From the IMG/VR virus record IMGVR_UViG_3300046469_000011, positions 1 through 64,000 of that record: a stretch of DNA of 64,000 nt; one strand, 5' to 3'. The notes below the pieces were generated by a model. It made no database searches, was not told the origin of the DNA, and saw only the letters and a program-made list of their open reading frames with translations. This DNA is from a virus (lineage: Duplodnaviria > Caudoviricetes). This document shows positions 1 to 64,000 of the stretch, piece after piece (positions within the stretch are counted from its first letter, which is position 1; each line of letters starts with the position of its first letter). The translations under genes were made by a program, and so were the position numbers.

Positions 1-187
1 CGGGACGCGGCTGGGATTCCGCGACCTGATCTTCGACTTCGAGCAGAACGTGGTCAGCTTCAAGACCGCGTAGTTTCTTTCCGCAGAACAAAGCGTGGGC
101 TGAAAATTCGGTCATGGAAATCCATGATCGCCCGCGCTTTGCCCTTCGGGGGATAACAAAAAGCAACGCTCTGAAAGGAGCAAAGTA

Positions 188-376
188 ATGGCCGCAGTAA
201 CCCGCAAGACCAACGCCGACGGAAATATGGTCGGCACATTCGGTGAGCATCGTCGGATTTTCGATCCGCGCACGCTGACGCAGCCGTCGAATTACTTCGA
301 CGAGGAAATCCGCGAATACAAGCGGTTCAAGGCCACCGACATTTCGATGCGGTGCAATCGGGCGGTCGGATTCTGA
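188..376 (+). CDS. hypothetical early protein (62 aa)
   Basis: ORF preceded by AAAGGAG SD. Confidence 0.7.
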   Translation: MAAVTRKTNADGNMVGTFGEHRRIFDPRTLTQPSNYFDEEIREYKRFKATDISMRCNRAVGF

Positions 377-416
377 TAGGCCGCTGTAACAGGTAACGGA
401 TAAAAAAGGAGAAGCA

Positions 417-542
417 ATGCGGAACAAGAACCCCAAAACCCGCACCGCGCTGGTCAAGCGCAGCCACGATCAGAAGATGATCGCGCTGGAAAAGGTGGTC
501 TATGCCATCGATCCGACAGGCGGACAGCCGAGCCAATACTGA
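417..542 (+). CDS. small hypothetical protein (41 aa, MRNKNPKTRT...), not in ORF track
   Basis: AAGGAGAAGCAATG start; TGATG overlap with next ORF. Confidence 0.6.
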   Translation: MRNKNPKTRTALVKRSHDQKMIALEKVVYAIDPTGGQPSQY

Positions 543-700
543 TGTTCGGGATGCCAAAAGATGTCGAGCCGGTAATCGTCGGCTACGCCATTGAAACGCC
601 CAGAGGCGAGCGGAAACCCGCTTTCAGTCTGCCTGACGCCCAGAAGTGTGTCCGCCGAAATGGCGGCAAAGTAATCACTCTCTACCAGGAGCAAAAGTAA
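542..700 (+). CDS. small hypothetical protein (52 aa, MFGMPKDVEP...)
   Basis: Coupled by TGATG and TAATG overlaps on both sides. Confidence 0.55.
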   Translation: MFGMPKDVEPVIVGYAIETPRGERKPAFSLPDAQKCVRRNGGKVITLYQEQK

Positions 701-951
701 TGCCAGCGCGGGAATTGAAAAGCAGGCAGAATGACGGCCTGTTGGTCGAAATTCTGTGGGAGTCGGAGCGCGATGAGGTCTGGCTGCGAGTGTCCGACCA
801 GAAGAATCCCGAGCGGGATTTCTTCAAGGAGATCCCTCGGGACGCGGTGAACAAGGCATTCGTGCATCCGTATCTGTACGAGCCGGACCACGCCGAGCAG
901 ATCGTGGAAAAATTCAAGAGCGTCTTTGACGCCGAGGAAATCAAGGAGTAG
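700..951 (+). CDS. hypothetical protein (MPARELKSR...)
   Basis: AGGAG SD, TAATG overlap; in frame with track ORF 646..951. Confidence 0.7.
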   Translation: MPARELKSRQNDGLLVEILWESERDEVWLRVSDQKNPERDFFKEIPRDAVNKAFVHPYLYEPDHAEQIVEKFKSVFDAEEIKE

Positions 952-953
952 CA

Positions 954-1244
954 ATGGCGAGAAAGACAGTCGAAGTTCGCTATCTGGTTGAGCGCGGGAA
1001 TTATTTCCTCGCACATTCAGAGCCGGAGCAGCGCGACGAGCGCAAAGGCGTCTGTTCGATGGTCGAATTGGCGTTGCACAAAGCCAACGCATATAAGGGC
1101 TATCGGCATCTGGAAAGTGCCGTGATTGACCACTCATTTCTTGACGCCTACAACCGCGATCCAGAGGGCTGCGGGATGACTGGCGCGGAATCAGTCGAGA
1201 AAGCATTTGCAAACGCCGACGATACGAGAAGGGAGTATTTGTGA
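954..1244 (+). CDS. hypothetical protein
   Basis: AAGGAG SD, tiles with neighbours. Confidence 0.7.
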   Translation: MARKTVEVRYLVERGNYFLAHSEPEQRDERKGVCSMVELALHKANAYKGYRHLESAVIDHSFLDAYNRDPEGCGMTGAESVEKAFANADDTRREYL

Positions 1245-1537
1245 TGCCAACCATCGCAAATCTGCCGTTCGCTGACGTGCGGATTGAATTCCCGAGCGGT
1301 GAAGTCAAGACCGTCAATATGCTGCGCTTGCTGGTACAGACGCAGAACGCGGAATTCAAGGCGAAGCATGGAATGTTTCTGCCGAATGTGGGGAAGTTGC
1401 ACCCGACCGTCAGGGCGATCCGCGAGGAATACGAAATTCCTGTGGAGGTCTGTCGGACGTGGGCGCAAGCGGCCAAGCTGCTGCGAATGTTCCACGACGA
1501 TCTGAGCGATCAGATTCATTCCGTCCGGCACCCCTGA
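1241..1537 (+). CDS. hypothetical protein
   Basis: GGGAG SD, GTGA overlap. Confidence 0.7.
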   Translation: MMPTIANLPFADVRIEFPSGEVKTVNMLRLLVQTQNAEFKAKHGMFLPNVGKLHPTVRAIREEYEIPVEVCRTWAQAAKLLRMFHDDLSDQIHSVRHP

Positions 1538-1541
1538 TAGG

Positions 1542-1790
1542 GTGCAAAATCCGATGAAACGGGCGATCAAGAGGCTGTTCACGCATCCCTGCGGGGATTG
1601 CCACATCGAGGGCTGCGATCAACCGCGAGAGCGATTCGCGGACTTCTGCAACGACCATATCGTCGAGCGAATGATCGAAGCACAACGAAGGCATGACGAG
1701 CGCGAATTCAATCGGCAAGCGGATATCGTCGCCGAGGGAATTCGCCGAGCGCGGGAAAATTTCCCCCGCAACACAGGACTGATCCGGTAA
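1542..1790 (+). CDS. hypothetical protein with Cys/His cluster (C..C....C.........C..H)
   Basis: Tiles between neighbours; putative Zn ligands. Confidence 0.6.
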   Translation: MQNPMKRAIKRLFTHPCGDCHIEGCDQPRERFADFCNDHIVERMIEAQRRHDEREFNRQADIVAEGIRRARENFPRNTGLIR

Positions 1791-1837
1791 AGTCGCCGGA
1801 GCAGAAAAAACCAACCCAAAAGTAAGGAGAAGCAACG

Positions 1838-3379
1838 ATGGACAAAACTCGCCACATTTGGTTCCTAGGCAACCTGGCGACGAATTACCCGCACGCCGTA
1901 GCCGATGCGGGCCTGGCGGATATGCGGGAAAAACTCATGGACGAGAATTACCTGCGTGGGCTGAGCGAAGTGCAGATGCTCCGCTACGAGCAGCAGATTC
2001 GGAAGCACATCGGCAACGGCATGGACTGGCCGTGGAAGCTGATTACCAAGCAGGCGGTGATTTCCGAGGCCGCGCTGAGGTATTGCCAGAAGCGCAAGGT
2101 GAATTACCTGCCGGAGTATTTCTACGACGGCATCGTCCACTTTATCGAGCAGGAAATCACGCCGCTTCAGACCGGCAAGAATAAGCCGCTCGATTTCGGC
2201 GTCAAGGGAAATCTCAAGCACCGCTGGGAAGCGGTCACGGCGCTCAAGGGTCACCTGTCCGGGTGCAAGGAAGAAATCAACAAGCACCTGGCAAATAGGG
2301 AAGATCGTAAGGACGAGGACGAGCCGAAGCCCGCACCCACTCCCGAGCCGACTCCCGAGCCGGAACCCGAGCCTCAGCCGGAGCCGGAAGACCTGCCGAA
2401 AAAGGCGATTGAGCTTCGTCAGATCATAACGAATGCTCATTACCTGATGCTGGACCGAGCAATTGCCGATCCGGATAATGTCCCGGACGCAATCGGCATC
2501 CGCCCGTTCGAGGATGGAGCCAAGATGTTCGTGGCAAAAATCCCGAACGAGGCGATTATCTCGGCGATGTTCCAGCATTGGCCCGAGGAATTGAAGCGGG
2601 CCTTGTGGTCACTTCGCGGCAAGGAGTACGAGCGCCAGAACGAAAAGCCCAAGCAGCCGTGGGACTTCGATCCGCAGGCATTTACGGCGGACTCGAATAT
2701 TCCGGGGATGCGGTTTTTCGATCCGAGCAAGCATCACGCGGCGCTCCCGTATCTGCTCACACTGGTTCACCAGCGGATTCCGAGCCTCACTTGGGGTCCG
2801 TCAGGCACCGGAAAGACCACGGCTTGGAAGCATGTGGCCGAGGTTCTCGGAGCGGAGCTTGGTCGGGAATTTCCGTTCGGATTTTTGTCGATGACTCGCG
2901 GCACCAGCCCGAGCGCGTTCTTCGGTCGCCCGAAGATCAACAACACCGCGCTCATGGTCGAGTTCTTGCAGGCACTCGCGTCTGGAAATTCCGATCTGCA
3001 AAAGGAGCTTGCGAAGCGAGCCAAGACCGAAGGCGACGTGGCAATGTCCGTGTGGGAGCAGATTTACACCGGAGGCGGAGTCATGCTGCTGGACGAGATT
3101 GACGCAGGCGATGAGAATTTGATCCTCATTGTCAATGCGGCTATCGCCAACGGGAAGTTCGCCAACACCGCTCGCGGCGAGATTGTCGATATGCACCCCG
3201 ATTTCATCATCGGATTTGCCGGGAACACCAACGGCATGGGTGCGAATCGTCATCACACCGCTCGCAACCGGATGGATCACGCGACTCTGGACCGTGTTCG
3301 CATGGGCCGGGTCGAGTTCCGGATGGACATGAATCTGGCTCACGAGATTTTCAACAACATCGTGAAGGCCGGAGTCTGA
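1838..3379 (+). CDS. MoxR/CobS-like AAA+ ATPase with N-terminal extension and Pro/Glu linker
   Basis: Walker A GPSGTGKT, Walker B LLDEID, HPDF..FAGN and DHATLDR motifs. Confidence 0.85.
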   Translation: MDKTRHIWFLGNLATNYPHAVADAGLADMREKLMDENYLRGLSEVQMLRYEQQIRKHIGNGMDWPWKLITKQAVISEAALRYCQKRKVNYLPEYFYDGIVHFIEQEITPLQTGKNKPLDFGVKGNLKHRWEAVTALKGHLSGCKEEINKHLANREDRKDEDEPKPAPTPEPTPEPEPEPQPEPEDLPKKAIELRQIITNAHYLMLDRAIADPDNVPDAIGIRPFEDGAKMFVAKIPNEAIISAMFQHWPEELKRALWSLRGKEYERQNEKPKQPWDFDPQAFTADSNIPGMRFFDPSKHHAALPYLLTLVHQRIPSLTWGPSGTGKTTAWKHVAEVLGAELGREFPFGFLSMTRGTSPSAFFGRPKINNTALMVEFLQALASGNSDLQKELAKRAKTEGDVAMSVWEQIYTGGGVMLLDEIDAGDENLILIVNAAIANGKFANTARGEIVDMHPDFIIGFAGNTNGMGANRHHTARNRMDHATLDRVRMGRVEFRMDMNLAHEIFNNIVKAGV

Positions 3380-3406
3380 TCCACAGCACGAAATAAAGGA
3401 GAAATA

Positions 3407-4348
3407 ATGACGCAGCCCAAGTTCAAAGAGGGCCAAGTCAAGACGGGCAAGGACGGCAAGAAGTCGCGCATCCTCATCATGGACGTGATGGACATAAAGG
3501 GGCGCATCGAAAAAGTCGTGAGCGACGGCAAGGAGCGATCAACGTTCACGAGCCAGGAAGATCATGCGAGGCTGGATTACATCCGCCAGCATCCCGAGCA
3601 GAAGCTCGACAGCTTCTACGGAAAATTCAAGGATCAGGACGGCAAGACGAAAGACGCCACCGGGTTCGATCTGGCAAGCTGGGTGCGTAACGGATTTCGG
3701 TCCAAATCGTTCAACAGCATCGCCGAGCGGATGCCGATGGGCTTGCAGCATCGCCCGACTTGGAACGAGGAAGAGGGCGATATCGACGTAGGCAGGCTCT
3801 ACGGCGGCTTCGATGATTACATGATGGGTCCGGTTGAGCAGAAGGCCAAGCCTGGAATTCGTATCCAGTTTGGATTCTGTTTCTCGTGCGGAGTCTCAAA
3901 CGAAATCATCGCGGAGTACGGAGCGTTCATCATGGCGCTCATCGCGGGCATGGAATCCGAGGGGTTCGAATTGACCGTGGATGCGCTGATTGCTGTGCGT
4001 GATCCTTTCGTGGGAGAAAACGGAGTCACCAACAATCTGCTGGTGCGCGTCAAGCGAGCCGGTGAGGCGTCGGATTCTCTGAATTGGTCGGTGCTGTTCT
4101 CGCCGGTCGGATTCCGAGTGCTGGGATTTGAGGCAATCTGCATGGCCGGTGATCGGCTGGGAAAGGCGACGAATGGTCATCTGGGCTATCCGGCGACTGG
4201 TCACAAATGGGACCTGACCTACGACCACGAAACGTCCACGGTGACGATCATGTGCAATTCCAGCGCATATTCCGGAGAGCAGGTTCCGGCTGAGGCGTTG
4301 CTCAAAAAGGCCGTCGATGAGGGTCTGTTGCCCGAGCAGGACGTGTAA
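3407..4348 (+). CDS. probable degenerate vWA/CobT-like partner of the AAA+ ATPase
   Basis: Directly downstream of MoxR-type ATPase; EEGDIDVGRL and FSCGVS segments resemble phage vWA-like partners. Confidence 0.55.
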   Translation: MTQPKFKEGQVKTGKDGKKSRILIMDVMDIKGRIEKVVSDGKERSTFTSQEDHARLDYIRQHPEQKLDSFYGKFKDQDGKTKDATGFDLASWVRNGFRSKSFNSIAERMPMGLQHRPTWNEEEGDIDVGRLYGGFDDYMMGPVEQKAKPGIRIQFGFCFSCGVSNEIIAEYGAFIMALIAGMESEGFELTVDALIAVRDPFVGENGVTNNLLVRVKRAGEASDSLNWSVLFSPVGFRVLGFEAICMAGDRLGKATNGHLGYPATGHKWDLTYDHETSTVTIMCNSSAYSGEQVPAEALLKKAVDEGLLPEQDV

Positions 4349-4358
4349 AGGAGAAATA

Positions 4359-4478
4359 ATGCACACAAATAACCGAGTACGAAAGATGCGGACGCGGGTT
4401 GATTCAACGCGAACCGCAGCAGCCAAGATGCGGACCAAGACACGGAAAATGCAACGTCGCGCAAAAGGAGCAATCTGA
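4359..4478 (+). CDS. small basic protein (39 aa, MHTNNRVRKMR...)
   Basis: AAAGGAGAAATAATG start, TGATG overlap. Confidence 0.6.
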   Translation: MHTNNRVRKMRTRVDSTRTAAAKMRTKTRKMQRRAKGAI

Positions 4479-4708
4479 TGACGCTGGAAAAAATGTGGGA
4501 TGAGCTAATCGCTCTGGGCGTGAGCGAAGAAGCAATCCAAACGGTGGTCGATATCAACGGTTACAGCACAGGCACGATGGAGAGCATTCTGTTCGCCCGA
4601 ACGGGCTATCGGAATTTCGATCAGCTTGAGCCGGACGATGACGGCGAAGATGATGTTGTTGTCGAACTCCCCGGCGAGTCCCCCGATGCGTATTGGATGA
4701 ATCCATGA
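4478..4708 (+). CDS. hypothetical acidic protein
   Basis: AAAGGAG SD, coupled ORF. Confidence 0.7.
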   Translation: MTLEKMWDELIALGVSEEAIQTVVDINGYSTGTMESILFARTGYRNFDQLEPDDDGEDDVVVELPGESPDAYWMNP

Positions 4709-4992
4709 GAAGCAATCTGGTCGGAAAAACAGTCGCGCTGACGCTGTGCAAGGCGTGGGACGTGCGAGGCAATCAAACAGAGATTTCGGGACTATGGGAA
4801 GTCGAGGATTGGGATTGCATCGAGCGCGGAGGTCCATTCTTCATTCTGTACGACCCGAGTGGCCCGGACAGTGAGGAAAATTCCGTCACAGTCGATGAGT
4901 ACGACCTGATCGAACAAGTCGATCCTCACGCTTATGGGCGAATTCTCGAACAAGAGCGCATGATGGATTTCATGGAGGAAAGCAATGATTGA
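4705..4992 (+). CDS. hypothetical protein
   Basis: ATGA overlap with upstream ORF. Confidence 0.65.
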   Translation: MRSNLVGKTVALTLCKAWDVRGNQTEISGLWEVEDWDCIERGGPFFILYDPSGPDSEENSVTVDEYDLIEQVDPHAYGRILEQERMMDFMEESND

Positions 4993-5341
4993 AAACATCG
5001 GAACCATCTACGACTGCACCGAGGAACGCGAAATTCTGATCGGATCTCGCGTTGAGATGGAGTGGTTGGCCGAGGAAAATCTTCTGCCTCCGTACTCTGA
5101 GACAACGGCGAAGCTGATCCTGGAAAACACCGGGACAGTTATTCGAGTCACCGATCACGACGGCGATTACTCGGACGAGCTTGAAAGAGGCGTACACATC
5201 CCTCCGACAGTGATCGTGAAATTTGATGACGGGAGCGAAGGTCGCCTGAACACGCAATTCTGGGACATTCCCTACATGGCCGATCCCGACGAGGGCAAAG
5301 GCTATTGCGAGGATTTGCGAGTAATCGGAAAGGAGAACTAA
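4985..5341 (+). CDS. hypothetical protein
   Basis: GGAGG SD. Confidence 0.7.
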   Translation: MIENIGTIYDCTEEREILIGSRVEMEWLAEENLLPPYSETTAKLILENTGTVIRVTDHDGDYSDELERGVHIPPTVIVKFDDGSEGRLNTQFWDIPYMADPDEGKGYCEDLRVIGKEN

Positions 5342-5661
5342 TGACCTGGGACAGAGAAAGAGCGATGGACGAAATCGATCCACGCGACCTGTACGACGAC
5401 GACGAGAACGTTGAGTGCGAAACCTGCGGCTACAGGTGGCACTCAAGAATTATCCCGGCGAGCCGATATAGCCCGAGGGAGTATGTGGACGCCGATTGCC
5501 CGCGCTGTGAGCTTGGGCGAGTCCCGAACGAGACATACACCTACCGCGTGACCGTGGTGGCCCCTGTATCGCAGGAGGAAATGGAAAAGATTTGGGACCG
5601 GCTGATCAACTTCGGCGAGCAGGAACCATTCAAAATCGACTTCGAGGTGGAGCAAATATGA
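5341..5661 (+). CDS. hypothetical Zn-ribbon protein (CETC...CPRC)
   Basis: AAGGAG SD, TAATG overlap, two CxxC motifs. Confidence 0.7.
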   Translation: MTWDRERAMDEIDPRDLYDDDENVECETCGYRWHSRIIPASRYSPREYVDADCPRCELGRVPNETYTYRVTVVAPVSQEEMEKIWDRLINFGEQEPFKIDFEVEQI

Positions 5662-5825
5662 AACACTTTCAATTCGTAGGCGGCATAACGATGTGGGCCG
5701 AGAACGAGGAAGAGGCCCGAGCAGAAATCGAGGCCGCGCTTCGTATCGTCAATAAGTCGGGCGACGGCCCTACGGTCTGGATCGAGGACAACCCGGCAGA
5801 AATCATCGACGAGGATGAGTCGTGA
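5658..5825 (+). CDS. hypothetical protein
   Basis: GGAG SD, ATGA overlap. Confidence 0.6.
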   Translation: MKHFQFVGGITMWAENEEEARAEIEAALRIVNKSGDGPTVWIEDNPAEIIDEDES

Positions 5826-6106
5826 TCGAGGAAAAAGAAGCTCTCGAAAAGCAGATGAGTACCGACGAGTTCATCGGCGAAGTCATCGGAATTTTTCGGC
5901 TACTCGTCTTCAGCATCAGCATTTCGGAAGCTGATCCGGACGATGACGTGAGAATCCCTGAAGATGAGCGCGTCTATGCATTTGTGTCCGGCAGAACAGA
6001 GGATGAGACTGCGTATACCTACTGGTACTACGAAGCGCACAGCCGAACGATGGGCGGAGCATTGAGAAAAGTACGCGAAAAGATCCGCGAGCAACACGGA
6101 AAGTAA
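5822..6106 (+). CDS. hypothetical protein
   Basis: GTGA overlap. Confidence 0.65.
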   Translation: MIEEKEALEKQMSTDEFIGEVIGIFRLLVFSISISEADPDDDVRIPEDERVYAFVSGRTEDETAYTYWYYEAHSRTMGGALRKVREKIREQHGK

Positions 6107-6115
6107 GGAGAACAC

Positions 6116-6382
6116 ATGAAGCATCCGAATTTCAAGCGCACCGAGAAGCTGACGTTCAAGGTCGAGAACGAGAGCGGAGGCTTTCGTATTTCGCTGGGTA
6201 TTTCACCGAATCATTGGGTCCAGGTTCCGGTGAATTTCGAGACAGAGGAAAAGGCCAACCGCGCAGGACAGGCGATTCTGGACTACTCTCTGCCCGCACC
6301 CAAGCCGCTGCCCGATCAGGACGCCAAGCGCGAGCGCACACGCAACGCCAAAGGAATCACAAGCGAAAGGAGTCTGGCATGA
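6116..6382 (+). CDS. hypothetical protein
   Basis: AAGGAG SD. Confidence 0.7.
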   Translation: MKHPNFKRTEKLTFKVENESGGFRISLGISPNHWVQVPVNFETEEKANRAGQAILDYSLPAPKPLPDQDAKRERTRNAKGITSERSLA

Positions 6383-6651
6383 CCGGATCAAAAATCTATC
6401 TCCACGACGACACTGTGATGTTCGTCAAGGAAACCATCGAGGAAATCGAGCTTCGGCTCCTGGCGACTTCGATGCCGGGAATCAACGCCTCGGCAATCAA
6501 GCTCACCCGGCGCGACGGCAGGCGTGTGGTAATTCCACGCGAGAACCTCGCCTACGCCGAGTCATACGAGCGCGATCCGCTCCCCCGGATGGTGGCTGAC
6601 ATCAATCAGGCCGGTGCTGCTGCCGACAAAGAGGCTTTCGACCGTCGATGA
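6379..6651 (+). CDS. hypothetical protein (MTGSKIYLHD...)
   Basis: AAGGAG SD, ATGA overlap. Confidence 0.65.
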   Translation: MTGSKIYLHDDTVMFVKETIEEIELRLLATSMPGINASAIKLTRRDGRRVVIPRENLAYAESYERDPLPRMVADINQAGAAADKEAFDRR

Positions 6652-7250
6652 TGACGCCTCATCAAATTCTGCAATGCGAGGGCGGCCACACCTGGGAGCG
6701 TGAAGGTGGGCGTGGCCGTCCACCGAGCCATTGCCCGGAGTATCCGCGCTGCAAAGTTGATGCAGAGACGCTCACTGAAATTCGTGAGCAGACCGTCATC
6801 GGTCAGATTCACCAAGGGCTGGTCGAAACCGAAGAGCGGATGACGGAAATTCTGATCGACGAAGGGATTGGCTCCGACGAGGCAGCCGACGAAGCCGAGC
6901 AGGAAATCGTTTCCCTGGTCGCCACAGAGGCAGACCCCAAGGAGAATCCCTTCATCAAGCGTCATCAGATCCGCGAGCGCGTTCAGAAAATGAACGAGGG
7001 GCGAGCCGAGAAGTCGGCCAAGCAAGTCGAGGAAGAGCGCCAGCAGTTGGCGAAGGAACTCGAAGAGCTACCGGCAAAAATCAAGGCAGCCACCGACGCC
7101 TACATGGATGCGCTGGGCGCGACCAAGAAGGCCCAGACGATTGACGAGATTATCGCCTCATTCAACAAGGCTGATAATTTGCAGGGTCGTCTGCTCAACT
7201 ATCTGGCCCGCCAGAGAAAAGTTGAATCTCTGCTTGACCAGCAGCAATAA
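6648..7250 (+). CDS. hypothetical protein with N-terminal Zn/GRPP (AT-hook-like) motif and coiled coil
   Basis: CEGGH...GRGRPPSHCP motif; helical C-terminus. Confidence 0.7.
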   Translation: MMTPHQILQCEGGHTWEREGGRGRPPSHCPEYPRCKVDAETLTEIREQTVIGQIHQGLVETEERMTEILIDEGIGSDEAADEAEQEIVSLVATEADPKENPFIKRHQIRERVQKMNEGRAEKSAKQVEEERQQLAKELEELPAKIKAATDAYMDALGATKKAQTIDEIIASFNKADNLQGRLLNYLARQRKVESLLDQQQ

Positions 7251-7262
7251 CCTAGCTACACT
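7234..7262 (+). promoter_or_regulatory. sigma70/sigmaA-type promoter
   Basis: TTGACC-N17-TACACT upstream of the 7298 ORF and Ku. Confidence 0.7.
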
Positions 7263-7297
7263 CTAGCTACAACGTAACCCAAAGCAAAGGAGAAATA

Positions 7298-7459
7298 ATG
7301 CTACTCAGCACGTTTACCTACGAGCGCGACACCAAGAACAAGGTCCGCTTCACCGAAGATGGTGACGAGCCGGTGATCGGAACGCTCTACATGACCAAGC
7401 AGGCTTACAAGAGCTTGGGCGAGCCGAACAGCATCGTCGTCAAAATCGAGGCCGTGTAA
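7298..7459 (+). CDS. small conserved-looking phage protein (53 aa, FTYERDTKNKVRF...IGTLY)
   Basis: AAAGGAGAAATAATG start; TAATG overlap with Ku. Confidence 0.7.
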   Translation: MLLSTFTYERDTKNKVRFTEDGDEPVIGTLYMTKQAYKSLGEPNSIVVKIEAV

Positions 7460-8277
7460 TGCCGTCCCCGAAGAGCATGTGGTCTGGCTCAATTTCGATG
7501 GGGATGATTTCCATTCCCATCACGCTGAGCAAGGCCACTCAGGAAGTCACAGGCGGCTCTCTGCTCAAAACCGTGGCCGTCAATGCGGACGGTACGGTCG
7601 AGCAGATCGACAAGACGGAGCGACTGCCAAGCGGAAAGCCGATTGCTGAGGCCCGCAAGGAAAAGGCCGTGGTGCTGGTCAACGAGAATTCGGAGACTGA
7701 ATTTCGTCTGATCGAGCATGACCAAATGGCGATGATCGAAGAGGCCACGAATACTCCGGTGCTTGAAGTTCTGGCTGTGCAAAAGCTCCACGCTCTGCCG
7801 CTGATGTTCTCGCACTCGACTTATTACGTCCGCTTCAACGACAAGTCCAAGCAGCATCCGAAGGCGTTCGCCATTCTTGTGCGGGCGCTGGCGGAAAATC
7901 GCCTGGGTCTGATCGTCAAGTGGGGTACGGACACCAAGCAGAAGCTCTGTGTCCTGTCCGTCGAGTCGGGCGTTATGATCTTGCGCCAGATTCCCTACCT
8001 GACCGAGATTCGTCCCGCGTCAGACAAGGAGCGCCAGCACTTCAAGGTCGAGGTATCCGATACCGAGGTTGAGAAGATGTCCGCTCTGCTGACGGAAATT
8101 CAGGCCAAGGGATTCAAGTACGGCGAGTTCAAGGACGAGGCATTCGAGCTTCGCGCCGATGTGGTCGCCAAGGTGCTTGAGGGCGAGCCGGTGCCGGTGC
8201 CCGAAAAAGCCCCGGAAGAGCAGATCGGCGATATCATGGCGCTGATCGATGCAGAAATCGAAAAAGCCAAGGCGTAA
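7459..8277 (+). CDS. ku: Ku-like dsDNA end-binding protein
   Basis: N-terminal MWSGSISMGMISIPITL signature; C-terminal DIMALI motif; 272 aa. Confidence 0.85.
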   Translation: MPSPKSMWSGSISMGMISIPITLSKATQEVTGGSLLKTVAVNADGTVEQIDKTERLPSGKPIAEARKEKAVVLVNENSETEFRLIEHDQMAMIEEATNTPVLEVLAVQKLHALPLMFSHSTYYVRFNDKSKQHPKAFAILVRALAENRLGLIVKWGTDTKQKLCVLSVESGVMILRQIPYLTEIRPASDKERQHFKVEVSDTEVEKMSALLTEIQAKGFKYGEFKDEAFELRADVVAKVLEGEPVPVPEKAPEEQIGDIMALIDAEIEKAKA

Positions 8278-8288
8278 GGAGGAATAAT

Positions 8289-8495
8289 ATGTGTCAAAAC
8301 TGCTACTACCGGGAAATGCGTGAGTCGCAGGAGCAGGCCCGCGTCATCATCAAGGAGCATTTCGAGTCAATCGGAGTTCCCGAGGATTCCATCGTGTTCA
8401 AGATGGCCGAGTTGCAGATCGCCTGCAACCTGAATCCCGAGTTGATGAGCGAAGTCGTGCGGCTCTATCCCGACCCGATTGCGCTACGGTCGTGA
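8289..8495 (+). CDS. hypothetical protein
   Basis: AAGGAGG SD. Confidence 0.65.
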   Translation: MCQNCYYREMRESQEQARVIIKEHFESIGVPEDSIVFKMAELQIACNLNPELMSEVVRLYPDPIALRS

Positions 8496-8681
8496 AGCAC
8501 TACACAATTTTCCCCATGTGGGGAGACAGGAGCGGGGATGTTCTCTATGAGGGCATCTTCCGCTCATCCAGCGATAGCGGATTTCGCGATGACGTAGCCA
8601 ACGCGATCCACGAAGCACAACACGCTGAGGCTGACCGAATCGAAATCGTCATCGATCTGGACTAACGAAAGGAGAAATAAC

Positions 8682-10223
8682 ATGAACGAATGGACGCATG
8701 ACGAGCTTTCTGACGCCGATCTGGAATTTCTGAATCAGATCGAGGAAAGCTTCAACGACTCCGAGCCGGAGGGTCCACCGCCCGAGGAATTCGACGCTGC
8801 TGCGTTCGGCGAGGCTTCCGACGCTGCTGGCGGTGTGGCCCAAGGAGAGTCCGACGAGAAATCTGACGAGCGAGCCGACCGTCCCGAAGAGGGTGGCGAG
8901 AGCGGCGAGTCCGATCAGGTGAACGAGTCGGAAATGGATATCTCCCAGGCCGAAACCGAGCCTCAGCAGGAGTCATCCGACAAGGCCGACGAAAAGGATC
9001 ATCTGGAATCGGGCGACACCGACTCGGAAATTCAAGAGGGCGAAGACGATCTGGAATACGACGATCTGGAAAGCCAGGAGGCACCCAGCGCCGACGCCGA
9101 CAAGGATTTCCAGGGCGATGCTCAGCAGGAGCTTGAGGATCACCTTGAGAATTCCGAGCAGGAGTCCGAGCAGGAGCCGGATCAGCCCCAGACGAGCGAT
9201 CACCTGCCGGATAAAAAGCCGCAATGCCACGACCATTGCGAAGACACCGAGCCGGATGAGGGCGACGAGGTTTGCGAGCGTTGCCAGCAGCGGATCGAGG
9301 AAGAGCGCCAGCAATGGGGAGCTATCGCCAAGGATATGAACGGCGTGGACATTCTCCCCGGCGACAAGCTCATTGTCCGGGTTCCATTTTCATTCATGCA
9401 TGTGGGAGCGGTTCTGACCGCCAACGTGCCGAATCTGGAAATCAACCGGGTGGCCGAGCGCACCAACGGCGAGCGCGACGAGTCGAAGCTGTGGCTGTCG
9501 GGCAAGCAGATCAGCCAATTCACCGGCTGGCATATGGTGGACGATGGGCCGATCTGGGTCTTCGACCAGGGCGCTGAGCTTCATTTCTTGGAGCGCATGG
9601 GTACGCCTCCGCGTGATGGTGCAGGACAGAGGGATATCGAGCAGGAGGTCGAAGAATTCCGCCAGGAAATGGAGGAATACGAGAAGCAGGCCGAGCAGCC
9701 TCAGCCCGATCCCGAGCCGGAGCCAGAGCAGAAAGAGCCGGAAGAACCGAAGCGGATGCGTGTCGGTGATATGGAAGTCGGCGACCTTTTTGCCGTAGAC
9801 GCTCCGGGGGAGTTTGATATCTCGTGGCGCATCACCAAGAAATTTGCCCACATGGTTAGCCATGAAATTCATTGGCGAAGCGACGGTGGAGAAATCGACA
9901 AGCCCGGAACATCCTCAAACGACTTCATGGCTTACAAAGTCGGCCACGTCGATGATGAAGAAAAGGATGAGCCGAAGCCTCCGGAGCCGAAGGAGACTCC
10001 CTCTGACGAGAAGCTGACCAAGGCTCAGCACAACAGGTTCGACAACCTGAACGAGCGGATCACGAGGAAAATTCAAGAGACGTTCGGATCGACCGCCGAG
10101 AAGGTGGAGATTGTCGAGGCCAAGCACACCGAGTCAATGGCGACCGCGATGGTGCAGATCACCAGTCGCGGGGCTGTCTACTCATGCGTAATGTCCGTCA
10201 AGCGTGAAAAGGAGGATTCGTGA
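8682..10223 (+). CDS. large, very acidic, largely disordered hypothetical protein (513 aa)
   Basis: AAAGGAG SD; D/E/Q/S-rich N-terminal 200 aa, Cys/His cluster, PEP linkers. Confidence 0.8.
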   Translation: MNEWTHDELSDADLEFLNQIEESFNDSEPEGPPPEEFDAAAFGEASDAAGGVAQGESDEKSDERADRPEEGGESGESDQVNESEMDISQAETEPQQESSDKADEKDHLESGDTDSEIQEGEDDLEYDDLESQEAPSADADKDFQGDAQQELEDHLENSEQESEQEPDQPQTSDHLPDKKPQCHDHCEDTEPDEGDEVCERCQQRIEEERQQWGAIAKDMNGVDILPGDKLIVRVPFSFMHVGAVLTANVPNLEINRVAERTNGERDESKLWLSGKQISQFTGWHMVDDGPIWVFDQGAELHFLERMGTPPRDGAGQRDIEQEVEEFRQEMEEYEKQAEQPQPDPEPEPEQKEPEEPKRMRVGDMEVGDLFAVDAPGEFDISWRITKKFAHMVSHEIHWRSDGGEIDKPGTSSNDFMAYKVGHVDDEEKDEPKPPEPKETPSDEKLTKAQHNRFDNLNERITRKIQETFGSTAEKVEIVEAKHTESMATAMVQITSRGAVYSCVMSVKREKEDS

Positions 10224-10375
10224 CCGTACAGGAATTGATTGACGCTCTACAGAAGACCGAGAACAAGCAGGCCCCGGTGTTTTTCGATCCGGGGTTCGAT
10301 GATGACGCGGTTTTCACCATCGATGAAGTCGAGTACGACGAAGAGTCGGCGACCCTGTTCATTCTCGGCGAGTAA
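10220..10375 (+). CDS. small acidic protein (51 aa, MTVQELIDALQK...)
   Basis: AGGAGG SD, GTGA overlap; MTVxELIxxL start is common in small phage proteins. Confidence 0.65.
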   Translation: MTVQELIDALQKTENKQAPVFFDPGFDDDAVFTIDEVEYDEESATLFILGE

Positions 10376-10461
10376 AGGAGGCCAGATGCCTGATCTGAAG
10401 GAAGCAAAAATCAATCTCCTGCTCACCGGCCAGGTGCTAGGAGAAAAATTCGAGTCGGCCC

Positions 10462-10490
10462 TTGACTCGGATCGTGCAGCTAGATACGTT
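10462..10490 (+). promoter_or_regulatory. sigma70/sigmaA-type promoter
   Basis: TTGACT-N17-TACGTT. Confidence 0.55.
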
Positions 10491-10607
10491 CTATCTACAG
10501 GTGGGGTTCTAGGCTTGATGCTTGTTGCCTACGCAGTAGGCAGAGCGTTGCTATAGTCCCCCGCCTATGAGCGTAACCGCACGATCCGCAAGGGGGACAT
10601 AATCCCG

Positions 10608-10841
10608 GTGGCTGCCAATGGATATAAAATTCGCAGCTTCACAAACGGACGCTCCAAGACCGGAAACGAATATCGGTCATATTCATTGACGGTCCCTAAC
10701 GAAATCGCAGAGGCCCTCCCTGTCGGCATGACTTTCGTGCCAAAGATGACAGACGAGGGCCTTCTCTATGTCCCAAGCGCAAATTCAACAGTAGAATTAC
10801 CAGCTTGGGCGAAAGACGGAGCGCAAGAATCCGCAGCATGA
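10608..10841 (+). CDS. AbrB/MazE-like DNA-binding protein
   Basis: SYSLTVPNEIAEAL...EGLLYVP swapped-hairpin pattern. Confidence 0.6.
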   Translation: MAANGYKIRSFTNGRSKTGNEYRSYSLTVPNEIAEALPVGMTFVPKMTDEGLLYVPSANSTVELPAWAKDGAQESAA

Positions 10842-10941
10842 GGGAGGGAGAGCGCTCCACCGGGGGAGCGCTTATTCCCTTGACATTCGTGTTATGATCG
10901 TAGATGCGATCACCGCAGTAACTCAAAAGAAAGGAGAAATA

Positions 10942-11958
10942 ATGCTTGAAGTAGATCAAAGGGCGGGTGTGATCGGCGACATTGAGCAGTTCATCACCCG
11001 TTATGTGTTCATGCCTTCAGACGAGGCCACGCTGATTGCGAGCCTCTACGTGATTCACACCTGGGCCACCGAAGCCGCTCAGGCCACGCCGTACATCTAC
11101 ATCCACTCACCGGAGAAGCAGTCTGGCAAGACGCGGCTGCTGGAAATTCTCGGGCTGCTGGTCAAGAATCCGATGCCGTCTGGCTCACTGACCGACGCGG
11201 TGCTGTTCCGGATCATGGACGAGTTCTCGCCCACGCTGCTGCTGGACGAGGTTGACGCCATTTTCCACGGCGCGAAGAACGAGGGGCTGCGTGGGTGTCT
11301 GAACGCCGGTTACAGGCGCTCAGGATTCATCTGGCGCGTCGTCAGGGGCGAGCCGCACCGCTACAAGGTGTTCGGCCCCAAGGTGATGTGCGGGATCAAC
11401 AACGGCAAGCTGCCCGACACGATCAAGGATCGCTGCATCGCCATTCGGATGCGGCGGCGTCCCAAGAACGCGGCCAACGAGGCGTTCTACCCAGACACGA
11501 TCAAGCAGAGCCAGGAGTGGGAAGATCTGACCGCCAAGATAACTCAGTGGGTCGATGAGAACCGCGAGCGCCTCGAAATGCAGAGGCCGGAGCCGATCAC
11601 GGAAATTTCTGACCGCAAGTGGGAGATTTCCGAGTGCTTGGTGGCAATCGCCGAGCTTATGGGACTCGGCGACGAGGCCCGTGATGCGATCATCGCGCTC
11701 TGCCAGGACAACGAGGATGCCGGTGAGCTTGATCCGATGCAGGAGCTTCTGCTCGATATCCGCGAGACATTCGGCGACCGCGACAAGATAATGACGGTCG
11801 ATCTGATGGAAAAGCTGGGCAAGGAGTGGAACGGCAAGCTGCTGTCGAACCAGCTACGGCCCTACGGGATCGCTCCTAAGCTGATCCGGATCGGCAACAC
11901 GACCGGGCGCGGCTACACCAGGGATCAGTTCGAGCCGGTGTGGGAGAGCTACCTGTGA
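10942..11958 (+). CDS. DUF3631-family P-loop protein
   Basis: TPYIYIHSPEKQSGKTRLLE, LLLDEVD, GCLNAGY, LPDTIKDRCI, C-terminal RGY motif. Confidence 0.8.
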   Translation: MLEVDQRAGVIGDIEQFITRYVFMPSDEATLIASLYVIHTWATEAAQATPYIYIHSPEKQSGKTRLLEILGLLVKNPMPSGSLTDAVLFRIMDEFSPTLLLDEVDAIFHGAKNEGLRGCLNAGYRRSGFIWRVVRGEPHRYKVFGPKVMCGINNGKLPDTIKDRCIAIRMRRRPKNAANEAFYPDTIKQSQEWEDLTAKITQWVDENRERLEMQRPEPITEISDRKWEISECLVAIAELMGLGDEARDAIIALCQDNEDAGELDPMQELLLDIRETFGDRDKIMTVDLMEKLGKEWNGKLLSNQLRPYGIAPKLIRIGNTTGRGYTRDQFEPVWESYL

Positions 11959-12188
11959 CCGACGAGCAACAATTCGTAGAGCTTCTCGGAGGGAGCGTAA
12001 ATGCCATCCTCCGAGAAGCCGAAGACAAATTCGATTTCCTGCCTTGGTGGGACGAAGGATGGAGAAACCACCTGCGCGTAGCAATGATCGAAAGCATGTG
12101 GGCGGTTTTCAGAAGCTCCATGCTTGGCGTAATTGCAGGCGTCGAACACGGTGACCGGCTAATCGACACACAACGACCCGACGAGTAG
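11955..12188 (+). CDS. hypothetical protein
   Basis: GTGA overlap. Confidence 0.55.
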   Translation: MTDEQQFVELLGGSVNAILREAEDKFDFLPWWDEGWRNHLRVAMIESMWAVFRSSMLGVIAGVEHGDRLIDTQRPDE

Positions 12189-12331
12189 GAGGAAATTATG
12201 GACACAGTTCGCAAGACGGCCCGTGGGGAGACAGTGATGCCCTACTGGATTTTCAAGCAGTTGCAATTCGAGGCCGTGATGAAGGCGGTCGGCAAGCCCT
12301 ACCCGCGCAAGAAGCGCAAGGGGAAGAAGCG

Positions 12332-12520
12332 ATGAGCGAACATACGAAGCAAAGCAGGGATCGGGTTCTCGCCGCGCTGGACGGACTGACCGACGAGGAA
12401 AAGCAGGACTGGCTGCGGACCCCAAAGCTACGCCTAGAGAGCCGGTCGCCTCTGGAAGCCCTGCGGGATGGGTCCGAACGAGAAGTGCTTGCGCTTGCCG
12501 AGGCTGCGGGAGCCGTCTGA
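12332..12520 (+). CDS. stand-alone MbcA/ParS/Xre antitoxin C-terminal (DUF2384-like) domain protein
   Basis: WLRTPKLRLESRSPLEALRDG..EV matches the W(L)xxPxxxLxGxxPxxxLxxG pattern. Confidence 0.65.
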   Translation: MSEHTKQSRDRVLAALDGLTDEEKQDWLRTPKLRLESRSPLEALRDGSEREVLALAEAAGAV

Positions 12521-12569
12521 TGAAGCTGAGCGAAAGGCGTAACACGTAACACATAGAAAAGGAGAAGCA

Positions 12570-13136
12570 ATGGGAAGCGTAACGGAAGACTTTCTCCGGG
12601 TAAACGGAGAATTCATGGAGCAGCACTTTGAGGGAAAGAGCTTTGCTACCTGGCTACTGGAAAGGGGCAAGCTCTACGAGTGGAAGCCCTTGGAGGATAA
12701 ATCCCTCCTGGGGCGCTCGAAGGAGTGTTTTCAGAACGCCACCTACGCAGCTTTGTGGCGCGATGGAAAATTCACCTACTGTGAGGGATACGCCTTTGCG
12801 GGATTTTTCCCGGTCCAACATGCATGGGTGATCGACAACGAAGACGGCAAGGCTGTTGACGTAACCTGGCAGAGCGGCGGGAAGCTTTGCGGATTCTGTC
12901 TCGGAGACGGGACCATCGAAAAAGAAATCGCTGATTACGAGTTCGAAGAGGAAACCTGCGATTGGTGCAAAGGGAGCGGAGAGCAAGATTATGAGCATCA
13001 CGATCTCACCAATGCAGAATATTTCGGCATCGAGATCGACGACGCGACTCTGAGAAAATGGATTCTAAAACTCAAACACTACGGAATTCTGGAAGAAATG
13101 TTTGCAGAAGAAAGGAGTAAAGTATGTCAACACTAA
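12570..13136 (+). CDS. transglutaminase/papain-like phage protein with inserted CxxCxGxG zinc finger
   Basis: KECFQNA, YCEGYA, HAWV, VDVTW; CGFCLGDG and CDWCKGSG. Confidence 0.6.
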   Translation: MGSVTEDFLRVNGEFMEQHFEGKSFATWLLERGKLYEWKPLEDKSLLGRSKECFQNATYAALWRDGKFTYCEGYAFAGFFPVQHAWVIDNEDGKAVDVTWQSGGKLCGFCLGDGTIEKEIADYEFEEETCDWCKGSGEQDYEHHDLTNAEYFGIEIDDATLRKWILKLKHYGILEEMFAEERSKVCQH

Positions 13137-13420
13137 AAGATGCAATGGATCGCGTGGAGGCGATCCAAAATGAACACGCCGAGAAGATGGATGAAGGCGA
13201 GTTCGGGTACGGCCTAAACGAATAGGGCGCTCAGTGGTTGATGGATTACTTGGGGATCGACCTCAAGGAGTTCCTCGAAACCGCAGACAGGATTCTCAAC
13301 ACGGCCATACTCGCGGTGGTCACCGGAGAGGCCAGGGGCCATCAGGTGATGAAGGGACTGTGGTTTGACGGCTTGATCACGGGGTTCATGCTCCGTGATT
13401 TGCAGGAACGCGCTTCCTAA
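13124..13420 (+). pseudogene. ORF interrupted by an in-frame TAG at 13223-13225
   Basis: AAAGGAG SD + ATG 13124; 33 codons, TAG, then same frame continues through track ORF 13238..13420. Confidence 0.5.
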
Positions 13421-13517
13421 ATCTTCACAGGAAAACCCTTGATCGGGGATCATAATCTGCTAAAACAGTTTATGATCCACCGATCAAGGCAATCCGAAGC
13501 GGGGAAAGGAGGTGTAA

Positions 13518-13703
13518 ATGCCGAAGACCAAGACCCATTCTGATCGTGTCGTGAGTGCGCTGGGCAAGCGTCCTCAGACCGCGACTCAGGTGGCGACTAA
13601 GCTGGGATTCAAGACCCATCAGAGCGTCGCCAAGGCGCTGGGGCAGGCAGTCCAGCAGGGAAAGGCGGTTCGCACCCCAAAGGGCTATCAGAAGGCCCTC
13701 TAA
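13518..13703 (+). CDS. small basic winged-HTH protein
   Basis: AAGGAGG SD; TATQVATKLG...VAKAL...QGKAVR pattern. Confidence 0.7.
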   Translation: MPKTKTHSDRVVSALGKRPQTATQVATKLGFKTHQSVAKALGQAVQQGKAVRTPKGYQKAL

Positions 13704-13744
13704 CAGAAATTCCCTGCAAATCAAAGTAATTTAGGAGGACATCA

Positions 13745-14170
13745 ATGGCAACAGAAGCACCAGAAAAGCCGGTGAAGACCAAGGATCGGGTCGCCGCGCT
13801 GCTCAAGGAAGGACATTCCGCCAAGGAAATTTCCGAGGCTCTCGGAAAGACTCTGGCGACTGTGTACGTCCACATCCGCAACATCGAGAAGGAACAGGGC
13901 AACACCACTCCGCGCAAGCGGGGTCGGCCACCGAAGGTTCAGGCCGATGGTGAATCCAAGCCTGCTTCCCGTCCACGGCCCCCGAGGGCAACGCGCACAG
14001 TCGCGCAGCGTGGCGAGACTCAGAAGGTTCTCGATAAAGCGGCGAGCGGCAATGGGCACAACGCCCACGGCTTTGATCGCTTCCCGCGCATCAAGGAGGC
14101 TATTCACGAAGAGCTTCGTGCGAAGCGCAACGAGGTAGCCGTCCTTGAGAAGATGCTCGAAACGGTCTAA
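13745..14170 (+). CDS. HTH DNA-binding protein with AT-hook
   Basis: GHSAKEISEALGKTLATVYVHIRN HTH followed by RKRGRPPK. Confidence 0.8.
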   Translation: MATEAPEKPVKTKDRVAALLKEGHSAKEISEALGKTLATVYVHIRNIEKEQGNTTPRKRGRPPKVQADGESKPASRPRPPRATRTVAQRGETQKVLDKAASGNGHNAHGFDRFPRIKEAIHEELRAKRNEVAVLEKMLETV

Positions 14171-14211
14171 TCTAGGTCCGCCCCCCAACCGTAAGGATGC
14201 GGTGGCCCCCG

Positions 14212-14248
14212 AGCGAGCCTTCCTGAAATATGGGAGGCTCGCTTTTTT
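14212..14248 (+). terminator. intrinsic terminator
   Basis: GCGAGCCTTCC/GGGAGGCTCGC stem followed by T6. Confidence 0.85.
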
Positions 14249-14263
14249 GGTTGAAAGGAACCC

Positions 14264-14509
14264 ATGAACAGAGCAGATAGCGTCGAGTCCGACGCCAAGA
14301 TTTTCGGTACATCAGGCGAGTGGCCCAAGCGAGGCGAGTCGTTCACCGACTACAGCGGGCGCACTCTGGTCGTTGAAGAAATCCATCGAGGCGATAAACT
14401 TGGGCGGGAAATCCAAGGCAAGGTCGATGGTGAGGACTACGCCACGGATCAAAAGACATGGTTCGCCATCTGGAAAGAACGGCGGCCACCGGCCAAATTC
14501 CGCCACTAG
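14264..14509 (+). CDS. hypothetical protein
   Basis: AAAGGA SD. Confidence 0.65.
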   Translation: MNRADSVESDAKIFGTSGEWPKRGESFTDYSGRTLVVEEIHRGDKLGREIQGKVDGEDYATDQKTWFAIWKERRPPAKFRH

Positions 14510-14517
14510 GAGGAAAG

Positions 14518-14979
14518 ATGGTTCCTAAGCTCACATCACCCTTGGTCAAGGGTGTACGCACCACCGAGGGCATCCTTGTTCTCGTTTTCAACGTGGCGAT
14601 GCTCGTCATCCCAATCATCACCAGCGCTCTCCCGGCCCACCTGGCGGCAGAGTTCGCGATGTTCACCAACGTCGCCTACGCCGTATCCCGAAGCGCCTTG
14701 AAGGCCATTTCTGCACTCTCCCAGCAGACAGGCATCACCCCGAGCCAGATCGGCCCTTCTGAAGCCCAGCTTCAGAATTACGCCGGGGACGCAGATAGCA
14801 TCGTCAAGGAGATTGAGAATACGGTTCAGGCAACCGAGGCGTATCAGAATTCTCCTGGTCAGACTGACCCGGCCAAGGCTGATCACGCTCTGGCCCCTGA
14901 CCCGCCTGCTGAGGGAAGCGGATCGGCCAGCGCAAATCCGTCCTCCATGACGTTCAGCAGCGGGAGCAATAATCCATGA
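14518..14979 (+). CDS. putative holin
   Basis: GGAGG SD; KGVRTTEG followed by two hydrophobic helices and YAVSR; directly upstream of lysin. Confidence 0.6.
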   Translation: MVPKLTSPLVKGVRTTEGILVLVFNVAMLVIPIITSALPAHLAAEFAMFTNVAYAVSRSALKAISALSQQTGITPSQIGPSEAQLQNYAGDADSIVKEIENTVQATEAYQNSPGQTDPAKADHALAPDPPAEGSGSASANPSSMTFSSGSNNP

Positions 14980-15881
14980 GCTTCGGAGTGGATTCTATTT
15001 CCGAAATTCCGATCTGGGTGCATCACGAGATCGGTTCGACGTTTGCGATGAGGTATCTGTCGCATTCGTCTTGGAAAACCGTCACCTCATCCGAATATTC
15101 GGACTACAAGAAGGCCGGTCTTTATTTGGGGCTGGTCTTCGAGGACGGCGCGACGAATGCCCTGCTTGGCTATGACCAAGGCAGGGCTGATGCGGAATTC
15201 GCTCGCCGTCAGGCGGTTGACATCCTGGGTGAGCCGGAGTCCTCGGATTGGACGATTTTTGCTGCGGTCGATTCAGACCCGGCAGGATTCCGAGGGGGAG
15301 CTTCGGCCACCGATGGATATTTCGACGGATGGGCAGCCGTTTTGGGGCGCGAGCATTGCGCTCCCTACGGGGCTTATTCAGTCGTGGTGCATCAACACGG
15401 ACGCGGATTTGCCAAGGGATGGCAGACCGTCGCGTGGTCATATGGAGAAAACGCCCTGGGAAATCAGGCCGTGGTCTACCAATCCTCGATCAATCACACC
15501 GTTGCGGGCCAAGGAGTCGATTTCGACCGCGACACCGAGGAAAAGGGATTTTTCTGGAACGGGAAAAAGCCGGGAATGATCGATCCCTACCACTATGAGC
15601 GTTTCGTGGGTGGCCCCTTCAAAACTCGTTGGGGAGTAATTCACGAGCGTCTCGTGGTGGAATCCTACGATCACCTGAGAAAGCACCCATTCCAGCATCG
15701 GCGGCGGCTGGGGCTTCTGCGCCAGCAGTTGCGCTACCTAGCCAATCGGGTGGCCTATGAGGCGTTCTCAGACGGCGGGAAACGCCGTCCAAGGCGTCCG
15801 GGTAAGTGGAACGCCTATCACCGGGGATGGCGCTACCAGGAGCTTCTGAAGCGCTCAGAAGGGCATCGGATAGCCAAGTGA
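14976..15881 (+). CDS. endolysin, DUF1906/Rv2525c-like glycoside hydrolase
   Basis: GVD, FAMRYLS, LVFE, G..DA..A, IFAAVD, WQTVAWS, VDFD motifs. Confidence 0.8.
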   Translation: MSFGVDSISEIPIWVHHEIGSTFAMRYLSHSSWKTVTSSEYSDYKKAGLYLGLVFEDGATNALLGYDQGRADAEFARRQAVDILGEPESSDWTIFAAVDSDPAGFRGGASATDGYFDGWAAVLGREHCAPYGAYSVVVHQHGRGFAKGWQTVAWSYGENALGNQAVVYQSSINHTVAGQGVDFDRDTEEKGFFWNGKKPGMIDPYHYERFVGGPFKTRWGVIHERLVVESYDHLRKHPFQHRRRLGLLRQQLRYLANRVAYEAFSDGGKRRPRRPGKWNAYHRGWRYQELLKRSEGHRIAK

Positions 15882-16153
15882 TGCTCCGGCGTCGTAACAC
15901 GGACTGGACCCCGACATTCGGGATCGCGATTACGGCGCTCACGGCGTTCTCGGTCTACCTGTCGCTCAAGGTGGACCGGCTGGTGCAGGCAGCATCAGAA
16001 ACTCAAGGAGCGCAAAGAAAAGCCGACGAAGAAGCAGCCAAGGACAGAGAAGATCTTCGTGCCCGATCTGACCGGCGAACCCGGCGAATCGGATGGGCGC
16101 TGACCGTGATGGGACTCGTCATCGCGGCTCTCGGCGTGAAGATCACGACTTGA
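15881..16153 (+). CDS. membrane protein (2 TM + coiled coil), lysis-associated
   Basis: Hydrophobic N- and C-terminal segments; follows lysin. Confidence 0.55.
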   Translation: MLRRRNTDWTPTFGIAITALTAFSVYLSLKVDRLVQAASETQGAQRKADEEAAKDREDLRARSDRRTRRIGWALTVMGLVIAALGVKITT

Positions 16154-16188
16154 TCTGCTAAGATCATTACGCCGGTCGCCTATGGCCG

Positions 16189-16230
16189 CCCCGCTCCCGT
16201 TTGAACGCACATTCGGGAGCGGGGTTTTTT
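16189..16230 (+). terminator. intrinsic terminator
   Basis: CCCCGCTCCCG/CGGGAGCGGGG stem + T6. Confidence 0.85.
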
Positions 16231-16335
16231 CTACAGAAAGGAGGACCGCGAACGCCTGATCAACAAAGTCCGTCTCCGAACGTAAACGAGTAGGAGAAAT
16301 AACGGATATTGCTGACCAAGGACTAGGAGGTTTTC

Positions 16336-16878
16336 TTGAAACGCCTGATTACAGCCAGCGTGGTATCGCTGGTCTTTGTTGTTCCCGCGACTGCCAATGC
16401 CAAACCCGTCAGTCGCCAGCACAGCCGCCAGTACGAGCGTCTGTATAAGCAGGTCGCCCAGAAATTTGGGAAACGTACTCCGGGACGAAATATCGTCAAG
16501 GACGGTACGAGAAAAGGTGCTGCGACTGATGCACAGGTCGTGGCGTCGATTGCTGAATTCGTAAAGTGGCTCACGCCGCCTCCTGTAGTTGCCCCGGCTC
16601 CGGTTTATTCGGCACCGGCAGGCACCTATTCCGCTCCTGTATCGACGAGCTATAGCGGTGGATATTCAATTCCGTCCAGCATCGTGCAATGCGAGTCGGG
16701 CGGAAATTGGAGCGCCGTGAATTCATCGTCAGGAGCAGGCGGGGCCTACCAAATTCTGCCCAGCACTTGGGCGGCATACGGTGGGACCGGCTCGCCGCAA
16801 GATGCGTCACCGGCTGAGCAGTCAGCTATCGCGTCAAGGATTTGGGCCAGCCAGGGGGCTAGCGCCTGGGTCTGCTGA
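16336..16878 (+). CDS. secreted Rpf-like (resuscitation-promoting factor) lytic transglycosylase
   Basis: Signal peptide ending ANA; IVQCESGGNW, GAGGAYQILPSTW, ASPAEQ, QGASAW. Confidence 0.85.
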   Translation: MKRLITASVVSLVFVVPATANAKPVSRQHSRQYERLYKQVAQKFGKRTPGRNIVKDGTRKGAATDAQVVASIAEFVKWLTPPPVVAPAPVYSAPAGTYSAPVSTSYSGGYSIPSSIVQCESGGNWSAVNSSSGAGGAYQILPSTWAAYGGTGSPQDASPAEQSAIASRIWASQGASAWVC

Positions 16879-16881
16879 CAT

Positions 16882-16953
16882 AAAAATACCCGCCTCCCGA
16901 ATAGCCCGTGACATAATCTAATAACAAATTGGGCTATTCGGGTCGGGCGGGTA
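16882..16953. terminator. long inverted repeat, probably bidirectional terminator between convergent blocks
   Basis: TACCCGCC-T-CCCGAATAGCCC / GGGCTATTCGGG-TC-GGGCGGGTA; A5 on the left gives a U tract on the - strand. Confidence 0.8.
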
Positions 16954-17033
16954 AGTTCGGTGCGCCTCCCGGCTTCAACTACGGACCTTTAGGCCATCTA
17001 CGCTAAGCCAGGTCGAGCGTCCCAAATCTAAGC

Positions 17034-17354
17034 TCAAGTAAAAGTAGTTGGGGTAACATTTTGCACTCCTTTCGTCGTGACCAGCTTACCATCCGGGAGT
17101 GCGCCCTGTCCAACAGCCTGGTAATCCCCGGCTAGCGTGGCTTCGACCACCACCGAGTAATTCCCCACGGACTCCTTTTCGACTTCCTGGGCCGCGTAGG
17201 TGTAGGTGGTCACGGTGCCAGCCGGGTCCTCGACGCTGATCTGAATTCCCGAGGCCGGATCGAAGGGATTGTTGTTGTCGTCCAAGAAGACGACCGTGAT
17301 CTTCATCGGCGAGTTCTGGAAAATTTGTAGGGGAGGGGTTAGGTAGGACATCAC
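17034..17354 (-). CDS. small beta-rich virion/fibre-associated protein
   Basis: Overlaps the end of the giant gene; F.D...P.DP...GNY pattern. Confidence 0.65.
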   Translation of the reverse strand: MMSYLTPPLQIFQNSPMKITVVFLDDNNNPFDPASGIQISVEDPAGTVTTYTYAAQEVEKESVGNYSVVVEATLAGDYQAVGQGALPDGKLVTTKGVQNVTPTTFT

Positions 17355-20300
17355 TCTCCGATTTTCAGCAACGCGGTTTCGCCAAAGCTTACCTCAAGGT
17401 CTGCCTGGTCGGCAGGCTCGAAGGCCACCGTGGCTGTAGATGTCGAGCTAAATTTGAGCGTCGCCCACCACCAGCCGAAGGAAATCTGAGCCTTGCGATA
17501 TGCGGAGAAGAAAATCCCCGCTGTCGGCTCAAGCAGGTTCTCGGGGACAAGGATGACCGTCGCGATATCGCTGACAGTCCAGGAATCCTGCCCGTAGAGG
17601 ATGACAACGGCCCGAGCGGTGGCGCTGTCGTCCACTGAGAGCGTGTCTGAGGCGTTTCGCGGCCCCAGGGCGAGGAAGGTTACGGTGTCGAATATCGACC
17701 ACGAATCCGAGCCGCTGAGCAAGCGCCCCGTATAGCGCACAGCCCGGTCGCTGACCGCCGTGGAATCCGAGGCCCCACGGACCAGCGAGGAAAGGCCCTT
17801 TTGGGTCTGATCCGAGACAGACCAAGTGTCGGTCGCGCTGCGGGTTGGAGTAATAGCTCCCCTCGAAGCCACGTCGGAGAGCGAATTTGCGTCAAACGCA
17901 AATCGGGAGGACCCGAAAATTCGATGGTCGGTATCCGACACCGTGAGCGTGTCCGAAGCCGTCCTGGCCCGAGCAAGGGCCAGCCTCGTAGCCTGGTCGG
18001 CCACCGAGAAGGAATCGGTGCTGTAGCGGACGGTTAGCTGGCCGCCTGTGGACGCCTGATCGCTCGAAGCCCAAGAGTCGGCGGTCGAGCGGGCCACCGA
18101 AATCTGCCTCGTCGCGGCCTCGGAAATCGAGAAGGAGTCGGTCGAAGTCCGAGTGCGGAAAATTGTCCTGGTCGAAGAATCGGAGACGGTCCACAAATCC
18201 GAAGCCACGCGCAGAGTGATGGCTCCGACAACCGCAATATCGTTGATGGCGAAAATGTCGGACGTAAATCTGACTTGGGAAATCAGTCCACGGGCTGCTG
18301 CGTCGGAAAGCGTGAAGGAGTCCGAAGTGCTGCGTGCCAGACCAAAATTTGACACTATCGCATCCGCGACGGTCAAAATTTCGTTGGCGCTGCGTGCGAA
18401 GGAAACCGATGTCCGAGACGAGATATCGGAGATGGAGATGGTGTCCGAGGAATTTCTTGCCGCGACCACCTGAACCGAGGTGCTGTCGGAAATCGCCAAG
18501 CTGTCCGCCGAGGTTCGTGTCCCCACACCGATCCGCGAGACGACATCCGAGACATTCCAAGCGTCGCTTGAATTTCTGACGAAGGAGATCGCGCCCCGAG
18601 ATGTCTGGTCCGAGATGGCGATGGCGTCGCTTGAATTTCTCGCTGTAGTCGTTTGCGGCTGAGCGGTGTCGCTCACGCCTACGGAATCACTCGTAGTGCG
18701 GGTGGTCGAAGTCCCGCTGCTGATTCCATCGGAAATACTCCACACATCGGCGGCGCTTCGGGTGAAGACCACCAAGCGGGCTGTCTGATCGGTGATGCTC
18801 CAAGAATCAGTCGAAGACCGAGCAGTTCCCTCAAGCCGAGATGTGCTGTCGGAGATGGAGAAAGCGTCGCTTGAATTTCTAGAGGACGCAAAGTTGCGTA
18901 CAACTTGGTCTGATATCGAAACCGAATCAGCCGAGCTTCTCGTGAACTGAATGGTCTTCTGGGTGCTGTCGGAAACCGACCAGGAATCTGCTGTGAGCCG
19001 AGTAAAGGACTGGATGGCCCTCGAAGCAGCATCAGAGACGGCAACGGAATCGGTGCCCGAGCGGGAAATTGCCCTCGTCTGAGACGCGCCATCAGAAATT
19101 GACCAGCTATCGGATGCGGACCTCGTGTAGAAGGCAATCCGAGTAGTGGCGTCAGAAATCGTGAAGCTGTCGGTGGCCGAGCGAACGCCCACCACATTGC
19201 GGGTGGCCGAATCGGAAACCACATCGCTGTCGCTGGCCGACCGGGAGAATCCCTGCACCAAGCGAGACGCTGCATCTGTGACCGAAACCGTGTCCGTGGC
19301 GGTGCGCGGAATTCCCCGGACCTCAACAGCAGAATCGGAAATCGTGACCGAATCCGCCGCTGTGCGTGTGGCGGTGACCTGCTTGGCGACCGCATCGGAA
19401 ATTGAGAACAGATCCGAAGCAGAGCGAGAAACCGAAATGATCTTCGACGGCGAATCAGAGACATTCCAGGTATCACTGGCCGAGCGCGTGTAGCTGACCA
19501 GAGCGCGACTGGCCTGATCAGAAATTGAGAAGGAATCCGTCGTGCTTCGCGTGACCGAAACGACCCGAGAGGGAGAATCAGAAATGCTGAAGGCATCGGC
19601 AGAGCTTCGAGAAGCTGTTCCTATTCTCGAAACGGCGTCCGAAATGGCGACCGAATCGCTTGTGGTGCGGATGTAGCTGATTGAATTTCTCTGGACCGAA
19701 TCGCTGACCGTCCAGGAATCCGAAGCCGTCCTGGGATTGGCAGGGAAGCGCTGCACCGAATCAGAGACGCTCCAAGAATCGGCGCTTGAGCGTGGAGCGG
19801 CCAGAATGCGGGTTACCGCATCAGAAATCGTCCAATTGTCCGACGATGTGCGAGACGCTTGCGTGACCTTGCTGGTGGCGTCAGAAATCGAGACGAGATC
19901 GGTGGTTGACCTCGCGTAGCTCTGGATTTGCCGCGTGGCGAGATCGGTGACCGAGACGGCATCGGAGGTGGACCTCGGGTTGGAAATATTTCTTGAGATG
20001 GAGTCCGAGACGCTCCAAGAATCCGATGAGTACCGAGTGCGTCCACCGGCTGAAGTTGCCTGATCGGTGATCGTGACCGAATCGGAAGTCGAGCGCGTGA
20101 CGGAAATGACCTTTGTGGCGCTGTCGGAAATCGCCACTGAATCTGTCCCGGCCCGCACATAGCTGACCACCCCGCGCACAACGCTGTCGGACACGGAGAA
20201 GGTGTCTGTGGAGAACCGAGCGTCCGCCACAACGCGAGAGAGCGAGTCAGACACCGACCAGGAATCAGAAGTCGAGCGGGCATTCTGGATGGTCTTGGCA

Positions 20301-23300
20301 GCGGCATCTGAAATCGAGAAAGCATCGCTTGAAGAACGAATAAAACTGATGACATTTCTCTGAACCGAATCGGTAATGCTGACTGAATCAGACCCCGATT
20401 TAGTGAGGCTGATAGCCCGCTGCGAAGAATCCGAGATTGTCCACGAATCGGCGCTAGTGCGAGACACCGAAACGATGCGGCTGGTGGTATCGGAAATCGT
20501 CCAGGAATCCGAAGTGGTTCGACCGGCCTGCGTAGCCTTTGAGGCGCTATCCGAAATTGACTCGCTATCGCTGGCCGTGCGGATGAAGCTCTGTGTTTGG
20601 CGAGAAACAGAATCCGACACCGTAAACGAATCCACACCAGATCTCGGCAAGCCAAGAATCCGAACCACCGCATCGGAAATAGTCCACGAATCCGATGAAG
20701 TTCTGGCGTGACCAGAGGCAGGAGTCGCCTGATCGCTGATCGAGAACGAATCAGCTGACGTGCGAATGACCGAAATTATCTTGGTGGGCGTATCGGAAAC
20801 GCTCACCACATCAACAGCGGTGCGCGTGTAGCTGATCGGCCCTCGCGTAGTGCTGTCAGAGACGGAGAAAGAATCCGACGAAGTTCGAGGATTACCAACT
20901 GCTCTCGCCACGGCATCAGAAATCGCAAAGGAATCCGTGCTGCTGCGAGCGAAGGCAGAAATCTTGGAAGTGAAATCGACAACCGTTACGGAGTCGCTCG
21001 TACTCCTGGTGAACGATTGAACAGAGCGGCTAGAAGAATCCGAGACGCTAAACGAATCCGTGGCCGTGCGTGGCAGAGCGATGAGCCTGGTGACCGCATC
21101 GGAAATTGTCCACGAGTCAGAAGCAGAGCGAGGCCGTCCGACGACAGGAGCCGCTGAATCGCTAATTGAGAAAGTATCCGACGCCGAGCGCGTATCGGAA
21201 ATCAGCTTGCTTGCCAGATCAGAAACAGCCAGCGAGTCCGAAGTCGTGCGGGTATAGCTGATTGGGCCACGGCTCGTGCTGTCAGAAACCGAGAACGAAT
21301 CTGAAGTCGAGCGCGGCAAGGAAACTGCTCTCGACAAAGCGTCACTGATGGCGAAGGAATCCGCCGAGCTTCGAGCAAATCCAGACGCCTTGGAAGCCAG
21401 ATCAGAAACAGAAACAGAATCAGCCGACGAGCGCGTGTAGCTGATTACGTTTCTCTGAGCCGCATCGGAGACGCTCAGTGAATCGGTGGTATTCCGCGAA
21501 GCAATTAGCGGACCACGCTGAACCGAATCGGAGATGCTCCACGAATCCGCACCAGATCTCGGGATTCCCAAAATTCTTGCGGCGGAGTCCGAAATCGAGA
21601 ACGAGTCAGTGGTGGTGCGTGCGCCTTGAATGGTTTTTGAAGCCGCATCAGAGACGGTTTCGCTATCGCTGGCCGCCCTGACAAAGCTCTGAATTTGCCT
21701 CGATGCGGAATCAGAGACGGCGATGGTGTCAGTTGCCGAGCGGGGCAGAGCCAGCAGCCGCACAACCGCATCAGAAATTGTCCAGCTATCAGATGAGGTG
21801 CGTCCGTGACCAGCAGCAGAAACAGCTTGATCACTGACCGTAACCGAATCAGCCGACGATCTGGTGACAGAAATCGTCTTCGTGGCTACATCAGAAATCG
21901 TCAGGGAATCAGCAGCCGCCCGAACGTAGTTGATAATCCCCCTAGTGGTGCTATCCACGACAGAGAAAGAATCCGAAGCAGATCGCGGCGCTCCGGACGC
22001 TCTCGAAACCGCATCAGAAATCGCGAACGAGTCAGTGGTGGCCCGCGCAAATGCTGATGCCTTGGAGGCAAGATCGGTGACCGAAACAGAATCGCTTGAA
22101 GAGCGCGTGTAGCTGATAATGCTCCGCGTAGCAGCATCAGAAATTGCCACCGAATCGCTTGAAGTGCGCGTGAAGCTGATTACAGAGCGCTGGACGGCAT
22201 CCGAAATCGTCCACGAATCAGACGCCGAACGTGGGCGTCCGACGAAGCTCGATACGGAGTCAGAAACCGAGAACGAATCCGCCGTGGTGCGAATATTTTG
22301 ATTTGCCTTGGACGCCGAATCAGAAACAGACTCAGAATCGCTCGCGCTTCGGATGAACGATTGGATAGAGCGAGTAACGGCATCGGAAATTGCCACCGAA
22401 TCCGTTGCAGATCTCGGCAGAGAAATTAGTCTTACAACGGCATCCGAGACAGTCCAAGAATCCGACGATGAGCGTGGCCGTCCTACAGCGGAAGCCACCT
22501 GATCACTTATCGAAAATGCATCGGATACAGAGCGAGAAACCGAAATTATCTTACTCGCTGCATCCGAGATGGCCCAAGAATCAGCAGCCGTGCGCGTGAA
22601 GGTGATTACGCCACGGCTCGTGCTATCGGAAACTGAGAACGAATCGGACGCCGAACGCGGCAAAGAAGGTGTTCTCGAAACAGCATCGCTAATCGCGAAG
22701 GAATCGGCTGAAGTACGAGCAAATGCCGACGCTTTATTAGCGGCATCTGTGATCGAGAAGGAGTCGGTCGTTGAGCGCGTGTAGCTAATTACATTTCGTG
22801 CAACGGAGTCTGTGACGCTGAGCGAATCAGTAGCGTTACGAGAGGCAATCAGAGGCCCGCGCTGAACGGAATCCGAGATAGTCCAGGAATCTGCGCTTGA
22901 GCGTGGCCTGCCAACAGTTCTCGCGGCTGTATCAGATACGGAAAATGAATCAGCGGTGGTCCGCGTAGCCGAAATTGCTTTAGAGGCGAAATCAGAGACA
23001 GATTCGCTGTCGCTAGCTGTGCGAGTAAAGCTCTGTATTTGCCTGGTGGAAGCATCTGATATCGAAACAGAATCAGACGCCGAATGAACCAGCGCAACCA
23101 CCCGTACAGCCGCATCGGAAATTGTCCAAGAATCCGATGACGACCGAGGCCGACCCACCGCCGAGGCCACCGAGTCACTGATCGACCATGAATCCGTCGT
23201 AGACCGAGAGCCAGAAATTATCTTCGACGAGCTATCCGAAATCGCCACGGAATCGGAAGTCGTGCGGGTGTAGCTAATCAGCCCGCGAGCGGCGCTATCC

Positions 23301-25555
23301 GATACCGAGAAGGAATCTGTTGAAGTCCGTGGATTGGCAACAGCCCGAGTAACCGCATCAGAAATGCTGAATGAGTCGGTCGTAGTACGAGCGGCTGCTC
23401 CGGCTTTGGAAGCAGCATCAGAAATCGTCCACGAATCACTCGTAGATCGGGTGTAGCTGATGATATTGCGCTGGGCGGAGTCCGAGACGGAAACCGAGTC
23501 ACTTGGATTTCGTGGTGCGCCAAAACCTCGCTGAACGGCATCGGAAATCGTCCACGAGTCCGTGGTGGTGCGCGAGGCGGCCACCACACGGCTGGTGCTG
23601 TCGGAAATAGTCCAGGAATCAGTCGTAGTTCGAGCGTGAGGCGCTGCTCTGGCGGCAGCATCAGAAATCGATGTGCTGTCAGATGACGTTCGAGAGAATG
23701 CTTGTGCCTGACGCGACAGCGAATCCGAAACCGAGAATGAGTCAGTCGCCGATCTCGGAATATTTCTTGTCTGCGTACTGGCGTCAGAAACCGTCCAAGA
23801 ATCGCTCGAAGACCGTGCATAAGCAGCAATACGTGGTGCGGAATCGCTGATGGAGAAGGAATCGCTTGTTGTTCTCGTGACTAGGCTGATAGTTCTGGCA
23901 GCAGAATCAGAGATCGAGAACGAATCAGATGAAGATCGCGGTGCCGCCAAAATTCTCGTGACGGCATCGGAAATACTCCAAGAGTCGGATGCGGTCTTGC
24001 CTGCGGTAACAACAGCGCCGGAAGCATTATCAGTAACGGACCCAACAGAATCAGAAATAGTGCGTGGATTCTGTGTAGAAATCGTCGCGGCGTCAGCAGG
24101 CCCGTAGGAAGTTGAATCGCCAACCGTTCCTGTCCACGCCCATCCAGTTGAATTACCATCGTTATATGGTGGGCGCGTAGTGGGATAATTGCTGAATACC
24201 TGCGAATAGGCTTGATCGACTCGCAGCGTGTATGAATTGCCTGCCGTCAAACCCAGCAAATATGCACCAAGCTGAGCCTCAACTGCTCCTGCTGGTGGCG
24301 TCATTGTCCCGACGAACTCATACCACTGGCCCGACACCGGATTCGCGACACCGCTGTTATCAGGCGGCAGCGAGTAGACCTGCACCTCTGAAATGAAGCT
24401 ATATCCTGGCCCGGTAAATTTTGTGATGAAATTTAGAGAAGCGCCAGCCGGAATGGTCCCGATAACCTTCATCGCAAGGCGCACAAACTGAACTTCACCG
24501 GGATTACAAGCAACCCCCGGTGCCCAGCTAGCAAGCTGATAACCGCCCGTCGATGCGACTGTCGCATCAACTTCCCAACAAGCTGCACCGTTATAGGCAT
24601 CGGCGGTTGTTCGCCCCTGAGACGAAATTGATCCGGTGCCGTATGCATAGGAACCCCAGCCGTCCGAATATGCAACACTCGGGTTAGCGACTAGGTTGGT
24701 AGGGCCAATATTTACAACGTCAGATGCAGTTCTGGCGAAACTTGTATTTATGGTTGCTGAATCAGAAACCGATACGGAATCGCTAGCGGTAGCGACACGA
24801 TGAGAAACAACCGACGCCGTAGCTGTATCAGGCGGTGTGGCTGAAGCAGAATCATTCGCTGTGCCGCTCCAAGCCCAACCGGAATACGATCCATCTGCGT
24901 AGGGATAATTTGTGCTGCCATCCTGCGGGTTGGGCAGCAGCATCGCCTGGTCTGCCCGCATGACCATTGCGCCAGGGGATGGCCCAAGAAGGTGAGCAAC
25001 AGGCTCTAGCTGAATTTCATAAGTGCCAGCCGGAATGACCACCGAGCCATAAAACTCATACCACTGGCCGCTGACCGGATTGGTGACCCACGCGGCGTTC
25101 GCGCCTGTGGGCTGAGTCTCTGAGATATAGCTATAGCCCGAGCCGGTAAATTTCACCAATAGGCCAAGCTGCGCTCCGGAAGCAATCGTGCCGATGAGCT
25201 TTACAGCACAACGCACAAAAATTGTCTGCCCCACACCGGGACCGCTTGCATTACCACCGAGCGTTGTATAGACCGGCGCAGCCTGAATCAAAAGCTCCTG
25301 ATTAGTTGAATCAGGAGTCGCATCAAATTCAAAACAAGCGCTGCCCTGGTAGTGGTCGGTAGTTACGCGACCAGCAAATGTCGATGATCCTGAAAATGCA
25401 TAACCGCCCCAGCCAGTTGCATCAGTTTCAAGGCTTGGATTGGGAACGAGATTTGACTGCCCAAGAAAAACACTGTCAGCAGCCGATACTGCCGCCGAAA
25501 TAGGCGTGCGCCGCTGAGGGCGCGAACGACGAACATTTGAAGATCCGCGTGCCAT
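17351..25555 (-). CDS. giant fibre/adhesin protein (2734 aa): two N-terminal CBM-like modules plus about 100 20-21-aa Ser/Asp/Thr repeats
   Basis: NLVPNPS/NLVANPS domains ending in YxDGxxxGWAWxGT; repeat RxxxDS(W/F/V)x(I/V)SD. Confidence 0.85.
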   Translation of the reverse strand: MARGSSNVRRSRPQRRTPISAAVSAADSVFLGQSNLVPNPSLETDATGWGGYAFSGSSTFAGRVTTDHYQGSACFEFDATPDSTNQELLIQAAPVYTTLGGNASGPGVGQTIFVRCAVKLIGTIASGAQLGLLVKFTGSGYSYISETQPTGANAAWVTNPVSGQWYEFYGSVVIPAGTYEIQLEPVAHLLGPSPGAMVMRADQAMLLPNPQDGSTNYPYADGSYSGWAWSGTANDSASATPPDTATASVVSHRVATASDSVSVSDSATINTSFARTASDVVNIGPTNLVANPSVAYSDGWGSYAYGTGSISSQGRTTADAYNGAACWEVDATVASTGGYQLASWAPGVACNPGEVQFVRLAMKVIGTIPAGASLNFITKFTGPGYSFISEVQVYSLPPDNSGVANPVSGQWYEFVGTMTPPAGAVEAQLGAYLLGLTAGNSYTLRVDQAYSQVFSNYPTTRPPYNDGNSTGWAWTGTVGDSTSYGPADAATISTQNPRTISDSVGSVTDNASGAVVTAGKTASDSWSISDAVTRILAAPRSSSDSFSISDSAARTISLVTRTTSDSFSISDSAPRIAAYARSSSDSWTVSDASTQTRNIPRSATDSFSVSDSLSRQAQAFSRTSSDSTSISDAAARAAPHARTTTDSWTISDSTSRVVAASRTTTDSWTISDAVQRGFGAPRNPSDSVSVSDSAQRNIISYTRSTSDSWTISDAASKAGAAARTTTDSFSISDAVTRAVANPRTSTDSFSVSDSAARGLISYTRTTSDSVAISDSSSKIISGSRSTTDSWSISDSVASAVGRPRSSSDSWTISDAAVRVVALVHSASDSVSISDASTRQIQSFTRTASDSESVSDFASKAISATRTTADSFSVSDTAARTVGRPRSSADSWTISDSVQRGPLIASRNATDSLSVTDSVARNVISYTRSTTDSFSITDAANKASAFARTSADSFAISDAVSRTPSLPRSASDSFSVSDSTSRGVITFTRTAADSWAISDAASKIISVSRSVSDAFSISDQVASAVGRPRSSSDSWTVSDAVVRLISLPRSATDSVAISDAVTRSIQSFIRSASDSESVSDSASKANQNIRTTADSFSVSDSVSSFVGRPRSASDSWTISDAVQRSVISFTRTSSDSVAISDAATRSIISYTRSSSDSVSVTDLASKASAFARATTDSFAISDAVSRASGAPRSASDSFSVVDSTTRGIINYVRAAADSLTISDVATKTISVTRSSADSVTVSDQAVSAAGHGRTSSDSWTISDAVVRLLALPRSATDTIAVSDSASRQIQSFVRAASDSETVSDAASKTIQGARTTTDSFSISDSAARILGIPRSGADSWSISDSVQRGPLIASRNTTDSLSVSDAAQRNVISYTRSSADSVSVSDLASKASGFARSSADSFAISDALSRAVSLPRSTSDSFSVSDSTSRGPISYTRTTSDSLAVSDLASKLISDTRSASDTFSISDSAAPVVGRPRSASDSWTISDAVTRLIALPRTATDSFSVSDSSSRSVQSFTRSTSDSVTVVDFTSKISAFARSSTDSFAISDAVARAVGNPRTSSDSFSVSDSTTRGPISYTRTAVDVVSVSDTPTKIISVIRTSADSFSISDQATPASGHARTSSDSWTISDAVVRILGLPRSGVDSFTVSDSVSRQTQSFIRTASDSESISDSASKATQAGRTTSDSWTISDTTSRIVSVSRTSADSWTISDSSQRAISLTKSGSDSVSITDSVQRNVISFIRSSSDAFSISDAAAKTIQNARSTSDSWSVSDSLSRVVADARFSTDTFSVSDSVVRGVVSYVRAGTDSVAISDSATKVISVTRSTSDSVTITDQATSAGGRTRYSSDSWSVSDSISRNISNPRSTSDAVSVTDLATRQIQSYARSTTDLVSISDATSKVTQASRTSSDNWTISDAVTRILAAPRSSADSWSVSDSVQRFPANPRTASDSWTVSDSVQRNSISYIRTTSDSVAISDAVSRIGTASRSSADAFSISDSPSRVVSVTRSTTDSFSISDQASRALVSYTRSASDTWNVSDSPSKIISVSRSASDLFSISDAVAKQVTATRTAADSVTISDSAVEVRGIPRTATDTVSVTDAASRLVQGFSRSASDSDVVSDSATRNVVGVRSATDSFTISDATTRIAFYTRSASDSWSISDGASQTRAISRSGTDSVAVSDAASRAIQSFTRLTADSWSVSDSTQKTIQFTRSSADSVSISDQVVRNFASSRNSSDAFSISDSTSRLEGTARSSTDSWSITDQTARLVVFTRSAADVWSISDGISSGTSTTRTTSDSVGVSDTAQPQTTTARNSSDAIAISDQTSRGAISFVRNSSDAWNVSDVVSRIGVGTRTSADSLAISDSTSVQVVAARNSSDTISISDISSRTSVSFARSANEILTVADAIVSNFGLARSTSDSFTLSDAAARGLISQVRFTSDIFAINDIAVVGAITLRVASDLWTVSDSSTRTIFRTRTSTDSFSISEAATRQISVARSTADSWASSDQASTGGQLTVRYSTDSFSVADQATRLALARARTASDTLTVSDTDHRIFGSSRFAFDANSLSDVASRGAITPTRSATDTWSVSDQTQKGLSSLVRGASDSTAVSDRAVRYTGRLLSGSDSWSIFDTVTFLALGPRNASDTLSVDDSATARAVVILYGQDSWTVSDIATVILVPENLLEPTAGIFFSAYRKAQISFGWWWATLKFSSTSTATVAFEPADQADLEVSFGETALLKIGE
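17480..24090 (-). repeat. coding tandem repeat, 60-63 nt period, with an 11-unit (about 224 aa) higher-order period
   Basis: Recurrent GAATC/TCGGAAAT/TCAGAAAT words; translated repeat visible; boundaries approximate. Confidence 0.85.
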
Positions 25556-26343
25556 TACGCTGTCTCAGGCAGCCAAAGGCTAGGAGTCCAAAGTTTCGGA
25601 AAAGCGACCATGAAGCGCCCGCGCTGCGGAACTTTTCTTACATTGTGCAGAGGGGACCGATGCCTGCGACTGCTTGGGTTGGTAGCAGCGACAACAGGAA
25701 GCAAAATTGCTCCCCCTGGATTCACAACCGCAGAAAGCTTAGTTGTGGTAACTGTAAACGTATCCTGATCGGCTGTCGAATTGCTGGTAGTCACCCCGTA
25801 GCCGAAATTATAATGAGTAGTCGTTGACGTTCCATCATTTGATTGCGTCGTCAGCGTTCCATTATTTAGTGAATGTGATGTGGTTTTAGTAGACGCGGTT
25901 GAATAAAGTGCAGCGCCCGCGACCACATACAATTCGCCTGGGGCAGTATCATCAGCGCTTGTATTTCCATACTGTGGAGAAGAGGTCCCCGAAACATATC
26001 CGGTACTAAAATTATCCCATGCTGCTCTAATCCCTGTCCATTCCATGACTTGTGCCGCCCAAGCAATGCTCGAAACAGCCGGAAATGTAGGCGCAGAATC
26101 CCCACCCGTAGCTGTTCTCACCAAAAGGAATGAGACAAAACTAGATGTAGTCAAAGCCCCACCACCTGCCGCCGTCCAACCGGTTGGAACAGTTGTATAT
26201 GTATTTGCCCCAATCCCCACACAGAGACAAATAAGAATATTTCCAGCGGTTCTGTTCTCGCCTGATCCCCAAGAAGGGGTTACAGCTACATCAGTAGACC
26301 CGAGAGAAACAGCACCAGCCGTCCCAACCAAAGCCGGTGCCAT
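25555..26343 (-). CDS. fibre-associated beta-sandwich protein
   Basis: TAGNILI/PTGWT motif also in C-terminus of 35475..37988; TAATG-coupled to the giant gene. Confidence 0.65.
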   Translation of the reverse strand: MAPALVGTAGAVSLGSTDVAVTPSWGSGENRTAGNILICLCVGIGANTYTTVPTGWTAAGGGALTTSSFVSFLLVRTATGGDSAPTFPAVSSIAWAAQVMEWTGIRAAWDNFSTGYVSGTSSPQYGNTSADDTAPGELYVVAGAALYSTASTKTTSHSLNNGTLTTQSNDGTSTTTHYNFGYGVTTSNSTADQDTFTVTTTKLSAVVNPGGAILLPVVAATNPSSRRHRSPLHNVRKVPQRGRFMVAFPKLWTPSLWLPETA

Positions 26344-26346
26344 GAA

Positions 26347-26841
26347 TTATTCTATCCAAGCGATCCAGCACGTAGCGTTGTACGACACAGCAAAATTGCA
26401 TCGCAAACGTACATAACGGGCTGATGCTACAAGACCGCATCGAGGGCGAGCGTCAGACGGGAACCACACGCTGTAGCCAGTCTGGGGATGCACTTTTTCT
26501 TGATCGAGAAGGCGCGTGGCCGCGATGGTGCCTTCAGTGGTCGGCCCATAACACGTCAGGGCAGCACCACCGACGCACAGAGAAGCCTGACCGCCAGGCG
26601 TGTCATAGGTATCAGGCGTGAGTGACGTACCTACTGAGGCAGCCACGTCACCCTCCATCAAATAAACCTCGCCCGGAGCATCAGTCGCAGATACGCCAGT
26701 ATCAGAAAAGCCCCAGCCAAGAATTTCAATGAAGGTGGCGGCAGGGATGCCCACCTGAAGAAGAGTCTTTAGGGCCGTGCCGGTTGCCTGTTCGGTAAGC
26801 GCTCCCGCTGCTGTATGGGGAGAGGCGATAAATTCAGGCAT
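26347..26841 (-). CDS. putative virion structural protein
   Basis: A/T/G-rich beta protein in fibre operon. Confidence 0.65.
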   Translation of the reverse strand: MPEFIASPHTAAGALTEQATGTALKTLLQVGIPAATFIEILGWGFSDTGVSATDAPGEVYLMEGDVAASVGTSLTPDTYDTPGGQASLCVGGAALTCYGPTTEGTIAATRLLDQEKVHPQTGYSVWFPSDARPRCGLVASARYVRLRCNFAVSYNATCWIAWIE

Positions 26842-27094
26842 TGGACACTTCCGAATGAAATTCTTTTATGTGCGTTTCGTGGTCTTCCCAATCGTAAATA
26901 GCGCGTTCGCCATAAACGACTTCAAGCTCGTTTCCTTCGGCATCGCGGCGCAGCACGAATTTCGCATTTTCGTCTGGCTCGTGAGTAACCAAAACTTGAT
27001 TGGCGACCCCACAAGCAGGGCAAATCGCAAAATGCCTGCCCTCATCGTCCACTATGAGCCGAGGGGGAAGTTCGTGTAGGGGTGTTCTTGGCAT
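26834..27094 (-). CDS. hypothetical protein with CPAC motif
   Basis: Tiles in operon. Confidence 0.6.
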   Translation of the reverse strand: MPRTPLHELPPRLIVDDEGRHFAICPACGVANQVLVTHEPDENAKFVLRRDAEGNELEVVYGERAIYDWEDHETHIKEFHSEVSNA

Positions 27095-27119
27095 TTCAAA
27101 ATTTCTTCTGACAACAAGC

Positions 27120-27151
27120 AGCCCGACGCCAGATATTCCCAGCGTCGGGCT
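27120..27151 (-). terminator. hairpin/terminator after the 308-aa gene
   Basis: AGCCCGACGC/GCGTCGGGCT inverted repeat; weak U tract. Confidence 0.6.
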
Positions 27152-27167
27152 AACTTGCAGTCAATCA

Positions 27168-28094
27168 CTAACCGGCTGTGACCGTCTCCGTGACCGTGAC
27201 GTTATCGCCTGAGGTCGTCAGAGTCGCCGTGGCGTTCAAGAGCGTCTCATAGGCCATCGTGCCTGAAGAGGACGCATTGAAAACGCCGATTTTCGCAATG
27301 GTGACCGGCAGAGAATCCGACCCGTTGGCCGTAAACGTCTTGGTCAGCGTGGTCGTATTCGTGCCCGCCGTATGGGCATAGGTCGCCTGTGCCCGGAGCA
27401 GACCGCCACCGACTGTCGTGATCTCGCCCGAGAGGGTGGTATCAGCAGCGGCAGGGGTGGTCGAGTTCGCCGTCAACGCGATGTAGTTGAACGACGCTGG
27501 CTGAGCCGATGTGGAAAGGTGCTGAGCATGGAGAGCATCCCGGCCACCCGTGGTCAGAAGTGCGGTCGGCTGACCTTCCGCGCATCCGAAATGGGCTGCA
27601 ATGGCTCGCCGTAGATCAGCGATATCGGACTCGACCCATGCGGGCTTCCCGGAGCCGGAGTGAACAGCAACAATCTGTTCAATTTCCGACACCGCAACAG
27701 CCCACTTTTTGAGGGACGGATCAATGTTTTCCAGATTCTTCGCGATGAGCGTAAGCATCCGGTCGTTGTCCGTGGAAAGCGTGTGGTTGACGAATTCCTC
27801 GTTGACAGAATCCGGATTGAATTCCACGCGCGTCACAGACTGCTTGAGGTGCTGTGCAGGAACGCTCACCCGAGGACCATCGGGTTGCTCGACCTGCATC
27901 ATCGGCGCATCGTTCCCCAGAAGAACAATTGCGCCAGGAGGCTTGGCTGTCTCATCCCCATCCGCCACGGGGATATAGCCCAGCGCCTCGTTTTTCAAAT
28001 CGCCCGACTGAACCTGCGACTGAGCAGGCTGGGAGGGTGCTTCGACCTGCTGAGCCTGGGAATCCGGCGTGGGAGTTGGATCTTCAACTGCCAT
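27168..28094 (-). CDS. putative major fibre subunit (tail-collar/fibre N-domain-like C-terminus); paralog of 37991..38749
   Basis: LTTGGRD..FNYIALT..DTTLSGEI..IGVFNASSSGT..GDNVTVT; AGGAG SD and downstream hairpin. Confidence 0.7.
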   Translation of the reverse strand: MAVEDPTPTPDSQAQQVEAPSQPAQSQVQSGDLKNEALGYIPVADGDETAKPPGAIVLLGNDAPMMQVEQPDGPRVSVPAQHLKQSVTRVEFNPDSVNEEFVNHTLSTDNDRMLTLIAKNLENIDPSLKKWAVAVSEIEQIVAVHSGSGKPAWVESDIADLRRAIAAHFGCAEGQPTALLTTGGRDALHAQHLSTSAQPASFNYIALTANSTTPAAADTTLSGEITTVGGGLLRAQATYAHTAGTNTTTLTKTFTANGSDSLPVTIAKIGVFNASSSGTMAYETLLNATATLTTSGDNVTVTETVTAG

Positions 28095-28157
28095 TTTTCT
28101 CCTATCTGAGAATTTTCTCGGTGGCCCGCGATTTTTCTACAGACCACCGAGAGGATT

Positions 28158-28568
28158 TCACGGAACTGCGAAGTACGGAACTTCGCTTTCGAATGGAAGC
28201 CCCATAGTCGCGCCCATCTGACCAGCGCCACCCATTCCGATGCTCGGGGTGCGACGACGCTCGCGGTAGAAGGCGTACTCGGGGTTGGTGATGTGGACGG
28301 CCCCGCGACCGCGAAGGCCACCGGGGAACTGAGAGCCACCTGCACCACCTAGCTCGTCCTGGGAGAGACGTGGAGCCACGTAGAGCAGATTCGTGCCCGG
28401 AATCGGCGTACCGATCTGAGGCAGAGGGGAGGTCCCCAACGTGCCCGGAGCCGAAAGGCCCTTGGCCGAGAAAACGCGAATGTTGTTGGTTTCGCTGCCA
28501 GGCCGTTGGGCCACAATTTGACCAGTGGCCCAAGGCATTCCCCGGCGAGTTGCATCTCTTACTGCCAT
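28158..28568 (-). CDS. Pro/Gly-rich hypothetical protein
   Basis: AGGAGG SD. Confidence 0.7.
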   Translation of the reverse strand: MAVRDATRRGMPWATGQIVAQRPGSETNNIRVFSAKGLSAPGTLGTSPLPQIGTPIPGTNLLYVAPRLSQDELGGAGGSQFPGGLRGRGAVHITNPEYAFYRERRRTPSIGMGGAGQMGATMGLPFESEVPYFAVP

Positions 28569-28585
28569 GCTTTTCCTCCTGTTGA

Positions 28586-28957
28586 TTATCCAGACCCGCC
28601 GTTGGCCTGGGCCGATTGAATAGTCTGTTGCCGGAGCTTCTCATTACGAGAATTCCAAGGCTCAAACCCAGCACCGGGAATTTCTCCCTGATACTGAATT
28701 CCTGGCTGCTTGGGGCCATTTGGTGTCGTCCCAAGATTTCCGGTGTCAGCGTGCATGTCCCGAGGGATGGGGTATACATAGCGGGGCTGTCCCGGTTTCC
28801 CGTCTCTGGTGTATTTGTCAGAGCCATAGGGAGCCTGGGCCAGATTAGCGTTGGTCGTTGGCAGGTTCGTCAACGGCGAGACGCCAGGAAAATCCCGCTG
28901 ACCGGGGCTGGTGGGGTGTCCCCGATACTGAGCTACCTGAGAAGGGCTAAGCGCCAT
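28586..28957 (-). CDS. Pro/Gly/Gln-rich hypothetical protein
   Basis: Tiles between the basic array and the 28158 gene. Confidence 0.7.
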   Translation of the reverse strand: MALSPSQVAQYRGHPTSPGQRDFPGVSPLTNLPTTNANLAQAPYGSDKYTRDGKPGQPRYVYPIPRDMHADTGNLGTTPNGPKQPGIQYQGEIPGAGFEPWNSRNEKLRQQTIQSAQANGGSG

Positions 28958-28980
28958 AAAAAATCACCGTAAGCCTAAGT

Positions 28981-29307
28981 CTACCGTTTCCGTCCCGCGC
29001 GTCCGCGAGATGATGAAGAAGCTCGGCCACGACCACCTTTCGCGGAAATCCCACGGGCGGGGCCGGAGAGCGCGACGATCTTTTGAACAGAAGCCACACC
29101 GCGACGGCTAGCTGCTCTAGACTTAGAGCCACGCCCTGCCGGTAGGGGAGTGGAGGACATCGGAGGCCCCTGACCCGGCAGAAGCGTGGCCGCTGAGACA
29201 GGATCGACCGTGTAGCTCGCCAGGGCATTGCGAGCATCACTCACGGGCGCTTTTCCCTTATGGGTTCCCTGCCGCAGACTGGAATTCTTCGCTTTACGAC
29301 TTGCCAT
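28981..29307 (-). CDS. basic protamine-like protein 15 (108 aa, MASRKAKNSS...)
   Basis: R/K/S/G-rich; TGATG coupling. Confidence 0.75.
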   Translation of the reverse strand: MASRKAKNSSLRQGTHKGKAPVSDARNALASYTVDPVSAATLLPGQGPPMSSTPLPAGRGSKSRAASRRGVASVQKIVALSGPARGISAKGGRGRASSSSRGRAGRKR

Positions 29308-29765
29308 CAGAAAGCCTTGTCGTAGACCCTTCTAATCGGGAGAACGTGATACAGACGGGGCGGATGCGGATTCAGAGCGCGAGGACGATGAATTTCCGTT
29401 CCGGTACGGCTCTTGACCGACCTGTTGACTGAATTCGCCTTTGGGGCGCTACGGCCAGCACGAATCACCGTGTTCCCGGCCCGAGTGGGCTGGCGAGCCT
29501 TCATCGTGGCCGGAGCCTGGCCGGATTTCGGATTGGATTTCGCTGCGCGGCCCTTGTGGGTATAGCGCTTCAATTCCTTGGTCGTGCGCTTGCCGACCAC
29601 CCGCTCTTCCTTGCGCCGACGACGAGCGCGATTTCTCCGGGCACGGCGAGGTGTTTCCATCGTCGAGCGCCGAAGATCATCACGCAGCGGCCTGACAATC
29701 AAATAATGCTCGCCAGGGAATTTATGCGTAAGCCGAGAAAGTGAATGACTGTGATGACGTGCCAT
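29307..29765 (-). CDS. basic protein 14 (152 aa, MARHHSHS...)
   Basis: Poly-Arg tract; TAATG coupling. Confidence 0.75.
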   Translation of the reverse strand: MARHHSHSLSRLTHKFPGEHYLIVRPLRDDLRRSTMETPRRARRNRARRRRKEERVVGKRTTKELKRYTHKGRAAKSNPKSGQAPATMKARQPTRAGNTVIRAGRSAPKANSVNRSVKSRTGTEIHRPRALNPHPPRLYHVLPIRRVYDKAF

Positions 29766-29923
29766 TATCGAGTGCCTTTCGGCTTGGTTTCTTTCGGGCC
29801 AAGACCAGGGCGCTTGTGCTTCATGGAAGTCGGAAGCCTGTCTGGATTGGTTTTTTTACGAGCAGTCAGAAGAGATCCGGGATCTCCATGCTTCACGGCA
29901 GGAATTATCGTTACGCGGGCCAT
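29765..29923 (-). CDS. basic protein 13 (52 aa, MARVTIIP...RPGLGPKE), not in ORF track
   Basis: TAATG overlaps on both ends. Confidence 0.7.
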   Translation of the reverse strand: MARVTIIPAVKHGDPGSLLTARKKTNPDRLPTSMKHKRPGLGPKETKPKGTR

Positions 29924-30231
29924 TACCAATGCCGAGGATGCACAGTTTTATAGAATTCCAGCGTACTCAACGACATCCTTCCACCGGGAAGCCGCTTCCG
30001 CTCAGGCATCGTGACCTTCGTGCTGCCCTTATAGACCCGATGGCCCTTCCTGGACACCTTGAACCCCAAGGGCGACAGAGACTTGTGAAGCTGGTGGGGA
30101 CTGATCCCTTGCCGACGTGCCTTCCTCACTATCGCTGAATGCTGAGGAACAGTCGGCCTCATCGCCTTGGCCGCTGGTGGAAAGCGATGAATGCTCGTCG
30201 AGCGTCCTTGCTTACGCTTGACCATCGCCAT
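29923..30231 (-). CDS. basic protein 12 (102 aa)
   Basis: R/K/H-rich; TAATG coupling. Confidence 0.75.
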   Translation of the reverse strand: MAMVKRKQGRSTSIHRFPPAAKAMRPTVPQHSAIVRKARRQGISPHQLHKSLSPLGFKVSRKGHRVYKGSTKVTMPERKRLPGGRMSLSTLEFYKTVHPRHW

Positions 30232-30449
30232 TAGATTTTCCTCAACCTCGGCTTATCCCGCACCGGAGCGCGTCCCTTATGGGCACCAAGCTTCAGGTGA
30301 TGACTCGTAGCACCACCCAGGCCATGATGAGTCCTGGCTGGAAATCCACGGCTGGACATAACCCGCAGATCATTGATCTTGGGTTTCATGCTGTACGCCT
30401 GAATCTGAGCGCGTCGCCTCGATCCAAGCCCTCTACGACCAATTCGCAT
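30231..30449 (-). CDS. basic protein 11 (72 aa)
   Basis: R-rich; HKGRAPV motif. Confidence 0.7.
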   Translation of the reverse strand: MRIGRRGLGSRRRAQIQAYSMKPKINDLRVMSSRGFPARTHHGLGGATSHHLKLGAHKGRAPVRDKPRLRKI

Positions 30450-30454
30450 TCAGA

Positions 30455-30643
30455 TCACCCGGCAGGCCAGTGTGGCTCCGGCCCATGCGGGGTCGGAGAA
30501 ATTGACGAAAGTGCAGCAGCGGTCAGTCGTGCATCGCCGCGAATACCCGTGCAGCGAATTCCGCCCGGATGATTCACCACGACGCCCTTGCCCTGTCCGC
30601 GCCGCTTACCGCGACCGCGCTTTGCTGATTTTCTACGTGCCAT
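30455..30643 (-). CDS. basic protein 10 (62 aa, MARRKSAKRGRGKRR...)
   Basis: AGGAG SD. Confidence 0.7.
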   Translation of the reverse strand: MARRKSAKRGRGKRRGQGKGVVVNHPGGIRCTGIRGDARLTAAALSSISPTPHGPEPHWPAG

Positions 30644-30651
30644 TTCTTCTC

Positions 30652-30816
30652 CTAGATTTTGAATCCTCTACGCCTCATGTCTGCCCTTGTAGAAGGGTGG
30701 AGCTTCGGCGCAGCACCTAGTTTTTTCCAATCCCCAGAAGTCATGCGAACGCCTAAAGATTGAGTTGGATTTGTCCTCATATGGTGAGGACTCGGGACTG
30801 TCGCATGTCTAGCCAT
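30652..30816 (-). CDS. basic protein 9 (54 aa, MARHATVP...PTQSLGV), not in ORF track
   Basis: ATG overlaps upstream stop; shares motif with 31117..31314. Confidence 0.7.
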   Translation of the reverse strand: MARHATVPSPHHMRTNPTQSLGVRMTSGDWKKLGAAPKLHPSTRADMRRRGFKI

Positions 30817-31117
30817 TGATTTTTGATTTCAGAGAGCGGGCCTTGCGACCAATTTTGGTCTGCCCGCGACGCTTGATTTTCGTCTTGGTCGGCTTCCACT
30901 CTTTCGGGTGATAAGTCTTTGTGACGGCATCAACCGCGCTACGGCGGGTGGGGAATGTGCCGACCATTTTGTAGCCGCCGTTGATGCGCTTGAAAGCATG
31001 GTGGACCTTGGGACCAGGAGATTCCACGCGACCAATTTCGTGTCCGCGCAGGTGAACCTCATGCGGGCCATAGCCGCCGTGAGTGAAAACCGTTGCTCCG
31101 CCATGCTTAGAAGCCAT
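30809..31117 (-). CDS. basic protein 8 (102 aa)
   Basis: K/R/H-rich; TGATG coupling. Confidence 0.75.
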   Translation of the reverse strand: MASKHGGATVFTHGGYGPHEVHLRGHEIGRVESPGPKVHHAFKRINGGYKMVGTFPTRRSAVDAVTKTYHPKEWKPTKTKIKRRGQTKIGRKARSLKSKING

Positions 31118-31314
31118 CAGACACCAAGAGATTGCGTTGGATGAGTGCGCTTCCGCGTCCGGGGCTTTCTGAATTTCCCCGCTGCGTGATCATCGTGGAA
31201 TTTCAAGATGGGATCTACTCCATCGCTGATCTTGCGCGTCCGGCCATAACCAGGAAGAAGACGCTTCCTTGAATTATCACCAGTGGTATTCACAATTCGA
31301 CGAGTACGTGCCAT
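31117..31314 (-). CDS. basic protein 7 (65 aa)
   Basis: TGATG coupling on both ends. Confidence 0.75.
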   Translation of the reverse strand: MARTRRIVNTTGDNSRKRLLPGYGRTRKISDGVDPILKFHDDHAAGKFRKPRTRKRTHPTQSLGV

Positions 31315-31646
31315 CAGCGCACCTTTGACCTATGGCCCTTGGGGGGTGTATAGGCCCGCAGAGAATCGGGAACTCCCATTTTCTTTGGGCGCGGCGTAAG
31401 CCTGGCACCCGTGCCAGCGTGGAAAGTCCCTGTATGGTCGTGGAGCGTGTGAGCGCCACGCATCGAACCGATGAACGGCTCGTGATTTGGCCGAACACCC
31501 TTCGGTCCCAAAGTTTGATTGCGAGTCTTTCGGGGAGCTTTGGGAGTGGGAATTCCTTTACCCTTGCTTCCAGTCTTCACTGATGCGCCTATGCGAAGGC
31601 TCTGTTTCTTATTACGGCGACGAAGCTGACGATTAGTAAGGGCCAT
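31314..31646 (-). CDS. basic protein 6 (110 aa)
   Basis: AAGGAG SD; TGATG coupling. Confidence 0.75.
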   Translation of the reverse strand: MALTNRQLRRRNKKQSLRIGASVKTGSKGKGIPTPKAPRKTRNQTLGPKGVRPNHEPFIGSMRGAHTLHDHTGTFHAGTGARLTPRPKKMGVPDSLRAYTPPKGHRSKVR

Positions 31647-31816
31647 CAGCGCTTTCTCCTTCTCCGGCGAGAACGAATCGGTGAAATCACAACTTCGTTC
31701 CCTTGAGCGCCAAAGGAATGAACCGTGTTGATCTCGGGAGCGACCTTATTCGAGACGGTGTAAATATGAGGACGAACGCCCATTGAGTCAGTGAGATGTC
31801 TACGCTTACCGTGCAT
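31646..31816 (-). CDS. basic protein 5 (56 aa, MHGKRR...RSRRRRRKR), not in ORF track
   Basis: TGATG overlaps on both ends. Confidence 0.7.
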   Translation of the reverse strand: MHGKRRHLTDSMGVRPHIYTVSNKVAPEINTVHSFGAQGNEVVISPIRSRRRRRKR

Positions 31817-32202
31817 CACATTTTCTTCGACCTTCTGCCACCGCGAGGACGAAAGCCCGTCTTCTTGCGGTTGCGAGGGGATTCTCCTGGCTTGGACTGA
31901 TCGACCCGAATAACCGCTTTGGGCTTGCGAGAAATTATGTGTTCCTCGGGGCCAAGACCGGGGCGCTGAGCGTGATCGTGAGCCGGAGGACGGTCAATAT
32001 TTGATCCGCCTGTCGGCTTGGCAACGCCCTTGATGCCCCGCATGACGTTTTTCTGCTTGCGCGAAGTGCGCCAAGTGCCCGGAGAAGGACGGCGAGGACC
32101 GCCATATGGCTCCTTGGGAGTCGAACCAGGGATGTTCCGACCCGCATTCCCCTTCAAGCCGGGAACGCGAGGACCCTTCGCCTGGGATTTCCGCCGTGCC
32201 AT
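31816..32202 (-). CDS. basic protein 4 (128 aa, MARRKSQ...)
   Basis: TAGATG junction; R/K/P/G-rich. Confidence 0.75.
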   Translation of the reverse strand: MARRKSQAKGPRVPGLKGNAGRNIPGSTPKEPYGGPRRPSPGTWRTSRKQKNVMRGIKGVAKPTGGSNIDRPPAHDHAQRPGLGPEEHIISRKPKAVIRVDQSKPGESPRNRKKTGFRPRGGRRSKKM

Positions 32203-32433
32203 CTACTTCTTCTTTCGGGCAGGAGATTTTTTGGCCGCAGCCGAGTCCTTGCGGCGAGCCGCGTGCTTGGAAAAAGCATGGGCCTGCTTGTCGGTCATTC
32301 CCTTACGCTTCAATTTGTTGTAGATCGTCTTCTGGGAATCCGACATGGAAACCCCGGCAGAGGGCTTTTTCGCTGTCGCCGGGGAGGAATTCTTGGCCTT
32401 GCGAGCCGTAGATTTGGGTTTGCGTGTGGTCAT
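32203..32433 (-). CDS. basic protein 3 (76 aa, K/A-rich, histone H1-like composition)
   Basis: AAGGG SD; AKKSPARKKK tail. Confidence 0.75.
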   Translation of the reverse strand: MTTRKPKSTARKAKNSSPATAKKPSAGVSMSDSQKTIYNKLKRKGMTDKQAHAFSKHAARRKDSAAAKKSPARKKK

Positions 32434-32451
32434 ATCCCTTGTAGAATCCGG

Positions 32452-32496
32452 TCCCGACCCCGGAGGGGAGTCGCCAAACTACCTCCGAGGCCGGGA
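32452..32496 (-). promoter_or_regulatory. intergenic RNA hairpin with UUGGCG loop
   Basis: 15-bp stem that pairs fully (with G-U) on the - strand, capped by AGU-UUGGCG-ACU. Confidence 0.65.
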
Positions 32497-32517
32497 ATCC
32501 GAACTCTTCATCCGCTC

Positions 32518-32721
32518 CTAGAGAGCGTCCGCGCGACGGCGGCCACGACGATGCCCGCCATGACGACGCCGACCCAGGCCGGGGTGACGGCGGACGTGGG
32601 CACGAACCCGCGTCCGGCGACCCGTGGCCGTGATCCGGGTATGCGACCGCACCCGATGATGCGTGGGATGCGGATGCCGCCCGTGACGACGACGGCGGTG
32701 TCCAACACGACGACGAGCCAT
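32518..32721 (-). CDS. basic protein 2 (67 aa, R/H-rich, protamine-like)
   Basis: AAGGAGG SD; MARRRVGHRRRRHGRH... Confidence 0.75.
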   Translation of the reverse strand: MARRRVGHRRRRHGRHPHPTHHRVRSHTRITATGRRTRVRAHVRRHPGLGRRRHGGHRRGRRRADAL

Positions 32722-32757
32722 GTGTGGATCATCCTCCTTGGTTGTTTGCAATTCCGT

Positions 32758-33081
32758 TCATCGCCTACGGGGATTCCTCCGGCGATGCGCCCTCACCCGG
32801 ACCCTCCTGCCAGTAGACGTGATGCGCGTGTGCCCGGAGACACGGTGCGTACCCCGCTTCGAGGCAGAACGGCGGCGGGTGGACGTAGACCTGGACCGAC
32901 TCGAACTACCCAGAGGCTTCCATCCTCGACGCGCCATGCGGGCAAAATTCGCTTGGGCACGGGTTCGGGGATTTTTGCTCCGAAGACCCTGCGAAACCGA
33001 AATGCCCTTTCTGGTGAAAGCGCCTCGGTGAGCCGGGTTTATGTTGATGCCTGATCGAGATCTGCGTCTGCGACGAGCCAT
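32758..33081 (-). CDS. basic protein 1 (107 aa, MARRRRRSRS...)
   Basis: Arg/Ser-rich; INPAHRGAFT...ANFAR motif. Confidence 0.75.
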   Translation of the reverse strand: MARRRRRSRSGININPAHRGAFTRKGISVSQGLRSKNPRTRAQANFARMARRGWKPLGSSSRSRSTSTRRRSASKRGTHRVSGHTRITSTGRRVRVRAHRRRNPRRR

Positions 33082-33141
33082 TCGGTTCCCGTGGGATTTG
33101 AACGGATGTCAGGCCGCTTTTGCTGACCCCTTACACGGATA

Positions 33142-33168
33142 ACTATAGCCGTTTTGGGCAGATGTCAA
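33142..33168 (-). promoter_or_regulatory. possible promoter of the basic-protein operon
   Basis: TTGACA ... TATAGT on the - strand, but the spacer is only 15 nt. Confidence 0.35.
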
Positions 33169-33211
33169 GCACTTCTGTAGGCGGCTCTGTAGACGGCCCA
33201 CTTTTGCGGCT

Positions 33212-33625
33212 CTAGTCTTCGTCTCGCAAAAGCCCAGGAAGCCTGGATCTACGGCGTTTTTGCTCACCCTTGGTGGGTACGATGTAGCGGCTCTGCTCCG
33301 ACTCCAAAATTCGCACGAAATCTGAGGCTCTACAGACCACTACTGTCTCGGTCCCACCATCCAGGGCTATAGCTATAGCGGGTATGGAATTATCACCATT
33401 CTCGCGTATTGCATTATCAGCCTCACGTAGCAATTCTTTAGATATTGAATGGCTCTCTTTCTCCGTCCACTTGCAGGAGAAGGTGAAGGTGCCATCGCCT
33501 ACGTCAAGCTTGGCGTACCAGACGTTCCCAGAGCCTTTCTGCGGCTCTACACCGAACAGAGCGGCCCAGAACCGCTCGAACCTGCGCCCTGATTTTTGCG
33601 GGGACTCTCCGGGGCGCTTTCGCAT
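33212..33625 (-). CDS. PD-(D/E)XK Holliday-junction-resolvase-like nuclease
   Basis: GRRFER...GSG....KLDV....SCK pattern (the usual ExK Glu is Ser here). Confidence 0.6.
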   Translation of the reverse strand: MRKRPGESPQKSGRRFERFWAALFGVEPQKGSGNVWYAKLDVGDGTFTFSCKWTEKESHSISKELLREADNAIRENGDNSIPAIAIALDGGTETVVVCRASDFVRILESEQSRYIVPTKGEQKRRRSRLPGLLRDED

Positions 33626-33637
33626 TCTAGGATCATA

Positions 33638-35470
33638 TCATGGTTGGGGAACTTTGCCTGAAGTCCAGCCGCCAGCCGGTGCAGCAACAAATTTTGAATT
33701 GGCTATAGATGCGGCGAAAGCAGATTGCGAAGCGGATGAGCTTTCAATAGCGAAGGTGTCAGTGGCCCCCGAGCCGTCCGTGTAGGAACCATTGTTGTTG
33801 TTGTACCAAAGAGCCGCTTTGATCTGCGGGAAAGTCTTATTAGCGATTTGAGCAAAAGTATCGGTAATCCATGAAGCCTTCCCGCTAGACCCATACGAAT
33901 CTTCACTGGCAAACTCGCAAATCACAATTGGCTTATTGGGCGAGAGAGACGCAAATCCGTTCATCGAATGGGTATAGAGATTGACGAACGACTCGCTGGT
34001 GGACCCGGTGTTGTAGCCATCGATCCCCAGCCAATCCACATAAGCATCGCCTGGATACCAGGGGGTCGGATCAACCGACACGGTGCCTGAGCCAGTCCAA
34101 ATATTAGGACACCAGACCCAGGTGATATTTGTCGCTCCTTGAGCATCACAGCGACTCTTGAATCTTTGCCACGCCGCCACATATTGTGCTGCCGTGGTGC
34201 CGTACTCTGTTTGCCACGTATATCCCGAGGACGTGCCCCAATTTCCGTTCATTTCCCAGCACCAACGGAACATGAATGGCTTGCCCCAGGAGGCAACCTG
34301 TTGCGCCCAGGCATCAATTTGAGAATCCCAGGAACCAGCGGCAATCGAGGCCATAGTCGCGCCTCCCTCCAAGCCGCTCGTCATCAAGCAAAAAGCGCCC
34401 CGAGAAAAGGCATGATCCATTGGAGAGCTACTCCACGTCACAAAATTTTCATGAACGGCGATAGCTGCGACTCTCTTGCCTGCGTGCGACTCGAACAAAT
34501 TCCAAGTAGCATCATCTGGTGTTCCGGGCCAAGGCGGATTTGCATACCCAGCATTTGTGCCGCCGTAGACAGACCCGAGAATGCTGGCACCCCAATAAAT
34601 GCGCGTAGTGGCGACAAGGCTCGTATCGGTTGCCGCATCGTGAACAGACACGCTATCCGAGGCAGATAGATGATAAATCCTAATTCCGCCCGAGAACGCG
34701 ACTGAATCAAAAACAGAAACCCGGTCGGAAGCGGACATGGAGAAACTGTTGATTCCTCCCGATCCAGTTCTTGTGACTGAATCGAAAACTGACACCGAAT
34801 CCAACGCGCCAACGAAAGAACTACCTGTTCCGCCGCCAGTAGTGCCGCCACCCGTCCCACCTGTGCCTCCCGAACCACCCCCGGTGCCTCCTGGACCGCC
34901 CTCAATGCCTCCACCTGACGTGGGGCCTCCGGTAACGCTGGTGCCCACACCCTGGCCGCTCTGCCAAAGCTTCTCTCCGTATACACCATCTTCTAGGCCC
35001 CACTGACCGTAGGCCGGTGGCTTAGAGGTGTAACGCGGCCAAAGCTGGCCGTAGGGGACCAGCAAAGTGGGATCAAAAATAAACGGAGATCCCCAGCCGA
35101 TGGGCCAGAGTTGCCCGTAGCGGGCATTCGAGACAGCTACATCGATTCCAAGCTGGAAAAGCTTGGCTGTTGAAAATTCTGCGCCAGCGACATCAATGCC
35201 GAATTGAAAAACAAAGGCGCGAGAAAGCCCTGTTGACGAACCAGCATCACCGAACGGAATTGAATCGTATGCAGCAAAGAATACGGGTCCAGGCTGAGCG
35301 GAATCGGAAATTGCAAGATCATCGCTTGCATAAAGGTGCGCTGCAATAGCATCGTAAATTGCGATGGAATCAGCAGCCGTCCTTGAATAACTGACTGGCC
35401 CTCCGGGTGCCGAAGTTTCTCCGCCACCATAAGGAGAGCCACCATAAGGACGTGATCCGTAACCGGCCAC
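33638..35470 (-). CDS. virion-associated protein with SD-repeat stalk, Gly linker and C-terminal GH26 glycoside hydrolase
   Basis: FRWCWEMNGNW, WYPGDAYVDWLGIDGYN, KPIVICEF; ASDSVSVxD repeats. Confidence 0.8.
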   Translation of the reverse strand: MAGYGSRPYGGSPYGGGETSAPGGPVSYSRTAADSIAIYDAIAAHLYASDDLAISDSAQPGPVFFAAYDSIPFGDAGSSTGLSRAFVFQFGIDVAGAEFSTAKLFQLGIDVAVSNARYGQLWPIGWGSPFIFDPTLLVPYGQLWPRYTSKPPAYGQWGLEDGVYGEKLWQSGQGVGTSVTGGPTSGGGIEGGPGGTGGGSGGTGGTGGGTTGGGTGSSFVGALDSVSVFDSVTRTGSGGINSFSMSASDRVSVFDSVAFSGGIRIYHLSASDSVSVHDAATDTSLVATTRIYWGASILGSVYGGTNAGYANPPWPGTPDDATWNLFESHAGKRVAAIAVHENFVTWSSSPMDHAFSRGAFCLMTSGLEGGATMASIAAGSWDSQIDAWAQQVASWGKPFMFRWCWEMNGNWGTSSGYTWQTEYGTTAAQYVAAWQRFKSRCDAQGATNITWVWCPNIWTGSGTVSVDPTPWYPGDAYVDWLGIDGYNTGSTSESFVNLYTHSMNGFASLSPNKPIVICEFASEDSYGSSGKASWITDTFAQIANKTFPQIKAALWYNNNNGSYTDGSGATDTFAIESSSASQSAFAASIANSKFVAAPAGGWTSGKVPQP

Positions 35471-35474
35471 ACGC

Positions 35475-37988
35475 TTACATCACAGTAATGAATCCCATCG
35501 GCCTTGAGCCGGTTCCTTCGGGATTCGATGCTGTCTCCGCTGGAATTGCTGAACTAGCTAGCTTTCGCCAGCCAGTCAAGAGTGCTGCGCCGCCTGGGGC
35601 GACTGTAGTCAGATTAGGATCAGACCAAGTTGGGTTATTGGCAAAGTTTTGGCAAAGCCCAACGAGCAGCAAAGGATCATCCACATTGCTCGTTGCAGAT
35701 GGCGTTGAATCGGGGCCGGTTGAGCCACCAGATTTATCAATAGCACTAGCGTTGATGCAGTCATACATAACAACATTTGCGCCATTGCTGTTCTGGAAGC
35801 CCCACGTATACGAATTACTTTCGCTAGCGCCTGCTGTTTTGTAGTAGCAGTAAAGGCCGGTATTGTCGTACTGATAAACATTCCAAGCTTGTGTCCAGCC
35901 CGCAGGCGCAGAAGTCAAACCATTATTGGAAGAATTTCCGGGGACCCCATGCACGGACACAAACGCCACCAGAATGTCTCCCTCGGCGGGAGCAGACGGG
36001 AATGAGCCAGTTAGCGAGGTAGAGGTAACGCCGCCAACATATGTCTGACCAACCGTGGGGGCAGGCTTGCTGGCAATCATTTGGCCTAGAATTTCAATTA
36101 CCCAATTGACGCCATCTAAACAGGACATTTCGTAGTAATCAGTACCAACGCGAGAGATCGTCGGTGGTGATCCATTCGGAGCCTGAATATTTGAAGGCCA
36201 TGTAACTGAATAACCATTATTTACGGTCATCAGTCTGAATGATTTTCCTACTGCTGGCGTGGGGAAGGTCAGAGGACAATCAGCCGTAATGGTCAGCAAA
36301 GTCCATGAAGCAACATTGGGATCGCTGATCGTATACGCCGACCCTGAATCATCTACCTGAACATTTTGCGTTCTTGATCCTGATCCACCGCCGGAGGAAG
36401 AACTTTCGGCAGATGTGGATACTAACGGCGTAACAGAAAGGAAGTTGTTTCCAGAGCCATTTCCAACTTGAAGCGACGTAGCGTCGCCTGGCTGAATCCA
36501 CAATTCCAAGAAATCGCCAGCATTACAATTTACTATATCTATAACAGTCGAAACTCCAACGGTGCTTCCTGGGACAACCGAACCGTATGCGACGCCCGAG
36601 CCGTTTTTGAAAATACCCGCCCATACCTGACCAGAGTTTGCTTCAACATTTCCTATGACCAGATAAGGACCCGCTGCCGGAACGTTGTAGCGCCCATTTG
36701 TATCAACATCGATATTCCCGTTGGGGTCGAAGCTTTCTGTATCAAGAGGAACTTTATTCCAATTGTTTGAAGAAAGGGACAGATCATTGGCCCGGTACGC
36801 GCGAGCAGCAGCAAGATTAGACCCAGGAACGCCAGAAACTTGAGCGACAGCCAGATATGTGCCAGTAGATCCCAGGCCGCTATCTACATTCAAAGCACCC
36901 GAGCCAGAATAAACCCATAATTCTAAATAATCGCCAGCTTCGCAGTAAATCAAATCCGTCGTTTCAGCACGGTCGGTATCGGCACTACCGCCAGCTTGAG
37001 AGATTTGCGTGCCATTTTTGTAAATGGATACATAACCGTAAGTATTTGCGGTTTGCAGCATTGCCGCTTCTACTTGATAATAACCAGAAACAGGCACATC
37101 AAACCTATTGTTGGTTGCCACATCCATGTTTGAGCCGGTATCAAAATTCAGCGTGTCAAGGGGAACCTTTGTCCATGCTCCCGCTGAAAATGAAAAGTCC
37201 GCGCTACGACAAGCCCTAGCTGCTACCGGCGCTACCTGAGAAGCAATGCTCTGTTGGCTCAGAGGAACTACCGAGAGATAGTTGACCTCGCTGCCTCCCA
37301 GATACAAATTATTTCCGTTGCAGTAGACATAAAGCTCTAAATAATCGCCTGCATTACATTGAATAATATCTGTGAGAACAGGTTCAACTGCTGCTCCGCC
37401 TGACGGCACCGGGGAAGAAGCCTCACTTACTTCGACTCCATTTTTGAAAACACTAACATAAGCATCTTGACCGGAGGGTGCGCCAAGAGCAGCATTAGCA
37501 ACTACCAAATAAGAACCACTCGCAGGAACGTTATAGCGACCATTAGTGGTCACATCCATATAACCATTGGTATCAAAACTAATTGTGTCGAGCGGAACCT
37601 TATTCCAAGCTCCCGAGGTAATACTCAGAGCAGCATTTCGATACGCACGCGAGGGAGGCAGAGAAGAGGATGATGTATTTTCTAGAAGAAAATCATCAAC
37701 GGTAGGAGCAACTTGCCATTCAGCGCCATCCGCGTGTTCAATAGGATTTGTGCCTTCCTGCCCTCTTTCAATTGTTGCAGTAAGATCACCCTCCGTATAT
37801 GCCGTTACATAGACGACTTCAAAATTAGGATTGGGAACGTTTGTCGGAGGATCAAGGACAACAGGAATATAATCCGATCCCGTGATGGTGTCCCACTCAG
37901 GGGGATTATCAAAAGTTACCGTCGTGCCTGTCGCGGTAAGCGGTTCCCCAAGAAGCCCCAGGGAATTATTATAACGCAGGCGAGCCAC
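35475..37988 (-). CDS. tail fibre/receptor-binding protein with three tandem C1q-like domains
   Basis: N-terminal TIERGQEGT fibre motif; 3x RAYR..W.KVPLDT..FD...GRY.VP..G.Y...GDYLEL. Confidence 0.75.
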   Translation of the reverse strand: MARLRYNNSLGLLGEPLTATGTTVTFDNPPEWDTITGSDYIPVVLDPPTNVPNPNFEVVYVTAYTEGDLTATIERGQEGTNPIEHADGAEWQVAPTVDDFLLENTSSSSLPPSRAYRNAALSITSGAWNKVPLDTISFDTNGYMDVTTNGRYNVPASGSYLVVANAALGAPSGQDAYVSVFKNGVEVSEASSPVPSGGAAVEPVLTDIIQCNAGDYLELYVYCNGNNLYLGGSEVNYLSVVPLSQQSIASQVAPVAARACRSADFSFSAGAWTKVPLDTLNFDTGSNMDVATNNRFDVPVSGYYQVEAAMLQTANTYGYVSIYKNGTQISQAGGSADTDRAETTDLIYCEAGDYLELWVYSGSGALNVDSGLGSTGTYLAVAQVSGVPGSNLAAARAYRANDLSLSSNNWNKVPLDTESFDPNGNIDVDTNGRYNVPAAGPYLVIGNVEANSGQVWAGIFKNGSGVAYGSVVPGSTVGVSTVIDIVNCNAGDFLELWIQPGDATSLQVGNGSGNNFLSVTPLVSTSAESSSSGGGSGSRTQNVQVDDSGSAYTISDPNVASWTLLTITADCPLTFPTPAVGKSFRLMTVNNGYSVTWPSNIQAPNGSPPTISRVGTDYYEMSCLDGVNWVIEILGQMIASKPAPTVGQTYVGGVTSTSLTGSFPSAPAEGDILVAFVSVHGVPGNSSNNGLTSAPAGWTQAWNVYQYDNTGLYCYYKTAGASESNSYTWGFQNSNGANVVMYDCINASAIDKSGGSTGPDSTPSATSNVDDPLLLVGLCQNFANNPTWSDPNLTTVAPGGAALLTGWRKLASSAIPAETASNPEGTGSRPMGFITVM

Positions 37989-37990
37989 AA

Positions 37991-38749
37991 TTAGCCTGCG
38001 GTAACGGTTTCTGTAACGGTTACGTTATCGCCGACAACCGCAAGGTTCGCGGTTCCTGAAAGCGCTGTATGGAAAATCAATGTCCCGCCCGAGGAAGCAT
38101 TGAAGACTCCCATCTGGGCGATGGTTAGAGGCAAGCTGGAAGCGTCACTTGAAGTCGTCGTAAATGTCTTGGTCAGCGTCGATATATTTGTGCCTGCCGT
38201 GTGCGCGTAGGTGGCTTGCGCTCTGACCAGGCCGCTCCCTGAAGTGGTGATCTCCCCGGCCAGCGTGGTATCCGAGGCCGAGGGGGACGCTGTGTTGGTC
38301 GTGATAGCCATCCAATTGAAAGTCGCCGGGGGAGTCGAGGTAGATAGAACCTGAGCGTGAACGGCATCACGGCCTACGGTCGTCAAAAGGGCTTCGGGTC
38401 GCCCCAGAAGGCAACCATAATAAGCTGCCACAGCTTCAGCCAAGGGCCGATCTGATTCCTCATCCACATCGACCCAAGCAGGTTTTACGCCTGCTGAATG
38501 AATATCGAGAATCTGTTCAAGCTCTCGTAGGCAAACAGTATGAATGCGATGTTCGTTTCCCAAACGAGAAGCAATCGCTGTGATCATCCTGTCATTGTCT
38601 GTCGAAAGAGTTCTGTTGACGAATTCCTCATCCTGGATTCCATCCCAGAATTCAACGCGCGTCTCTGACTTACTGAGATGCTCAGCCGGTCGAGGGCCAA
38701 CCGGATAGAAATGAATTGGATTGGGATTTCCCAGAATGATAGTTGTCAT
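37991..38749 (-). CDS. fibre subunit paralog of 27168..28094
   Basis: Shared TLSTDNDRM, KPAWV, RAQATYAHTAGTN, GDNVTVTETVTAG. Confidence 0.75.
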   Translation of the reverse strand: MTTIILGNPNPIHFYPVGPRPAEHLSKSETRVEFWDGIQDEEFVNRTLSTDNDRMITAIASRLGNEHRIHTVCLRELEQILDIHSAGVKPAWVDVDEESDRPLAEAVAAYYGCLLGRPEALLTTVGRDAVHAQVLSTSTPPATFNWMAITTNTASPSASDTTLAGEITTSGSGLVRAQATYAHTAGTNISTLTKTFTTTSSDASSLPLTIAQMGVFNASSGGTLIFHTALSGTANLAVVGDNVTVTETVTAG

Positions 38750-38753
38750 TTTC

Positions 38754-39821
38754 CTAGCCTACTCGGACGCCGAATTGTGCTTCCTGTATCGCATCCGGCG
38801 TCCAATCGGAGCCGTCAGAAGGATTTTCCTCAAATATCTGAAGCGCATATATAGGACTATTTGCTGGCAAATTTACTGATGTCCCATAGTAATCATTTCC
38901 AGATTCCCGAATCACAGGCTCTAGTGAACGTAGTTGAGAATTATTTTTGTCAGTGAGCGCATTCGTCTGGATAGCATACACATATCCATCCCAATCAAAG
39001 GAATCTAGAACATAAGTGTCTTCTTCTCCTGTATTGGGCGACGACACCCATTTATCAGTTTGGGTGACAGGAGAATTTACGTGGGAAAAGTTGTTGATGT
39101 GATTCCCGGTGTCATTTATAAGGTCAGAACGATCACCATTGGCAGCAGGGCGAAGAGGGATTACCTTGGTGTCGCCCAGGAAACCGTTGTTTTTGCTGCC
39201 TTGCGAATTTGTCAAGTAAAGATCATCAATAGCATACGCATAGTTATTCGAATCGCCTGTGAAGAGAATCGAATCGAATGTAGTTTTAGTGCCGCCATTC
39301 TTCGTATTCACATCAATGGCGTCAAACCATGCAGCGCCGTTTTGCTGAATTACTACCCTTCCGCCATCAGCCCCTCTAGCTAGATACGCCTGAACCTCGA
39401 TATAGGTCCATGCTCCCAAGAGCAAAGGCTGTGGGGAAATAGCTACCTGCGGCAATCCAGGGCCAGCCAGGACATACAAAAATCCCGCATTCGTGAAGCC
39501 CAGGCGCACATGCTCAGTCTGAATATTGTCGGACATCAATCTGCACATGGCCGACCCCTCACCGAAATCATCAGGCCGCAAAGCAAATCCCAAAGTGATG
39601 AGCGCGTCTTCCTGAGAAGCGCTTACCTGCTGGCATATAGAAGCCGAATGGCCGACAATTTCAGCGAATCTGATGAACAAACAATTGTCTGTTCTTCCAC
39701 CAGACTCGATACCCATAAAGCCTCCGTCTCCGCCAGTACCAAAATTTGTTATCCACTGACGAAGATTGAGATGAGTCGCGTTATCGGTCCAGTCGAAGCT
39801 TTCAAGAAGAACGATGCTCAT
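38754..39821 (-). CDS. putative virion structural beta-sandwich protein
   Basis: LLESFD, IDDLY, FLGD..V..LRP, NP..G..WT...FGV motifs. Confidence 0.65.
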   Translation of the reverse strand: MSIVLLESFDWTDNATHLNLRQWITNFGTGGDGGFMGIESGGRTDNCLFIRFAEIVGHSASICQQVSASQEDALITLGFALRPDDFGEGSAMCRLMSDNIQTEHVRLGFTNAGFLYVLAGPGLPQVAISPQPLLLGAWTYIEVQAYLARGADGGRVVIQQNGAAWFDAIDVNTKNGGTKTTFDSILFTGDSNNYAYAIDDLYLTNSQGSKNNGFLGDTKVIPLRPAANGDRSDLINDTGNHINNFSHVNSPVTQTDKWVSSPNTGEEDTYVLDSFDWDGYVYAIQTNALTDKNNSQLRSLEPVIRESGNDYYGTSVNLPANSPIYALQIFEENPSDGSDWTPDAIQEAQFGVRVG

Positions 39822-40555
39822 TTTGCGTAAACGTATCCGTTGATTTTTATTCTAACGTGAGTTGTGTTGTCATCAATTCTGACAACCGCAGGAAAGCTTC
39901 TGCCGTGATATACGTCCTGGCTGACCACATCAACAGTCGGTGAAAGAACCAGCGTTCCCACGATGGACTGAATATAGACCAGTTCGAGCAGGCAGCCAGC
40001 ATTCACGCCGGGACTGTGAACTTGCTCTCGTCCTATATCTGCTTCACGCTGAATATTGCTGGCGTAGATTCTGAATCTACATGCCTTGTTGGCGTAGACA
40101 GAAAAAAGCTGGCATGACCGACCAGGCAGATTTACCTCAACCCTAGTCTCCACTCCCTGCTGCAAACCGTGATAATTGTTTTCCACGGACCTAAACTGAA
40201 GCGTCGTGTTGGGTGGAGGTGCAGGCGTCTGAATTACAGAAGGCGGTGGTGGAGGAATGGTGTCCTGGTTGATGACGTGGCGGATTATTGAATTCCGAGG
40301 GAAATCCTTCGCCTTCGTGCGAGATTGCGCTCTCCTGACCCGCCAAATATTCGTGTCCGCGCCGCTGGTCACGTACATAACTTCGTATTGAGCCGTTCGC
40401 GGGTCGATTACCATGATCCGGAAATTCCCAGGCCGAAGCGTGGGACCGGCTGGCCCACTCGTGTAGGCCAGACCATCGGCTTTTGCGAGTGGCCTGGTCA
40501 GGAAAGTGGCGCTTCCTGGCGCGACATCCGCCTCGATATCGAATACTTCGGCCAC
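39818..40555 (-). CDS. putative structural protein
   Basis: YEVMYVT...VRRAQ resembles the N-terminus of 35475..37988. Confidence 0.6.
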   Translation of the reverse strand: MAEVFDIEADVAPGSATFLTRPLAKADGLAYTSGPAGPTLRPGNFRIMVIDPRTAQYEVMYVTSGADTNIWRVRRAQSRTKAKDFPRNSIIRHVINQDTIPPPPPSVIQTPAPPPNTTLQFRSVENNYHGLQQGVETRVEVNLPGRSCQLFSVYANKACRFRIYASNIQREADIGREQVHSPGVNAGCLLELVYIQSIVGTLVLSPTVDVVSQDVYHGRSFPAVVRIDDNTTHVRIKINGYVYAK

Positions 40556-40569
40556 GCCAGGAATGACTT

Positions 40570-41265
40570 TCAGCTAGTGGCCTGAGCGAACTTCTGAACC
40601 CGCTGCGCGTGACGCTGCGCCCACGGGGGAAGCTCAGAGCGCTCAGAGCCAAATCCCTGCTGCCACCCGGCACCGAAATTCGCCGTGTCGATATAGGAGT
40701 AGTAGCCCTGGGGCGAGATCGAGAACGGACCCTCGATGGCTCCACGGAAATCCGTTTTCTCGGTCGCCGACGTGCTGGGGTCGAAATATGACGGCAGAAC
40801 GAAGTCGGCCACGGTGAGCTTCGAGGCCAGCGGGAGTTGGTATCCGTTGCCCTGGACGGCATCGGCGACTTCCAGGGCGTACAGGCGGCTCCCATCGCCC
40901 GTCAAGGCCGCTGTGTTGCAGTTGGGATCAACGGCAAGCTCCATCATTTCGTGCGAGGCCACCTCGCAAGCCGAAGTGCCATCACTCTCGGCGGTCTGAA
41001 CGAAAATCCGGGCGTAGGGAACTTCGTTGCCGTCCTCGTCGTGATAACCGAGTGCGCCCTGCTGGTCAGACGTGTCGAGCAGATGCAAGACGATTCCGCC
41101 ACCGGGGATCTTGGCGTTCGCTCCACCCGGCAGGAAATAGACGTTGGCGTTCCGGTGCCACGCCTGGTTGAACTGGCGGGTAGCTTGAAATTCGAGCGCT
41201 TCTGCGATCTGACCCGCTTCGATGTCAGAAAGCGACGTGCTTTCATTCACTAGATAGATTCTCAT
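40570..41265 (-). CDS. zincin-like metallopeptidase
   Basis: ALGYH, ASHEMMELAVDP, EVADAV, DFVLPSYF motifs. Confidence 0.65.
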   Translation of the reverse strand: MRIYLVNESTSLSDIEAGQIAEALEFQATRQFNQAWHRNANVYFLPGGANAKIPGGGIVLHLLDTSDQQGALGYHDEDGNEVPYARIFVQTAESDGTSACEVASHEMMELAVDPNCNTAALTGDGSRLYALEVADAVQGNGYQLPLASKLTVADFVLPSYFDPSTSATEKTDFRGAIEGPFSISPQGYYSYIDTANFGAGWQQGFGSERSELPPWAQRHAQRVQKFAQATS

Positions 41266-41929
41266 TTTTCTCCTTTGAGTCGATATACACGTTGATTATG
41301 GGCTGGGGGATTCTCTTCATAACCTCTGAAACGAGTTCAATCGTCTCGTCGAATTCATCGAGATCCCCGTCGTCGAATGTAAGGCCGCCAAATTCTTCAT
41401 CAGAAAATTTGACTTCGGTTTCTGACGCCTGATCCCACATATCGGGATTGGCGCGTGCGCTTAGATAATCGTCTACCCGTGAGGGATCGTGGCCTATGGC
41501 GACCAGACGATGGCGGACGTGTGCAAGATCTTCGCTCCCCATATTTCGTAGCGCACGGCGCATGTAACCGCGTGGTGCTTGTGTACGAACCATACGAGAA
41601 CCGCGAGGCAGCGAACCGTCTCGCCGCATGTGGTGGTCAACGATATCGACGATATCCGCCATTCTTTGCCTTCGAACTGCCTCGTGGAAAGCCGGAACAT
41701 CTACCTGATCGGCATTTCTGGCTCGCGCCCGGAGAAAATGGTGGATGTCGCCTTCTTGCGGGTCATCAAAAGACCTGGCTGCTTCCCTTACAGCGTCATG
41801 GTAGCGGCCCCATTCAGCCGGTCCCGATGTTGAATCAGGCGTGATTATTTCAGGGAGTTCCCTGCGTCCATCGTCAGCTAGGAGGACGGGGAATTCGCCT
41901 TCAAATTCAAGTCGCGGCAAGCGTCTCAC
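41243..41929 (-). CDS. hypothetical protein downstream of portal (start uncertain)
   Basis: Fills the gap between portal and peptidase. Confidence 0.6.
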   Translation of the reverse strand: MRRLPRLEFEGEFPVLLADDGRRELPEIITPDSTSGPAEWGRYHDAVREAARSFDDPQEGDIHHFLRARARNADQVDVPAFHEAVRRQRMADIVDIVDHHMRRDGSLPRGSRMVRTQAPRGYMRRALRNMGSEDLAHVRHRLVAIGHDPSRVDDYLSARANPDMWDQASETEVKFSDEEFGGLTFDDGDLDEFDETIELVSEVMKRIPQPIINVYIDSKEKNENLSSE

Positions 41930-43814
41930 CCACCGCCGCTAGGTACTTCTGCTCTTGTTCGAGGGTGATCGCCTCTGAAAAATAGACCGTATGCTCGTCC
42001 GGATCGAAGCGAGCCAGAATTCCGTTCATCTCGCCGACTCGCTTGATTTTGATCCGGGGCTTGGATTTCCATTCGTCATCGAGTTCACCAGAAAGGAAGA
42101 TCACTTCGCGCGGCTGGATGTAGGTGAATCCTGTGGTCGTATCGCCCGTCGTGCCGCCTGGATCGGTGGCCCCTGGCTCATTGCCTGCCGAAGCAGGGAC
42201 AGTGGCCCCTCCTGCACCCGCAGAAGCTACGCCTACGGTCCCATTGGAGCCGCCTCGGGCCTGGACAGGGTTGGGAGTGGAAGAAGCCTGCTGCTCGGCG
42301 ACCAAACGCGCCTGCTCGGCCTGCTGCTCTTTGATGTCCAGAAGCGGCACGCCAGCGTCATCGAGAATTTTTTGGAGATCCACGAGCGAGATGAGCTTAG
42401 AAATGCCAGTTGGTTGCTGGCCGATTAGCTGAAGCATCTGCTGGGTGAATGCCACATCCTCGTCGGCGAATCCCTGAATTACGATTTGCGCCGTTCCGTT
42501 GCTCTGTAGGAATTCCGGATAATTGACGGCAAGCCATTGCGGGATGACCCATCGGTTGATCGTCTCCTGGATCTGAACCGACATGACGGCCTGGGATTCA
42601 GTGAAAGACGAATCGAGTTCGGCAGCCACATTTCGCGAAGAAGTTCCACCTTTGCCCTCCACCAAGCTCTGCTCGGGAATCCAGAGCGAGCGAATTTTTC
42701 CAATATCGAGGTAGTCGAATGATCTATCGAACGGGTCGAAATTGACCATATCCTTCGTGAAGTCAATCTCCCACTCCCGAACACTGGTGGGGCCATTCGT
42801 GCCTTCATAGGGCGTCGAGGGCAACGTGATGACGCCACCAGAGCGCATCCGATTTCCCATCGCCAGGGCGTAATCGGAGTAGGCCATCGTCTGGCCCGAG
42901 ACGGGATCAGTGAATTCGCCCTCTGGGTGATAGATCAAAATCGAGGGATCAGCCTTCTTTTCAAAGGCGCGGTCTGTGATCGCCCAGCGGAACCAATAGG
43001 ACCACCAGTAGCGATAGGCATATCCCAAGCGCGGATAACCGAAGATCGACCCGAAATTCTGCTCACGCTCGTTGGTCACCCAGAGCGAGTGATAGCGATC
43101 AATGTCAAATTTCTGCTCGTTCTGAGCGCCACCTCCGCCTCCACCACCAGCGGCAGGAGTAGCTCCTACACCGCCAGGAGGCGCACCGTTTGAAGATCCG
43201 TCGTAATTGATGCCGTTGAAAGACCCATCCGGTGCCCAATTCGGCTCGACCGTCTCAGGCGGCAGAGAAACGAACGGCTTCCAGCGGATCGGCTGAATAT
43301 TTCCCTGTGACCAGATAGGCTGTTCAGACATCGTGCCGTCAGGATTTTGGGCCACATAGGTTCCCGAAGGCACTCCCAATTCAAAGCGCTTGGCAATGGC
43401 CTGGAAGCCGAAATCCAAGGAGTTGCACCACTGAAGGACCAGTGAGGCCATGATGCGGCGAAGATCGTGGTCAAGGTGTGCGGCCACCTGGGCATTGGGG
43501 CCGTTGATGTCTTTGGCGTCGATGTACCAGCGAGCGCGAATGTGAGGCGTCTTGATGAAGGACAGGCCAAATCCGATGACCGGATCGCGCCTCATCATCT
43601 TCAGCTTGGAAATCGGGATCTGCTCGACCGAATACGGATCGCCAAGCTGATCCATCGCCTGCCGCCAATTCTGGAAGGCGGCTCGCTGCTGTTGGGAGGG
43701 TGCCTGCTCCTGGTTGCTGCTCACCGATGCTCGGATTGCAGCGGCTTCCTCCGGGGTTACGTCGCCGTTGTTGCCGTTATTCGGGCCTTGCTGCCGGGAG
43801 ACGGTAGTTGCCAT
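41907..43814 (-). CDS. portal protein (DUF935/Mu gp29-like)
   Basis: Follows TerL; MRRDPVI, SLDFGF, FGYPRL..AY, INRWVIP motifs. Confidence 0.8.
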   Translation of the reverse strand: MATTVSRQQGPNNGNNGDVTPEEAAAIRASVSSNQEQAPSQQQRAAFQNWRQAMDQLGDPYSVEQIPISKLKMMRRDPVIGFGLSFIKTPHIRARWYIDAKDINGPNAQVAAHLDHDLRRIMASLVLQWCNSLDFGFQAIAKRFELGVPSGTYVAQNPDGTMSEQPIWSQGNIQPIRWKPFVSLPPETVEPNWAPDGSFNGINYDGSSNGAPPGGVGATPAAGGGGGGGAQNEQKFDIDRYHSLWVTNEREQNFGSIFGYPRLGYAYRYWWSYWFRWAITDRAFEKKADPSILIYHPEGEFTDPVSGQTMAYSDYALAMGNRMRSGGVITLPSTPYEGTNGPTSVREWEIDFTKDMVNFDPFDRSFDYLDIGKIRSLWIPEQSLVEGKGGTSSRNVAAELDSSFTESQAVMSVQIQETINRWVIPQWLAVNYPEFLQSNGTAQIVIQGFADEDVAFTQQMLQLIGQQPTGISKLISLVDLQKILDDAGVPLLDIKEQQAEQARLVAEQQASSTPNPVQARGGSNGTVGVASAGAGGATVPASAGNEPGATDPGGTTGDTTTGFTYIQPREVIFLSGELDDEWKSKPRIKIKRVGEMNGILARFDPDEHTVYFSEAITLEQEQKYLAAVGETLAAT

Positions 43815-45677
43815 TTAGGGACCGGGGTAGCGCACGGGCTGGCCCAGAGATTGACGCCAGCGAGCGAATTCGTCGTTCTGCCCCTGGAATCCTAGCGGTC
43901 CATCGTCTTCTTTACGAATCGAGATCGTGACGCCTGCCTGGCGCTGGGCAGGCTGGGCGACAGGGATATTTGCCGTTGTAGCAGCAGGACGTTTATGTAT
44001 CTTGCGAATATTGGCAGCAGCATATCTAAAATTAGACATACAGTGATTGAATGTATCTATCTGTAGTCCAGTATTAGGATGACGCCGCCACTCTTTCGCC
44101 TCGCGCACCCACATGGGGCATTTGTCTCCGGCTACGAAGAAAAGATCGCTGTCGAACAGGTCGGTGATGACCTTGATGTGTTCCTCGAATTCGCGAGTGA
44201 TGTGCCAGGAGGTCTTCAGGCCGATATTTTTCCAATCCAGCCTCGCTGCCTTGCCCTGTGGATCTGCGAAACGCTCTTGAACTTTCCAGCGCTCGCCCCA
44301 AACGCGGCGATAGGCAGCTTCCTTGAGCTTGACTAGCTGTCCCAGCCGGTCGTTGCCAATCTCGGCCTTGTAAATCTCGTCGAAGCAGATGGTGGCACCT
44401 GCCGGAATACGCATCCTCAACGGCAGGCCAGGCTTCAACACGAAGCAATCCACCTCGATATCAAATTTCAAATATTGATACCAATTGACCGCGTGCGGGT
44501 TCGTGCCGCCCCAATCCACTGAGCAATAGATCGGCCCGTTATCAGGATCAGGGTCGTAGTTCCTGAAGCAATGCTTGGCTTCATCAAATTTCGGGAGATA
44601 GTGGAAGTGCATTTCGGGCCGCAGGCATAGCTGCTGCACCTCGAACGTCTCCCGATCATTTTCCGTGAACTGCTTGATCACGTCTTGGAGCGGCTGCCAC
44701 CCCCGCGACTTGTAGAAGTCCCCTTGGCAGATGTCCCGTAGTAGACGAGGTGAGCCATCTTCCCAATCGCCTTTTCTGATGAGGTGACATTGACATTTCT
44801 CGCCGTCAGACAGAGAAGGATTCGCACACTGACAATTAGGGACTTGTGCAGCAGTTTCTTTGATGCACCACTGATAGAGCTTGCGAGGTGGCTTGAATCC
44901 TGCATTGACCGCATTAATAATTTCGTCGATAAGCTTCTGCATCCGGCCATTCGGACCCTTTCGGGTAGAGGTGCAGATATCTTGAGCCTTGACTACGCGG
45001 CCATCGCTCAAAATTTTGCTGACTGTCATGTTGCGGGACTCTTTCCAAGTCCCGTCGTCCATAAGCTCGATCTCGTCAGCGTGGGCTTTCTGGGGATGCG
45101 GACCATTTACAGCCTGTGGCGTGCCTGGTAGCACCTCCACCTTGGAATTGTTGGAAAAAATAGTCTCGCGGATCATCGAAGCAACGACAGACGATCTCTT
45201 CTCGCCGTTCTCGTCGTAGATCCAGCTTTTTAGATAGGCATAGCAGCGAAGGCCCTGTTGCTCGGTAGCGCCAAAAGTGCATGACTCACAACCTGGCTTG
45301 AAAAGCGAATTCAGCCAATGAAGTATGGCGACGAGAAGCGTCTTAGAGCCACCTCGGTTTGCCATTGCCAAGACAGCATCAACGCGCTCGAAATATAGAT
45401 CAGCGATGAGGGTAAATGGAGCATCATGGTTCTCGCAGACTGAGATTCGCGGGATGTCAATGCCAAGCTCACTTTTTATCCACTCGTGAAGCTCGTCATC
45501 CGTTTGTGGACCGTACTCAGCAAGACGTTTTTCAAGCTCTTGCTGCGCTCGAACCATTTCTTCGAGTTCTTCATCAGAAAGACTGCTCAGAAGTTCAAGC
45601 ATTCCCTCCGGCGTATCCGGAAGCGGCTTGCGCTGTTCTGCTTTTCTGATGAAAGGATTGACTCGGGCAGTCGTCAT
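43815..45677 (-). CDS. terL: terminase large subunit
   Basis: ANRGGSKT Walker A, HADE Walker B, TST coupling motif, VDWG/ADP/NH nuclease motifs. Confidence 0.85.
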   Translation of the reverse strand: MTTARVNPFIRKAEQRKPLPDTPEGMLELLSSLSDEELEEMVRAQQELEKRLAEYGPQTDDELHEWIKSELGIDIPRISVCENHDAPFTLIADLYFERVDAVLAMANRGGSKTLLVAILHWLNSLFKPGCESCTFGATEQQGLRCYAYLKSWIYDENGEKRSSVVASMIRETIFSNNSKVEVLPGTPQAVNGPHPQKAHADEIELMDDGTWKESRNMTVSKILSDGRVVKAQDICTSTRKGPNGRMQKLIDEIINAVNAGFKPPRKLYQWCIKETAAQVPNCQCANPSLSDGEKCQCHLIRKGDWEDGSPRLLRDICQGDFYKSRGWQPLQDVIKQFTENDRETFEVQQLCLRPEMHFHYLPKFDEAKHCFRNYDPDPDNGPIYCSVDWGGTNPHAVNWYQYLKFDIEVDCFVLKPGLPLRMRIPAGATICFDEIYKAEIGNDRLGQLVKLKEAAYRRVWGERWKVQERFADPQGKAARLDWKNIGLKTSWHITREFEEHIKVITDLFDSDLFFVAGDKCPMWVREAKEWRRHPNTGLQIDTFNHCMSNFRYAAANIRKIHKRPAATTANIPVAQPAQRQAGVTISIRKEDDGPLGFQGQNDEFARWRQSLGQPVRYPGP

Positions 45678-45713
45678 CCTGCCTCCCAACGACTGCCCGA
45701 GTCTCCTAAGATC

Positions 45714-46232
45714 CTACTGGATCTGCGGCTGATCCGCTTGGACATTCAGATCGATGGCGTCGCCCATCACGAGATAGAGCGTCGAAGATCCGACTGTCGA
45801 GTTTGATGCCGCGCCATTCGGAGCGCCAGTCTGATTGACGCAAACGTAGAGAGCGGTCTTCGTCTGAGCGGGCGTGGGAAGCCCGGTTTCGGGGTCGAAC
45901 TGCTCTGCGGCGACGACCAGCGGCTTGCTCGTGACGGCTGCGCTGGCCTCCGTGGCACCACCGTAGCCCGTCGAAGCGGAGGCGAGCGAAACAGCGCCCG
46001 AACCCAGCGTGGTAAAGACGGTCTGATCACCGGACTCAGAAAATCCGAAATCGGCGTGTGGTGTGGTGCCGTCCCAAGCTTCATCGGTGACGATGAACGC
46101 GCCGTAGATGACGCTGAGCCAGTCGGGAATGACTACCTCGGCACCCGTGGCGATATTGGGTGTCTTGGGCGTGAACCGAAACTTGTAAAGAGCCAGCGGT
46201 TGCTGATTCTTGTCAGTCGGCGTAATGCTCAT
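45714..46232 (-). CDS. putative virion decoration/structural protein
   Basis: AGGAGG SD; beta-rich, V..AWDG pattern. Confidence 0.55.
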   Translation of the reverse strand: MSITPTDKNQQPLALYKFRFTPKTPNIATGAEVVIPDWLSVIYGAFIVTDEAWDGTTPHADFGFSESGDQTVFTTLGSGAVSLASASTGYGGATEASAAVTSKPLVVAAEQFDPETGLPTPAQTKTALYVCVNQTGAPNGAASNSTVGSSTLYLVMGDAIDLNVQADQPQIQ

Positions 46233-46764
46233 CTTTTTCCTCCTGGGGGTCTATAACAACGTCAACAGCCTCTACGACAATCGGTGCGGAAGACCTGGAT
46301 TCGATTTCTTTCCGCAGCGCCATTGCCGAATAGCCCGTAGTGAGTTTTTCCGACAAGAACGACATCAATTCTGCACGGTCCCGCTTCTCGTCTTCCTGGC
46401 CCTGCTCCTTGAGAAGTATCTTAGCCTCTTCGCGCTCTACCCCCAACCAGGCTTCAGCCGCCTTGATGCGGATGTGAATCGGCTGATTATCGGAAATCCC
46501 ATCCTTGAAGACTTCAATGATCGCCTGGGCATTTTTTTCCTCACGAGCGGCCTCGGCGACCAACTGAGCAACCCGGTCGCGCTTCGGTGCGCGTTTGCGG
46601 GGTTCTGAGCCGGGGCGAGCTACAAAGCCCCCATCCTGAGCGTGACGCCGCTTGGCAAGCTCTGAGAGCCTCTGACGGCCCTCGTAGGAGACGTGGCGGG
46701 GCAGCTTGGCAGTTCCCTTGCCCGTACCAGGCGCGTTCCCAATCGGGGGCCGTGGTCGCGTCAT
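46213..46764 (-). CDS. putative terminase small subunit
   Basis: Helical 183-aa protein upstream of TerL; RIKAAEAWL motif. Confidence 0.55.
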   Translation of the reverse strand: MTRPRPPIGNAPGTGKGTAKLPRHVSYEGRQRLSELAKRRHAQDGGFVARPGSEPRKRAPKRDRVAQLVAEAAREEKNAQAIIEVFKDGISDNQPIHIRIKAAEAWLGVEREEAKILLKEQGQEDEKRDRAELMSFLSEKLTTGYSAMALRKEIESRSSAPIVVEAVDVVIDPQEEKDEHYAD

Positions 46765-47399
46765 ACGGCAATCTTACAGGCTTCTTCTTCGATTTCCCAT
46801 AGCGGCAAGTCGAAGCGATGGCACCACTTATCGACGAGTGCGTGGTCGGGATTTTCCCCGGTTTCCCAAGCTCGAAGCCGACGTTTCTCGGAATCGGTGG
46901 GGAGGACACCATTGATACGACCATGTGCATAGAACCGCCTGAAATACGCTGCCACCACACGGCCATCGAGAAATTCCTTGGGGTTCTCAATATCCAGCTT
47001 GGCGCGGACCTTGCGACCTTTCGCTTCTCTCCAAAAGCGGTCGTACTCGCGGCGCAGAGCCATCCACTCAGGAATCTGTTTTAGCTCGTGATATCGCTGC
47101 CTGCGTAGAGCGTTTTTCTTTTCCTCATACTGCGGCGAGCGAGGATCTCCTGCCGGATACCAATTCCTTGGCCGGTGACCGCGCCTTTCACGCTGTATGC
47201 GAGCCTTGCATGTGCGGCAATAGGAATCCAGCCGGTCAGGCTTGGTCTGCTGGCGATCAGCCCACTTCAGACAAGAAAAATCTGATATGTGCCGCCAACG
47301 GCCACATATCTGACAGAAATGCCTGCCTAGTGGATATCGCTCTTCAAATGTGGTCGGGAGGGATCTCCCCGTCTGAGGATCTCGTTTGGTGATCGCCAT
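46761..47399 (-). CDS. hypothetical Zn-finger/HTH protein
   Basis: CQIC...CRTC and C-terminal LRAWETG. Confidence 0.6.
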   Translation of the reverse strand: MAITKRDPQTGRSLPTTFEERYPLGRHFCQICGRWRHISDFSCLKWADRQQTKPDRLDSYCRTCKARIQRERRGHRPRNWYPAGDPRSPQYEEKKNALRRQRYHELKQIPEWMALRREYDRFWREAKGRKVRAKLDIENPKEFLDGRVVAAYFRRFYAHGRINGVLPTDSEKRRLRAWETGENPDHALVDKWCHRFDLPLWEIEEEACKIAV

Positions 47400-47814
47400 C
47401 TATCTCGGTGATGAAAATGGTGGTGGAAGGCCAAAGCGCCCAACGGCGCTCTGCTCTGACTCGGGCTATTTGAACATCATCCTGATAGGCGCGGGAATTC
47501 AAGGCATCCATGACAGTCTTCAGCGCGTTATCCAGATCAGGCTTTTTGTTGCATGGGATGGGGTTGCGGACTCCTTCGAGCGAAAGATTCCCGTTCTTGC
47601 GGAAATGCCCCTGAGGCCGAACCACATCCACGATGATCTGAATTTCAATAGGGACTTTCCCCTCGATGCGAGGCTCACCCGCCTCCCTCCATACCGCTCT
47701 GATGTCATTTTCAGAAACGATGTTGGAAGGAGGCGAATAAGCTCTCCGCGTCCGGGGGTCGAAACGCGGCCTCCCCTTAGTTGAAGGCTTGCCAGATACC
47801 TTGAGTTCAATCAC
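47344..47814 (-). CDS. rusA: RusA-family Holliday junction resolvase
   Basis: KGRPRF, KPDLDNALKTVMDALN..AYQDDVQI. Confidence 0.9.
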   Translation of the reverse strand: MIELKVSGKPSTKGRPRFDPRTRRAYSPPSNIVSENDIRAVWREAGEPRIEGKVPIEIQIIVDVVRPQGHFRKNGNLSLEGVRNPIPCNKKPDLDNALKTVMDALNSRAYQDDVQIARVRAERRWALWPSTTIFITEIDGDHQTRSSDGEIPPDHI

Positions 47815-49064
47815 CTACGCGCCCGCTCCCAGGAGTTATGCCGCATCGTCTCAAGGCGCGAGAGGGCCTCATAGACTTTCTGGTAGGACTCCATTTCACG
47901 CTTGGCAGCCAGAGCCATCTGCTCGTGCCTGCGCTGAAGCCGACGCCACTTGCGGACGTTTTCATCGGACTCGATCTCGGCCTCGATCAGTCCGACTTTC
48001 TTCTCCTTGTTGTGATCGTCGTATTTGTCGATCTGAACCATCAGGCTATTTCTGAGCGTGTCGGCAGCTTCCTTGCAATGCAGAGCGATTCGCTCGTCGC
48101 GAGAAAGCAGATAGCCCTTGTAGTAAGCCAGGGAAGCGAACTGCATCAAATAATCACGCAGGTCGCTGTCGGAAATGTCTCCCCAGCGCCAGGGCAGATC
48201 AGGAGCCTTTTCTTCAGGCGGCTTAGGAACATCCAAGCGCTCGGCGAGTAGTTCATCCTCGACGCGCTCGATCAGCTTTTGATAGCCCCCAGATCCTTCG
48301 CTTCGATTTTCCGCAGGCGGCTCGGCTTCATGTTCTCCGTGCCCACTTTCTGCGCTCTCCGCAGGAGCTTCTGGCTTTGGCTCAGGGATGGCATCGGCTG
48401 GGGCTGCTTCTTGTTTTTCTTGCTGCTCTTCTGGAACCCCCGGCTCATCGGCAGGTATTCCAGATCCGGCTTCACCATCCGGGCTTGATACTTCCGGCCC
48501 CGGTTCTTGAGGAACGCTCTCTCCTGCTTGCTCTGCCTCGACCCCTTCAGTCTGCCCAGACGGAGCGGCATCAGTTTTTTGCCCAATTTGGATACCTACT
48601 CTTTCTCCTGCTTTCTGTATGTAATCGAGAATTCTTACTCGGCGCTTGTGTGATTGCTCGTATACCCAGACGTGTCGCAGCACTTCGGCGGCAGCATCGG
48701 GTTCATGCTCGATATAGAAATTGATGCCACCTGTGACATCAGAGACACGCTCGTCGCCGTAGCCCTCCCACGGCTCCATCTTGGTCAGATTCTCGGGAAA
48801 TTCAGAGAGATCTTCCGGCTCGGCGACCGGCTCATCTTCCTGACCGGCCTCAGCCTGTGGTCCTGAGCCATTTCCGCCTGATGCAAGATTGAGAATCTTC
48901 TCCACTTCGGCGCTGCGAATGTTCTGCGCCCACGCCTGCTCGGCCATCTGGACAATTTCCTCAGCCGTCTTGATGGCTGTGGCGTCATCTTCGGGCATCG
49001 GACCGTCGAAAGTCTCGTCTGCCTTTGCTTGGGTGATGATTTCTCGTGCTGTTGTGATTTCCAT
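47811..49064 (-). CDS. acidic multidomain protein; C-terminal helical region possibly UvsY-like
   Basis: AAAGGAG SD; acidic Pro linker; C-terminal helix ending ALSRLETMR; in recombination cluster. Confidence 0.6.
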   Translation of the reverse strand: MEITTAREIITQAKADETFDGPMPEDDATAIKTAEEIVQMAEQAWAQNIRSAEVEKILNLASGGNGSGPQAEAGQEDEPVAEPEDLSEFPENLTKMEPWEGYGDERVSDVTGGINFYIEHEPDAAAEVLRHVWVYEQSHKRRVRILDYIQKAGERVGIQIGQKTDAAPSGQTEGVEAEQAGESVPQEPGPEVSSPDGEAGSGIPADEPGVPEEQQEKQEAAPADAIPEPKPEAPAESAESGHGEHEAEPPAENRSEGSGGYQKLIERVEDELLAERLDVPKPPEEKAPDLPWRWGDISDSDLRDYLMQFASLAYYKGYLLSRDERIALHCKEAADTLRNSLMVQIDKYDDHNKEKKVGLIEAEIESDENVRKWRRLQRRHEQMALAAKREMESYQKVYEALSRLETMRHNSWERARR

Positions 49065-49201
49065 CCAATCTTCTCCTTTGTAAACGATTCCGTAGCAAAG
49101 CTCGTGGTAGGCCGCCCTTGCTGCTACATCGTATGCAGCGGGGATCGCTTGGCCTCTGACGATGGCAGCGAGAGCGAGCCTGACATCCTCATAAGATCCT
49201 A

Positions 49202-50230
49202 TCAGACTGCCGCCTTCTTTTCAGCCCATCTTGCCCTGACGCGAAGACGAGCAATCTCGGCATCGTAATCCTTGCGGATCATCTTGGCGCGGTTCACGCC
49301 ATTGGACTCAGATAGCTGTGTGCAGCCCTCTCGAAAGTCAAGCTGGCACGTCTTCTTGAAGGGACAATACTGACAGGGCTTCTGGGACCAGCGCCAGCCA
49401 TTCGGATGCCCGAATTTTGATGAACGCTTGCCGGGATTCAGTTCGGGGATGAAGTCTTCCTCGAACCAGACCCGCCAGCGCTTCAGAGTTTCCAGGCCAG
49501 CCACCCAGAAATTCTCATCATGATCAACGCGAAACTCAGCCGTGTCCAGAGGATTATCTCGGCTGACATAATAGATCGTTCCGTGCGTGCAGAGATCTAG
49601 ATCGCTCAACCACAGACCCAGCTTTTGGTAGTGGCGCACGAAGGCGGTTTCTACCTTGACTTGAGAAACATGCTCAGGGAATGGACCACGACCAATCTGC
49701 ATTTCTTGGATTACTTCTGCCTTGCGTTCCTTGATTTCGACGGGAAGCGGTTTGTTGTTGAGAAGGATCACCGCATCGACTGATCCCGTCAGCCAAGCCT
49801 CGGGGTATTCAAACCCCGTCTGCTTATAAGGATCAGCCGACGACAGAAGCATTCCGGAATTTTGGAAGGCTTCAACAATCGTCACCTCAGCCTGTTTCCC
49901 CGAATCAGCCGTCTGGCGCAGAAGACGCGACATCGGCTCAGACGATGGAAAATCCATCATGCGATAAAGCGCCTGGCGAGGGCAAGCCATCGGATTGTTG
50001 CCAGGGAATTGGCTGCCATGAAAAGAAACATGCCAGGGATTCCCGTGCGGAGAATCATCAGATTGCTCACGCAGGATCTTCTCTTCAGAAATTCTGAACG
50101 CCTGATCGACGAGTGGCTCGACCGTGCGAATCAACTGAAGGCGCGTGAAGAATTCAGCGCGGGTCAGCTTTCGCAAGCCCAGCATCGACTTCAGTTGCAA
50201 GCCGAGTATGTCTTGCCGGGTGTAATTCAT
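49202..50230 (-). CDS. Cas4-like PD-(D/E)XK exonuclease
   Basis: CPRQ, GSVD, VEIK, PCQYCPFKKTC (split Fe-S Cys motif). Confidence 0.8.
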   Translation of the reverse strand: MNYTRQDILGLQLKSMLGLRKLTRAEFFTRLQLIRTVEPLVDQAFRISEEKILREQSDDSPHGNPWHVSFHGSQFPGNNPMACPRQALYRMMDFPSSEPMSRLLRQTADSGKQAEVTIVEAFQNSGMLLSSADPYKQTGFEYPEAWLTGSVDAVILLNNKPLPVEIKERKAEVIQEMQIGRGPFPEHVSQVKVETAFVRHYQKLGLWLSDLDLCTHGTIYYVSRDNPLDTAEFRVDHDENFWVAGLETLKRWRVWFEEDFIPELNPGKRSSKFGHPNGWRWSQKPCQYCPFKKTCQLDFREGCTQLSESNGVNRAKMIRKDYDAEIARLRVRARWAEKKAAV

Positions 50231-50713
50231 TTACTGGCTGCCGATAGAAAGATAGGTGTATTCAGAAAAGCTAGGAGATAGACGCGACATCGCAATCTGC
50301 CCCGGACCAGCATCAGTCCCATGTGAGTCAACAATCGGATCTGAAATGCCACCCTCATACACGATGGCAGCATGATCCGCTCCATTGGGACCAAACACGA
50401 CTATGGAGCCTGTGAGAGTCGCCAGCGGGTCAGAGAAATGGCTCAGGTGAGTGTAAAACTCGCCGCTGTCGCCATAGCCGTTATACCCGTTCCCAGATGG
50501 ATCTTTGAAGCCGCAGAAGTGGAAGAGCATCATCACATAGCTAGAGCAATCCATTTCTTGCTTGATGCCTTTACGGAAATCCCGGTCGAGATCAGACTCG
50601 TACAGGTAAATATCCGCTTCCGGGCGCTGCTGTATATAACCAATCCACTGATGGTTCGCCATCGTCCAGTCCATAACGGACTTCAGATGGTCGCGCTGAT
50701 CTTGTCTGATCAT
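50231..50713 (-). CDS. NlpC/P60-like peptidase
   Basis: MDCSSYV, HAAI, SHG. Confidence 0.7.
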   Translation of the reverse strand: MIRQDQRDHLKSVMDWTMANHQWIGYIQQRPEADIYLYESDLDRDFRKGIKQEMDCSSYVMMLFHFCGFKDPSGNGYNGYGDSGEFYTHLSHFSDPLATLTGSIVVFGPNGADHAAIVYEGGISDPIVDSHGTDAGPGQIAMSRLSPSFSEYTYLSIGSQ

Positions 50714-50916
50714 GCGAGCTTCGTCTCCAAGAAGTCAATCGCCTTTTCGATGGCGGCTTTTACAAAAAGCTCAGTGGACGGACTTACCTCGCGGCCACCG
50801 TTGATACGGCGAACTTCATCCAAGCCATCCTCGGTGGCTTTCTCACGAATCTCCTGCCTGATGACCAACCTCATTTCTTGCCCTTCTCCTTTTTGAGCAA
50901 ATCCTTCTTGATCCAA
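50710..50916 (-). CDS. hypothetical protein
   Basis: Tiles in operon; true start may be the internal ATG near 50874. Confidence 0.5.
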   Translation of the reverse strand: MDQEGFAQKGEGQEMRLVIRQEIREKATEDGLDEVRRINGGREVSPSTELFVKAAIEKAIDFLETKLA

Positions 50917-51056
50917 CGATTCTTCACTATCACGTCTCCATGAAGATCGCCGCCTGGATCAATTCGCTTAGTATGAACAGAACGACCATCTTCCAGAGTC
51001 GCCATATCGCACAAGCCTTTGTGGCGCTCACGCCCGCAAATCCGACAAACCCTCAT
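50871..51056 (-). CDS. small Cys/His protein
   Basis: CRICGRERHKGLC; ATGA overlap. Confidence 0.55.
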   Translation of the reverse strand: MRVCRICGRERHKGLCDMATLEDGRSVHTKRIDPGGDLHGDVIVKNRWIKKDLLKKEKGKK

Positions 51057-52081
51057 TGCTCCCTCGCTGAGTCCAAAGCTATATCGTGAATGTAGTTCTG
51101 AAGCTCTCCGTTGTCTTTGATGAATTCCCGCAAGCCTGGATCACCGTGGAGCTTGGTCACAGAACCATCTTCGTCTGTGTACCACCAATACGCGCCATGT
51201 TGCTCCACCACTTTGTAATGCTTGGCGGCTTTCATAAATTCATACACCCGGTCATATTCGAGCGAGTCAAGATCATACCGGAGCGTGGCTGTCCTGAACG
51301 GACGGCATACCGATGATTTCTCCACACGGATCTTGATCTCCTGACCGGCTGGCGTGGATTGCCCATCAACGCCTTTATTGGCCGTCGTCTTCGGCTCAAG
51401 GATTCCGTCGTTGGTGCGATACAACCAACCGGATTTTTTGAAGAGGACGGACATCGAGCTTTGGTGATCGAAAACCTTGCCGCCCGCTGGATCTTCAGAA
51501 CCCGTCTTGAAATTTACTCGCACCTGATCAATCAGGATTGCCGTGTTCTCGGTTGGATCGAAGCGCTCATTGAGACGCCGGAAGACTTTTCCCCAAGCGC
51601 GAGCATTGATGCCGGGACGCCAATCACGAATGTCGGCGTTTAGCTCGTCTTCTGAGACGGCGATGGAGCAGGAATCGATCACATGAAGATGGATCACGCT
51701 GAGAAGCGCTTCCATCTTGTCGCCGATCTCTTCCACACTGGTCCCCTCGACCACTGTAAGGCTGCTGGTGTCAATTCCCTTGCGCTCGGCGAAGTCCCCC
51801 TCGTAGCGCTTCTCGACGTTGTAGTAGGCCACGCTCAGGCCCATCGCTTGAGCCTCGGCCATCACTGAATAAGCCGTCATCGTCTTCGTTGAACCAAATC
51901 CTCCATAAAACCGCGTCCAACGGCCTTGAGGAACACCGCCGCCCATTGCAACATCAAGCTCAGGAGAGCCAGTAGAGATCGCATTCGTCTTGAAAAACTC
52001 ATTGCCCATGTGGAGTGAGTTTTCATACTTTCGATTGATGCGGTTTACAATTTCTGAGTATTTACTTGTGTCCACGGTCAT
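51053..52081 (-). CDS. recA: RecA/UvsX-like recombinase
   Basis: STGSPELDVAMGGGVPQGR, G..GSTKT, VIDS, IDQVR, GGKV. Confidence 0.9.
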   Translation of the reverse strand: MTVDTSKYSEIVNRINRKYENSLHMGNEFFKTNAISTGSPELDVAMGGGVPQGRWTRFYGGFGSTKTMTAYSVMAEAQAMGLSVAYYNVEKRYEGDFAERKGIDTSSLTVVEGTSVEEIGDKMEALLSVIHLHVIDSCSIAVSEDELNADIRDWRPGINARAWGKVFRRLNERFDPTENTAILIDQVRVNFKTGSEDPAGGKVFDHQSSMSVLFKKSGWLYRTNDGILEPKTTANKGVDGQSTPAGQEIKIRVEKSSVCRPFRTATLRYDLDSLEYDRVYEFMKAAKHYKVVEQHGAYWWYTDEDGSVTKLHGDPGLREFIKDNGELQNYIHDIALDSAREQ

Positions 52082-55000
52082 GCAACAGCTTCCTCCAAGT
52101 CTGCTTCAGCTTCTTCAACCATATCGGTGATGTTGGCAACGCCACGAGCTATTACCTGAACGGTTCCTTGCCATTCATCTTTGGTCCCGTTGACCATGAC
52201 GGTATTGCCCACGTAGAGATATTTCTCGAACTCGGCCAACGCTTCCGACCAGAAGCGAACTCGCCATTCGTTCATTTCGAAGCTGATCGTGACCGTGGCG
52301 AAATCGTTCCCATTCTTCGTCTTCTTCTTGTCGAATTTTGTGATCTCGCCACCCACGATCACGTTCGCCTTGTTGGGCAGTTCTTCGACTTCCTCTTGGG
52401 TATAGATGTTGGGCGAGATTATGTATGCGTACTGATCGGCCTCGGAAGTGCCCACGATGACCATCCGCAGGCGGTCTTTCTCCCACATGGCGATCTGCTT
52501 GCCGGAAGCCCCATCACGAGCGCCAAAGACATCGAAAGCGCCTGCCTCAGTGAGCGCCGTGACGACCTTCTTGTTGACCTTCGAGCCGCAGACCTGGCGA
52601 ACATGCTCGATGCTCTCGTAATCGACGACGCGATTTTTGATGATCAACGCAGCAGCGACCTCGCCCACATCCTTGATAGCCAGCAGACCGAAGCGCAGGG
52701 CATTGCCGTCAATCGACCAGTCAAGCTCGGACTTGTTGATATCCGGTGGAAGGAATTTCACGCCATGCTGCTTGGCCGACTTCACCACACCGCTCATAAA
52801 GTCCTGCTTGGCCGCAGGCGTATTGCCGGACGGGAAGGACAGAATGGACGCATAAAATTCCAGCGGATAATGCTCCTTCAGCCACGCATCCTGATATGCC
52901 TGAAGCGCATAGCAAGCTGCATGGGATTTATTGAAGTTGTAGGAGCCTCGGTCGAGGATAAATCCCCACACCTGATGGGCGGCGTGAGGATCTACGCCGT
53001 TCGCCATGCAGCCGCCGAACCAAAGCTCTTCATGCTGGCTCATATATTCCTTGGCGGCTCTACCACCCTTGATGCGGTATAGCTTGCCCATTGCCTTGCG
53101 AAGATCATCTGCCTCGGCTTCGCTGAAGCCAGCCATCCGCTTAGCAAGCTCCATGATCTGCTCTTGGTAGGCGATCAGCCCGAAAGTCTCTTCGAGAACG
53201 TCACGAGACAGATCGTGCGGATATTCAGGCTCTTTGTCGCCACGCTTGAGCCGTGCGTAATCCCACGTCGCCCCAGACTTCATTGCACCTGGGCGATACA
53301 GAGCATTGGCAGCACACAGATCCAGCGCTGAGTCGGGCTTGATGGATTTGACCAAGCTGGTGATGCCCTTGGAGCCGAATTGGAAAAGTCCGATGGTGTC
53401 GCCATCACCAAATACGTTGAGGACTGATTGTTCTACATCGCGAGGATCACGAAGCGGGCCAAGCTTGTTCAGATCGATCCGCTTGCCGTGACGTTTTTCA
53501 ATCAGTTCCAGCGCATACGAGTGCCGCTGCAACGACATGATCCCCAGCAGATCAATTTTCTGGAAGCCATTATCAGAGATCACCATGAATTCGGCGCTAT
53601 CTGACCAGGACGTGACGAGATCACCGCGCTTACCGCGTTCGAGCGCCATGTATTCGATAATCGGCTTGGGCGTGATCACCACGCCAGCCGCGTGCTTACC
53701 AGCGTTGGCGACGCTGCCCTCTAGCCTCAGAGCGTGTTCCCAGATGTGTGGGTATTTCGACTTGAATTCTTTGAGGTGGTCGTTGAGAGGGAGTAGCTCT
53801 TCAAGGGTCGTCTCTTCGTCATCTTGTCGAATTTCAATGGTATCCGTGACTGCCTGTGCTTCCTTATACGGAACATCAAAAGCGCGGCAAAGGCGCTGCA
53901 AAACAGACTTCGGTTGGAAACGTTCATGCGTGATGATGTCAGCCACATGGTCAGCACCATATTTCTCGATCACGTATTGCTTGACTTCCGCTCGCCGGTC
54001 GGATTGCACGTCGATATCGATATCCGGCATACCCTTGCGGCCTGGATTCAGGAACCGCTCAAAAAGCAGGCCCCAGGGAATTGGATCAACGGCGGTTATC
54101 CCGATAAGGTAGGAAATCAGGCATCCCGCCGCTGATCCTCGCCCTAAGCCAACACGGATTCCCTGGCCCTTGGCCCACCGCACGATATCGGCGACCATAA
54201 CCATGTAGGGAATCGCGCCTTTCTCCTTGAGAATATCCCATTCGAATTGAATACGTTTTGCATATTCAACTTCGTCCCATTTCTTCCAATGATCCTCGGG
54301 ATATTCGTTTCGAAGTCTATCCATTCCCTCATAAACCCACTTCACCAAAAGGCGATCAGCATCTTCAGGCCTTTCGGTGACTTTCGGGAGCTTGTCCGTG
54401 CGGTCGAGCAGGAATGGTTTGATCGTCTGAGCTAGTCCACCCGTATTGGCGATGGCGTACTCATAAATACGGTCATCAAGATCGGGATGGTAAATGTCAA
54501 ACCAATGCTGCATTTCCTGAGCCGACGACAGATAGAGATTCGGGTATAGATCGGCAAGATAGGGAACTTCTTGGCCCTTTGAGCGCATTTCCTCGATCTT
54601 CGCAAAGGTCAGCTTCGAGGCCATCATCTTCGCCACCCGCTGAGTCTCAGCCCACTCGGGATAAACAAAGTGCGTGTCGTTGGTCGCGATCAGAGGAACA
54701 GAAAATTCATTGGCGAGCCGAGCGATCTCGATATTCAGCATCCGCTGTTCATCAAAATCGTGAGGCATGATCTCCAAATAGAAATCATCCTTGAAGCGCG
54801 TCTTCATTTTCTGAACGTAATCACGCACGGCCACCGAATCTCCTGAAGAAATCAGGTGCGCGAGCCAGCTTTGGAAGCAAGCTGATGTGGCAATCAAGCC
54901 CTCGCTGTGCGTGTCCAGCAGATCATCATCGATACACGGATGCTGATAGAAGCCGCCACCCTCCGACTGATCAGCAAACGCCACAGAGCAGATTTTCAAG

Positions 55001-55287
55001 AGGTTATGCCAGCCCGTGAGGTTCTTCGCCAGCAGGATCAGATGCCATGCCTGGCGCGTCATGCGCGAAGCACGGTTGGGCCGGTAATACGCTTCAACGC
55101 CGACTATCGGGACGATCCCAACCTTCCTGCACGCAGCGATGTGGTGCAGAGCGCCTGAGAGAGTCCCGTGATCAGTCTGAGCAAGGAAGCCCTGACCTAG
55201 ATCAACGGCACGTTGAGCGTATTCCTTGGCCGTCCCGATTCCATCGAGCCTCGAAAATTCTCCGTGTCGATGAAGATGCCCAAACAT
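52078..55287 (-). CDS. dnaE: DNA polymerase III alpha subunit (family C)
   Basis: HLHRHGEFSRLDG PHP, GRGSAAG, FERFLNP, MPDIDID, HAAG, FNKSH; ATG 55287 coupled to upstream TGA. Confidence 0.95.
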   Translation of the reverse strand: MFGHLHRHGEFSRLDGIGTAKEYAQRAVDLGQGFLAQTDHGTLSGALHHIAACRKVGIVPIVGVEAYYRPNRASRMTRQAWHLILLAKNLTGWHNLLKICSVAFADQSEGGGFYQHPCIDDDLLDTHSEGLIATSACFQSWLAHLISSGDSVAVRDYVQKMKTRFKDDFYLEIMPHDFDEQRMLNIEIARLANEFSVPLIATNDTHFVYPEWAETQRVAKMMASKLTFAKIEEMRSKGQEVPYLADLYPNLYLSSAQEMQHWFDIYHPDLDDRIYEYAIANTGGLAQTIKPFLLDRTDKLPKVTERPEDADRLLVKWVYEGMDRLRNEYPEDHWKKWDEVEYAKRIQFEWDILKEKGAIPYMVMVADIVRWAKGQGIRVGLGRGSAAGCLISYLIGITAVDPIPWGLLFERFLNPGRKGMPDIDIDVQSDRRAEVKQYVIEKYGADHVADIITHERFQPKSVLQRLCRAFDVPYKEAQAVTDTIEIRQDDEETTLEELLPLNDHLKEFKSKYPHIWEHALRLEGSVANAGKHAAGVVITPKPIIEYMALERGKRGDLVTSWSDSAEFMVISDNGFQKIDLLGIMSLQRHSYALELIEKRHGKRIDLNKLGPLRDPRDVEQSVLNVFGDGDTIGLFQFGSKGITSLVKSIKPDSALDLCAANALYRPGAMKSGATWDYARLKRGDKEPEYPHDLSRDVLEETFGLIAYQEQIMELAKRMAGFSEAEADDLRKAMGKLYRIKGGRAAKEYMSQHEELWFGGCMANGVDPHAAHQVWGFILDRGSYNFNKSHAACYALQAYQDAWLKEHYPLEFYASILSFPSGNTPAAKQDFMSGVVKSAKQHGVKFLPPDINKSELDWSIDGNALRFGLLAIKDVGEVAAALIIKNRVVDYESIEHVRQVCGSKVNKKVVTALTEAGAFDVFGARDGASGKQIAMWEKDRLRMVIVGTSEADQYAYIISPNIYTQEEVEELPNKANVIVGGEITKFDKKKTKNGNDFATVTISFEMNEWRVRFWSEALAEFEKYLYVGNTVMVNGTKDEWQGTVQVIARGVANITDMVEEAEADLEEAVA

Positions 55288-56255
55288 CAGGGAACAGGAA
55301 CCTTTCCGCTTGTCCAAACGCCAGCCGGAGCAGAAATAAACGCCGGGTTGGATATGCCCTTGGCGAATGCTTGCTGAGCAGAAGCCGACGACTCGATGGC
55401 GAACGAGTCTTGTGGATTCGAACCGTCCTGATACGAGCCGTTGTTACAGTTGTACCACATCCACCCTTTTAGATGCGGGTAGTCGCCAGCCGCAATTCGT
55501 CCCAGCGTGTCGGTGATCCAACCGGCTTTGGCCCCATTGAATTCTTCTGAAGCCGTCTCACAAATAATAATCGGCTTATGCGGGTGCTGAGCAACCACTT
55601 CCTGATAGGTATGAGAAAACAGGCTGTCAAACGGGACGCTGCCCGATCCCTTGTTGTAAATGTCGATCCCGACCCAATCAAAATTCTGCCAGCCTGGGTC
55701 CCACGCCCACGGAGCAGGCACACTTCCAGAATCGTTTGACCAGTAGTTGGGGCACCAGATGTACGAAATATTGGTAGCACCCTGACCATCAGCCAGGCGC
55801 TTCAGACGTTGCCATGCCTGAACATACTCGGAGGGAGTAGTGCCGTATTCGGTCTGCCAGGTATAACCCGAGGTTGTTCCCCAATCGCCGTTCATTTCCC
55901 ACCAGGGACGCAGGAAGAATGGCTTCTTGAAGGCCGCGACCTGCTTGGCCCACGCTTGAATTTTGCTGTCCCAGCTTCCGCTATTGATAGCGGAAATACT
56001 TGCGCCATTCTCTAGGCCGGTAGTGAGGACTGTGCCCGCACCGCGCGAGTAGGCGTGATTGATCGGATCAGCATCGAATGTGCAGAAGTCCAGATGGCAA
56101 GCAACCAGCCCGACTTTCCTGCCAGCGTGAGACTCAAACTCATTCCACGAAGCATCACCCGATGAATAGGGCCAAGGTGGATTTCCATACCCGGCGTTCA
56201 GCCCTCCATAGCACTCGCCCTGAATCGAAGCTCCCCAATACAATTTATATGTCAT
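55287..56255 (-). CDS. stand-alone GH26 glycoside hydrolase (paralog of the 33638..35470 C-terminus)
   Basis: LRPWWEMNGDW, DWVGIDIYN, KPIIICET. Confidence 0.85.
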   Translation of the reverse strand: MTYKLYWGASIQGECYGGLNAGYGNPPWPYSSGDASWNEFESHAGRKVGLVACHLDFCTFDADPINHAYSRGAGTVLTTGLENGASISAINSGSWDSKIQAWAKQVAAFKKPFFLRPWWEMNGDWGTTSGYTWQTEYGTTPSEYVQAWQRLKRLADGQGATNISYIWCPNYWSNDSGSVPAPWAWDPGWQNFDWVGIDIYNKGSGSVPFDSLFSHTYQEVVAQHPHKPIIICETASEEFNGAKAGWITDTLGRIAAGDYPHLKGWMWYNCNNGSYQDGSNPQDSFAIESSASAQQAFAKGISNPAFISAPAGVWTSGKVPVP

Positions 56256-56485
56256 GCTGATTGTTCCTCCACGTAATTACCTGCAAGAAAATCACAATTC
56301 TTCAGCGCGTAGGTGCGGAAGTCCAGCTTATCGAAGTCGTAGCAATCTAGAAGCCACTGTGGCTCTGAATGGTAGTGCGAAGAGCCAAAGCGCACCTTGA
56401 TCGGCCATATCCGACGCATAGCTATTTCTTCGCGGTGATTCTTATAAATGAGTGTGGTAGCTAGTCGCTCATCAAATTCATTCAT
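56252..56485 (-). CDS. WYL-like domain protein
   Basis: YKNHREE...RRIWP...FG...YH..QWLL...D.DK...RTYAL. Confidence 0.7.
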   Translation of the reverse strand: MNEFDERLATTLIYKNHREEIAMRRIWPIKVRFGSSHYHSEPQWLLDCYDFDKLDFRTYALKNCDFLAGNYVEEQSA

Positions 56486-57143
56486 ATGGAATCTCCGGGC
56501 CTTCAACAAAGAGCATGTGGAAATTAGCTGTCATCCAGCTATTTACCTCTACCTCGAATGCTTCGAGAGAAACTGTGTTGGCAATAGTCAGATCAACCAA
56601 ATCACGCGGCAACGGCATTTCAGACGGGTGACCATCTGAGGGCAGCCCGCGCTCGATTTCCCATACTTCGCCACCCAATTCATGAACACGTTTGGCTTCG
56701 TTGGGAAAACGCAGATCGGTGATCACAGCAATATCAGCAGACTCTTGTTCTTCGTTGTTATAAAAGGAGTCCGCCCAATCGTCGTAAGGAAGTAGGACAT
56801 CGAGCCAGAAGTCAGCACCGAAAACGTCACGGTGACCTTCTGTCCCGTACCACTTCAGATATTCACGACCACTGATGGACCGCTGAATCGAAAGCGATGG
56901 AATAGAAATATCGATCACACCAATATTCTTTAGCTCGTCGCAGATCACCACAGCATCGTTCATGTTGGTAGCCATACCGAGAGAACGTGCTGCCGATAGC
57001 TTCATCGTGTCAGCAAACGCTCTCTCGGTGGTGACTAGCCCTCTTGATGCCCCCCACTTGGCGATTACATGAGCAGCCGTATTCTTGCCCGATCCCTTTC
57101 GGCCATTTAGACCGATCAGGACCGGATTCAATCGCTTTCTCAT
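56478..57143 (-). CDS. deoxynucleoside monophosphate kinase
   Basis: IGLNGRKGSGKNT, FAD, GTE, ITDLRFPNE, HPSE. Confidence 0.9.
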   Translation of the reverse strand: MRKRLNPVLIGLNGRKGSGKNTAAHVIAKWGASRGLVTTERAFADTMKLSAARSLGMATNMNDAVVICDELKNIGVIDISIPSLSIQRSISGREYLKWYGTEGHRDVFGADFWLDVLLPYDDWADSFYNNEEQESADIAVITDLRFPNEAKRVHELGGEVWEIERGLPSDGHPSEMPLPRDLVDLTIANTVSLEAFEVEVNSWMTANFHMLFVEGPEIPYE

Positions 57144-57857
57144 TTAGCCCCGCCGCATAAAGGGATTGGAGCGCGGAGCGCCACCATTCCCGTTATCGCC
57201 CTGGCGTGGAGCTTCCCCAAGTTCTTTGAGAAAATCTTCATAGCTAGGGGCCTTGGTGAACTGATTCAGATCGTACTTCTCACCTTCGAGCCGCTTCTCA
57301 AGATCAGAAAATTCGACCGGGCCTGAATCAACATCAGCCGGAGTGATGTGGTACTTCGTACTCAGACCATCGCCCTTGCGCTTGATCTTGAAGGGCCGAG
57401 AGCGCAGACCACGGAAATTCCCGTTGATCTCGTATAGCTCTTCGAACACACGGATACCTGATCCCCATACCGCGACCTGGGGTTTATACCCGGTGATGAC
57501 CGGCTTGTTGTCCTGCTTGATGAGTTTCCCATCGTTGTCGCGCTTGAAGATGGGAGCCTCATTCCAGATCAGATTGATAAATCCCTTGAAGCGACGAGGG
57601 AACTTTTTCTCGCATCCTGGGCAGGGTGTTCCATCACCCTCCTGATCGCAGCAGGTCACGTCGCGCCCGAATGAACGATTCTCGACGGGAACCTCGTGCA
57701 TCATCGCCCAAAAGATGTCGTCGTCCTGCTCCAAGAAGCGGACGATGGCCTCTCCGCCATCAGTGAGCCGGAACCAGAGGGCAGATGGTCCTCCTGATCC
57801 CCTTCGCGCCTCCACATCGGCGGCGGCCTGTTGAACTCCTGAAAATCCGCGTGGCAT
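57144..57857 (-). CDS. ssDNA-binding protein (gp32-like)
   Basis: WFRL.DG..AIVRFL, H..C..CPGC, KIKRKG..LSTKY. Confidence 0.75.
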   Translation of the reverse strand: MPRGFSGVQQAAADVEARRGSGGPSALWFRLTDGGEAIVRFLEQDDDIFWAMMHEVPVENRSFGRDVTCCDQEGDGTPCPGCEKKFPRRFKGFINLIWNEAPIFKRDNDGKLIKQDNKPVITGYKPQVAVWGSGIRVFEELYEINGNFRGLRSRPFKIKRKGDGLSTKYHITPADVDSGPVEFSDLEKRLEGEKYDLNQFTKAPSYEDFLKELGEAPRQGDNGNGGAPRSNPFMRRG

Positions 57858-57918
57858 GTCTTTCCTCCTATTGATTTGGGTTACGTGTGGTTACGTCTAT
57901 GACGCCGACCACTATAGC

Positions 57919-58923
57919 CTATGATCTTGCTAAGCGCAACTGCCGCAAGGATGCCGCTTCAGCTACGCATCTGTGGATGGTGTACGGGTGCATTTGCGCG
58001 GGATCGCCATCGTGATCGGGCGCGATGAAGATGGTCATGTACGGCGAGAGAGCTTCGGCTACGGCCTCGGTGGCATCACGGCCTGCCTGATCAGAATCGA
58101 AGAACAGTGTGACCCGCTCGGCACGTTCCTTGATCAGCCGCATCTGTCTATCACCGAAGTATGAACCATTGATAGCTACTGTATTTATATAGCCGTGATA
58201 GTGCATAGCTATCGCATTGTATTCACCTTCGACAATGATCAGATGATCTCGATCAGCCGGAACTCGATAGAGAGCGAAGACGATCTCATTTTTCAGATAT
58301 GGCTCAATGTTCTCATCGCGCAAGTTCAAATACTTTGGCTTGCGATTATTCATGGCACGAGCTTTGATGCCTACGAGATTGCCATTCTCGTCACGGATGG
58401 GAAGCGTGATGCGGTTGTGCTTGGAACTGAAACCGAATTCCCATTCTTCGAGGACTCCCACAGAAAATCCGCGCTCCCACATATATTTCGCCCACGGTGT
58501 ATGAGCGTGAGCTTTCCAATCAACGCGGTAACGATCAAGCACGCTTTCATCAAGAATCACGTTCTCACGCTTGATCACGGGCTTTTTTTCGAGAATCAAT
58601 CTGATCTCTTCGACCATGCTGCGCGAATCAGGGTCGATCCCGGCTGGGGAATACCGCTGCTTGAGCATCCGCGTTGATTCGAGCGGGCTGACGCCGAGAA
58701 TCTGAGCAGCCAGCGAAACAGCATTCCCCTTGGCGTGGCAGGAATGACAGAAGAACGCCGTCGTCTCGTCGTTCATGTAGGCGCTTGGATTTTCATCCGC
58801 CTTCACATGGGCTGGGAGCGGGCAGGAGAATTGCCACTCCTTCTCGGTGGCGCGGCGGACGTTACGAATATCCAGACAGTCGAGGTAATCCTCGACCTCT
58901 ATGCAAGCTGGATCAAAGGGCAT
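57919..58923 (-). CDS. DnaG-like primase (Zn finger + TOPRIM)
   Basis: CP..H.DENPS..CHSC; IIVEG; FFDSDQAG. Confidence 0.9.
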   Translation of the reverse strand: MPFDPACIEVEDYLDCLDIRNVRRATEKEWQFSCPLPAHVKADENPSAYMNDETTAFFCHSCHAKGNAVSLAAQILGVSPLESTRMLKQRYSPAGIDPDSRSMVEEIRLILEKKPVIKRENVILDESVLDRYRVDWKAHAHTPWAKYMWERGFSVGVLEEWEFGFSSKHNRITLPIRDENGNLVGIKARAMNNRKPKYLNLRDENIEPYLKNEIVFALYRVPADRDHLIIVEGEYNAIAMHYHGYINTVAINGSYFGDRQMRLIKERAERVTLFFDSDQAGRDATEAVAEALSPYMTIFIAPDHDGDPAQMHPYTIHRCVAEAASLRQLRLARS

Positions 58924-59728
58924 TCTGTCTTGCCTTCAATATAAATGGATTGCTGCCCATCTTCCATTCATTTATTCTATTCAGCGCCAACTCACAGTAA
59001 GAAAGTTCCTTCTCGATCCCCACACACCTTCTGCCTAATTCCAAACTCGCAATAGCAGTAGATCCAGATCCCAAAAAAGGGTCCAAAACCAAATCACCCG
59101 GCGCTGTATGAGGAAGAATAATACGAGACAAAGCGCCCAAAGGCTTCTGTGCGGGATGTAACACCACCCGTTTCCCGCGACCACCAGATTTACGTGCTTC
59201 CTCAATAGTCGGTTCTTCAATGTCGGACCAAACGTTTGTGGCCCGCTTGTAGGGATTATCTTCCTTGCCTAACCTCTTGATCCAAGATTCGTGATATTTC
59301 TCCGTGCTGTATTGGTGTTCCTTATTCCAGCGATACTGATCAGATTTAGTAGCCCATACGCATTCCTCACGAGTAAATAGCCACCCACGGCGGTTCCCAC
59401 GCCCGCGCTGCTTGTTCCACACAATCATGTCTCGAAAAACAGCTTGCTTTCTCAAAACAGCAACGATGTCAATCAAAGATGACGATTTCTCCCCTACCGA
59501 ACACCACACATAAATCGAAGCATCGGTCTTCAAAACTCTCAATACCTCGATAATCCATTCTTCTGTCCATTTAGCATAATCGCTAACTTTATCCCACTGA
59601 GCAGACAAAACACCCCCGTAAGGCGGATCGCAAATCGCTAAATCAAAAATTGAATCCGGAAACTTCTTTAGCTCGGTAATGCAATCCCCGCAGATCACAC
59701 TATATGATCCATAATCAAGATCAAGCAT
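58913..59728 (-). CDS. N6/N4 DNA methyltransferase (beta class)
   Basis: DPPY, HPAQKP, LDPFLGSGST; lower GC than flanks. Confidence 0.9.
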   Translation of the reverse strand: MLDLDYGSYSVICGDCITELKKFPDSIFDLAICDPPYGGVLSAQWDKVSDYAKWTEEWIIEVLRVLKTDASIYVWCSVGEKSSSLIDIVAVLRKQAVFRDMIVWNKQRGRGNRRGWLFTREECVWATKSDQYRWNKEHQYSTEKYHESWIKRLGKEDNPYKRATNVWSDIEEPTIEEARKSGGRGKRVVLHPAQKPLGALSRIILPHTAPGDLVLDPFLGSGSTAIASLELGRRCVGIEKELSYCELALNRINEWKMGSNPFILKARQNAL

Positions 59729-61043
59729 GGGCACGGGCAAATCCTGATACGCGGTTTTCCATCCACTTGTCAAAGCCCGTGCCGGTTGGCTTTGGCTCCG
59801 GATCACGATCCTCACGCCGCATACGGTCCTGAATCGTCTGCTCGCGGAAATCCTGTAGCTCGTGGTCCCAGCGAGCCTTGAAAGACTTGCGCGGTCCTTG
59901 GCGATTCTTCGAGAGCCGAATCTCCATTTCCTTGCGCTCTTCCATTTCTTCATCCTGGAAAAGCCCGATGACGATATCTGAGTCCTGAGATATGGAGATT
60001 GCATCAGCGACGTTAGCTAGCTCAGCACCGCCTTTAGCCCCCTCGCGATTGGTCTGGGCAGCCATGATGATCGGCGTTCTGAGCCGACGCGCATAGATCT
60101 TGAGATCTTGGGTGATCTCAGAAAGCTGCTGATAGCGCTTCACACCACGAGAAATATTTGATGAGCGCATCAGGCCGACGTAATCAACGATCACCACATC
60201 AGGCTTGTGACGCAAGGTTTCCGCGTACACGTTGTCTGGCGTGATGCGATACATCGAATCGATGATCGAAATGTCGTTCTTGGTGTTCTTCACCCGCTCG
60301 GCGACCTTGCGCCATTCTTTTATGTCATGCGGATCAAGAGAAAGCTGACGCATCTTTGCGTAGTCAATCCGTGATCCCATCACATCGAAGACGCGAAGAA
60401 TGTCTTCCGCTTCCATTTCCAAAGAGAAATACAGCGGGTGGTAGCCCTTGAGATAGAAGTTGAAGGCCAGCACGCGCAGCAGCGTTGATTTTCCAACGTT
60501 CGTGAAGCCCAGAACGGAAATTAGCTCGTGGCGCTTGATCCCATCCGTCAGACGGTCCAGCGTGGGAAACCCAAAAGGAATTCCTGGGTGCCTACCTTCT
60601 GCCTGGCGGCGCTCCTGCTCAACGATCCGCTGCTCCATTTCGGAATACCGGGCGACCTTCCCTGACGGAATGACCTGGATCAGCTTTTGGGCGGCTTCGA
60701 GAAGCTCTATGTCGATGTTCTCAGCCCGTTCGCGGTCATCAGCGGCCTGAGCCACTTCCACGAGGATGTCATCAGCCATCCGCCGCTTTACTTGGACCGT
60801 GAAGCGATCTAGCAGGAAATCCAGAGAATCCTGCATCTGCAACCACTCGAAATCGGGTCGATCAGTCTTAGCTACTTCAAGGCTGGGGCACGACTTGTAT
60901 TTGCGAGTGTGGCTGACAAGATAACGGTACATATCCCGGCATTCTTCATCAGCGAAATGATCTTCATTTATGTTGCGGGAGATTGCTTCTTCGATTTGTC
61001 CAGTAAATACGAGCTTTGTTACTAAAGCGCGTTCTATATCCAT
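59721..61043 (-). CDS. dnaB: DnaB-like replicative helicase
   Basis: GFTNVGKS, FSLEM, VDY, AQTNR, QDSD, KNRQG. Confidence 0.9.
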   Translation of the reverse strand: MDIERALVTKLVFTGQIEEAISRNINEDHFADEECRDMYRYLVSHTRKYKSCPSLEVAKTDRPDFEWLQMQDSLDFLLDRFTVQVKRRMADDILVEVAQAADDRERAENIDIELLEAAQKLIQVIPSGKVARYSEMEQRIVEQERRQAEGRHPGIPFGFPTLDRLTDGIKRHELISVLGFTNVGKSTLLRVLAFNFYLKGYHPLYFSLEMEAEDILRVFDVMGSRIDYAKMRQLSLDPHDIKEWRKVAERVKNTKNDISIIDSMYRITPDNVYAETLRHKPDVVIVDYVGLMRSSNISRGVKRYQQLSEITQDLKIYARRLRTPIIMAAQTNREGAKGGAELANVADAISISQDSDIVIGLFQDEEMEERKEMEIRLSKNRQGPRKSFKARWDHELQDFREQTIQDRMRREDRDPEPKPTGTGFDKWMENRVSGFARAHA

Positions 61044-61046
61044 TGA

Positions 61047-61316
61047 TCATTCAGGCTGATCGAGATCGGGGTAATGGAATCGCCACGAGCGATCCGGGCC
61101 GATCACGTTGATTTCCTTTCCCTTGCATTCCAAATACGGAATGAAGAACCTGTCCGTTCCCGTGTAGGGCAATCCGCCAATGAGGATTCGCCCCATCGCC
61201 ACCTGAGAGCGGACGATACTGGCCGGGGTGCCAAACTCCTGGCTGATCACCCGGACGATATCCACACCGGCTACATATGAATCTTGATGCTGAAATTCAG
61301 GACGCTCAGTTGCCAT
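61047..61316 (-). CDS. hypothetical protein
   Basis: Tiles in operon. Confidence 0.6.
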   Translation of the reverse strand: MATERPEFQHQDSYVAGVDIVRVISQEFGTPASIVRSQVAMGRILIGGLPYTGTDRFFIPYLECKGKEINVIGPDRSWRFHYPDLDQPE

Positions 61317-61908
61317 TTTGAGTCAGTTGCTCCTGAATTGATTCGAGAACGATATTTCGCTGAACGGCAATCACGTCGCGCTCGACGATCTCCGCAAGCT
61401 CGTTCATAGCCTTGGTGAGAGTCTCATTCTCCTGATCTGAGAAATACTTCTCGCTGGTGCGATCCAGATCAACGAATGCGGTGATCTGAGCAGGACCAAC
61501 GGATACGTTCGCGTACTGGCCTGTGGGGATTAGCTCAGAAGCGGTCATGGTGATTTTTGCCAGAGGCTTGCCGCTGGCGTTGGTCGGCCAGGAAAGCTCA
61601 GCCGCATCGGTGTTATCCCGTGCCCGCTTCGCGGCGCTTTCGGCCTTGGCCCGACTCTGGACATCAGGAGTGGCAGCGGGCGGAACAGATGGGGACGCCT
61701 GGGGCTTCTCCTGGGCCTCGGCTTCGGGCTTTTCCACGGGCGGGGCAAAAACCCCCGGCTTCGGTCGAGGACGCGGAGCTTGAGGCACTTTCGATTCCCC
61801 CTCTGCTGGCAATTTGGTGGTCTTGTGTGTGTCGCAGCGCTTCGGCGGACGGCCTCGACCTGAATATTCCAGAGGCTTGCCGCAGATTTCGCAGTTGTAT
61901 TCGGCCAA
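61306..61908 (-). CDS. hypothetical protein with N-terminal Zn/GRPP motif
   Basis: CEICGK....GRGRPPKRC..H. Confidence 0.7.
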   Translation of the reverse strand: MAEYNCEICGKPLEYSGRGRPPKRCDTHKTTKLPAEGESKVPQAPRPRPKPGVFAPPVEKPEAEAQEKPQASPSVPPAATPDVQSRAKAESAAKRARDNTDAAELSWPTNASGKPLAKITMTASELIPTGQYANVSVGPAQITAFVDLDRTSEKYFSDQENETLTKAMNELAEIVERDVIAVQRNIVLESIQEQLTQNGN

Positions 61909-61909
61909 T

Positions 61910-62251
61910 TTAGATCTCTTCCAGTCTTGATCGCTTTATGCTGTGTGGTCGGCGCATTTTTTCGATGGCCTTTTCGAGTTCCTTCTCGGTTGGGTTCCAG
62001 TGAACCAGACCCTTGCCTGAGCGTCGATCTGTCTTTCGCATCCACTCCCTGATGCCCTCGATCTGCTCGGGCGTCCAGTAGCGCCAGTTGGAGCGCCCCC
62101 GCTCCGACCGCAGATGCTCAGGCAGCACCTTGTCTTGCTCCCACTTGCGGATCGTCCCAATCCGGCGATTGAGCATCTGTGCCGCCTCCCGTATGTAGAT
62201 GCGTCCTGCCTCGACTTCTGGCATGAATGCGATCATAGCACCAAAGATCAC
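61910..62251 (-). CDS. MerR-like HTH protein
   Basis: IREAAQMLNRRIGTIRKWEQ...R...WRYWT. Confidence 0.8.
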   Translation of the reverse strand: MIFGAMIAFMPEVEAGRIYIREAAQMLNRRIGTIRKWEQDKVLPEHLRSERGRSNWRYWTPEQIEGIREWMRKTDRRSGKGLVHWNPTEKELEKAIEKMRRPHSIKRSRLEEI

Positions 62252-62265
62252 AGGTGTCCAAGAAC

Positions 62266-62296
62266 AAGAAAACCCCGCTATTTGCGGGGCTTTCTC
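62266..62296 (-). terminator. intrinsic terminator (possibly bidirectional)
   Basis: GAAAACCCCGC-TATTT-GCGGGGCTTTC hairpin. Confidence 0.7.
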
Positions 62297-62304
62297 TGAA
62301 CCAC

Positions 62305-62333
62305 TTGACGGCCTGGTGGACGCCGACTAGGGT
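62305..62333 (+). promoter_or_regulatory. sigmaA-type promoter firing against the replication block
   Basis: TTGACG-N17-TAGGGT. Confidence 0.6.
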
Positions 62334-62339
62334 TCTGAA

Positions 62340-62710
62340 TCACCGAGAGATCCACGCACAGCCTAACACATAGCGGCTATATGTCTAGTGCGGTACAAAG
62401 CCCTGTAGTTAGAACCTAGCTACAGAAGAGAGGCCAAGTGACTGACGGCCCTGGGTGCTACAGCCAAAGCCCTTCTGCTGGGAGGGAGTCGCCGCTATGA
62501 ATTCCCAGATCCACATGCCCCGTCGCAGTCGCGCAAGCGAGGGCGGGCGCAGACGAGTGAGAAGCGAAAGCTCTCCGGACGATAAAGCTGCACCTGGGCG
62601 TCCTTTCGTCTGCGCGGTGAATAATCACCTGGGCGACGTTCCCGGAGAACTTCGACCCATCGCTTTCCCGGCAAGGGGGCGGTGGGTTCAGTAGCCCAAA
62701 GAGGGGAGAG
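62340..62710 (+). ncRNA. candidate structured non-coding RNA (ends approximate)
   Basis: Downstream of promoter; nested stems, GNRA tetraloops; no convincing CDS. Confidence 0.5.
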
Positions 62711-62712
62711 GG

Positions 62713-63129
62713 TTATGGTTTCAGCGCTTCGCGAATGGCTCGTCGGCAAAGTCCGTCAGCTTCTACGTTTTGCTCTCGCGGAATCCACTGGATTGAAACC
62801 GAGCGAAACCGGCTGGCTTCTTCCCACACCTGATCTCGAAGTTTCTGAAGTTCCCGGTTGCGGCAAGTCCATTCCTCCCGAAGCTGATGAACAATCAGTT
62901 TGGAATCCGAGAAAATTTCGAGATCCGTCGCGCCGATCTCTGCCGCGAGGCGAACTGCCAGCAAAGCGCCGTTGTATTCGCCGACATTATTCGTCGTATG
63001 AGGCGGAAGTAGCTTTGTTTTCTCGAAGTATTCGTTATTCGAGCGCAAAACACACGCTGCCGCCTGAATGCGGGATGAATTTCCGCTACCGTCGATATAT
63101 GCCGTAGCGAATACCCTATTCGCCGACAT
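62713..63129 (-). CDS. rnhA: ribonuclease HI
   Basis: YIDGS, TNNVGEY, SDSKLI..Q, WIPREQNVEAD. Confidence 0.9.
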   Translation of the reverse strand: MSANRVFATAYIDGSGNSSRIQAAACVLRSNNEYFEKTKLLPPHTTNNVGEYNGALLAVRLAAEIGATDLEIFSDSKLIVHQLREEWTCRNRELQKLRDQVWEEASRFRSVSIQWIPREQNVEADGLCRRAIREALKP

Positions 63130-64000
63130 AGTTGAGGATATCTCGGCGATTTACGTCGAATATCTCGTAGCCATGCGCGGCGTAGACCCTATTTCGGCGC
63201 ACATGCCATTGGGCGTTCAGAGGTTCGCAGTCGATGTCGTGGAAATCGAACACACGAGCTTCGTCTTTATCGTGGTGGAACCTCGAAACGCGGCCAACCT
63301 GCTGCTCAATTAGACCGGGATTGCGCTGCGGGAAGGCCAAAAACAGTCTGTCGAGGCGGCGAATGTCGAGAGCTTCGTCAGCCAGAGTCGAAAGAATGCA
63401 GCATGGCTCGGAATTCGCGTATTCGACAACCCGATTACGCTCTTCTGACGATTCTTTTCCAGTAATCCTGTGAATCGGATACTGATATTCGTTTTCTTCA
63501 AGCAAAGCCTGAATATTGTCCAAATGTTCAAGGCGCTTTGAGAGTACGAGCGTGTGAGTGCCTTCTTCGATCAAGATCGATTTGGCAATGAGCCAGTTAC
63601 GTTCTTCGTCATTGGTCAAAGCCTGGATCATCTTTCCGTAATTTGATGGCCTTCTGCCGCTAGCAGGCCGAAACGGATACCTGAACGTCGTGGGGATGCG
63701 GTAGATGATCGGCTTGATGATGTTATGGACCTCTTCACGCCTCGTCTCGTAGACGATGGGTCCGAGAACTGCCTGCGCCAGAGCGAAATCGCCGGTCTTG
63801 TCAGGCGTAGCACTTACTCCTATACGCCATGTGGAACTAAACCTATCTACAAGTCTATTGTATGTAGATGCTGTAGCATGATGGCATTCATCTAGACACA
63901 TAAATCCAAATGAATCGAAGAACCCAAGGTTTTCTAGCTCTTCGTATCTATTGTTCAACGTCTGAACTGTAGCTATATTTAGATGTTTAGTAGTGGCGAA
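63116..64000 (-). CDS. SF2 (DExH, ResIII/UvsW-like) helicase, 5' end outside the window
   Basis: IATVQTL, LDECHH, GVSATPD, QQVGRV; frame open to the window edge. Confidence 0.9.
   Translation of the reverse strand, partial: FATTKHLNIATVQTLNNRYEELENLGFFDSFGFMCLDECHHATASTYNRLVDRFSSTWRIGVSATPDKTGDFALAQAVLGPIVYETRREEVHNIIKPIIYRIPTTFRYPFRPASGRRPSNYGKMIQALTNDEERNWLIAKSILIEEGTHTLVLSKRLEHLDNIQALLEENEYQYPIHRITGKESSEERNRVVEYANSEPCCILSTLADEALDIRRLDRLFLAFPQRNPGLIEQQVGRVSRFHHDKDEARVFDFHDIDCEPLNAQWHVRRNRVYAAHGYEIFDVNRRDILNYVGE

Follow-up and report, generated by a model that had tools for sequence, protein, structure and literature searches.

The internal proteins IPI, IPII and IPIII of phage T4 are small and basic, and hundreds of copies are packaged and injected with the DNA. 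They carry an N-terminal capsid-targeting sequence that is cut by the prohead protease, and IPI* at least is folded. Abundant internal head proteins are atypical of siphovirus-like phages, and to our knowledge no row of disordered polycation genes as long as the one reported here has been described for tailed phages. Small basic genes are also coupled in the ribosomal-protein operons (S10, spc and alpha), whose products have disordered extensions and are made in fixed ratios, under a structured autoregulatory leader. True protamines contain more than 50% arginine. Among eukaryotic viruses, adenovirus (VII, V and mu), baculovirus (P6.9) and ascovirus (P64) encode arginine-rich proteins that bind the packaged dsDNA (PMC6755088, PMC6163548, PMC12159748). 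Finally, gp45 (cargo protein 1) of ΦcrAss001 has been detected in virions by mass spectrometry and is thought to be ejected unfolded (PMC10172136).

The array analysed here belongs to an uncultivated tailed phage with a 92-kb genome (GC around 57%) and occupies the minus strand at positions 28981-33081; coordinates are those of the window, the 64-kb stretch of this genome that was analysed. Its products, known from their genes, resemble the T4 internal proteins in being small, basic and encoded by a tailed phage, but T4 has three such proteins and the array a coupled row of 15. Like the core proteins of adenovirus, baculovirus and ascovirus, they are virus-encoded and basic and, as proposed below, would be packaged. 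However, the viruses with those core proteins infect eukaryotes and are of other lineages, each has one to three of them, and the proteins undergo maturation by a viral protease or are controlled by phosphorylation; Pfam revealed no homology to them in the 10 of 15 array members searched. The ribosomal-protein operons resemble the array in architecture only.

Layout, composition and predicted structure

Fifteen ORFs of 52-152 aa tile the whole interval, including three short ones (29765-29923, 30652-30816 and 31646-31816) already listed in the preliminary description of this DNA. Nine junctions are 1-nt overlaps (TGATG or TAATG), one is abutting (TAGATG) and one is an 8-nt overlap, the remaining junctions being gaps, two narrow (5 and 8 nt) and two wide (36 and 84 nt). 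On the array strand, ATG-initiated ORFs of at least 50 aa reach a coverage of 97% with 10 coupled junctions, compared with a mean coverage of 55% (maximum 83%) and a mean of 0.5 coupled junctions (maximum 4) in 500 first-order Markov simulations, so that the coupling proposed earlier is borne out. Shine-Dalgarno-like sequences lie ahead of 10 of the 15 starts, compared with a frequency of 16% at random sites, and synonymous codon usage agrees with that of the long genes of the genome in the annotated frame only. The 15 ORFs are real, co-oriented and translationally coupled genes.

The basic composition claimed at the outset was confirmed ORF by ORF: each protein has a pI of 11.2-12.0 and a net charge of +9 to +36, for a total of +293. 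Lysine and arginine make up 20-37% of residues, aspartate and glutamate are nearly absent, and cysteine, tryptophan and phenylalanine are depleted. Averages are 17% Arg, which is lower than in true protamines, 10% Lys and 5% His, histidine reaching 5.5% as compared to 1.9% in the long genes of the genome. Twelve of the 15 proteins start with MA, and the predominance of MAR or MAS starts that had been reported holds for 10. None of the array members of the window has a hydrophobic segment. A charge-hydropathy plot places all 15 among disordered proteins and nine control proteins of this genome among folded ones. For gene 1, AlphaFold2 predicts a hairpin besides a small helical module, and nothing more; for gene 14, it predicts a single long Arg-rich helix.

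Searches of Pfam-A (hmmscan, 10 of the 15 members, E up to 1) returned only noise below the curated cut-offs, and neither NCBIfam nor, for the eight members searched, PHROGs gave any match. Membership in the protamine, histone or HU/IHF families and identity with ribosomal proteins were consequently rejected (no Pfam match in the 10 members searched, and none in NCBIfam), as was a T4-type internal protein family (no PHROG match in those eight). The label "protamine/histone-like" given earlier is therefore appropriate for composition, as the proteins are small, Arg/Lys-rich, poor in acidic residues, disordered and of pI above 11, but it does not extend to homology.

Conservation in related phages

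The search of related viral contigs for an array beside fibre genes that had been suggested was successful: the array occurs with the same flanks in all known relatives, six metagenomic phages (L002/L017, L004, L007, L010, L012 and L013; GC 46-58%), with 6-11 genes each. That of the window is the largest in the lineage but not unique. The first two codon positions are 0.53-0.91 identical, compared with 0.27-0.57 for the third, which is saturated. Neither a lack of homologues nor a dN/dS near 1, which had been named as grounds against the array, was observed, as homologues exist and dN/dS ranges from 0.05 to 0.67 over the array comparisons. The genes thus evolve under purifying selection, and their order is conserved. 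Members are gained, lost and shuffled fast from relative to relative, no cross-locus homologue was found at E<1e-5 for 7 of the 15, and the conserved non-basic short motifs vary by member. Several array members in the related contigs were missed by public gene callers.

All genes lie on the minus strand. Gene 1 (32758-33081; 107 aa, net +36) has an N-terminal helical basic module of about 55 aa and an Arg-rich C-terminal motif (TRITSTGRRVRVRAH) with a predicted beta hairpin; its orthologues in L010 and L012 are 81-83% identical, with dN/dS of 0.05-0.08. Gene 2 (32518-32721; 67 aa, net +24) is Arg/His-rich and a paralogue of the gene 1 C-terminus (dN/dS 0.12-0.21); its most likely start is the ATG at 32721, preceded by AAGGAGG, and not a TTG at 32751. 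Gene 3 (32203-32433; 76 aa, net +21) has a conserved helical core (QKTIYNKLKRKG...) between Lys-rich tails, and its 13 homologues are all from its own phage lineage. Gene 4 (31816-32202; 128 aa, net +27) has in-frame codon usage that fits the genome, and no cross-locus homologue was found at E<1e-5. Gene 5 (31646-31816; 56 aa, net +10) shares an INTVHxFG motif with L002 4319-4567, and gene 6 (31314-31646; 110 aa, net +23) belongs to a family (TNRQLRR ... HDHTG ... TGAxLTP) present in five loci. The C-terminal motif of gene 7 (31117-31314; 65 aa, net +12) is THPTQSLGV, which recurs in relatives and, as TNPTQSLGV, in gene 9 (30652-30816; 54 aa, net +9); gene 9, whose overlap with gene 8 is 8 nt, is the weakest in the array when judged by its codon usage. 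By contrast, the His-rich gene 8 (30809-31117; 102 aa, net +18) has the top in-frame codon score of the array. Gene 10 (30455-30643; 62 aa, net +11), with a conserved C-terminal SPTPHGPEPHWP, is found in all relatives. Gene 11 (30231-30449; 72 aa, net +17) carries an HKGRAPV motif and is followed by gene 12 (29923-30231; 102 aa, net +22) and by gene 13 (29765-29923; 52 aa, net +10), which has a KHxRPGLG motif and a homologue at L004 1344-1553. Gene 14 (29307-29765; 152 aa, net +33) is the best conserved long member, its conserved parts being THAFPGEHY..RPLRDD, an Arg helix and HRPRALNPH..YHVLPI. Finally, gene 15 (28981-29307; 108 aa, net +20) has a conserved VPxSxATLPPGxGPPMSS.

Operon signals and flanking genes

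The array is preceded by a promoter-like site (CTTGAC and TATAGT, separated by 16 nt) and a conserved 5' leader with GGTCAGCAAAAGCGGCCTGAC (33082-33170, minus strand), as aligned between the window and L002, L010, L012 and L013. The sequence CAGCAAARGCG is single copy in the 92-kb genome and in each relative and holds a constant position in the leader; a small variable hairpin lies after GGTCAGCAAAAGCGGCCTGAC, directly ahead of the gene 1 start. The leader consensus stem is weak, with no compensatory changes, and autoregulation through the leader, by analogy with ribosomal-protein operons, would be speculation. The promoter-like site resembles a host sigma-70 site and, since such a site is conserved here, late timing of the array is presumed rather than established. 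Between genes 2 and 3 lies a strong GC-rich hairpin (32440-32510, minus strand; -55.2 kcal/mol, z -4.7) that is not followed by a U-tract, and hairpins of other sequence occupy the same place in the same four relatives (z -3.2 to -4.7).

Upstream, a gene for a Holliday-junction-resolvase-like nuclease (33212-33625, minus strand; phrog_2002, E 1.4e-13) holds the same position in these four relatives. Directly 3' of the array there is always a conserved Pro/Gly-rich protein of 123 aa starting with MALSP (28586-28957, minus strand), 59-69% identical to its copies in L002, L004, L010 and L012, and then a conserved 136-aa protein (28158-28568, minus strand; NNIRVFSAKG..PLPQIGTPIPGT) with 62-76% identity over six loci; no family match was found for either. 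The unit is closed by a fibre-module gene (27168-28094, minus strand), whose equivalent in L010 carries a Pfam Gp80 fibre domain, and by a terminator-like hairpin with a 15-bp stem 3' of it (27119-27152, minus strand), which is probably the end of the array transcription unit. The phage is siphovirus-like, with a tape measure protein of 2027 aa. The array is flanked by fibre genes and lies on the strand of the terminase and Mu-type portal, in agreement with its reported setting among late virion genes; the head-gene block is elsewhere (major head protein at 80560-81615), the array lying instead between fibre modules.

The gene 1 module and gp45 of ΦcrAss001

The N-terminal 55 or so residues of gene 1 are a member of a widespread unnamed basic module with the pattern I-x-I-x-P-x-N-x-G-K-F-T ... 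S-K-N-P-x-T-R-K-R-A-x-F-A-x-N-A, of which gene 1 keeps the invariant columns I, G, A-x-F-A and A (alignment A5). A profile search of 5.8 billion sequences, seeded with gene 1 and its orthologues, found stand-alone module proteins of 57-90 aa (E 7.7e-11 to 1e-2). Beside terminase, portal and head genes, the module forms proteins of 59-109 aa. The module is present in at least 385 IMG/VR loci; among 80 loci kept, it forms stand-alone small proteins in 34 and is part of 643-1006-aa proteins in 28. Of the 66 large genes next to stand-alone module genes, those in named families most commonly encode the large terminase, the portal or the major head protein; fibre families also occur in this tally. 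In L014, for example, a module gene heads a coupled trio of basic genes right after the portal gene.

A profile of 37 module sequences (A5) matches residues 368-424 of gp45 with E 5.8e-12, compared with E 0.061 for the direct profile A3. Foldseek of the module against viral models gave a probability of 0.99 to crAss-like proteins, and tblastn together with Foldseek confirmed the module in gp45-like proteins of Crassvirales. In gp45 this stretch, which is not resolved in cryo-EM maps (PMC10172136), directly precedes the compact portal-bound domain (residues 425-552). The two proteins differ otherwise: gp45 has 842 aa and an N-terminal transmembrane helix, and gene 1 lacks both this helix and the portal-bound domain, the module being followed by an Arg-rich tail only. 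Moreover, gp45 contains nothing equivalent to the other 14 genes, and it belongs to a crass-type podovirus and not to a siphovirus-like phage. Judged by sequence, a head-module family and a segment of a virion-proven cargo protein are homologues of the gene 1 module; this homology, which spans about 55 residues in one of the 15 array proteins, points towards a virion-internal location.

Possible roles of the array products

The reading we tentatively favour, with a probability of about 0.4, is that the array products are head-internal, DNA-associated polycations, loaded with the genome and made with the virion parts. They probably bind nucleic acid and may ride inside the phage head. The array would be a late operon encoding 15 disordered polycations, each with one or a few conserved short motifs, which would be produced alongside the virion parts, bind nucleic acid and, as internal proteins of the "cargo" or core type, enter the head together with the genome or next to it. 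Once packaged, they would neutralise part of the DNA charge, exit the capsid with the DNA at infection and possibly have a role after ejection. DNA condensation, shielding from restriction or CRISPR and the formation of condensates, as proposed at the outset, would be hypothetical roles. Genes 1 and 2 would provide the most abundant species, as they have the highest arginine content and the conserved hairpin separates them from the rest. Many array C-termini are encoded by purine-rich Arg/Lys codons, which double as the site where ribosomes bind for the gene that follows and so link the products in fixed ratios.

It is possible, if less probable, that the proteins are left unpackaged and act in the infected cell as nucleic-acid-binding polycations, which might coat or compact replicated phage DNA ahead of its packaging, together with the adjacent resolvase-like nuclease, disturb the host nucleoid or ribosomes, or form RNA/DNA condensates at sites of replication or assembly. 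Composition and disorder fit this equally well, the array directly follows the resolvase-like DNA-processing gene in relatives, and it has its own host-type promoter-like site with a unique conserved leader, maybe an autoregulatory operator. However, the sole detectable homology is to a module of head-packaging neighbourhoods and to a virion cargo protein, and the array has both its strand and its unit, which runs to the terminator (27119-27152), in common with fibre genes.

Packaging and ejection mainly for motif-borne targeting of the host (anti-defence or takeover), as in T4 IPI*, appears unlikely: the non-basic motifs do differ by member (SPTPHGPEPHWP, VPxSxATLPPGxGPPMSS, THAFPGEHY, THPTQSLGV), turnover is quick, with 7 of 15 members having no cross-locus homologue at E<1e-5, and unfolded chains could fit through the tail channel, but searches of Pfam (10 members), NCBIfam and PHROGs (eight members) gave no anti-defence or other family match, and the uniform extreme charge exceeds what motif display needs.

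More doubtful still is a function in the fibre or tail apparatus, as chaperones or glue for the very acidic Ser/Asp-repeat fibres encoded nearby or as polycations binding anionic cell-wall polymers at adsorption. Fifteen different partners for few fibres are hard to account for, neither signal peptides nor repeats of the fibre type occur in the proteins, and the ties of the gene 1 module are with an internal cargo protein and with the surroundings of terminase, portal and head genes, although the array lies between fibre modules in every relative, is always followed by the two conserved Pro/Gly-rich proteins and the fibre-module gene (Gp80 domain in L010), and adjoins fibre proteins of pI 4-5.

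That the ORFs arose by chance because the DNA is GC-rich, or merely mirror an opposite-strand gene such as the plus-strand ORF of 263 aa at 32263-33054, is scarcely credible, and is refuted for at least eight members: gene callers did pass over several members in the related contigs, and a GC of about 57% permits long spurious ORFs, but coupling and coverage are far past simulations, codon usage fits in frame only, relatives with a GC of 46-58% show the same codon-position conservation and a dN/dS below 1, and motifs are conserved at the residue level.

As to the head-internal polycations that we favour, the siphovirus-like character of the phage and the position of the array outside the head-gene block count against them; the conserved non-basic motifs argue for specific partners over plain charge neutralisation, and suggest that the array proteins are more than generic counter-ions.

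Genome setting and organization of the array

The complete IMG/VR record is 91,877 bp long, of which the window represents the first 64 kb, and is estimated to be about 90% complete. The body plan is siphovirus-like, with a major head protein (genome 80560-81615), a 2027-aa tape measure protein (genome 69370-75453) and a Dit protein (genome 66765-67649). The terminase (43815-45689) and a Mu-type portal of 635 aa (41907-43814) are encoded upstream of the block of fibre genes containing the array; the replication genes are located at 49-64 kb. The nearest isolates are distant; the portal and its counterparts in Gordonia phages share about 20% identity. A second protein of exactly 635 aa, without family match, is encoded at genome 82401-84308; it was considered as a paralogue of the portal and rejected as such.

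The region 28981-33081 is tiled on the minus strand by 15 ORFs of 52-152 aa, from gene 1 (32758-33081) to gene 15 (28981-29307). Stop and start codons overlap by 1 nt at nine junctions, one junction is abutting and another overlaps by 8 nt; the others are gaps of 5, 8, 36 and 84 nt, the last two being the only longer ones. ORFs cover 97% of this strand with 10 coupled junctions, compared with a mean coverage of 55% (maximum 83%) and a mean of 0.5 coupled junctions (maximum 4) in 500 Markov simulations. Every product has a pI of 11.2-12.0 and a net charge of +9 to +36, amounting together to +293 over 1,313 residues. Arg (16.7%), Lys (9.6%) and His (5.5%) are prominent, and Asp, Glu, Cys, Trp, Phe and Tyr are scarcer than in 41 long genes of this genome. 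The coordinates, composition and translational coupling of the 15-member basic array reported in the preliminary description are therefore all recovered. A Met-Ala-(Arg/Lys/Ser/His) start is found in 41 of 64 array proteins from seven phages, and a Met-Ala start in only 6 of 41 other genes of this genome. Immediately 3' of the array, in this genome as in every relative, lie genes for two Pro/Gly-rich proteins without family assignment (28586-28957 and 28158-28568), whose conservation (59-76% identity) exceeds that of the array.

Coding evidence

Synonymous codon choice in the annotated frame agrees with that of the long genes of the genome; AAG usage, for example, is 0.67 versus 0.70, and CGC and CGT dominate. 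A score computed from synonymous choice only, which is 0.108 for the training genes, reaches 0.114 in frame versus -0.032 and 0.030 in the other frames for the eight conserved members, and 0.072 versus -0.090 and -0.061 for the seven members without clear homologues; the score is positive in frame and lower, mostly negative, in the two other frames. Shine-Dalgarno-like sequences precede 10 of the 15 starts, versus 16% of random sites. Of the Arg codons within the final eight codons of the array genes, 42% are AGA or AGG, versus 15% elsewhere, indicating that the C-terminal basic tails double as the ribosome-binding site of the next gene. That the ORFs are an artefact is thus very improbable.

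Public gene calls skip several array members in the metagenomic phage contig L002 (3143-3704, 4731-4988 and 5757-6131) and in L017, a 90,213-bp contig in which the same phage recurs, and the members skipped differ between these two assemblies. Gene callers overlook the array genes systematically, and small, extremely basic genes are being under-annotated.

Conservation in related phages

Gene 14, used as query against 5.8 billion proteins, returned four homologues of 47-55% identity, and more were added by searches with genes 1 and 3 and by an exhaustive HMMER run. In the latter, the gene 14 profile had five matches only among 1.84 billion representatives, and of these five, P0008, from a contig carrying a ubiquitin gene, was discarded as a low-complexity false positive. 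The related contigs (L002, L004, L007-L009, L010, L012 and L013) come from different samples and range from 46 to 58% GC. They share a common layout, in which a resolvase-like nuclease is followed by 6-11 coupled basic genes, two conserved proteins (one Pro/Gly-rich of 120 aa, then one of 136-167 aa) and the fibre genes; L013 also carries the terminase and Mu-type portal upstream, matching the window.

Cross-locus homologues at E<1e-5 exist for eight of the 15 genes (1, 2, 3, 6, 10, 13, 14 and 15), and the other seven share short motifs only, for example THPTQSLGV, INTVHxFG or HKGRAPV. Between orthologues, identity is 0.53-0.91 at codon positions 1 and 2 and 0.27-0.57 at position 3. NG86 dN/dS ranges from 0.05 to 0.33 in five core families and from 0.21 to 0.67 in gene 15, values that are upper bounds because dS is saturated. 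The proposal of a maintained gene set beside the fibre genes consequently stands: homologues are present in relatives, dN/dS (0.05-0.67) does not approach 1, and the array is recovered with its fibre-gene neighbourhood in the related contigs.

The arrays vary between relatives by gain, loss and insertion. An AP2-HNH homing-endonuclease-like gene interrupts that of L010 (4294-4803), and an acidic 68-aa gene lies within that of L004. Very hydrophobic mini-proteins with two membrane helices and a basic tail are encoded within or just 5' of the arrays of three relatives (L010 3769-3903, L012 2072-2245 and L004 2-241), and none in the window.

Among 50,697 phage records, neither DNA similarity to 28100-33700 nor a tblastn match to gene 14 was found. 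Pattern searches with the resolvase-like gene, gene 8, the gene 14 family and the 136-aa flanking protein were empty in IMG/VR, JGI metagenome contigs and GTDB genomes, so that neither a prophage copy nor a host assignment was obtained.

Predicted structure and family assignment

All 15 proteins fall on the disordered side of a charge-hydropathy plot, and nine control proteins on the folded side. AlphaFold2, run with family alignments, confidently folds residues 12-55 of gene 1 into a small helical module (pLDDT 75-94) and predicts, with moderate confidence, a beta hairpin for its C-terminal Arg-rich motif, which recurs in gene 2. Gene 14 is modelled as a single long Arg-rich helix, the rest being mostly unmodelled (mean pLDDT 57). 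Array proteins have no match in Pfam (10 of 15 members run), NCBIfam or PHROGs (eight members run). The term "protamine/histone-like" used previously thus holds for pI, charge and Arg/Lys/His content and does not extend to homology. The gene 3 family matched no PDB sequence profile, and Foldseek found nothing below E 3.6 for the gene 1 model in the PDB. Structure matches of gene 8 to small actinobacterial "mismatch repair" proteins (TM 0.57) were set aside owing to a poor ESM Atlas model.

Regulatory signals of the operon

A promoter-like site of the CTTGAC-16 nt-TATAGT type lies 5' of gene 1 in all five loci that include that end. Between it and gene 1, which lacks a normal Shine-Dalgarno sequence, is a leader with the invariant core GG-x-CAGCAAA-x-GCG, found once per genome and always at this place (window 33082-33137, minus strand; L002 3084-3148; L010 2667-2733; L012 909-969; L013 10015-10081). 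The leader may be a protein-binding operator; a weak stem can be drawn, and since it shows no compensatory changes we claim no RNA structure. Other near-consensus TTGAC-N-TAnnnT sites occur in the 92-kb genome only at 87545 (minus strand, outside the window) and at window position 62305 (plus strand), the former preceding the head-gene block and the latter falling in a region described earlier as structured RNA.

A GC-rich hairpin of -55 kcal/mol (z -4.7) separates genes 2 and 3 (window 32440-32510). Hairpins of unrelated sequence (z -3.2 to -4.7) occupy the equivalent junction in L002 (3720-3825), L010 (3242-3307), L012 (1495-1520) and L013 (10618-10678). Given its missing U-tract, the window hairpin may act through partial termination or by stabilising the 3' end, with a higher dose of genes 1 and 2 as the result. 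A terminator-like site with a 15-bp stem is present 3' of the fibre gene (27119-27152), and Rfam gave no match over 27000-34500. These conserved regulatory RNA and DNA elements are directly testable.

A module shared with a crAss-like cargo protein

Searching with the gene 1 profile also brings up dozens of stand-alone 57-90-aa proteins, which correspond to the N-terminal half of gene 1. Aligned with one another, 37 of these (A5) outline a basic module about 55 residues long, in which Ile, Gly and Ala-x-Phe-Ala positions are invariant and for which Pfam has no family. The A5 profile matches residues 368-424 of gp45, cargo protein 1 of ΦcrAss001, at E 5.8e-12 (E 0.061 with the gene 1 profile alone); its second PDB match, an amidase repeat (E 5e-4), was set aside as irrelevant. 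Gp45 has been detected in virions, with residues 425-552 portal-bound inside the capsid and residues 214-245 in the tail barrel, and its ejection is proposed to proceed from N to C terminus (PMC10172136). The matching stretch belongs to the part not resolved in the structure, immediately before the portal-bound domain. By tblastn, the module is present in many Crassvirales genomes, and crAss-like proteins are the top Foldseek matches of the gene 1 model among viral models (probability 0.99).

The module occurs in at least 385 IMG/VR loci. In 80 of these that were kept (L018-L097), it forms stand-alone genes of 59-109 aa in 34 and lies inside 643-1006-aa proteins in 28. Of the named families represented in 66 large genes neighbouring 33 distinct stand-alone copies, large terminase, portal and major head protein are the most frequent, and fibre families also appear; another small basic ORF lies at most two genes away in 11 of the 33. 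In an unrelated phage (L014), a coupled trio of basic genes (8001-8839; 67, 56 and 154 aa; net +27, +9 and +22), the first a member of the module family, lies directly downstream of the portal gene.

Possible function and implications

The homology of the module and the genes that surround its copies, together with the composition of the array and its local setting, suggest that the array products are head-internal, DNA-associated polycations, a reading to which we give a probability of about 0.4. Four points speak against it: the homology concerns only one of the 15 proteins, the array is situated among fibre genes and not head genes, the body plan is siphovirus-like, and the promoter looks host-type. 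A role as intracellular nucleic-acid binders that are not packaged is a possible, if somewhat less probable, alternative. That the proteins are ejected effectors bearing motifs appears improbable, and a fibre or envelope role more so.

A bolder version of the head-internal reading, which we regard as rather unlikely, is that a tailed-phage lineage of about 90 kb builds a chromatin-like core. Up to 15 distinct disordered polycations would be produced at a fixed ratio from one unit resembling a ribosomal protein operon, coat the packaged genome and then enter the cell alongside the DNA. Feedback control would act through the conserved leader as operator, and the dosage of the two major species would be fixed by the conserved hairpin. 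The module would then identify a class of tailed-phage proteins, general but so far overlooked, that reside inside the head and associate with DNA.

Tailed phages are the textbook packagers of naked DNA, with polyamines and metal ions as counter-ions. In searches of the open literature, nothing relevant appeared on arrays of basic proteins in tailed phages, and basic core proteins were described in eukaryotic viruses only, with the T4 internal proteins as the phage case. The array can be classed with virus-encoded basic nucleic-acid-associated proteins and is unusual in its scale, operon organization and lineage-wide conservation. Whatever the function, three results hold: the missed genes, the link between the module and gp45, and the conserved regulatory elements. 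The very common module of about 55 residues ties hundreds of uncharacterised mini-proteins of phage head modules to a crAss cargo protein. If the set is packaged, the naked-DNA picture would change for a whole lineage, with a bearing on capsid pressure, the physics of ejection and the protection of incoming DNA.

Follow-up and report, generated by a model that had tools for sequence, protein, structure and literature searches.

The largest gene-free gap in the replication block of an uncultivated phage encodes a real structured RNA, located on the + strand and belonging to a catalogued family, EGFOA (Rfam RF02955). The RNA is non-coding, it has the fold of the family, and its relatives in other phages and mobile elements share no fixed neighbor. 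The reading that we favor, with a probability of roughly 0.6, is that of a stand-alone EGFOA-class RNA gene, the product of which is a self-contained folded RNA that acts in trans rather than in cis on the genes for RNase H, the helicase or DnaB. The family was already known; what is new is a copy with individual traits, which is modest as a discovery. EGFOA is an orphan family, with oligomeric structures solved, and the copy described here adds a datable context, namely, a probably lytic phage in which the apparent own promoter of the RNA faces an otherwise one-directional genome.

A full-length EGFOA match in a gap of the replication block

The window, that is, the whole stretch of DNA that was analyzed (64,000 nucleotides), is part of a 91,877-bp linear IMG/VR virus record (IMGVR_UViG_3300046469_000011) judged to be ~90% complete. 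Beyond ~17 kb, almost all genes of the record lie on the - strand. The gap at 62252-62712, 461 nt free of genes, is the largest within the replication block, as had been noticed originally, though not genome-wide. It is flanked on one side by an RNase H-like gene that follows an SF2 helicase and on the other side by a small MerR-type HTH gene, and the EGFOA RNA is antisense to every surrounding gene.

The match to the EGFOA model occupies 62499-62615, on the + strand only, spans model positions 1-108 of 108, and scores 59.7 bits against a gathering cut-off of 37.7 (E = 1e-9 in a scan of 61500-63500 and 3.3e-8 in the whole window). EGFOA is the sole Rfam family above its curated cut-off in the 64-kb window and is present in a single copy in the record. 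Thus, the original prediction was right in placing a structured non-coding RNA on the + strand but wrong in calling it unclassified: the cmscan search, where the lack of a hit would have spoken for novelty, yielded one match above the cut-off. All the elements that had been named (promoter, hairpins, helices and the repeat CACCTGGGCG) are found where they had been placed, and the hairpins are EGFOA helices, with TCGC-GCAA-GCGA as the first hairpin, GCGCAGACGA/TCGTCTGCGC as the closing helix, and GAGAAGC-GAAA-GCTCTC and GGACG/CGTCC as the two inner hairpins. A blastn search of the gap against GenBank phages gave no match, and the folding energy is mildly unusual without telling the strands apart (z -2.3 for the + strand and -2.1 for the - strand).

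The family is attributed to Weinberg et al. 2017 in a preprint (bioRxiv 10.64898/2026.07.01.735769); it is not named in the main text of the former paper (PMC5737381). According to the preprint, cryo-EM of two EGFOA members revealed homo-oligomers, either open trimers or dimers. The features of the gap and its flanks are as follows.

62273..62289, - strand: hairpin CCCCGC-TATTT-GCGGGG, bordering the unit on its left, followed by TTTTCTTGTTCTT on the - strand, read from the sequence
62305..62333, + strand: promoter-like TTGACG-N17-TAGGGT (TTGACG 62305-62310, TAGGGT 62328-62333)
62341..62476, + strand: putative leader, with a 29-nt block shared with a sister phage (62346-62374) and the hairpin CTGTAG..CTACAG (62403-62425)
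62455..62694, + strand: 79-codon open frame with a GTG start that crosses the RNA; judged to be no gene
62477..62490, + strand: GCTGGGAGGGAGTC, which aligns with the 5' box of the relatives (GTTAGAGG / CAGAGGGAG type), located 15-25 nt upstream of CCCAGA
62499..62615, + strand: EGFOA core, by Rfam RF02955, helix complementarity and covariation
62504-62508 with 62594-62598, + strand: PK1, long-range pairing of CCCAG with CTGGG in the core
62520-62524, + strand: CCGTC, conserved block of the core
62525-62528 with 62588-62591, + strand: PK2, long-range pairing of GCAG with CTGC in the core
62529-62540, + strand: P1, core hairpin TCGC-GCAA-GCGA
62547-62556 with 62606-62615, + strand: closing helix GCGCAGACGA with TCGTCTGCGC, perfectly paired
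62559-62575, + strand: P3, GAGAAGC-GAAA-GCTCTC, with one bulged A
62577-62581 with 62599-62603, + strand: P4, GGACG with CGTCC, fully paired
62582-62598, + strand: ATAAAGCTGCACCTGGG, the block (G)UAAAGCU-NN-ACCUGGG, with A for G before UAAAGCU as the sole departure
62616..62654, + strand: 3' linker, with the hairpin GGTGA-ATAA-TCACC (62616-62629), CACCTGGGCG (62626-62635) and CCGGAGAACTT (62642-62652)
62655..62687, + strand: 3' hairpin ACCCATCGC..CCC-GGCAA-GGGGGCGGTGGGT, RNAfold -24 kcal/mol, aligned by MAFFT to the hairpin of the relatives
62713-63129, - strand: RNase H-like gene (Pfam RVT_3 and RNase_H), one flank of the gap, following the SF2 helicase
Other flank of the gap, - strand: small MerR-type HTH gene, then two unknown genes, DnaB, a DNA methylase and a primase

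Compensated pairings and an extended conserved unit

Relatives were gathered with a sequence pattern built from the conserved blocks, which matched 18 viral contigs and 47 bacterial-genome contigs, ~41 of the latter being real. Chance matches that lacked CCCAG and the pairings were dropped by eye (L125 among the viral contigs; L126, L132, L136, L159 and L166 among the genomes). A shorter 14-base pattern matched mostly by chance, with ~9 real cases among 115 matches, and longer patterns were used instead. The Rfam cut-off was passed by 14 of the 16 sampled relative loci. These relatives are carried by phages and mobile islands, among others of Bacillota and Thermoleophilia, and the bacterial sources include Paenibacillus, Brevibacillus, Lysinibacillus, Solirubrobacterales and other Thermoleophilia.

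Covariation, which had been proposed as a check of the RNA, is seen among the relatives. In 49 distinct relatives, the PK2-type helix, NNAG:CUNN, formed by the four bases after CCGUC and the four after UAAAG, is paired in 49 of 49 sequences with six arm combinations, compared to 90% with shuffled partners, and P4 is paired in 93% compared to 64% with shuffled partners. The third pairing, CCCAG:CUGGG, can always form in these 49 relatives but is nearly invariant and so carries no covariation signal. Both long-range pairings were deduced here and not taken from the Rfam annotation. In the cmscan alignment, all consensus helices of the window's copy are paired, with one non-standard pair flagged in P3. 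Because this copy obeys all the pairing rules of its relatives, with a P4 pair (GGACG/CGTCC) that is unique and compensated, we consider it a genuine + strand member of the family.

The window's copy shares with the relatives the conserved blocks CCCAG, CCGUC and UAAAGCUNNACCUGGG, the same helices together with both long-range pairings, and a position within a large gap devoid of genes in phage or mobile-element DNA. It differs from them, apart from P4, in the A that replaces G ahead of UAAAGCU, in the ~135-nt leader that would run from a promoter common to a sister phage, and in its position antisense to all neighbors within a phage record where no integrase was found. Further differences concern the sequence outside the core. 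Thermoleophilia and two groups of Bacillota share one arrangement, in which a 5' hairpin box precedes the core, and the core is followed by a GGAU(A/U)CCUCA box, by a hairpin tipped by a C-run and a G-run, and by a GUUKUCCUCGAA box. Judged by this order, the Rfam model is the center only of the conserved unit, and the natural unit is longer. The window's copy has a 5' box with weak similarity to that of the relatives and no clear hairpin, as well as a clear counterpart of the 3' hairpin, but lacks both CCUC boxes that are common to relatives of two phyla: where these have the GGAU(A/U)CCUCA box, it carries a second copy of CACCTGGGCG, and the GUUKUCCUCGAA box is missing altogether. This copy may be a trimmed variant or a functionally different one.

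A C-run/G-run hairpin was found at the same relative place in single-sequence folds of all 26 relatives tested. When the 3' domain was aligned with MAFFT and folded with RNAalifold, the arms were out of register and no usable consensus emerged. The direct repeat of CACCTGGGCG (at 62591 and 62626) extends to 15 nt at 87% identity. The 11 nt of CCGGAGAACTT (62642-62652) are complementary to the 3' arm of P3 (62568-62578), which would be compatible with strand exchange but proves nothing. A pairing of the 5' box with the 3' box that would close the whole unit was assessed with RNAduplex against shuffled 3' segments (z ~0) and is rejected for now.

Putative promoter, predicted ends of the transcript and sister phages

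On the + strand of the 461-nt gap, TAGGGT is the sole TANNNT, and the 64-kb window, both strands counted, has only five instances of the full pattern TTGACN-N16-18-TANNNT. A sigma-70 scan did not list the + strand TTGACG/TAGGGT promoter because TAGGGT matches TATAAT at only 3 of 6 positions.

Two sister phages were found in IMG/VR and two in metagenomes, too few for close-range covariation of the leader. One of these (L173) has a helicase with 61% identity and matches the window in its gene order, helicase-RNase H-gap-HTH-DnaB. The syntenic gap of L173 (L173:5305-5710, the - strand of that locus corresponding to the + strand of the window) retains the TAGGGT -10 element and, ~13 nt downstream of it, the 29-nt leader block (86% identity, E 2e-4). 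The remaining ~330 nt of this gap are unrelated non-coding sequence that closes with a GCCCGC..GCGGGC hairpin; the gap contains no EGFOA, and no Rfam family was matched in it. In another sister phage (L174), three tRNA genes (5262-5343, 5766-5841 and 7284-7357) lie just past the helicase, where the window has RNase H and EGFOA. With a different non-coding stretch in L173 and tRNA genes in L174, the comparison of the sister loci identifies the gap slot as a changeable site for RNA genes.

The lone TANNNT, the rarity of the full pattern and the conservation of the -10 element and the leader block in L173 support a promoter-driven + strand RNA of ~350 nt. The promoter and the length near 350 nt, from the promoter to the 3' hairpin at 62655-62687, both of which belonged to the original prediction, are therefore plausible. 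TTGACG-N17-TAGGGT probably drives the RNA, with a transcript start that we place near 62340, and the putative leader at 62341-62476 may be part of the mature RNA; a leader arm (62369-62377) is perfectly complementary to 62491-62499, directly ahead of the core. The 3' hairpin at 62655-62687, 26 nt from the RNase H stop codon, is probably the RNA 3' end or a terminator, and may act both ways, that is, against the converging RNase H operon, too. The RNA would then be independently transcribed and ~0.2-0.36 kb long, with the start, end, expressed strand and processing all deduced from sequence features.

The hairpin at 62273-62289 lies outside the RNA and looks like a - strand terminator that insulates the next - strand gene; the terminator scan listed it on the + strand, with a weaker tail, CTTTCTCTGA. 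Upstream of that next gene, the MerR-like one, a - strand promoter, TGGACA-17-TATGAT, with a TG ahead of its -10 element, lies 7 nt from ATG 62224 (62260-62224), so that the mRNA of the gene looks leaderless, in which case the listed GTG start at 62251 would be wrong. The promoter of this leaderless type and an Rpf-type transglycosylase domain (PF06737, E 5e-19), found in a stand-alone + strand gene at 16336-16878, point to an actinobacterium as the probable host; this host fits the MAFFT alignment, in which the core of the window's copy is closest to the Thermoleophilia type. Neither a serine or tyrosine recombinase nor a tRNA gene was found in the record.

Genomic neighbors of the relatives

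The flanks of ~47 non-redundant relatives contain no fixed partner gene. The commonest neighbor is a large serine recombinase that diverges ~500 nt upstream of EGFOA in nine Bacillota loci. Others are tyrosine integrases, excisionase-type HTH proteins, IS110 transposases, terminase subunits, an endolysin accompanied by an unknown gene, and ordinary host genes, for example, an RlmD-type methyltransferase. DNA polymerase III alpha lies just downstream of EGFOA in one phage lineage (L052, L067 and L121), and genes for a replication initiator, a DnaD-like protein or ParA occur close to a few relatives. The 25 families most often met on each side of the relatives include neither RNase_H nor RVT_3. 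The loci divide about evenly between those in which the gene downstream of EGFOA is co-directional with it and those in which this gene runs the opposite way. Together with the window's copy, the relatives show that the family is found both in phages and in integrase islands, and in Bacillota and Thermoleophilia at the least.

In four loci from three genera (L129, L141, L150 and L170), the serine recombinase beside EGFOA is shortened to ~180-260 residues, with an IS110-family transposase directly after it on the same strand (for example, L150:2910-4250 and 4343-5125), which suggests recurrent insertion into the recombinase gene. In Thermoleophilia genomes, EGFOA is preceded at a distance of 0.2-0.7 kb by tRNA genes or a tRNA fragment (L140:1986-2059, L161:7405-7477, and L163 near 3325), an arrangement typical of the edges of integrated elements.

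Possible functions of the RNA

The lack of a fixed protein neighbor and the longer natural unit narrow the hypotheses towards a self-sufficient, trans-acting RNA. In such a scheme, transcription from TTGACG-N17-TAGGGT on the + strand would oppose a ~75-kb array of - strand genes and would yield a transcript of ~0.35 kb composed of the ~135-nt leader, the double-pseudoknot core (62499-62615), a short 3' linker and an end at the 62655-62687 hairpin; if the leader were removed or a nearer start used, an RNA of ~0.2 kb would result. The folded, possibly oligomeric particle could then bind or sequester some host or phage factor during infection. The conserved compact pseudoknot, the apparent own promoter and 3' hairpin, and the variability of neighbors and their orientation all argue for a self-contained RNA of this kind, a trans-acting decoy or scaffold being the default reading rather than a demonstrated mechanism.

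Some features of the gap are also those of a boundary between operons. The hairpins at 62273-62289 and 62655-62687, together with convergent transcription, could serve mainly to terminate the helicase-RNase H operon or insulate it against the MerR-like/DnaB operon, or the antisense RNA could damp RNase H and helicase. Consistent with this possibility, the RNA faces the 3' end of RNase H, the 3' hairpin next to the stop codon of that gene is palindromic enough for both strands, the left hairpin has a T-run on the - strand that is followed at once by the - strand promoter, and about half of the relatives have their downstream gene on the other strand. However, the other half have a co-directional downstream gene, often 200-800 nt off, a pseudoknotted core conserved across phyla would be needless for this purpose, and no missing terminator forces such a role. 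Hence, we regard a cis boundary element as unlikely.

A low probability attaches also to a base-pairing sRNA, in which the core would stabilize or scaffold the molecule and single-stranded, C-rich 3' boxes would pair with mRNAs, for example, at Shine-Dalgarno regions. Two near-identical boxes, R1 and R2, do flank the 3' hairpin in three lineages and are lineage-specific, both boxes of the relatives begin with CCUC, which is anti-Shine-Dalgarno-like, and the window's copy has TTCCCGG at 62640 and 62666. Nevertheless, no site complementary to the boxes was found within the 8-kb loci, the second box lies past the probable terminator hairpin and may go untranscribed, and the CCUC boxes are missing from the window's copy.

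The R1/R2 boxes admit a further reading. Their types are CTTCACACAG twice, CCTC..ATTAG twice and CCC..TCGATGG twice, in the loci L127 (5734 and 5790), L153 (1481 and 1536) and L140 (1294 and 1223) and their groups. Because R1 and R2 are alike within each of the three lineages and diverge between lineages, they might be a pair of sites at which a nucleic acid or protein partner from the mobile element recognizes the RNA. The 108-position motif would then be the middle of a ~250-450-nt RNA, EGFOA would serve phages and recombinase islands as a programmable RNA of a guide-like or addressing kind, and the window's copy, which carries both CACCTGGGCG and TTCCCGG twice, would be a re-addressed variant. 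If so, EGFOA would not be a passive scaffold; we hold this reading to be quite improbable.

It is equally doubtful that the RNA is riboswitch-like or self-cleaving, with the invariant junction nucleotides CCGUC and GUAAAGCU lining a ligand pocket or an active site and an expression platform provided by the 3' hairpin. The unpaired nucleotides of the pseudoknotted core are strongly conserved, a terminator-type hairpin lies at a fixed distance downstream, and segments of the 3' linker can pair alternatively with core strands. Against this mechanism, there is no consistent downstream gene or orientation, Rfam types EGFOA as an sRNA gene, and the oligomers are described as ligand-free, with cleavage not reported, in the available part of the preprint (bioRxiv 10.64898/2026.07.01.735769).

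The original prediction suggested an R-loop primer: the + strand transcript would remain hybridized to the template, and cleavage by the neighboring RNase H would leave an end from which the leading strand is primed. This idea was founded only on the neighboring RNase H and helicase genes, a context that is not kept among the relatives. The RNA does lie within a replication module, beside RNase H, SF2 helicase, DnaB and primase genes, and the 3' part contains a G5 run (62675-62679) and a 15-nt all-purine tract, AAAGAGGGGAGAGGG (62698-62712); the G5 run is one arm of the conserved 3' hairpin. The lineage with DNA polymerase III alpha and the few relatives near initiator, DnaD-like or ParA genes can be added on the same side. 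However, RNase H is not a recurrent neighbor of the ~47 relatives, many copies of EGFOA adjoin terminases, integrases and ordinary host genes, and sister phages with the same gene order have no EGFOA in the slot. In the GC-skew check proposed for an origin, the cumulative skew has its maximum at ~23 kb and its minimum at ~89 kb, with no extremum at 62 kb, although skew in this genome follows gene orientation. Neither iterons nor an AT-rich unwinding element were found in the gap, its repeats being short two-copy matches, and the double pseudoknot, compact and covarying, suggests a free folded RNA, which makes a replication primer highly improbable.

That the stretch instead encodes the 79-residue protein of the open frame at 62455..62694, which does have a GTG start and which the original prediction had set against an RNA, has almost no probability: the frame matches no Pfam family; it and the - strand frames at 62495-62749 and 62458-62628 gave no tblastn match below E 0.04 in ~175 loci, ~50 of them with homologous EGFOA DNA; the frames that overlap the core in the relatives vary in strand or are missing; and the peptide is Arg/Pro/Gly-rich, as expected from translated G+C-rich DNA (63% G+C in this stretch).

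Comparison with other structured RNAs

GOLLD and ROOL are large, ornate RNAs of prophages and Lactobacillales (Weinberg et al. 2017, PMC5737381), and the abstract of a cryo-EM preprint calls both RNA-only complexes, homo-oligomers not being mentioned there (bioRxiv 10.1101/2024.12.08.627333). EGFOA differs from them in that it forms open trimers or dimers, not cages, according to the EGFOA preprint cited above. Like EGFOA, GOLLD and ROOL are phage- or prophage-borne structured RNAs, often near tRNA genes, as the EGFOA slot is filled by tRNAs in L174 and EGFOA has tRNAs at a distance of 0.5-0.7 kb in L140 and L161. However, the two kinds share no sequence or model similarity, given that no Rfam family except EGFOA was matched, and EGFOA is far smaller, with a core of ~110 nt.

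ColE1 RNA II and the transcripts of T4 oriF and oriG are promoter-driven, structured RNAs that prime replication as R-loops. The RNA in the window resembles these in its putative promoter, its structure, its proximity to replication and RNase H genes and its G- and purine-rich 3' part. Unlike them, it belongs to a family in which the relatives have no conserved link to replication genes or RNase H, and the compact pseudoknot is kept across phyla in non-replicative contexts; furthermore, the locus lacks a skew turning point, and no antisense regulator was identified here.

Additional repeats and downstream motifs

Many copies of EGFOA are accompanied by GAA-loop hairpins and a recurring GAGCGAAGCGAAC-like string downstream (in L142, L144, L153, L154, L167-L169 and L171, ~120-200 nt after the core, and also in L014, L124, L029, L137 and L146). 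These may be the published "EGFOA-associated" motifs; none of the EGFOA-associated Rfam families reached the gathering score in the loci of 16 relatives, and neither the hairpins nor the strings were found in the window.

Two further repeats connect parts of the putative transcription unit. The -35 region, TGACGGCC(C)TGG(G)TG (62306-62320), is repeated 137 nt downstream (62443-62459), where Thermoleophilia relatives carry GGTGACGGC, and the leader sequence AGATCCAC (62348-62355) recurs immediately 3' of the core CCCAG (62507-62514). These repeats may record a duplication or a second start site.
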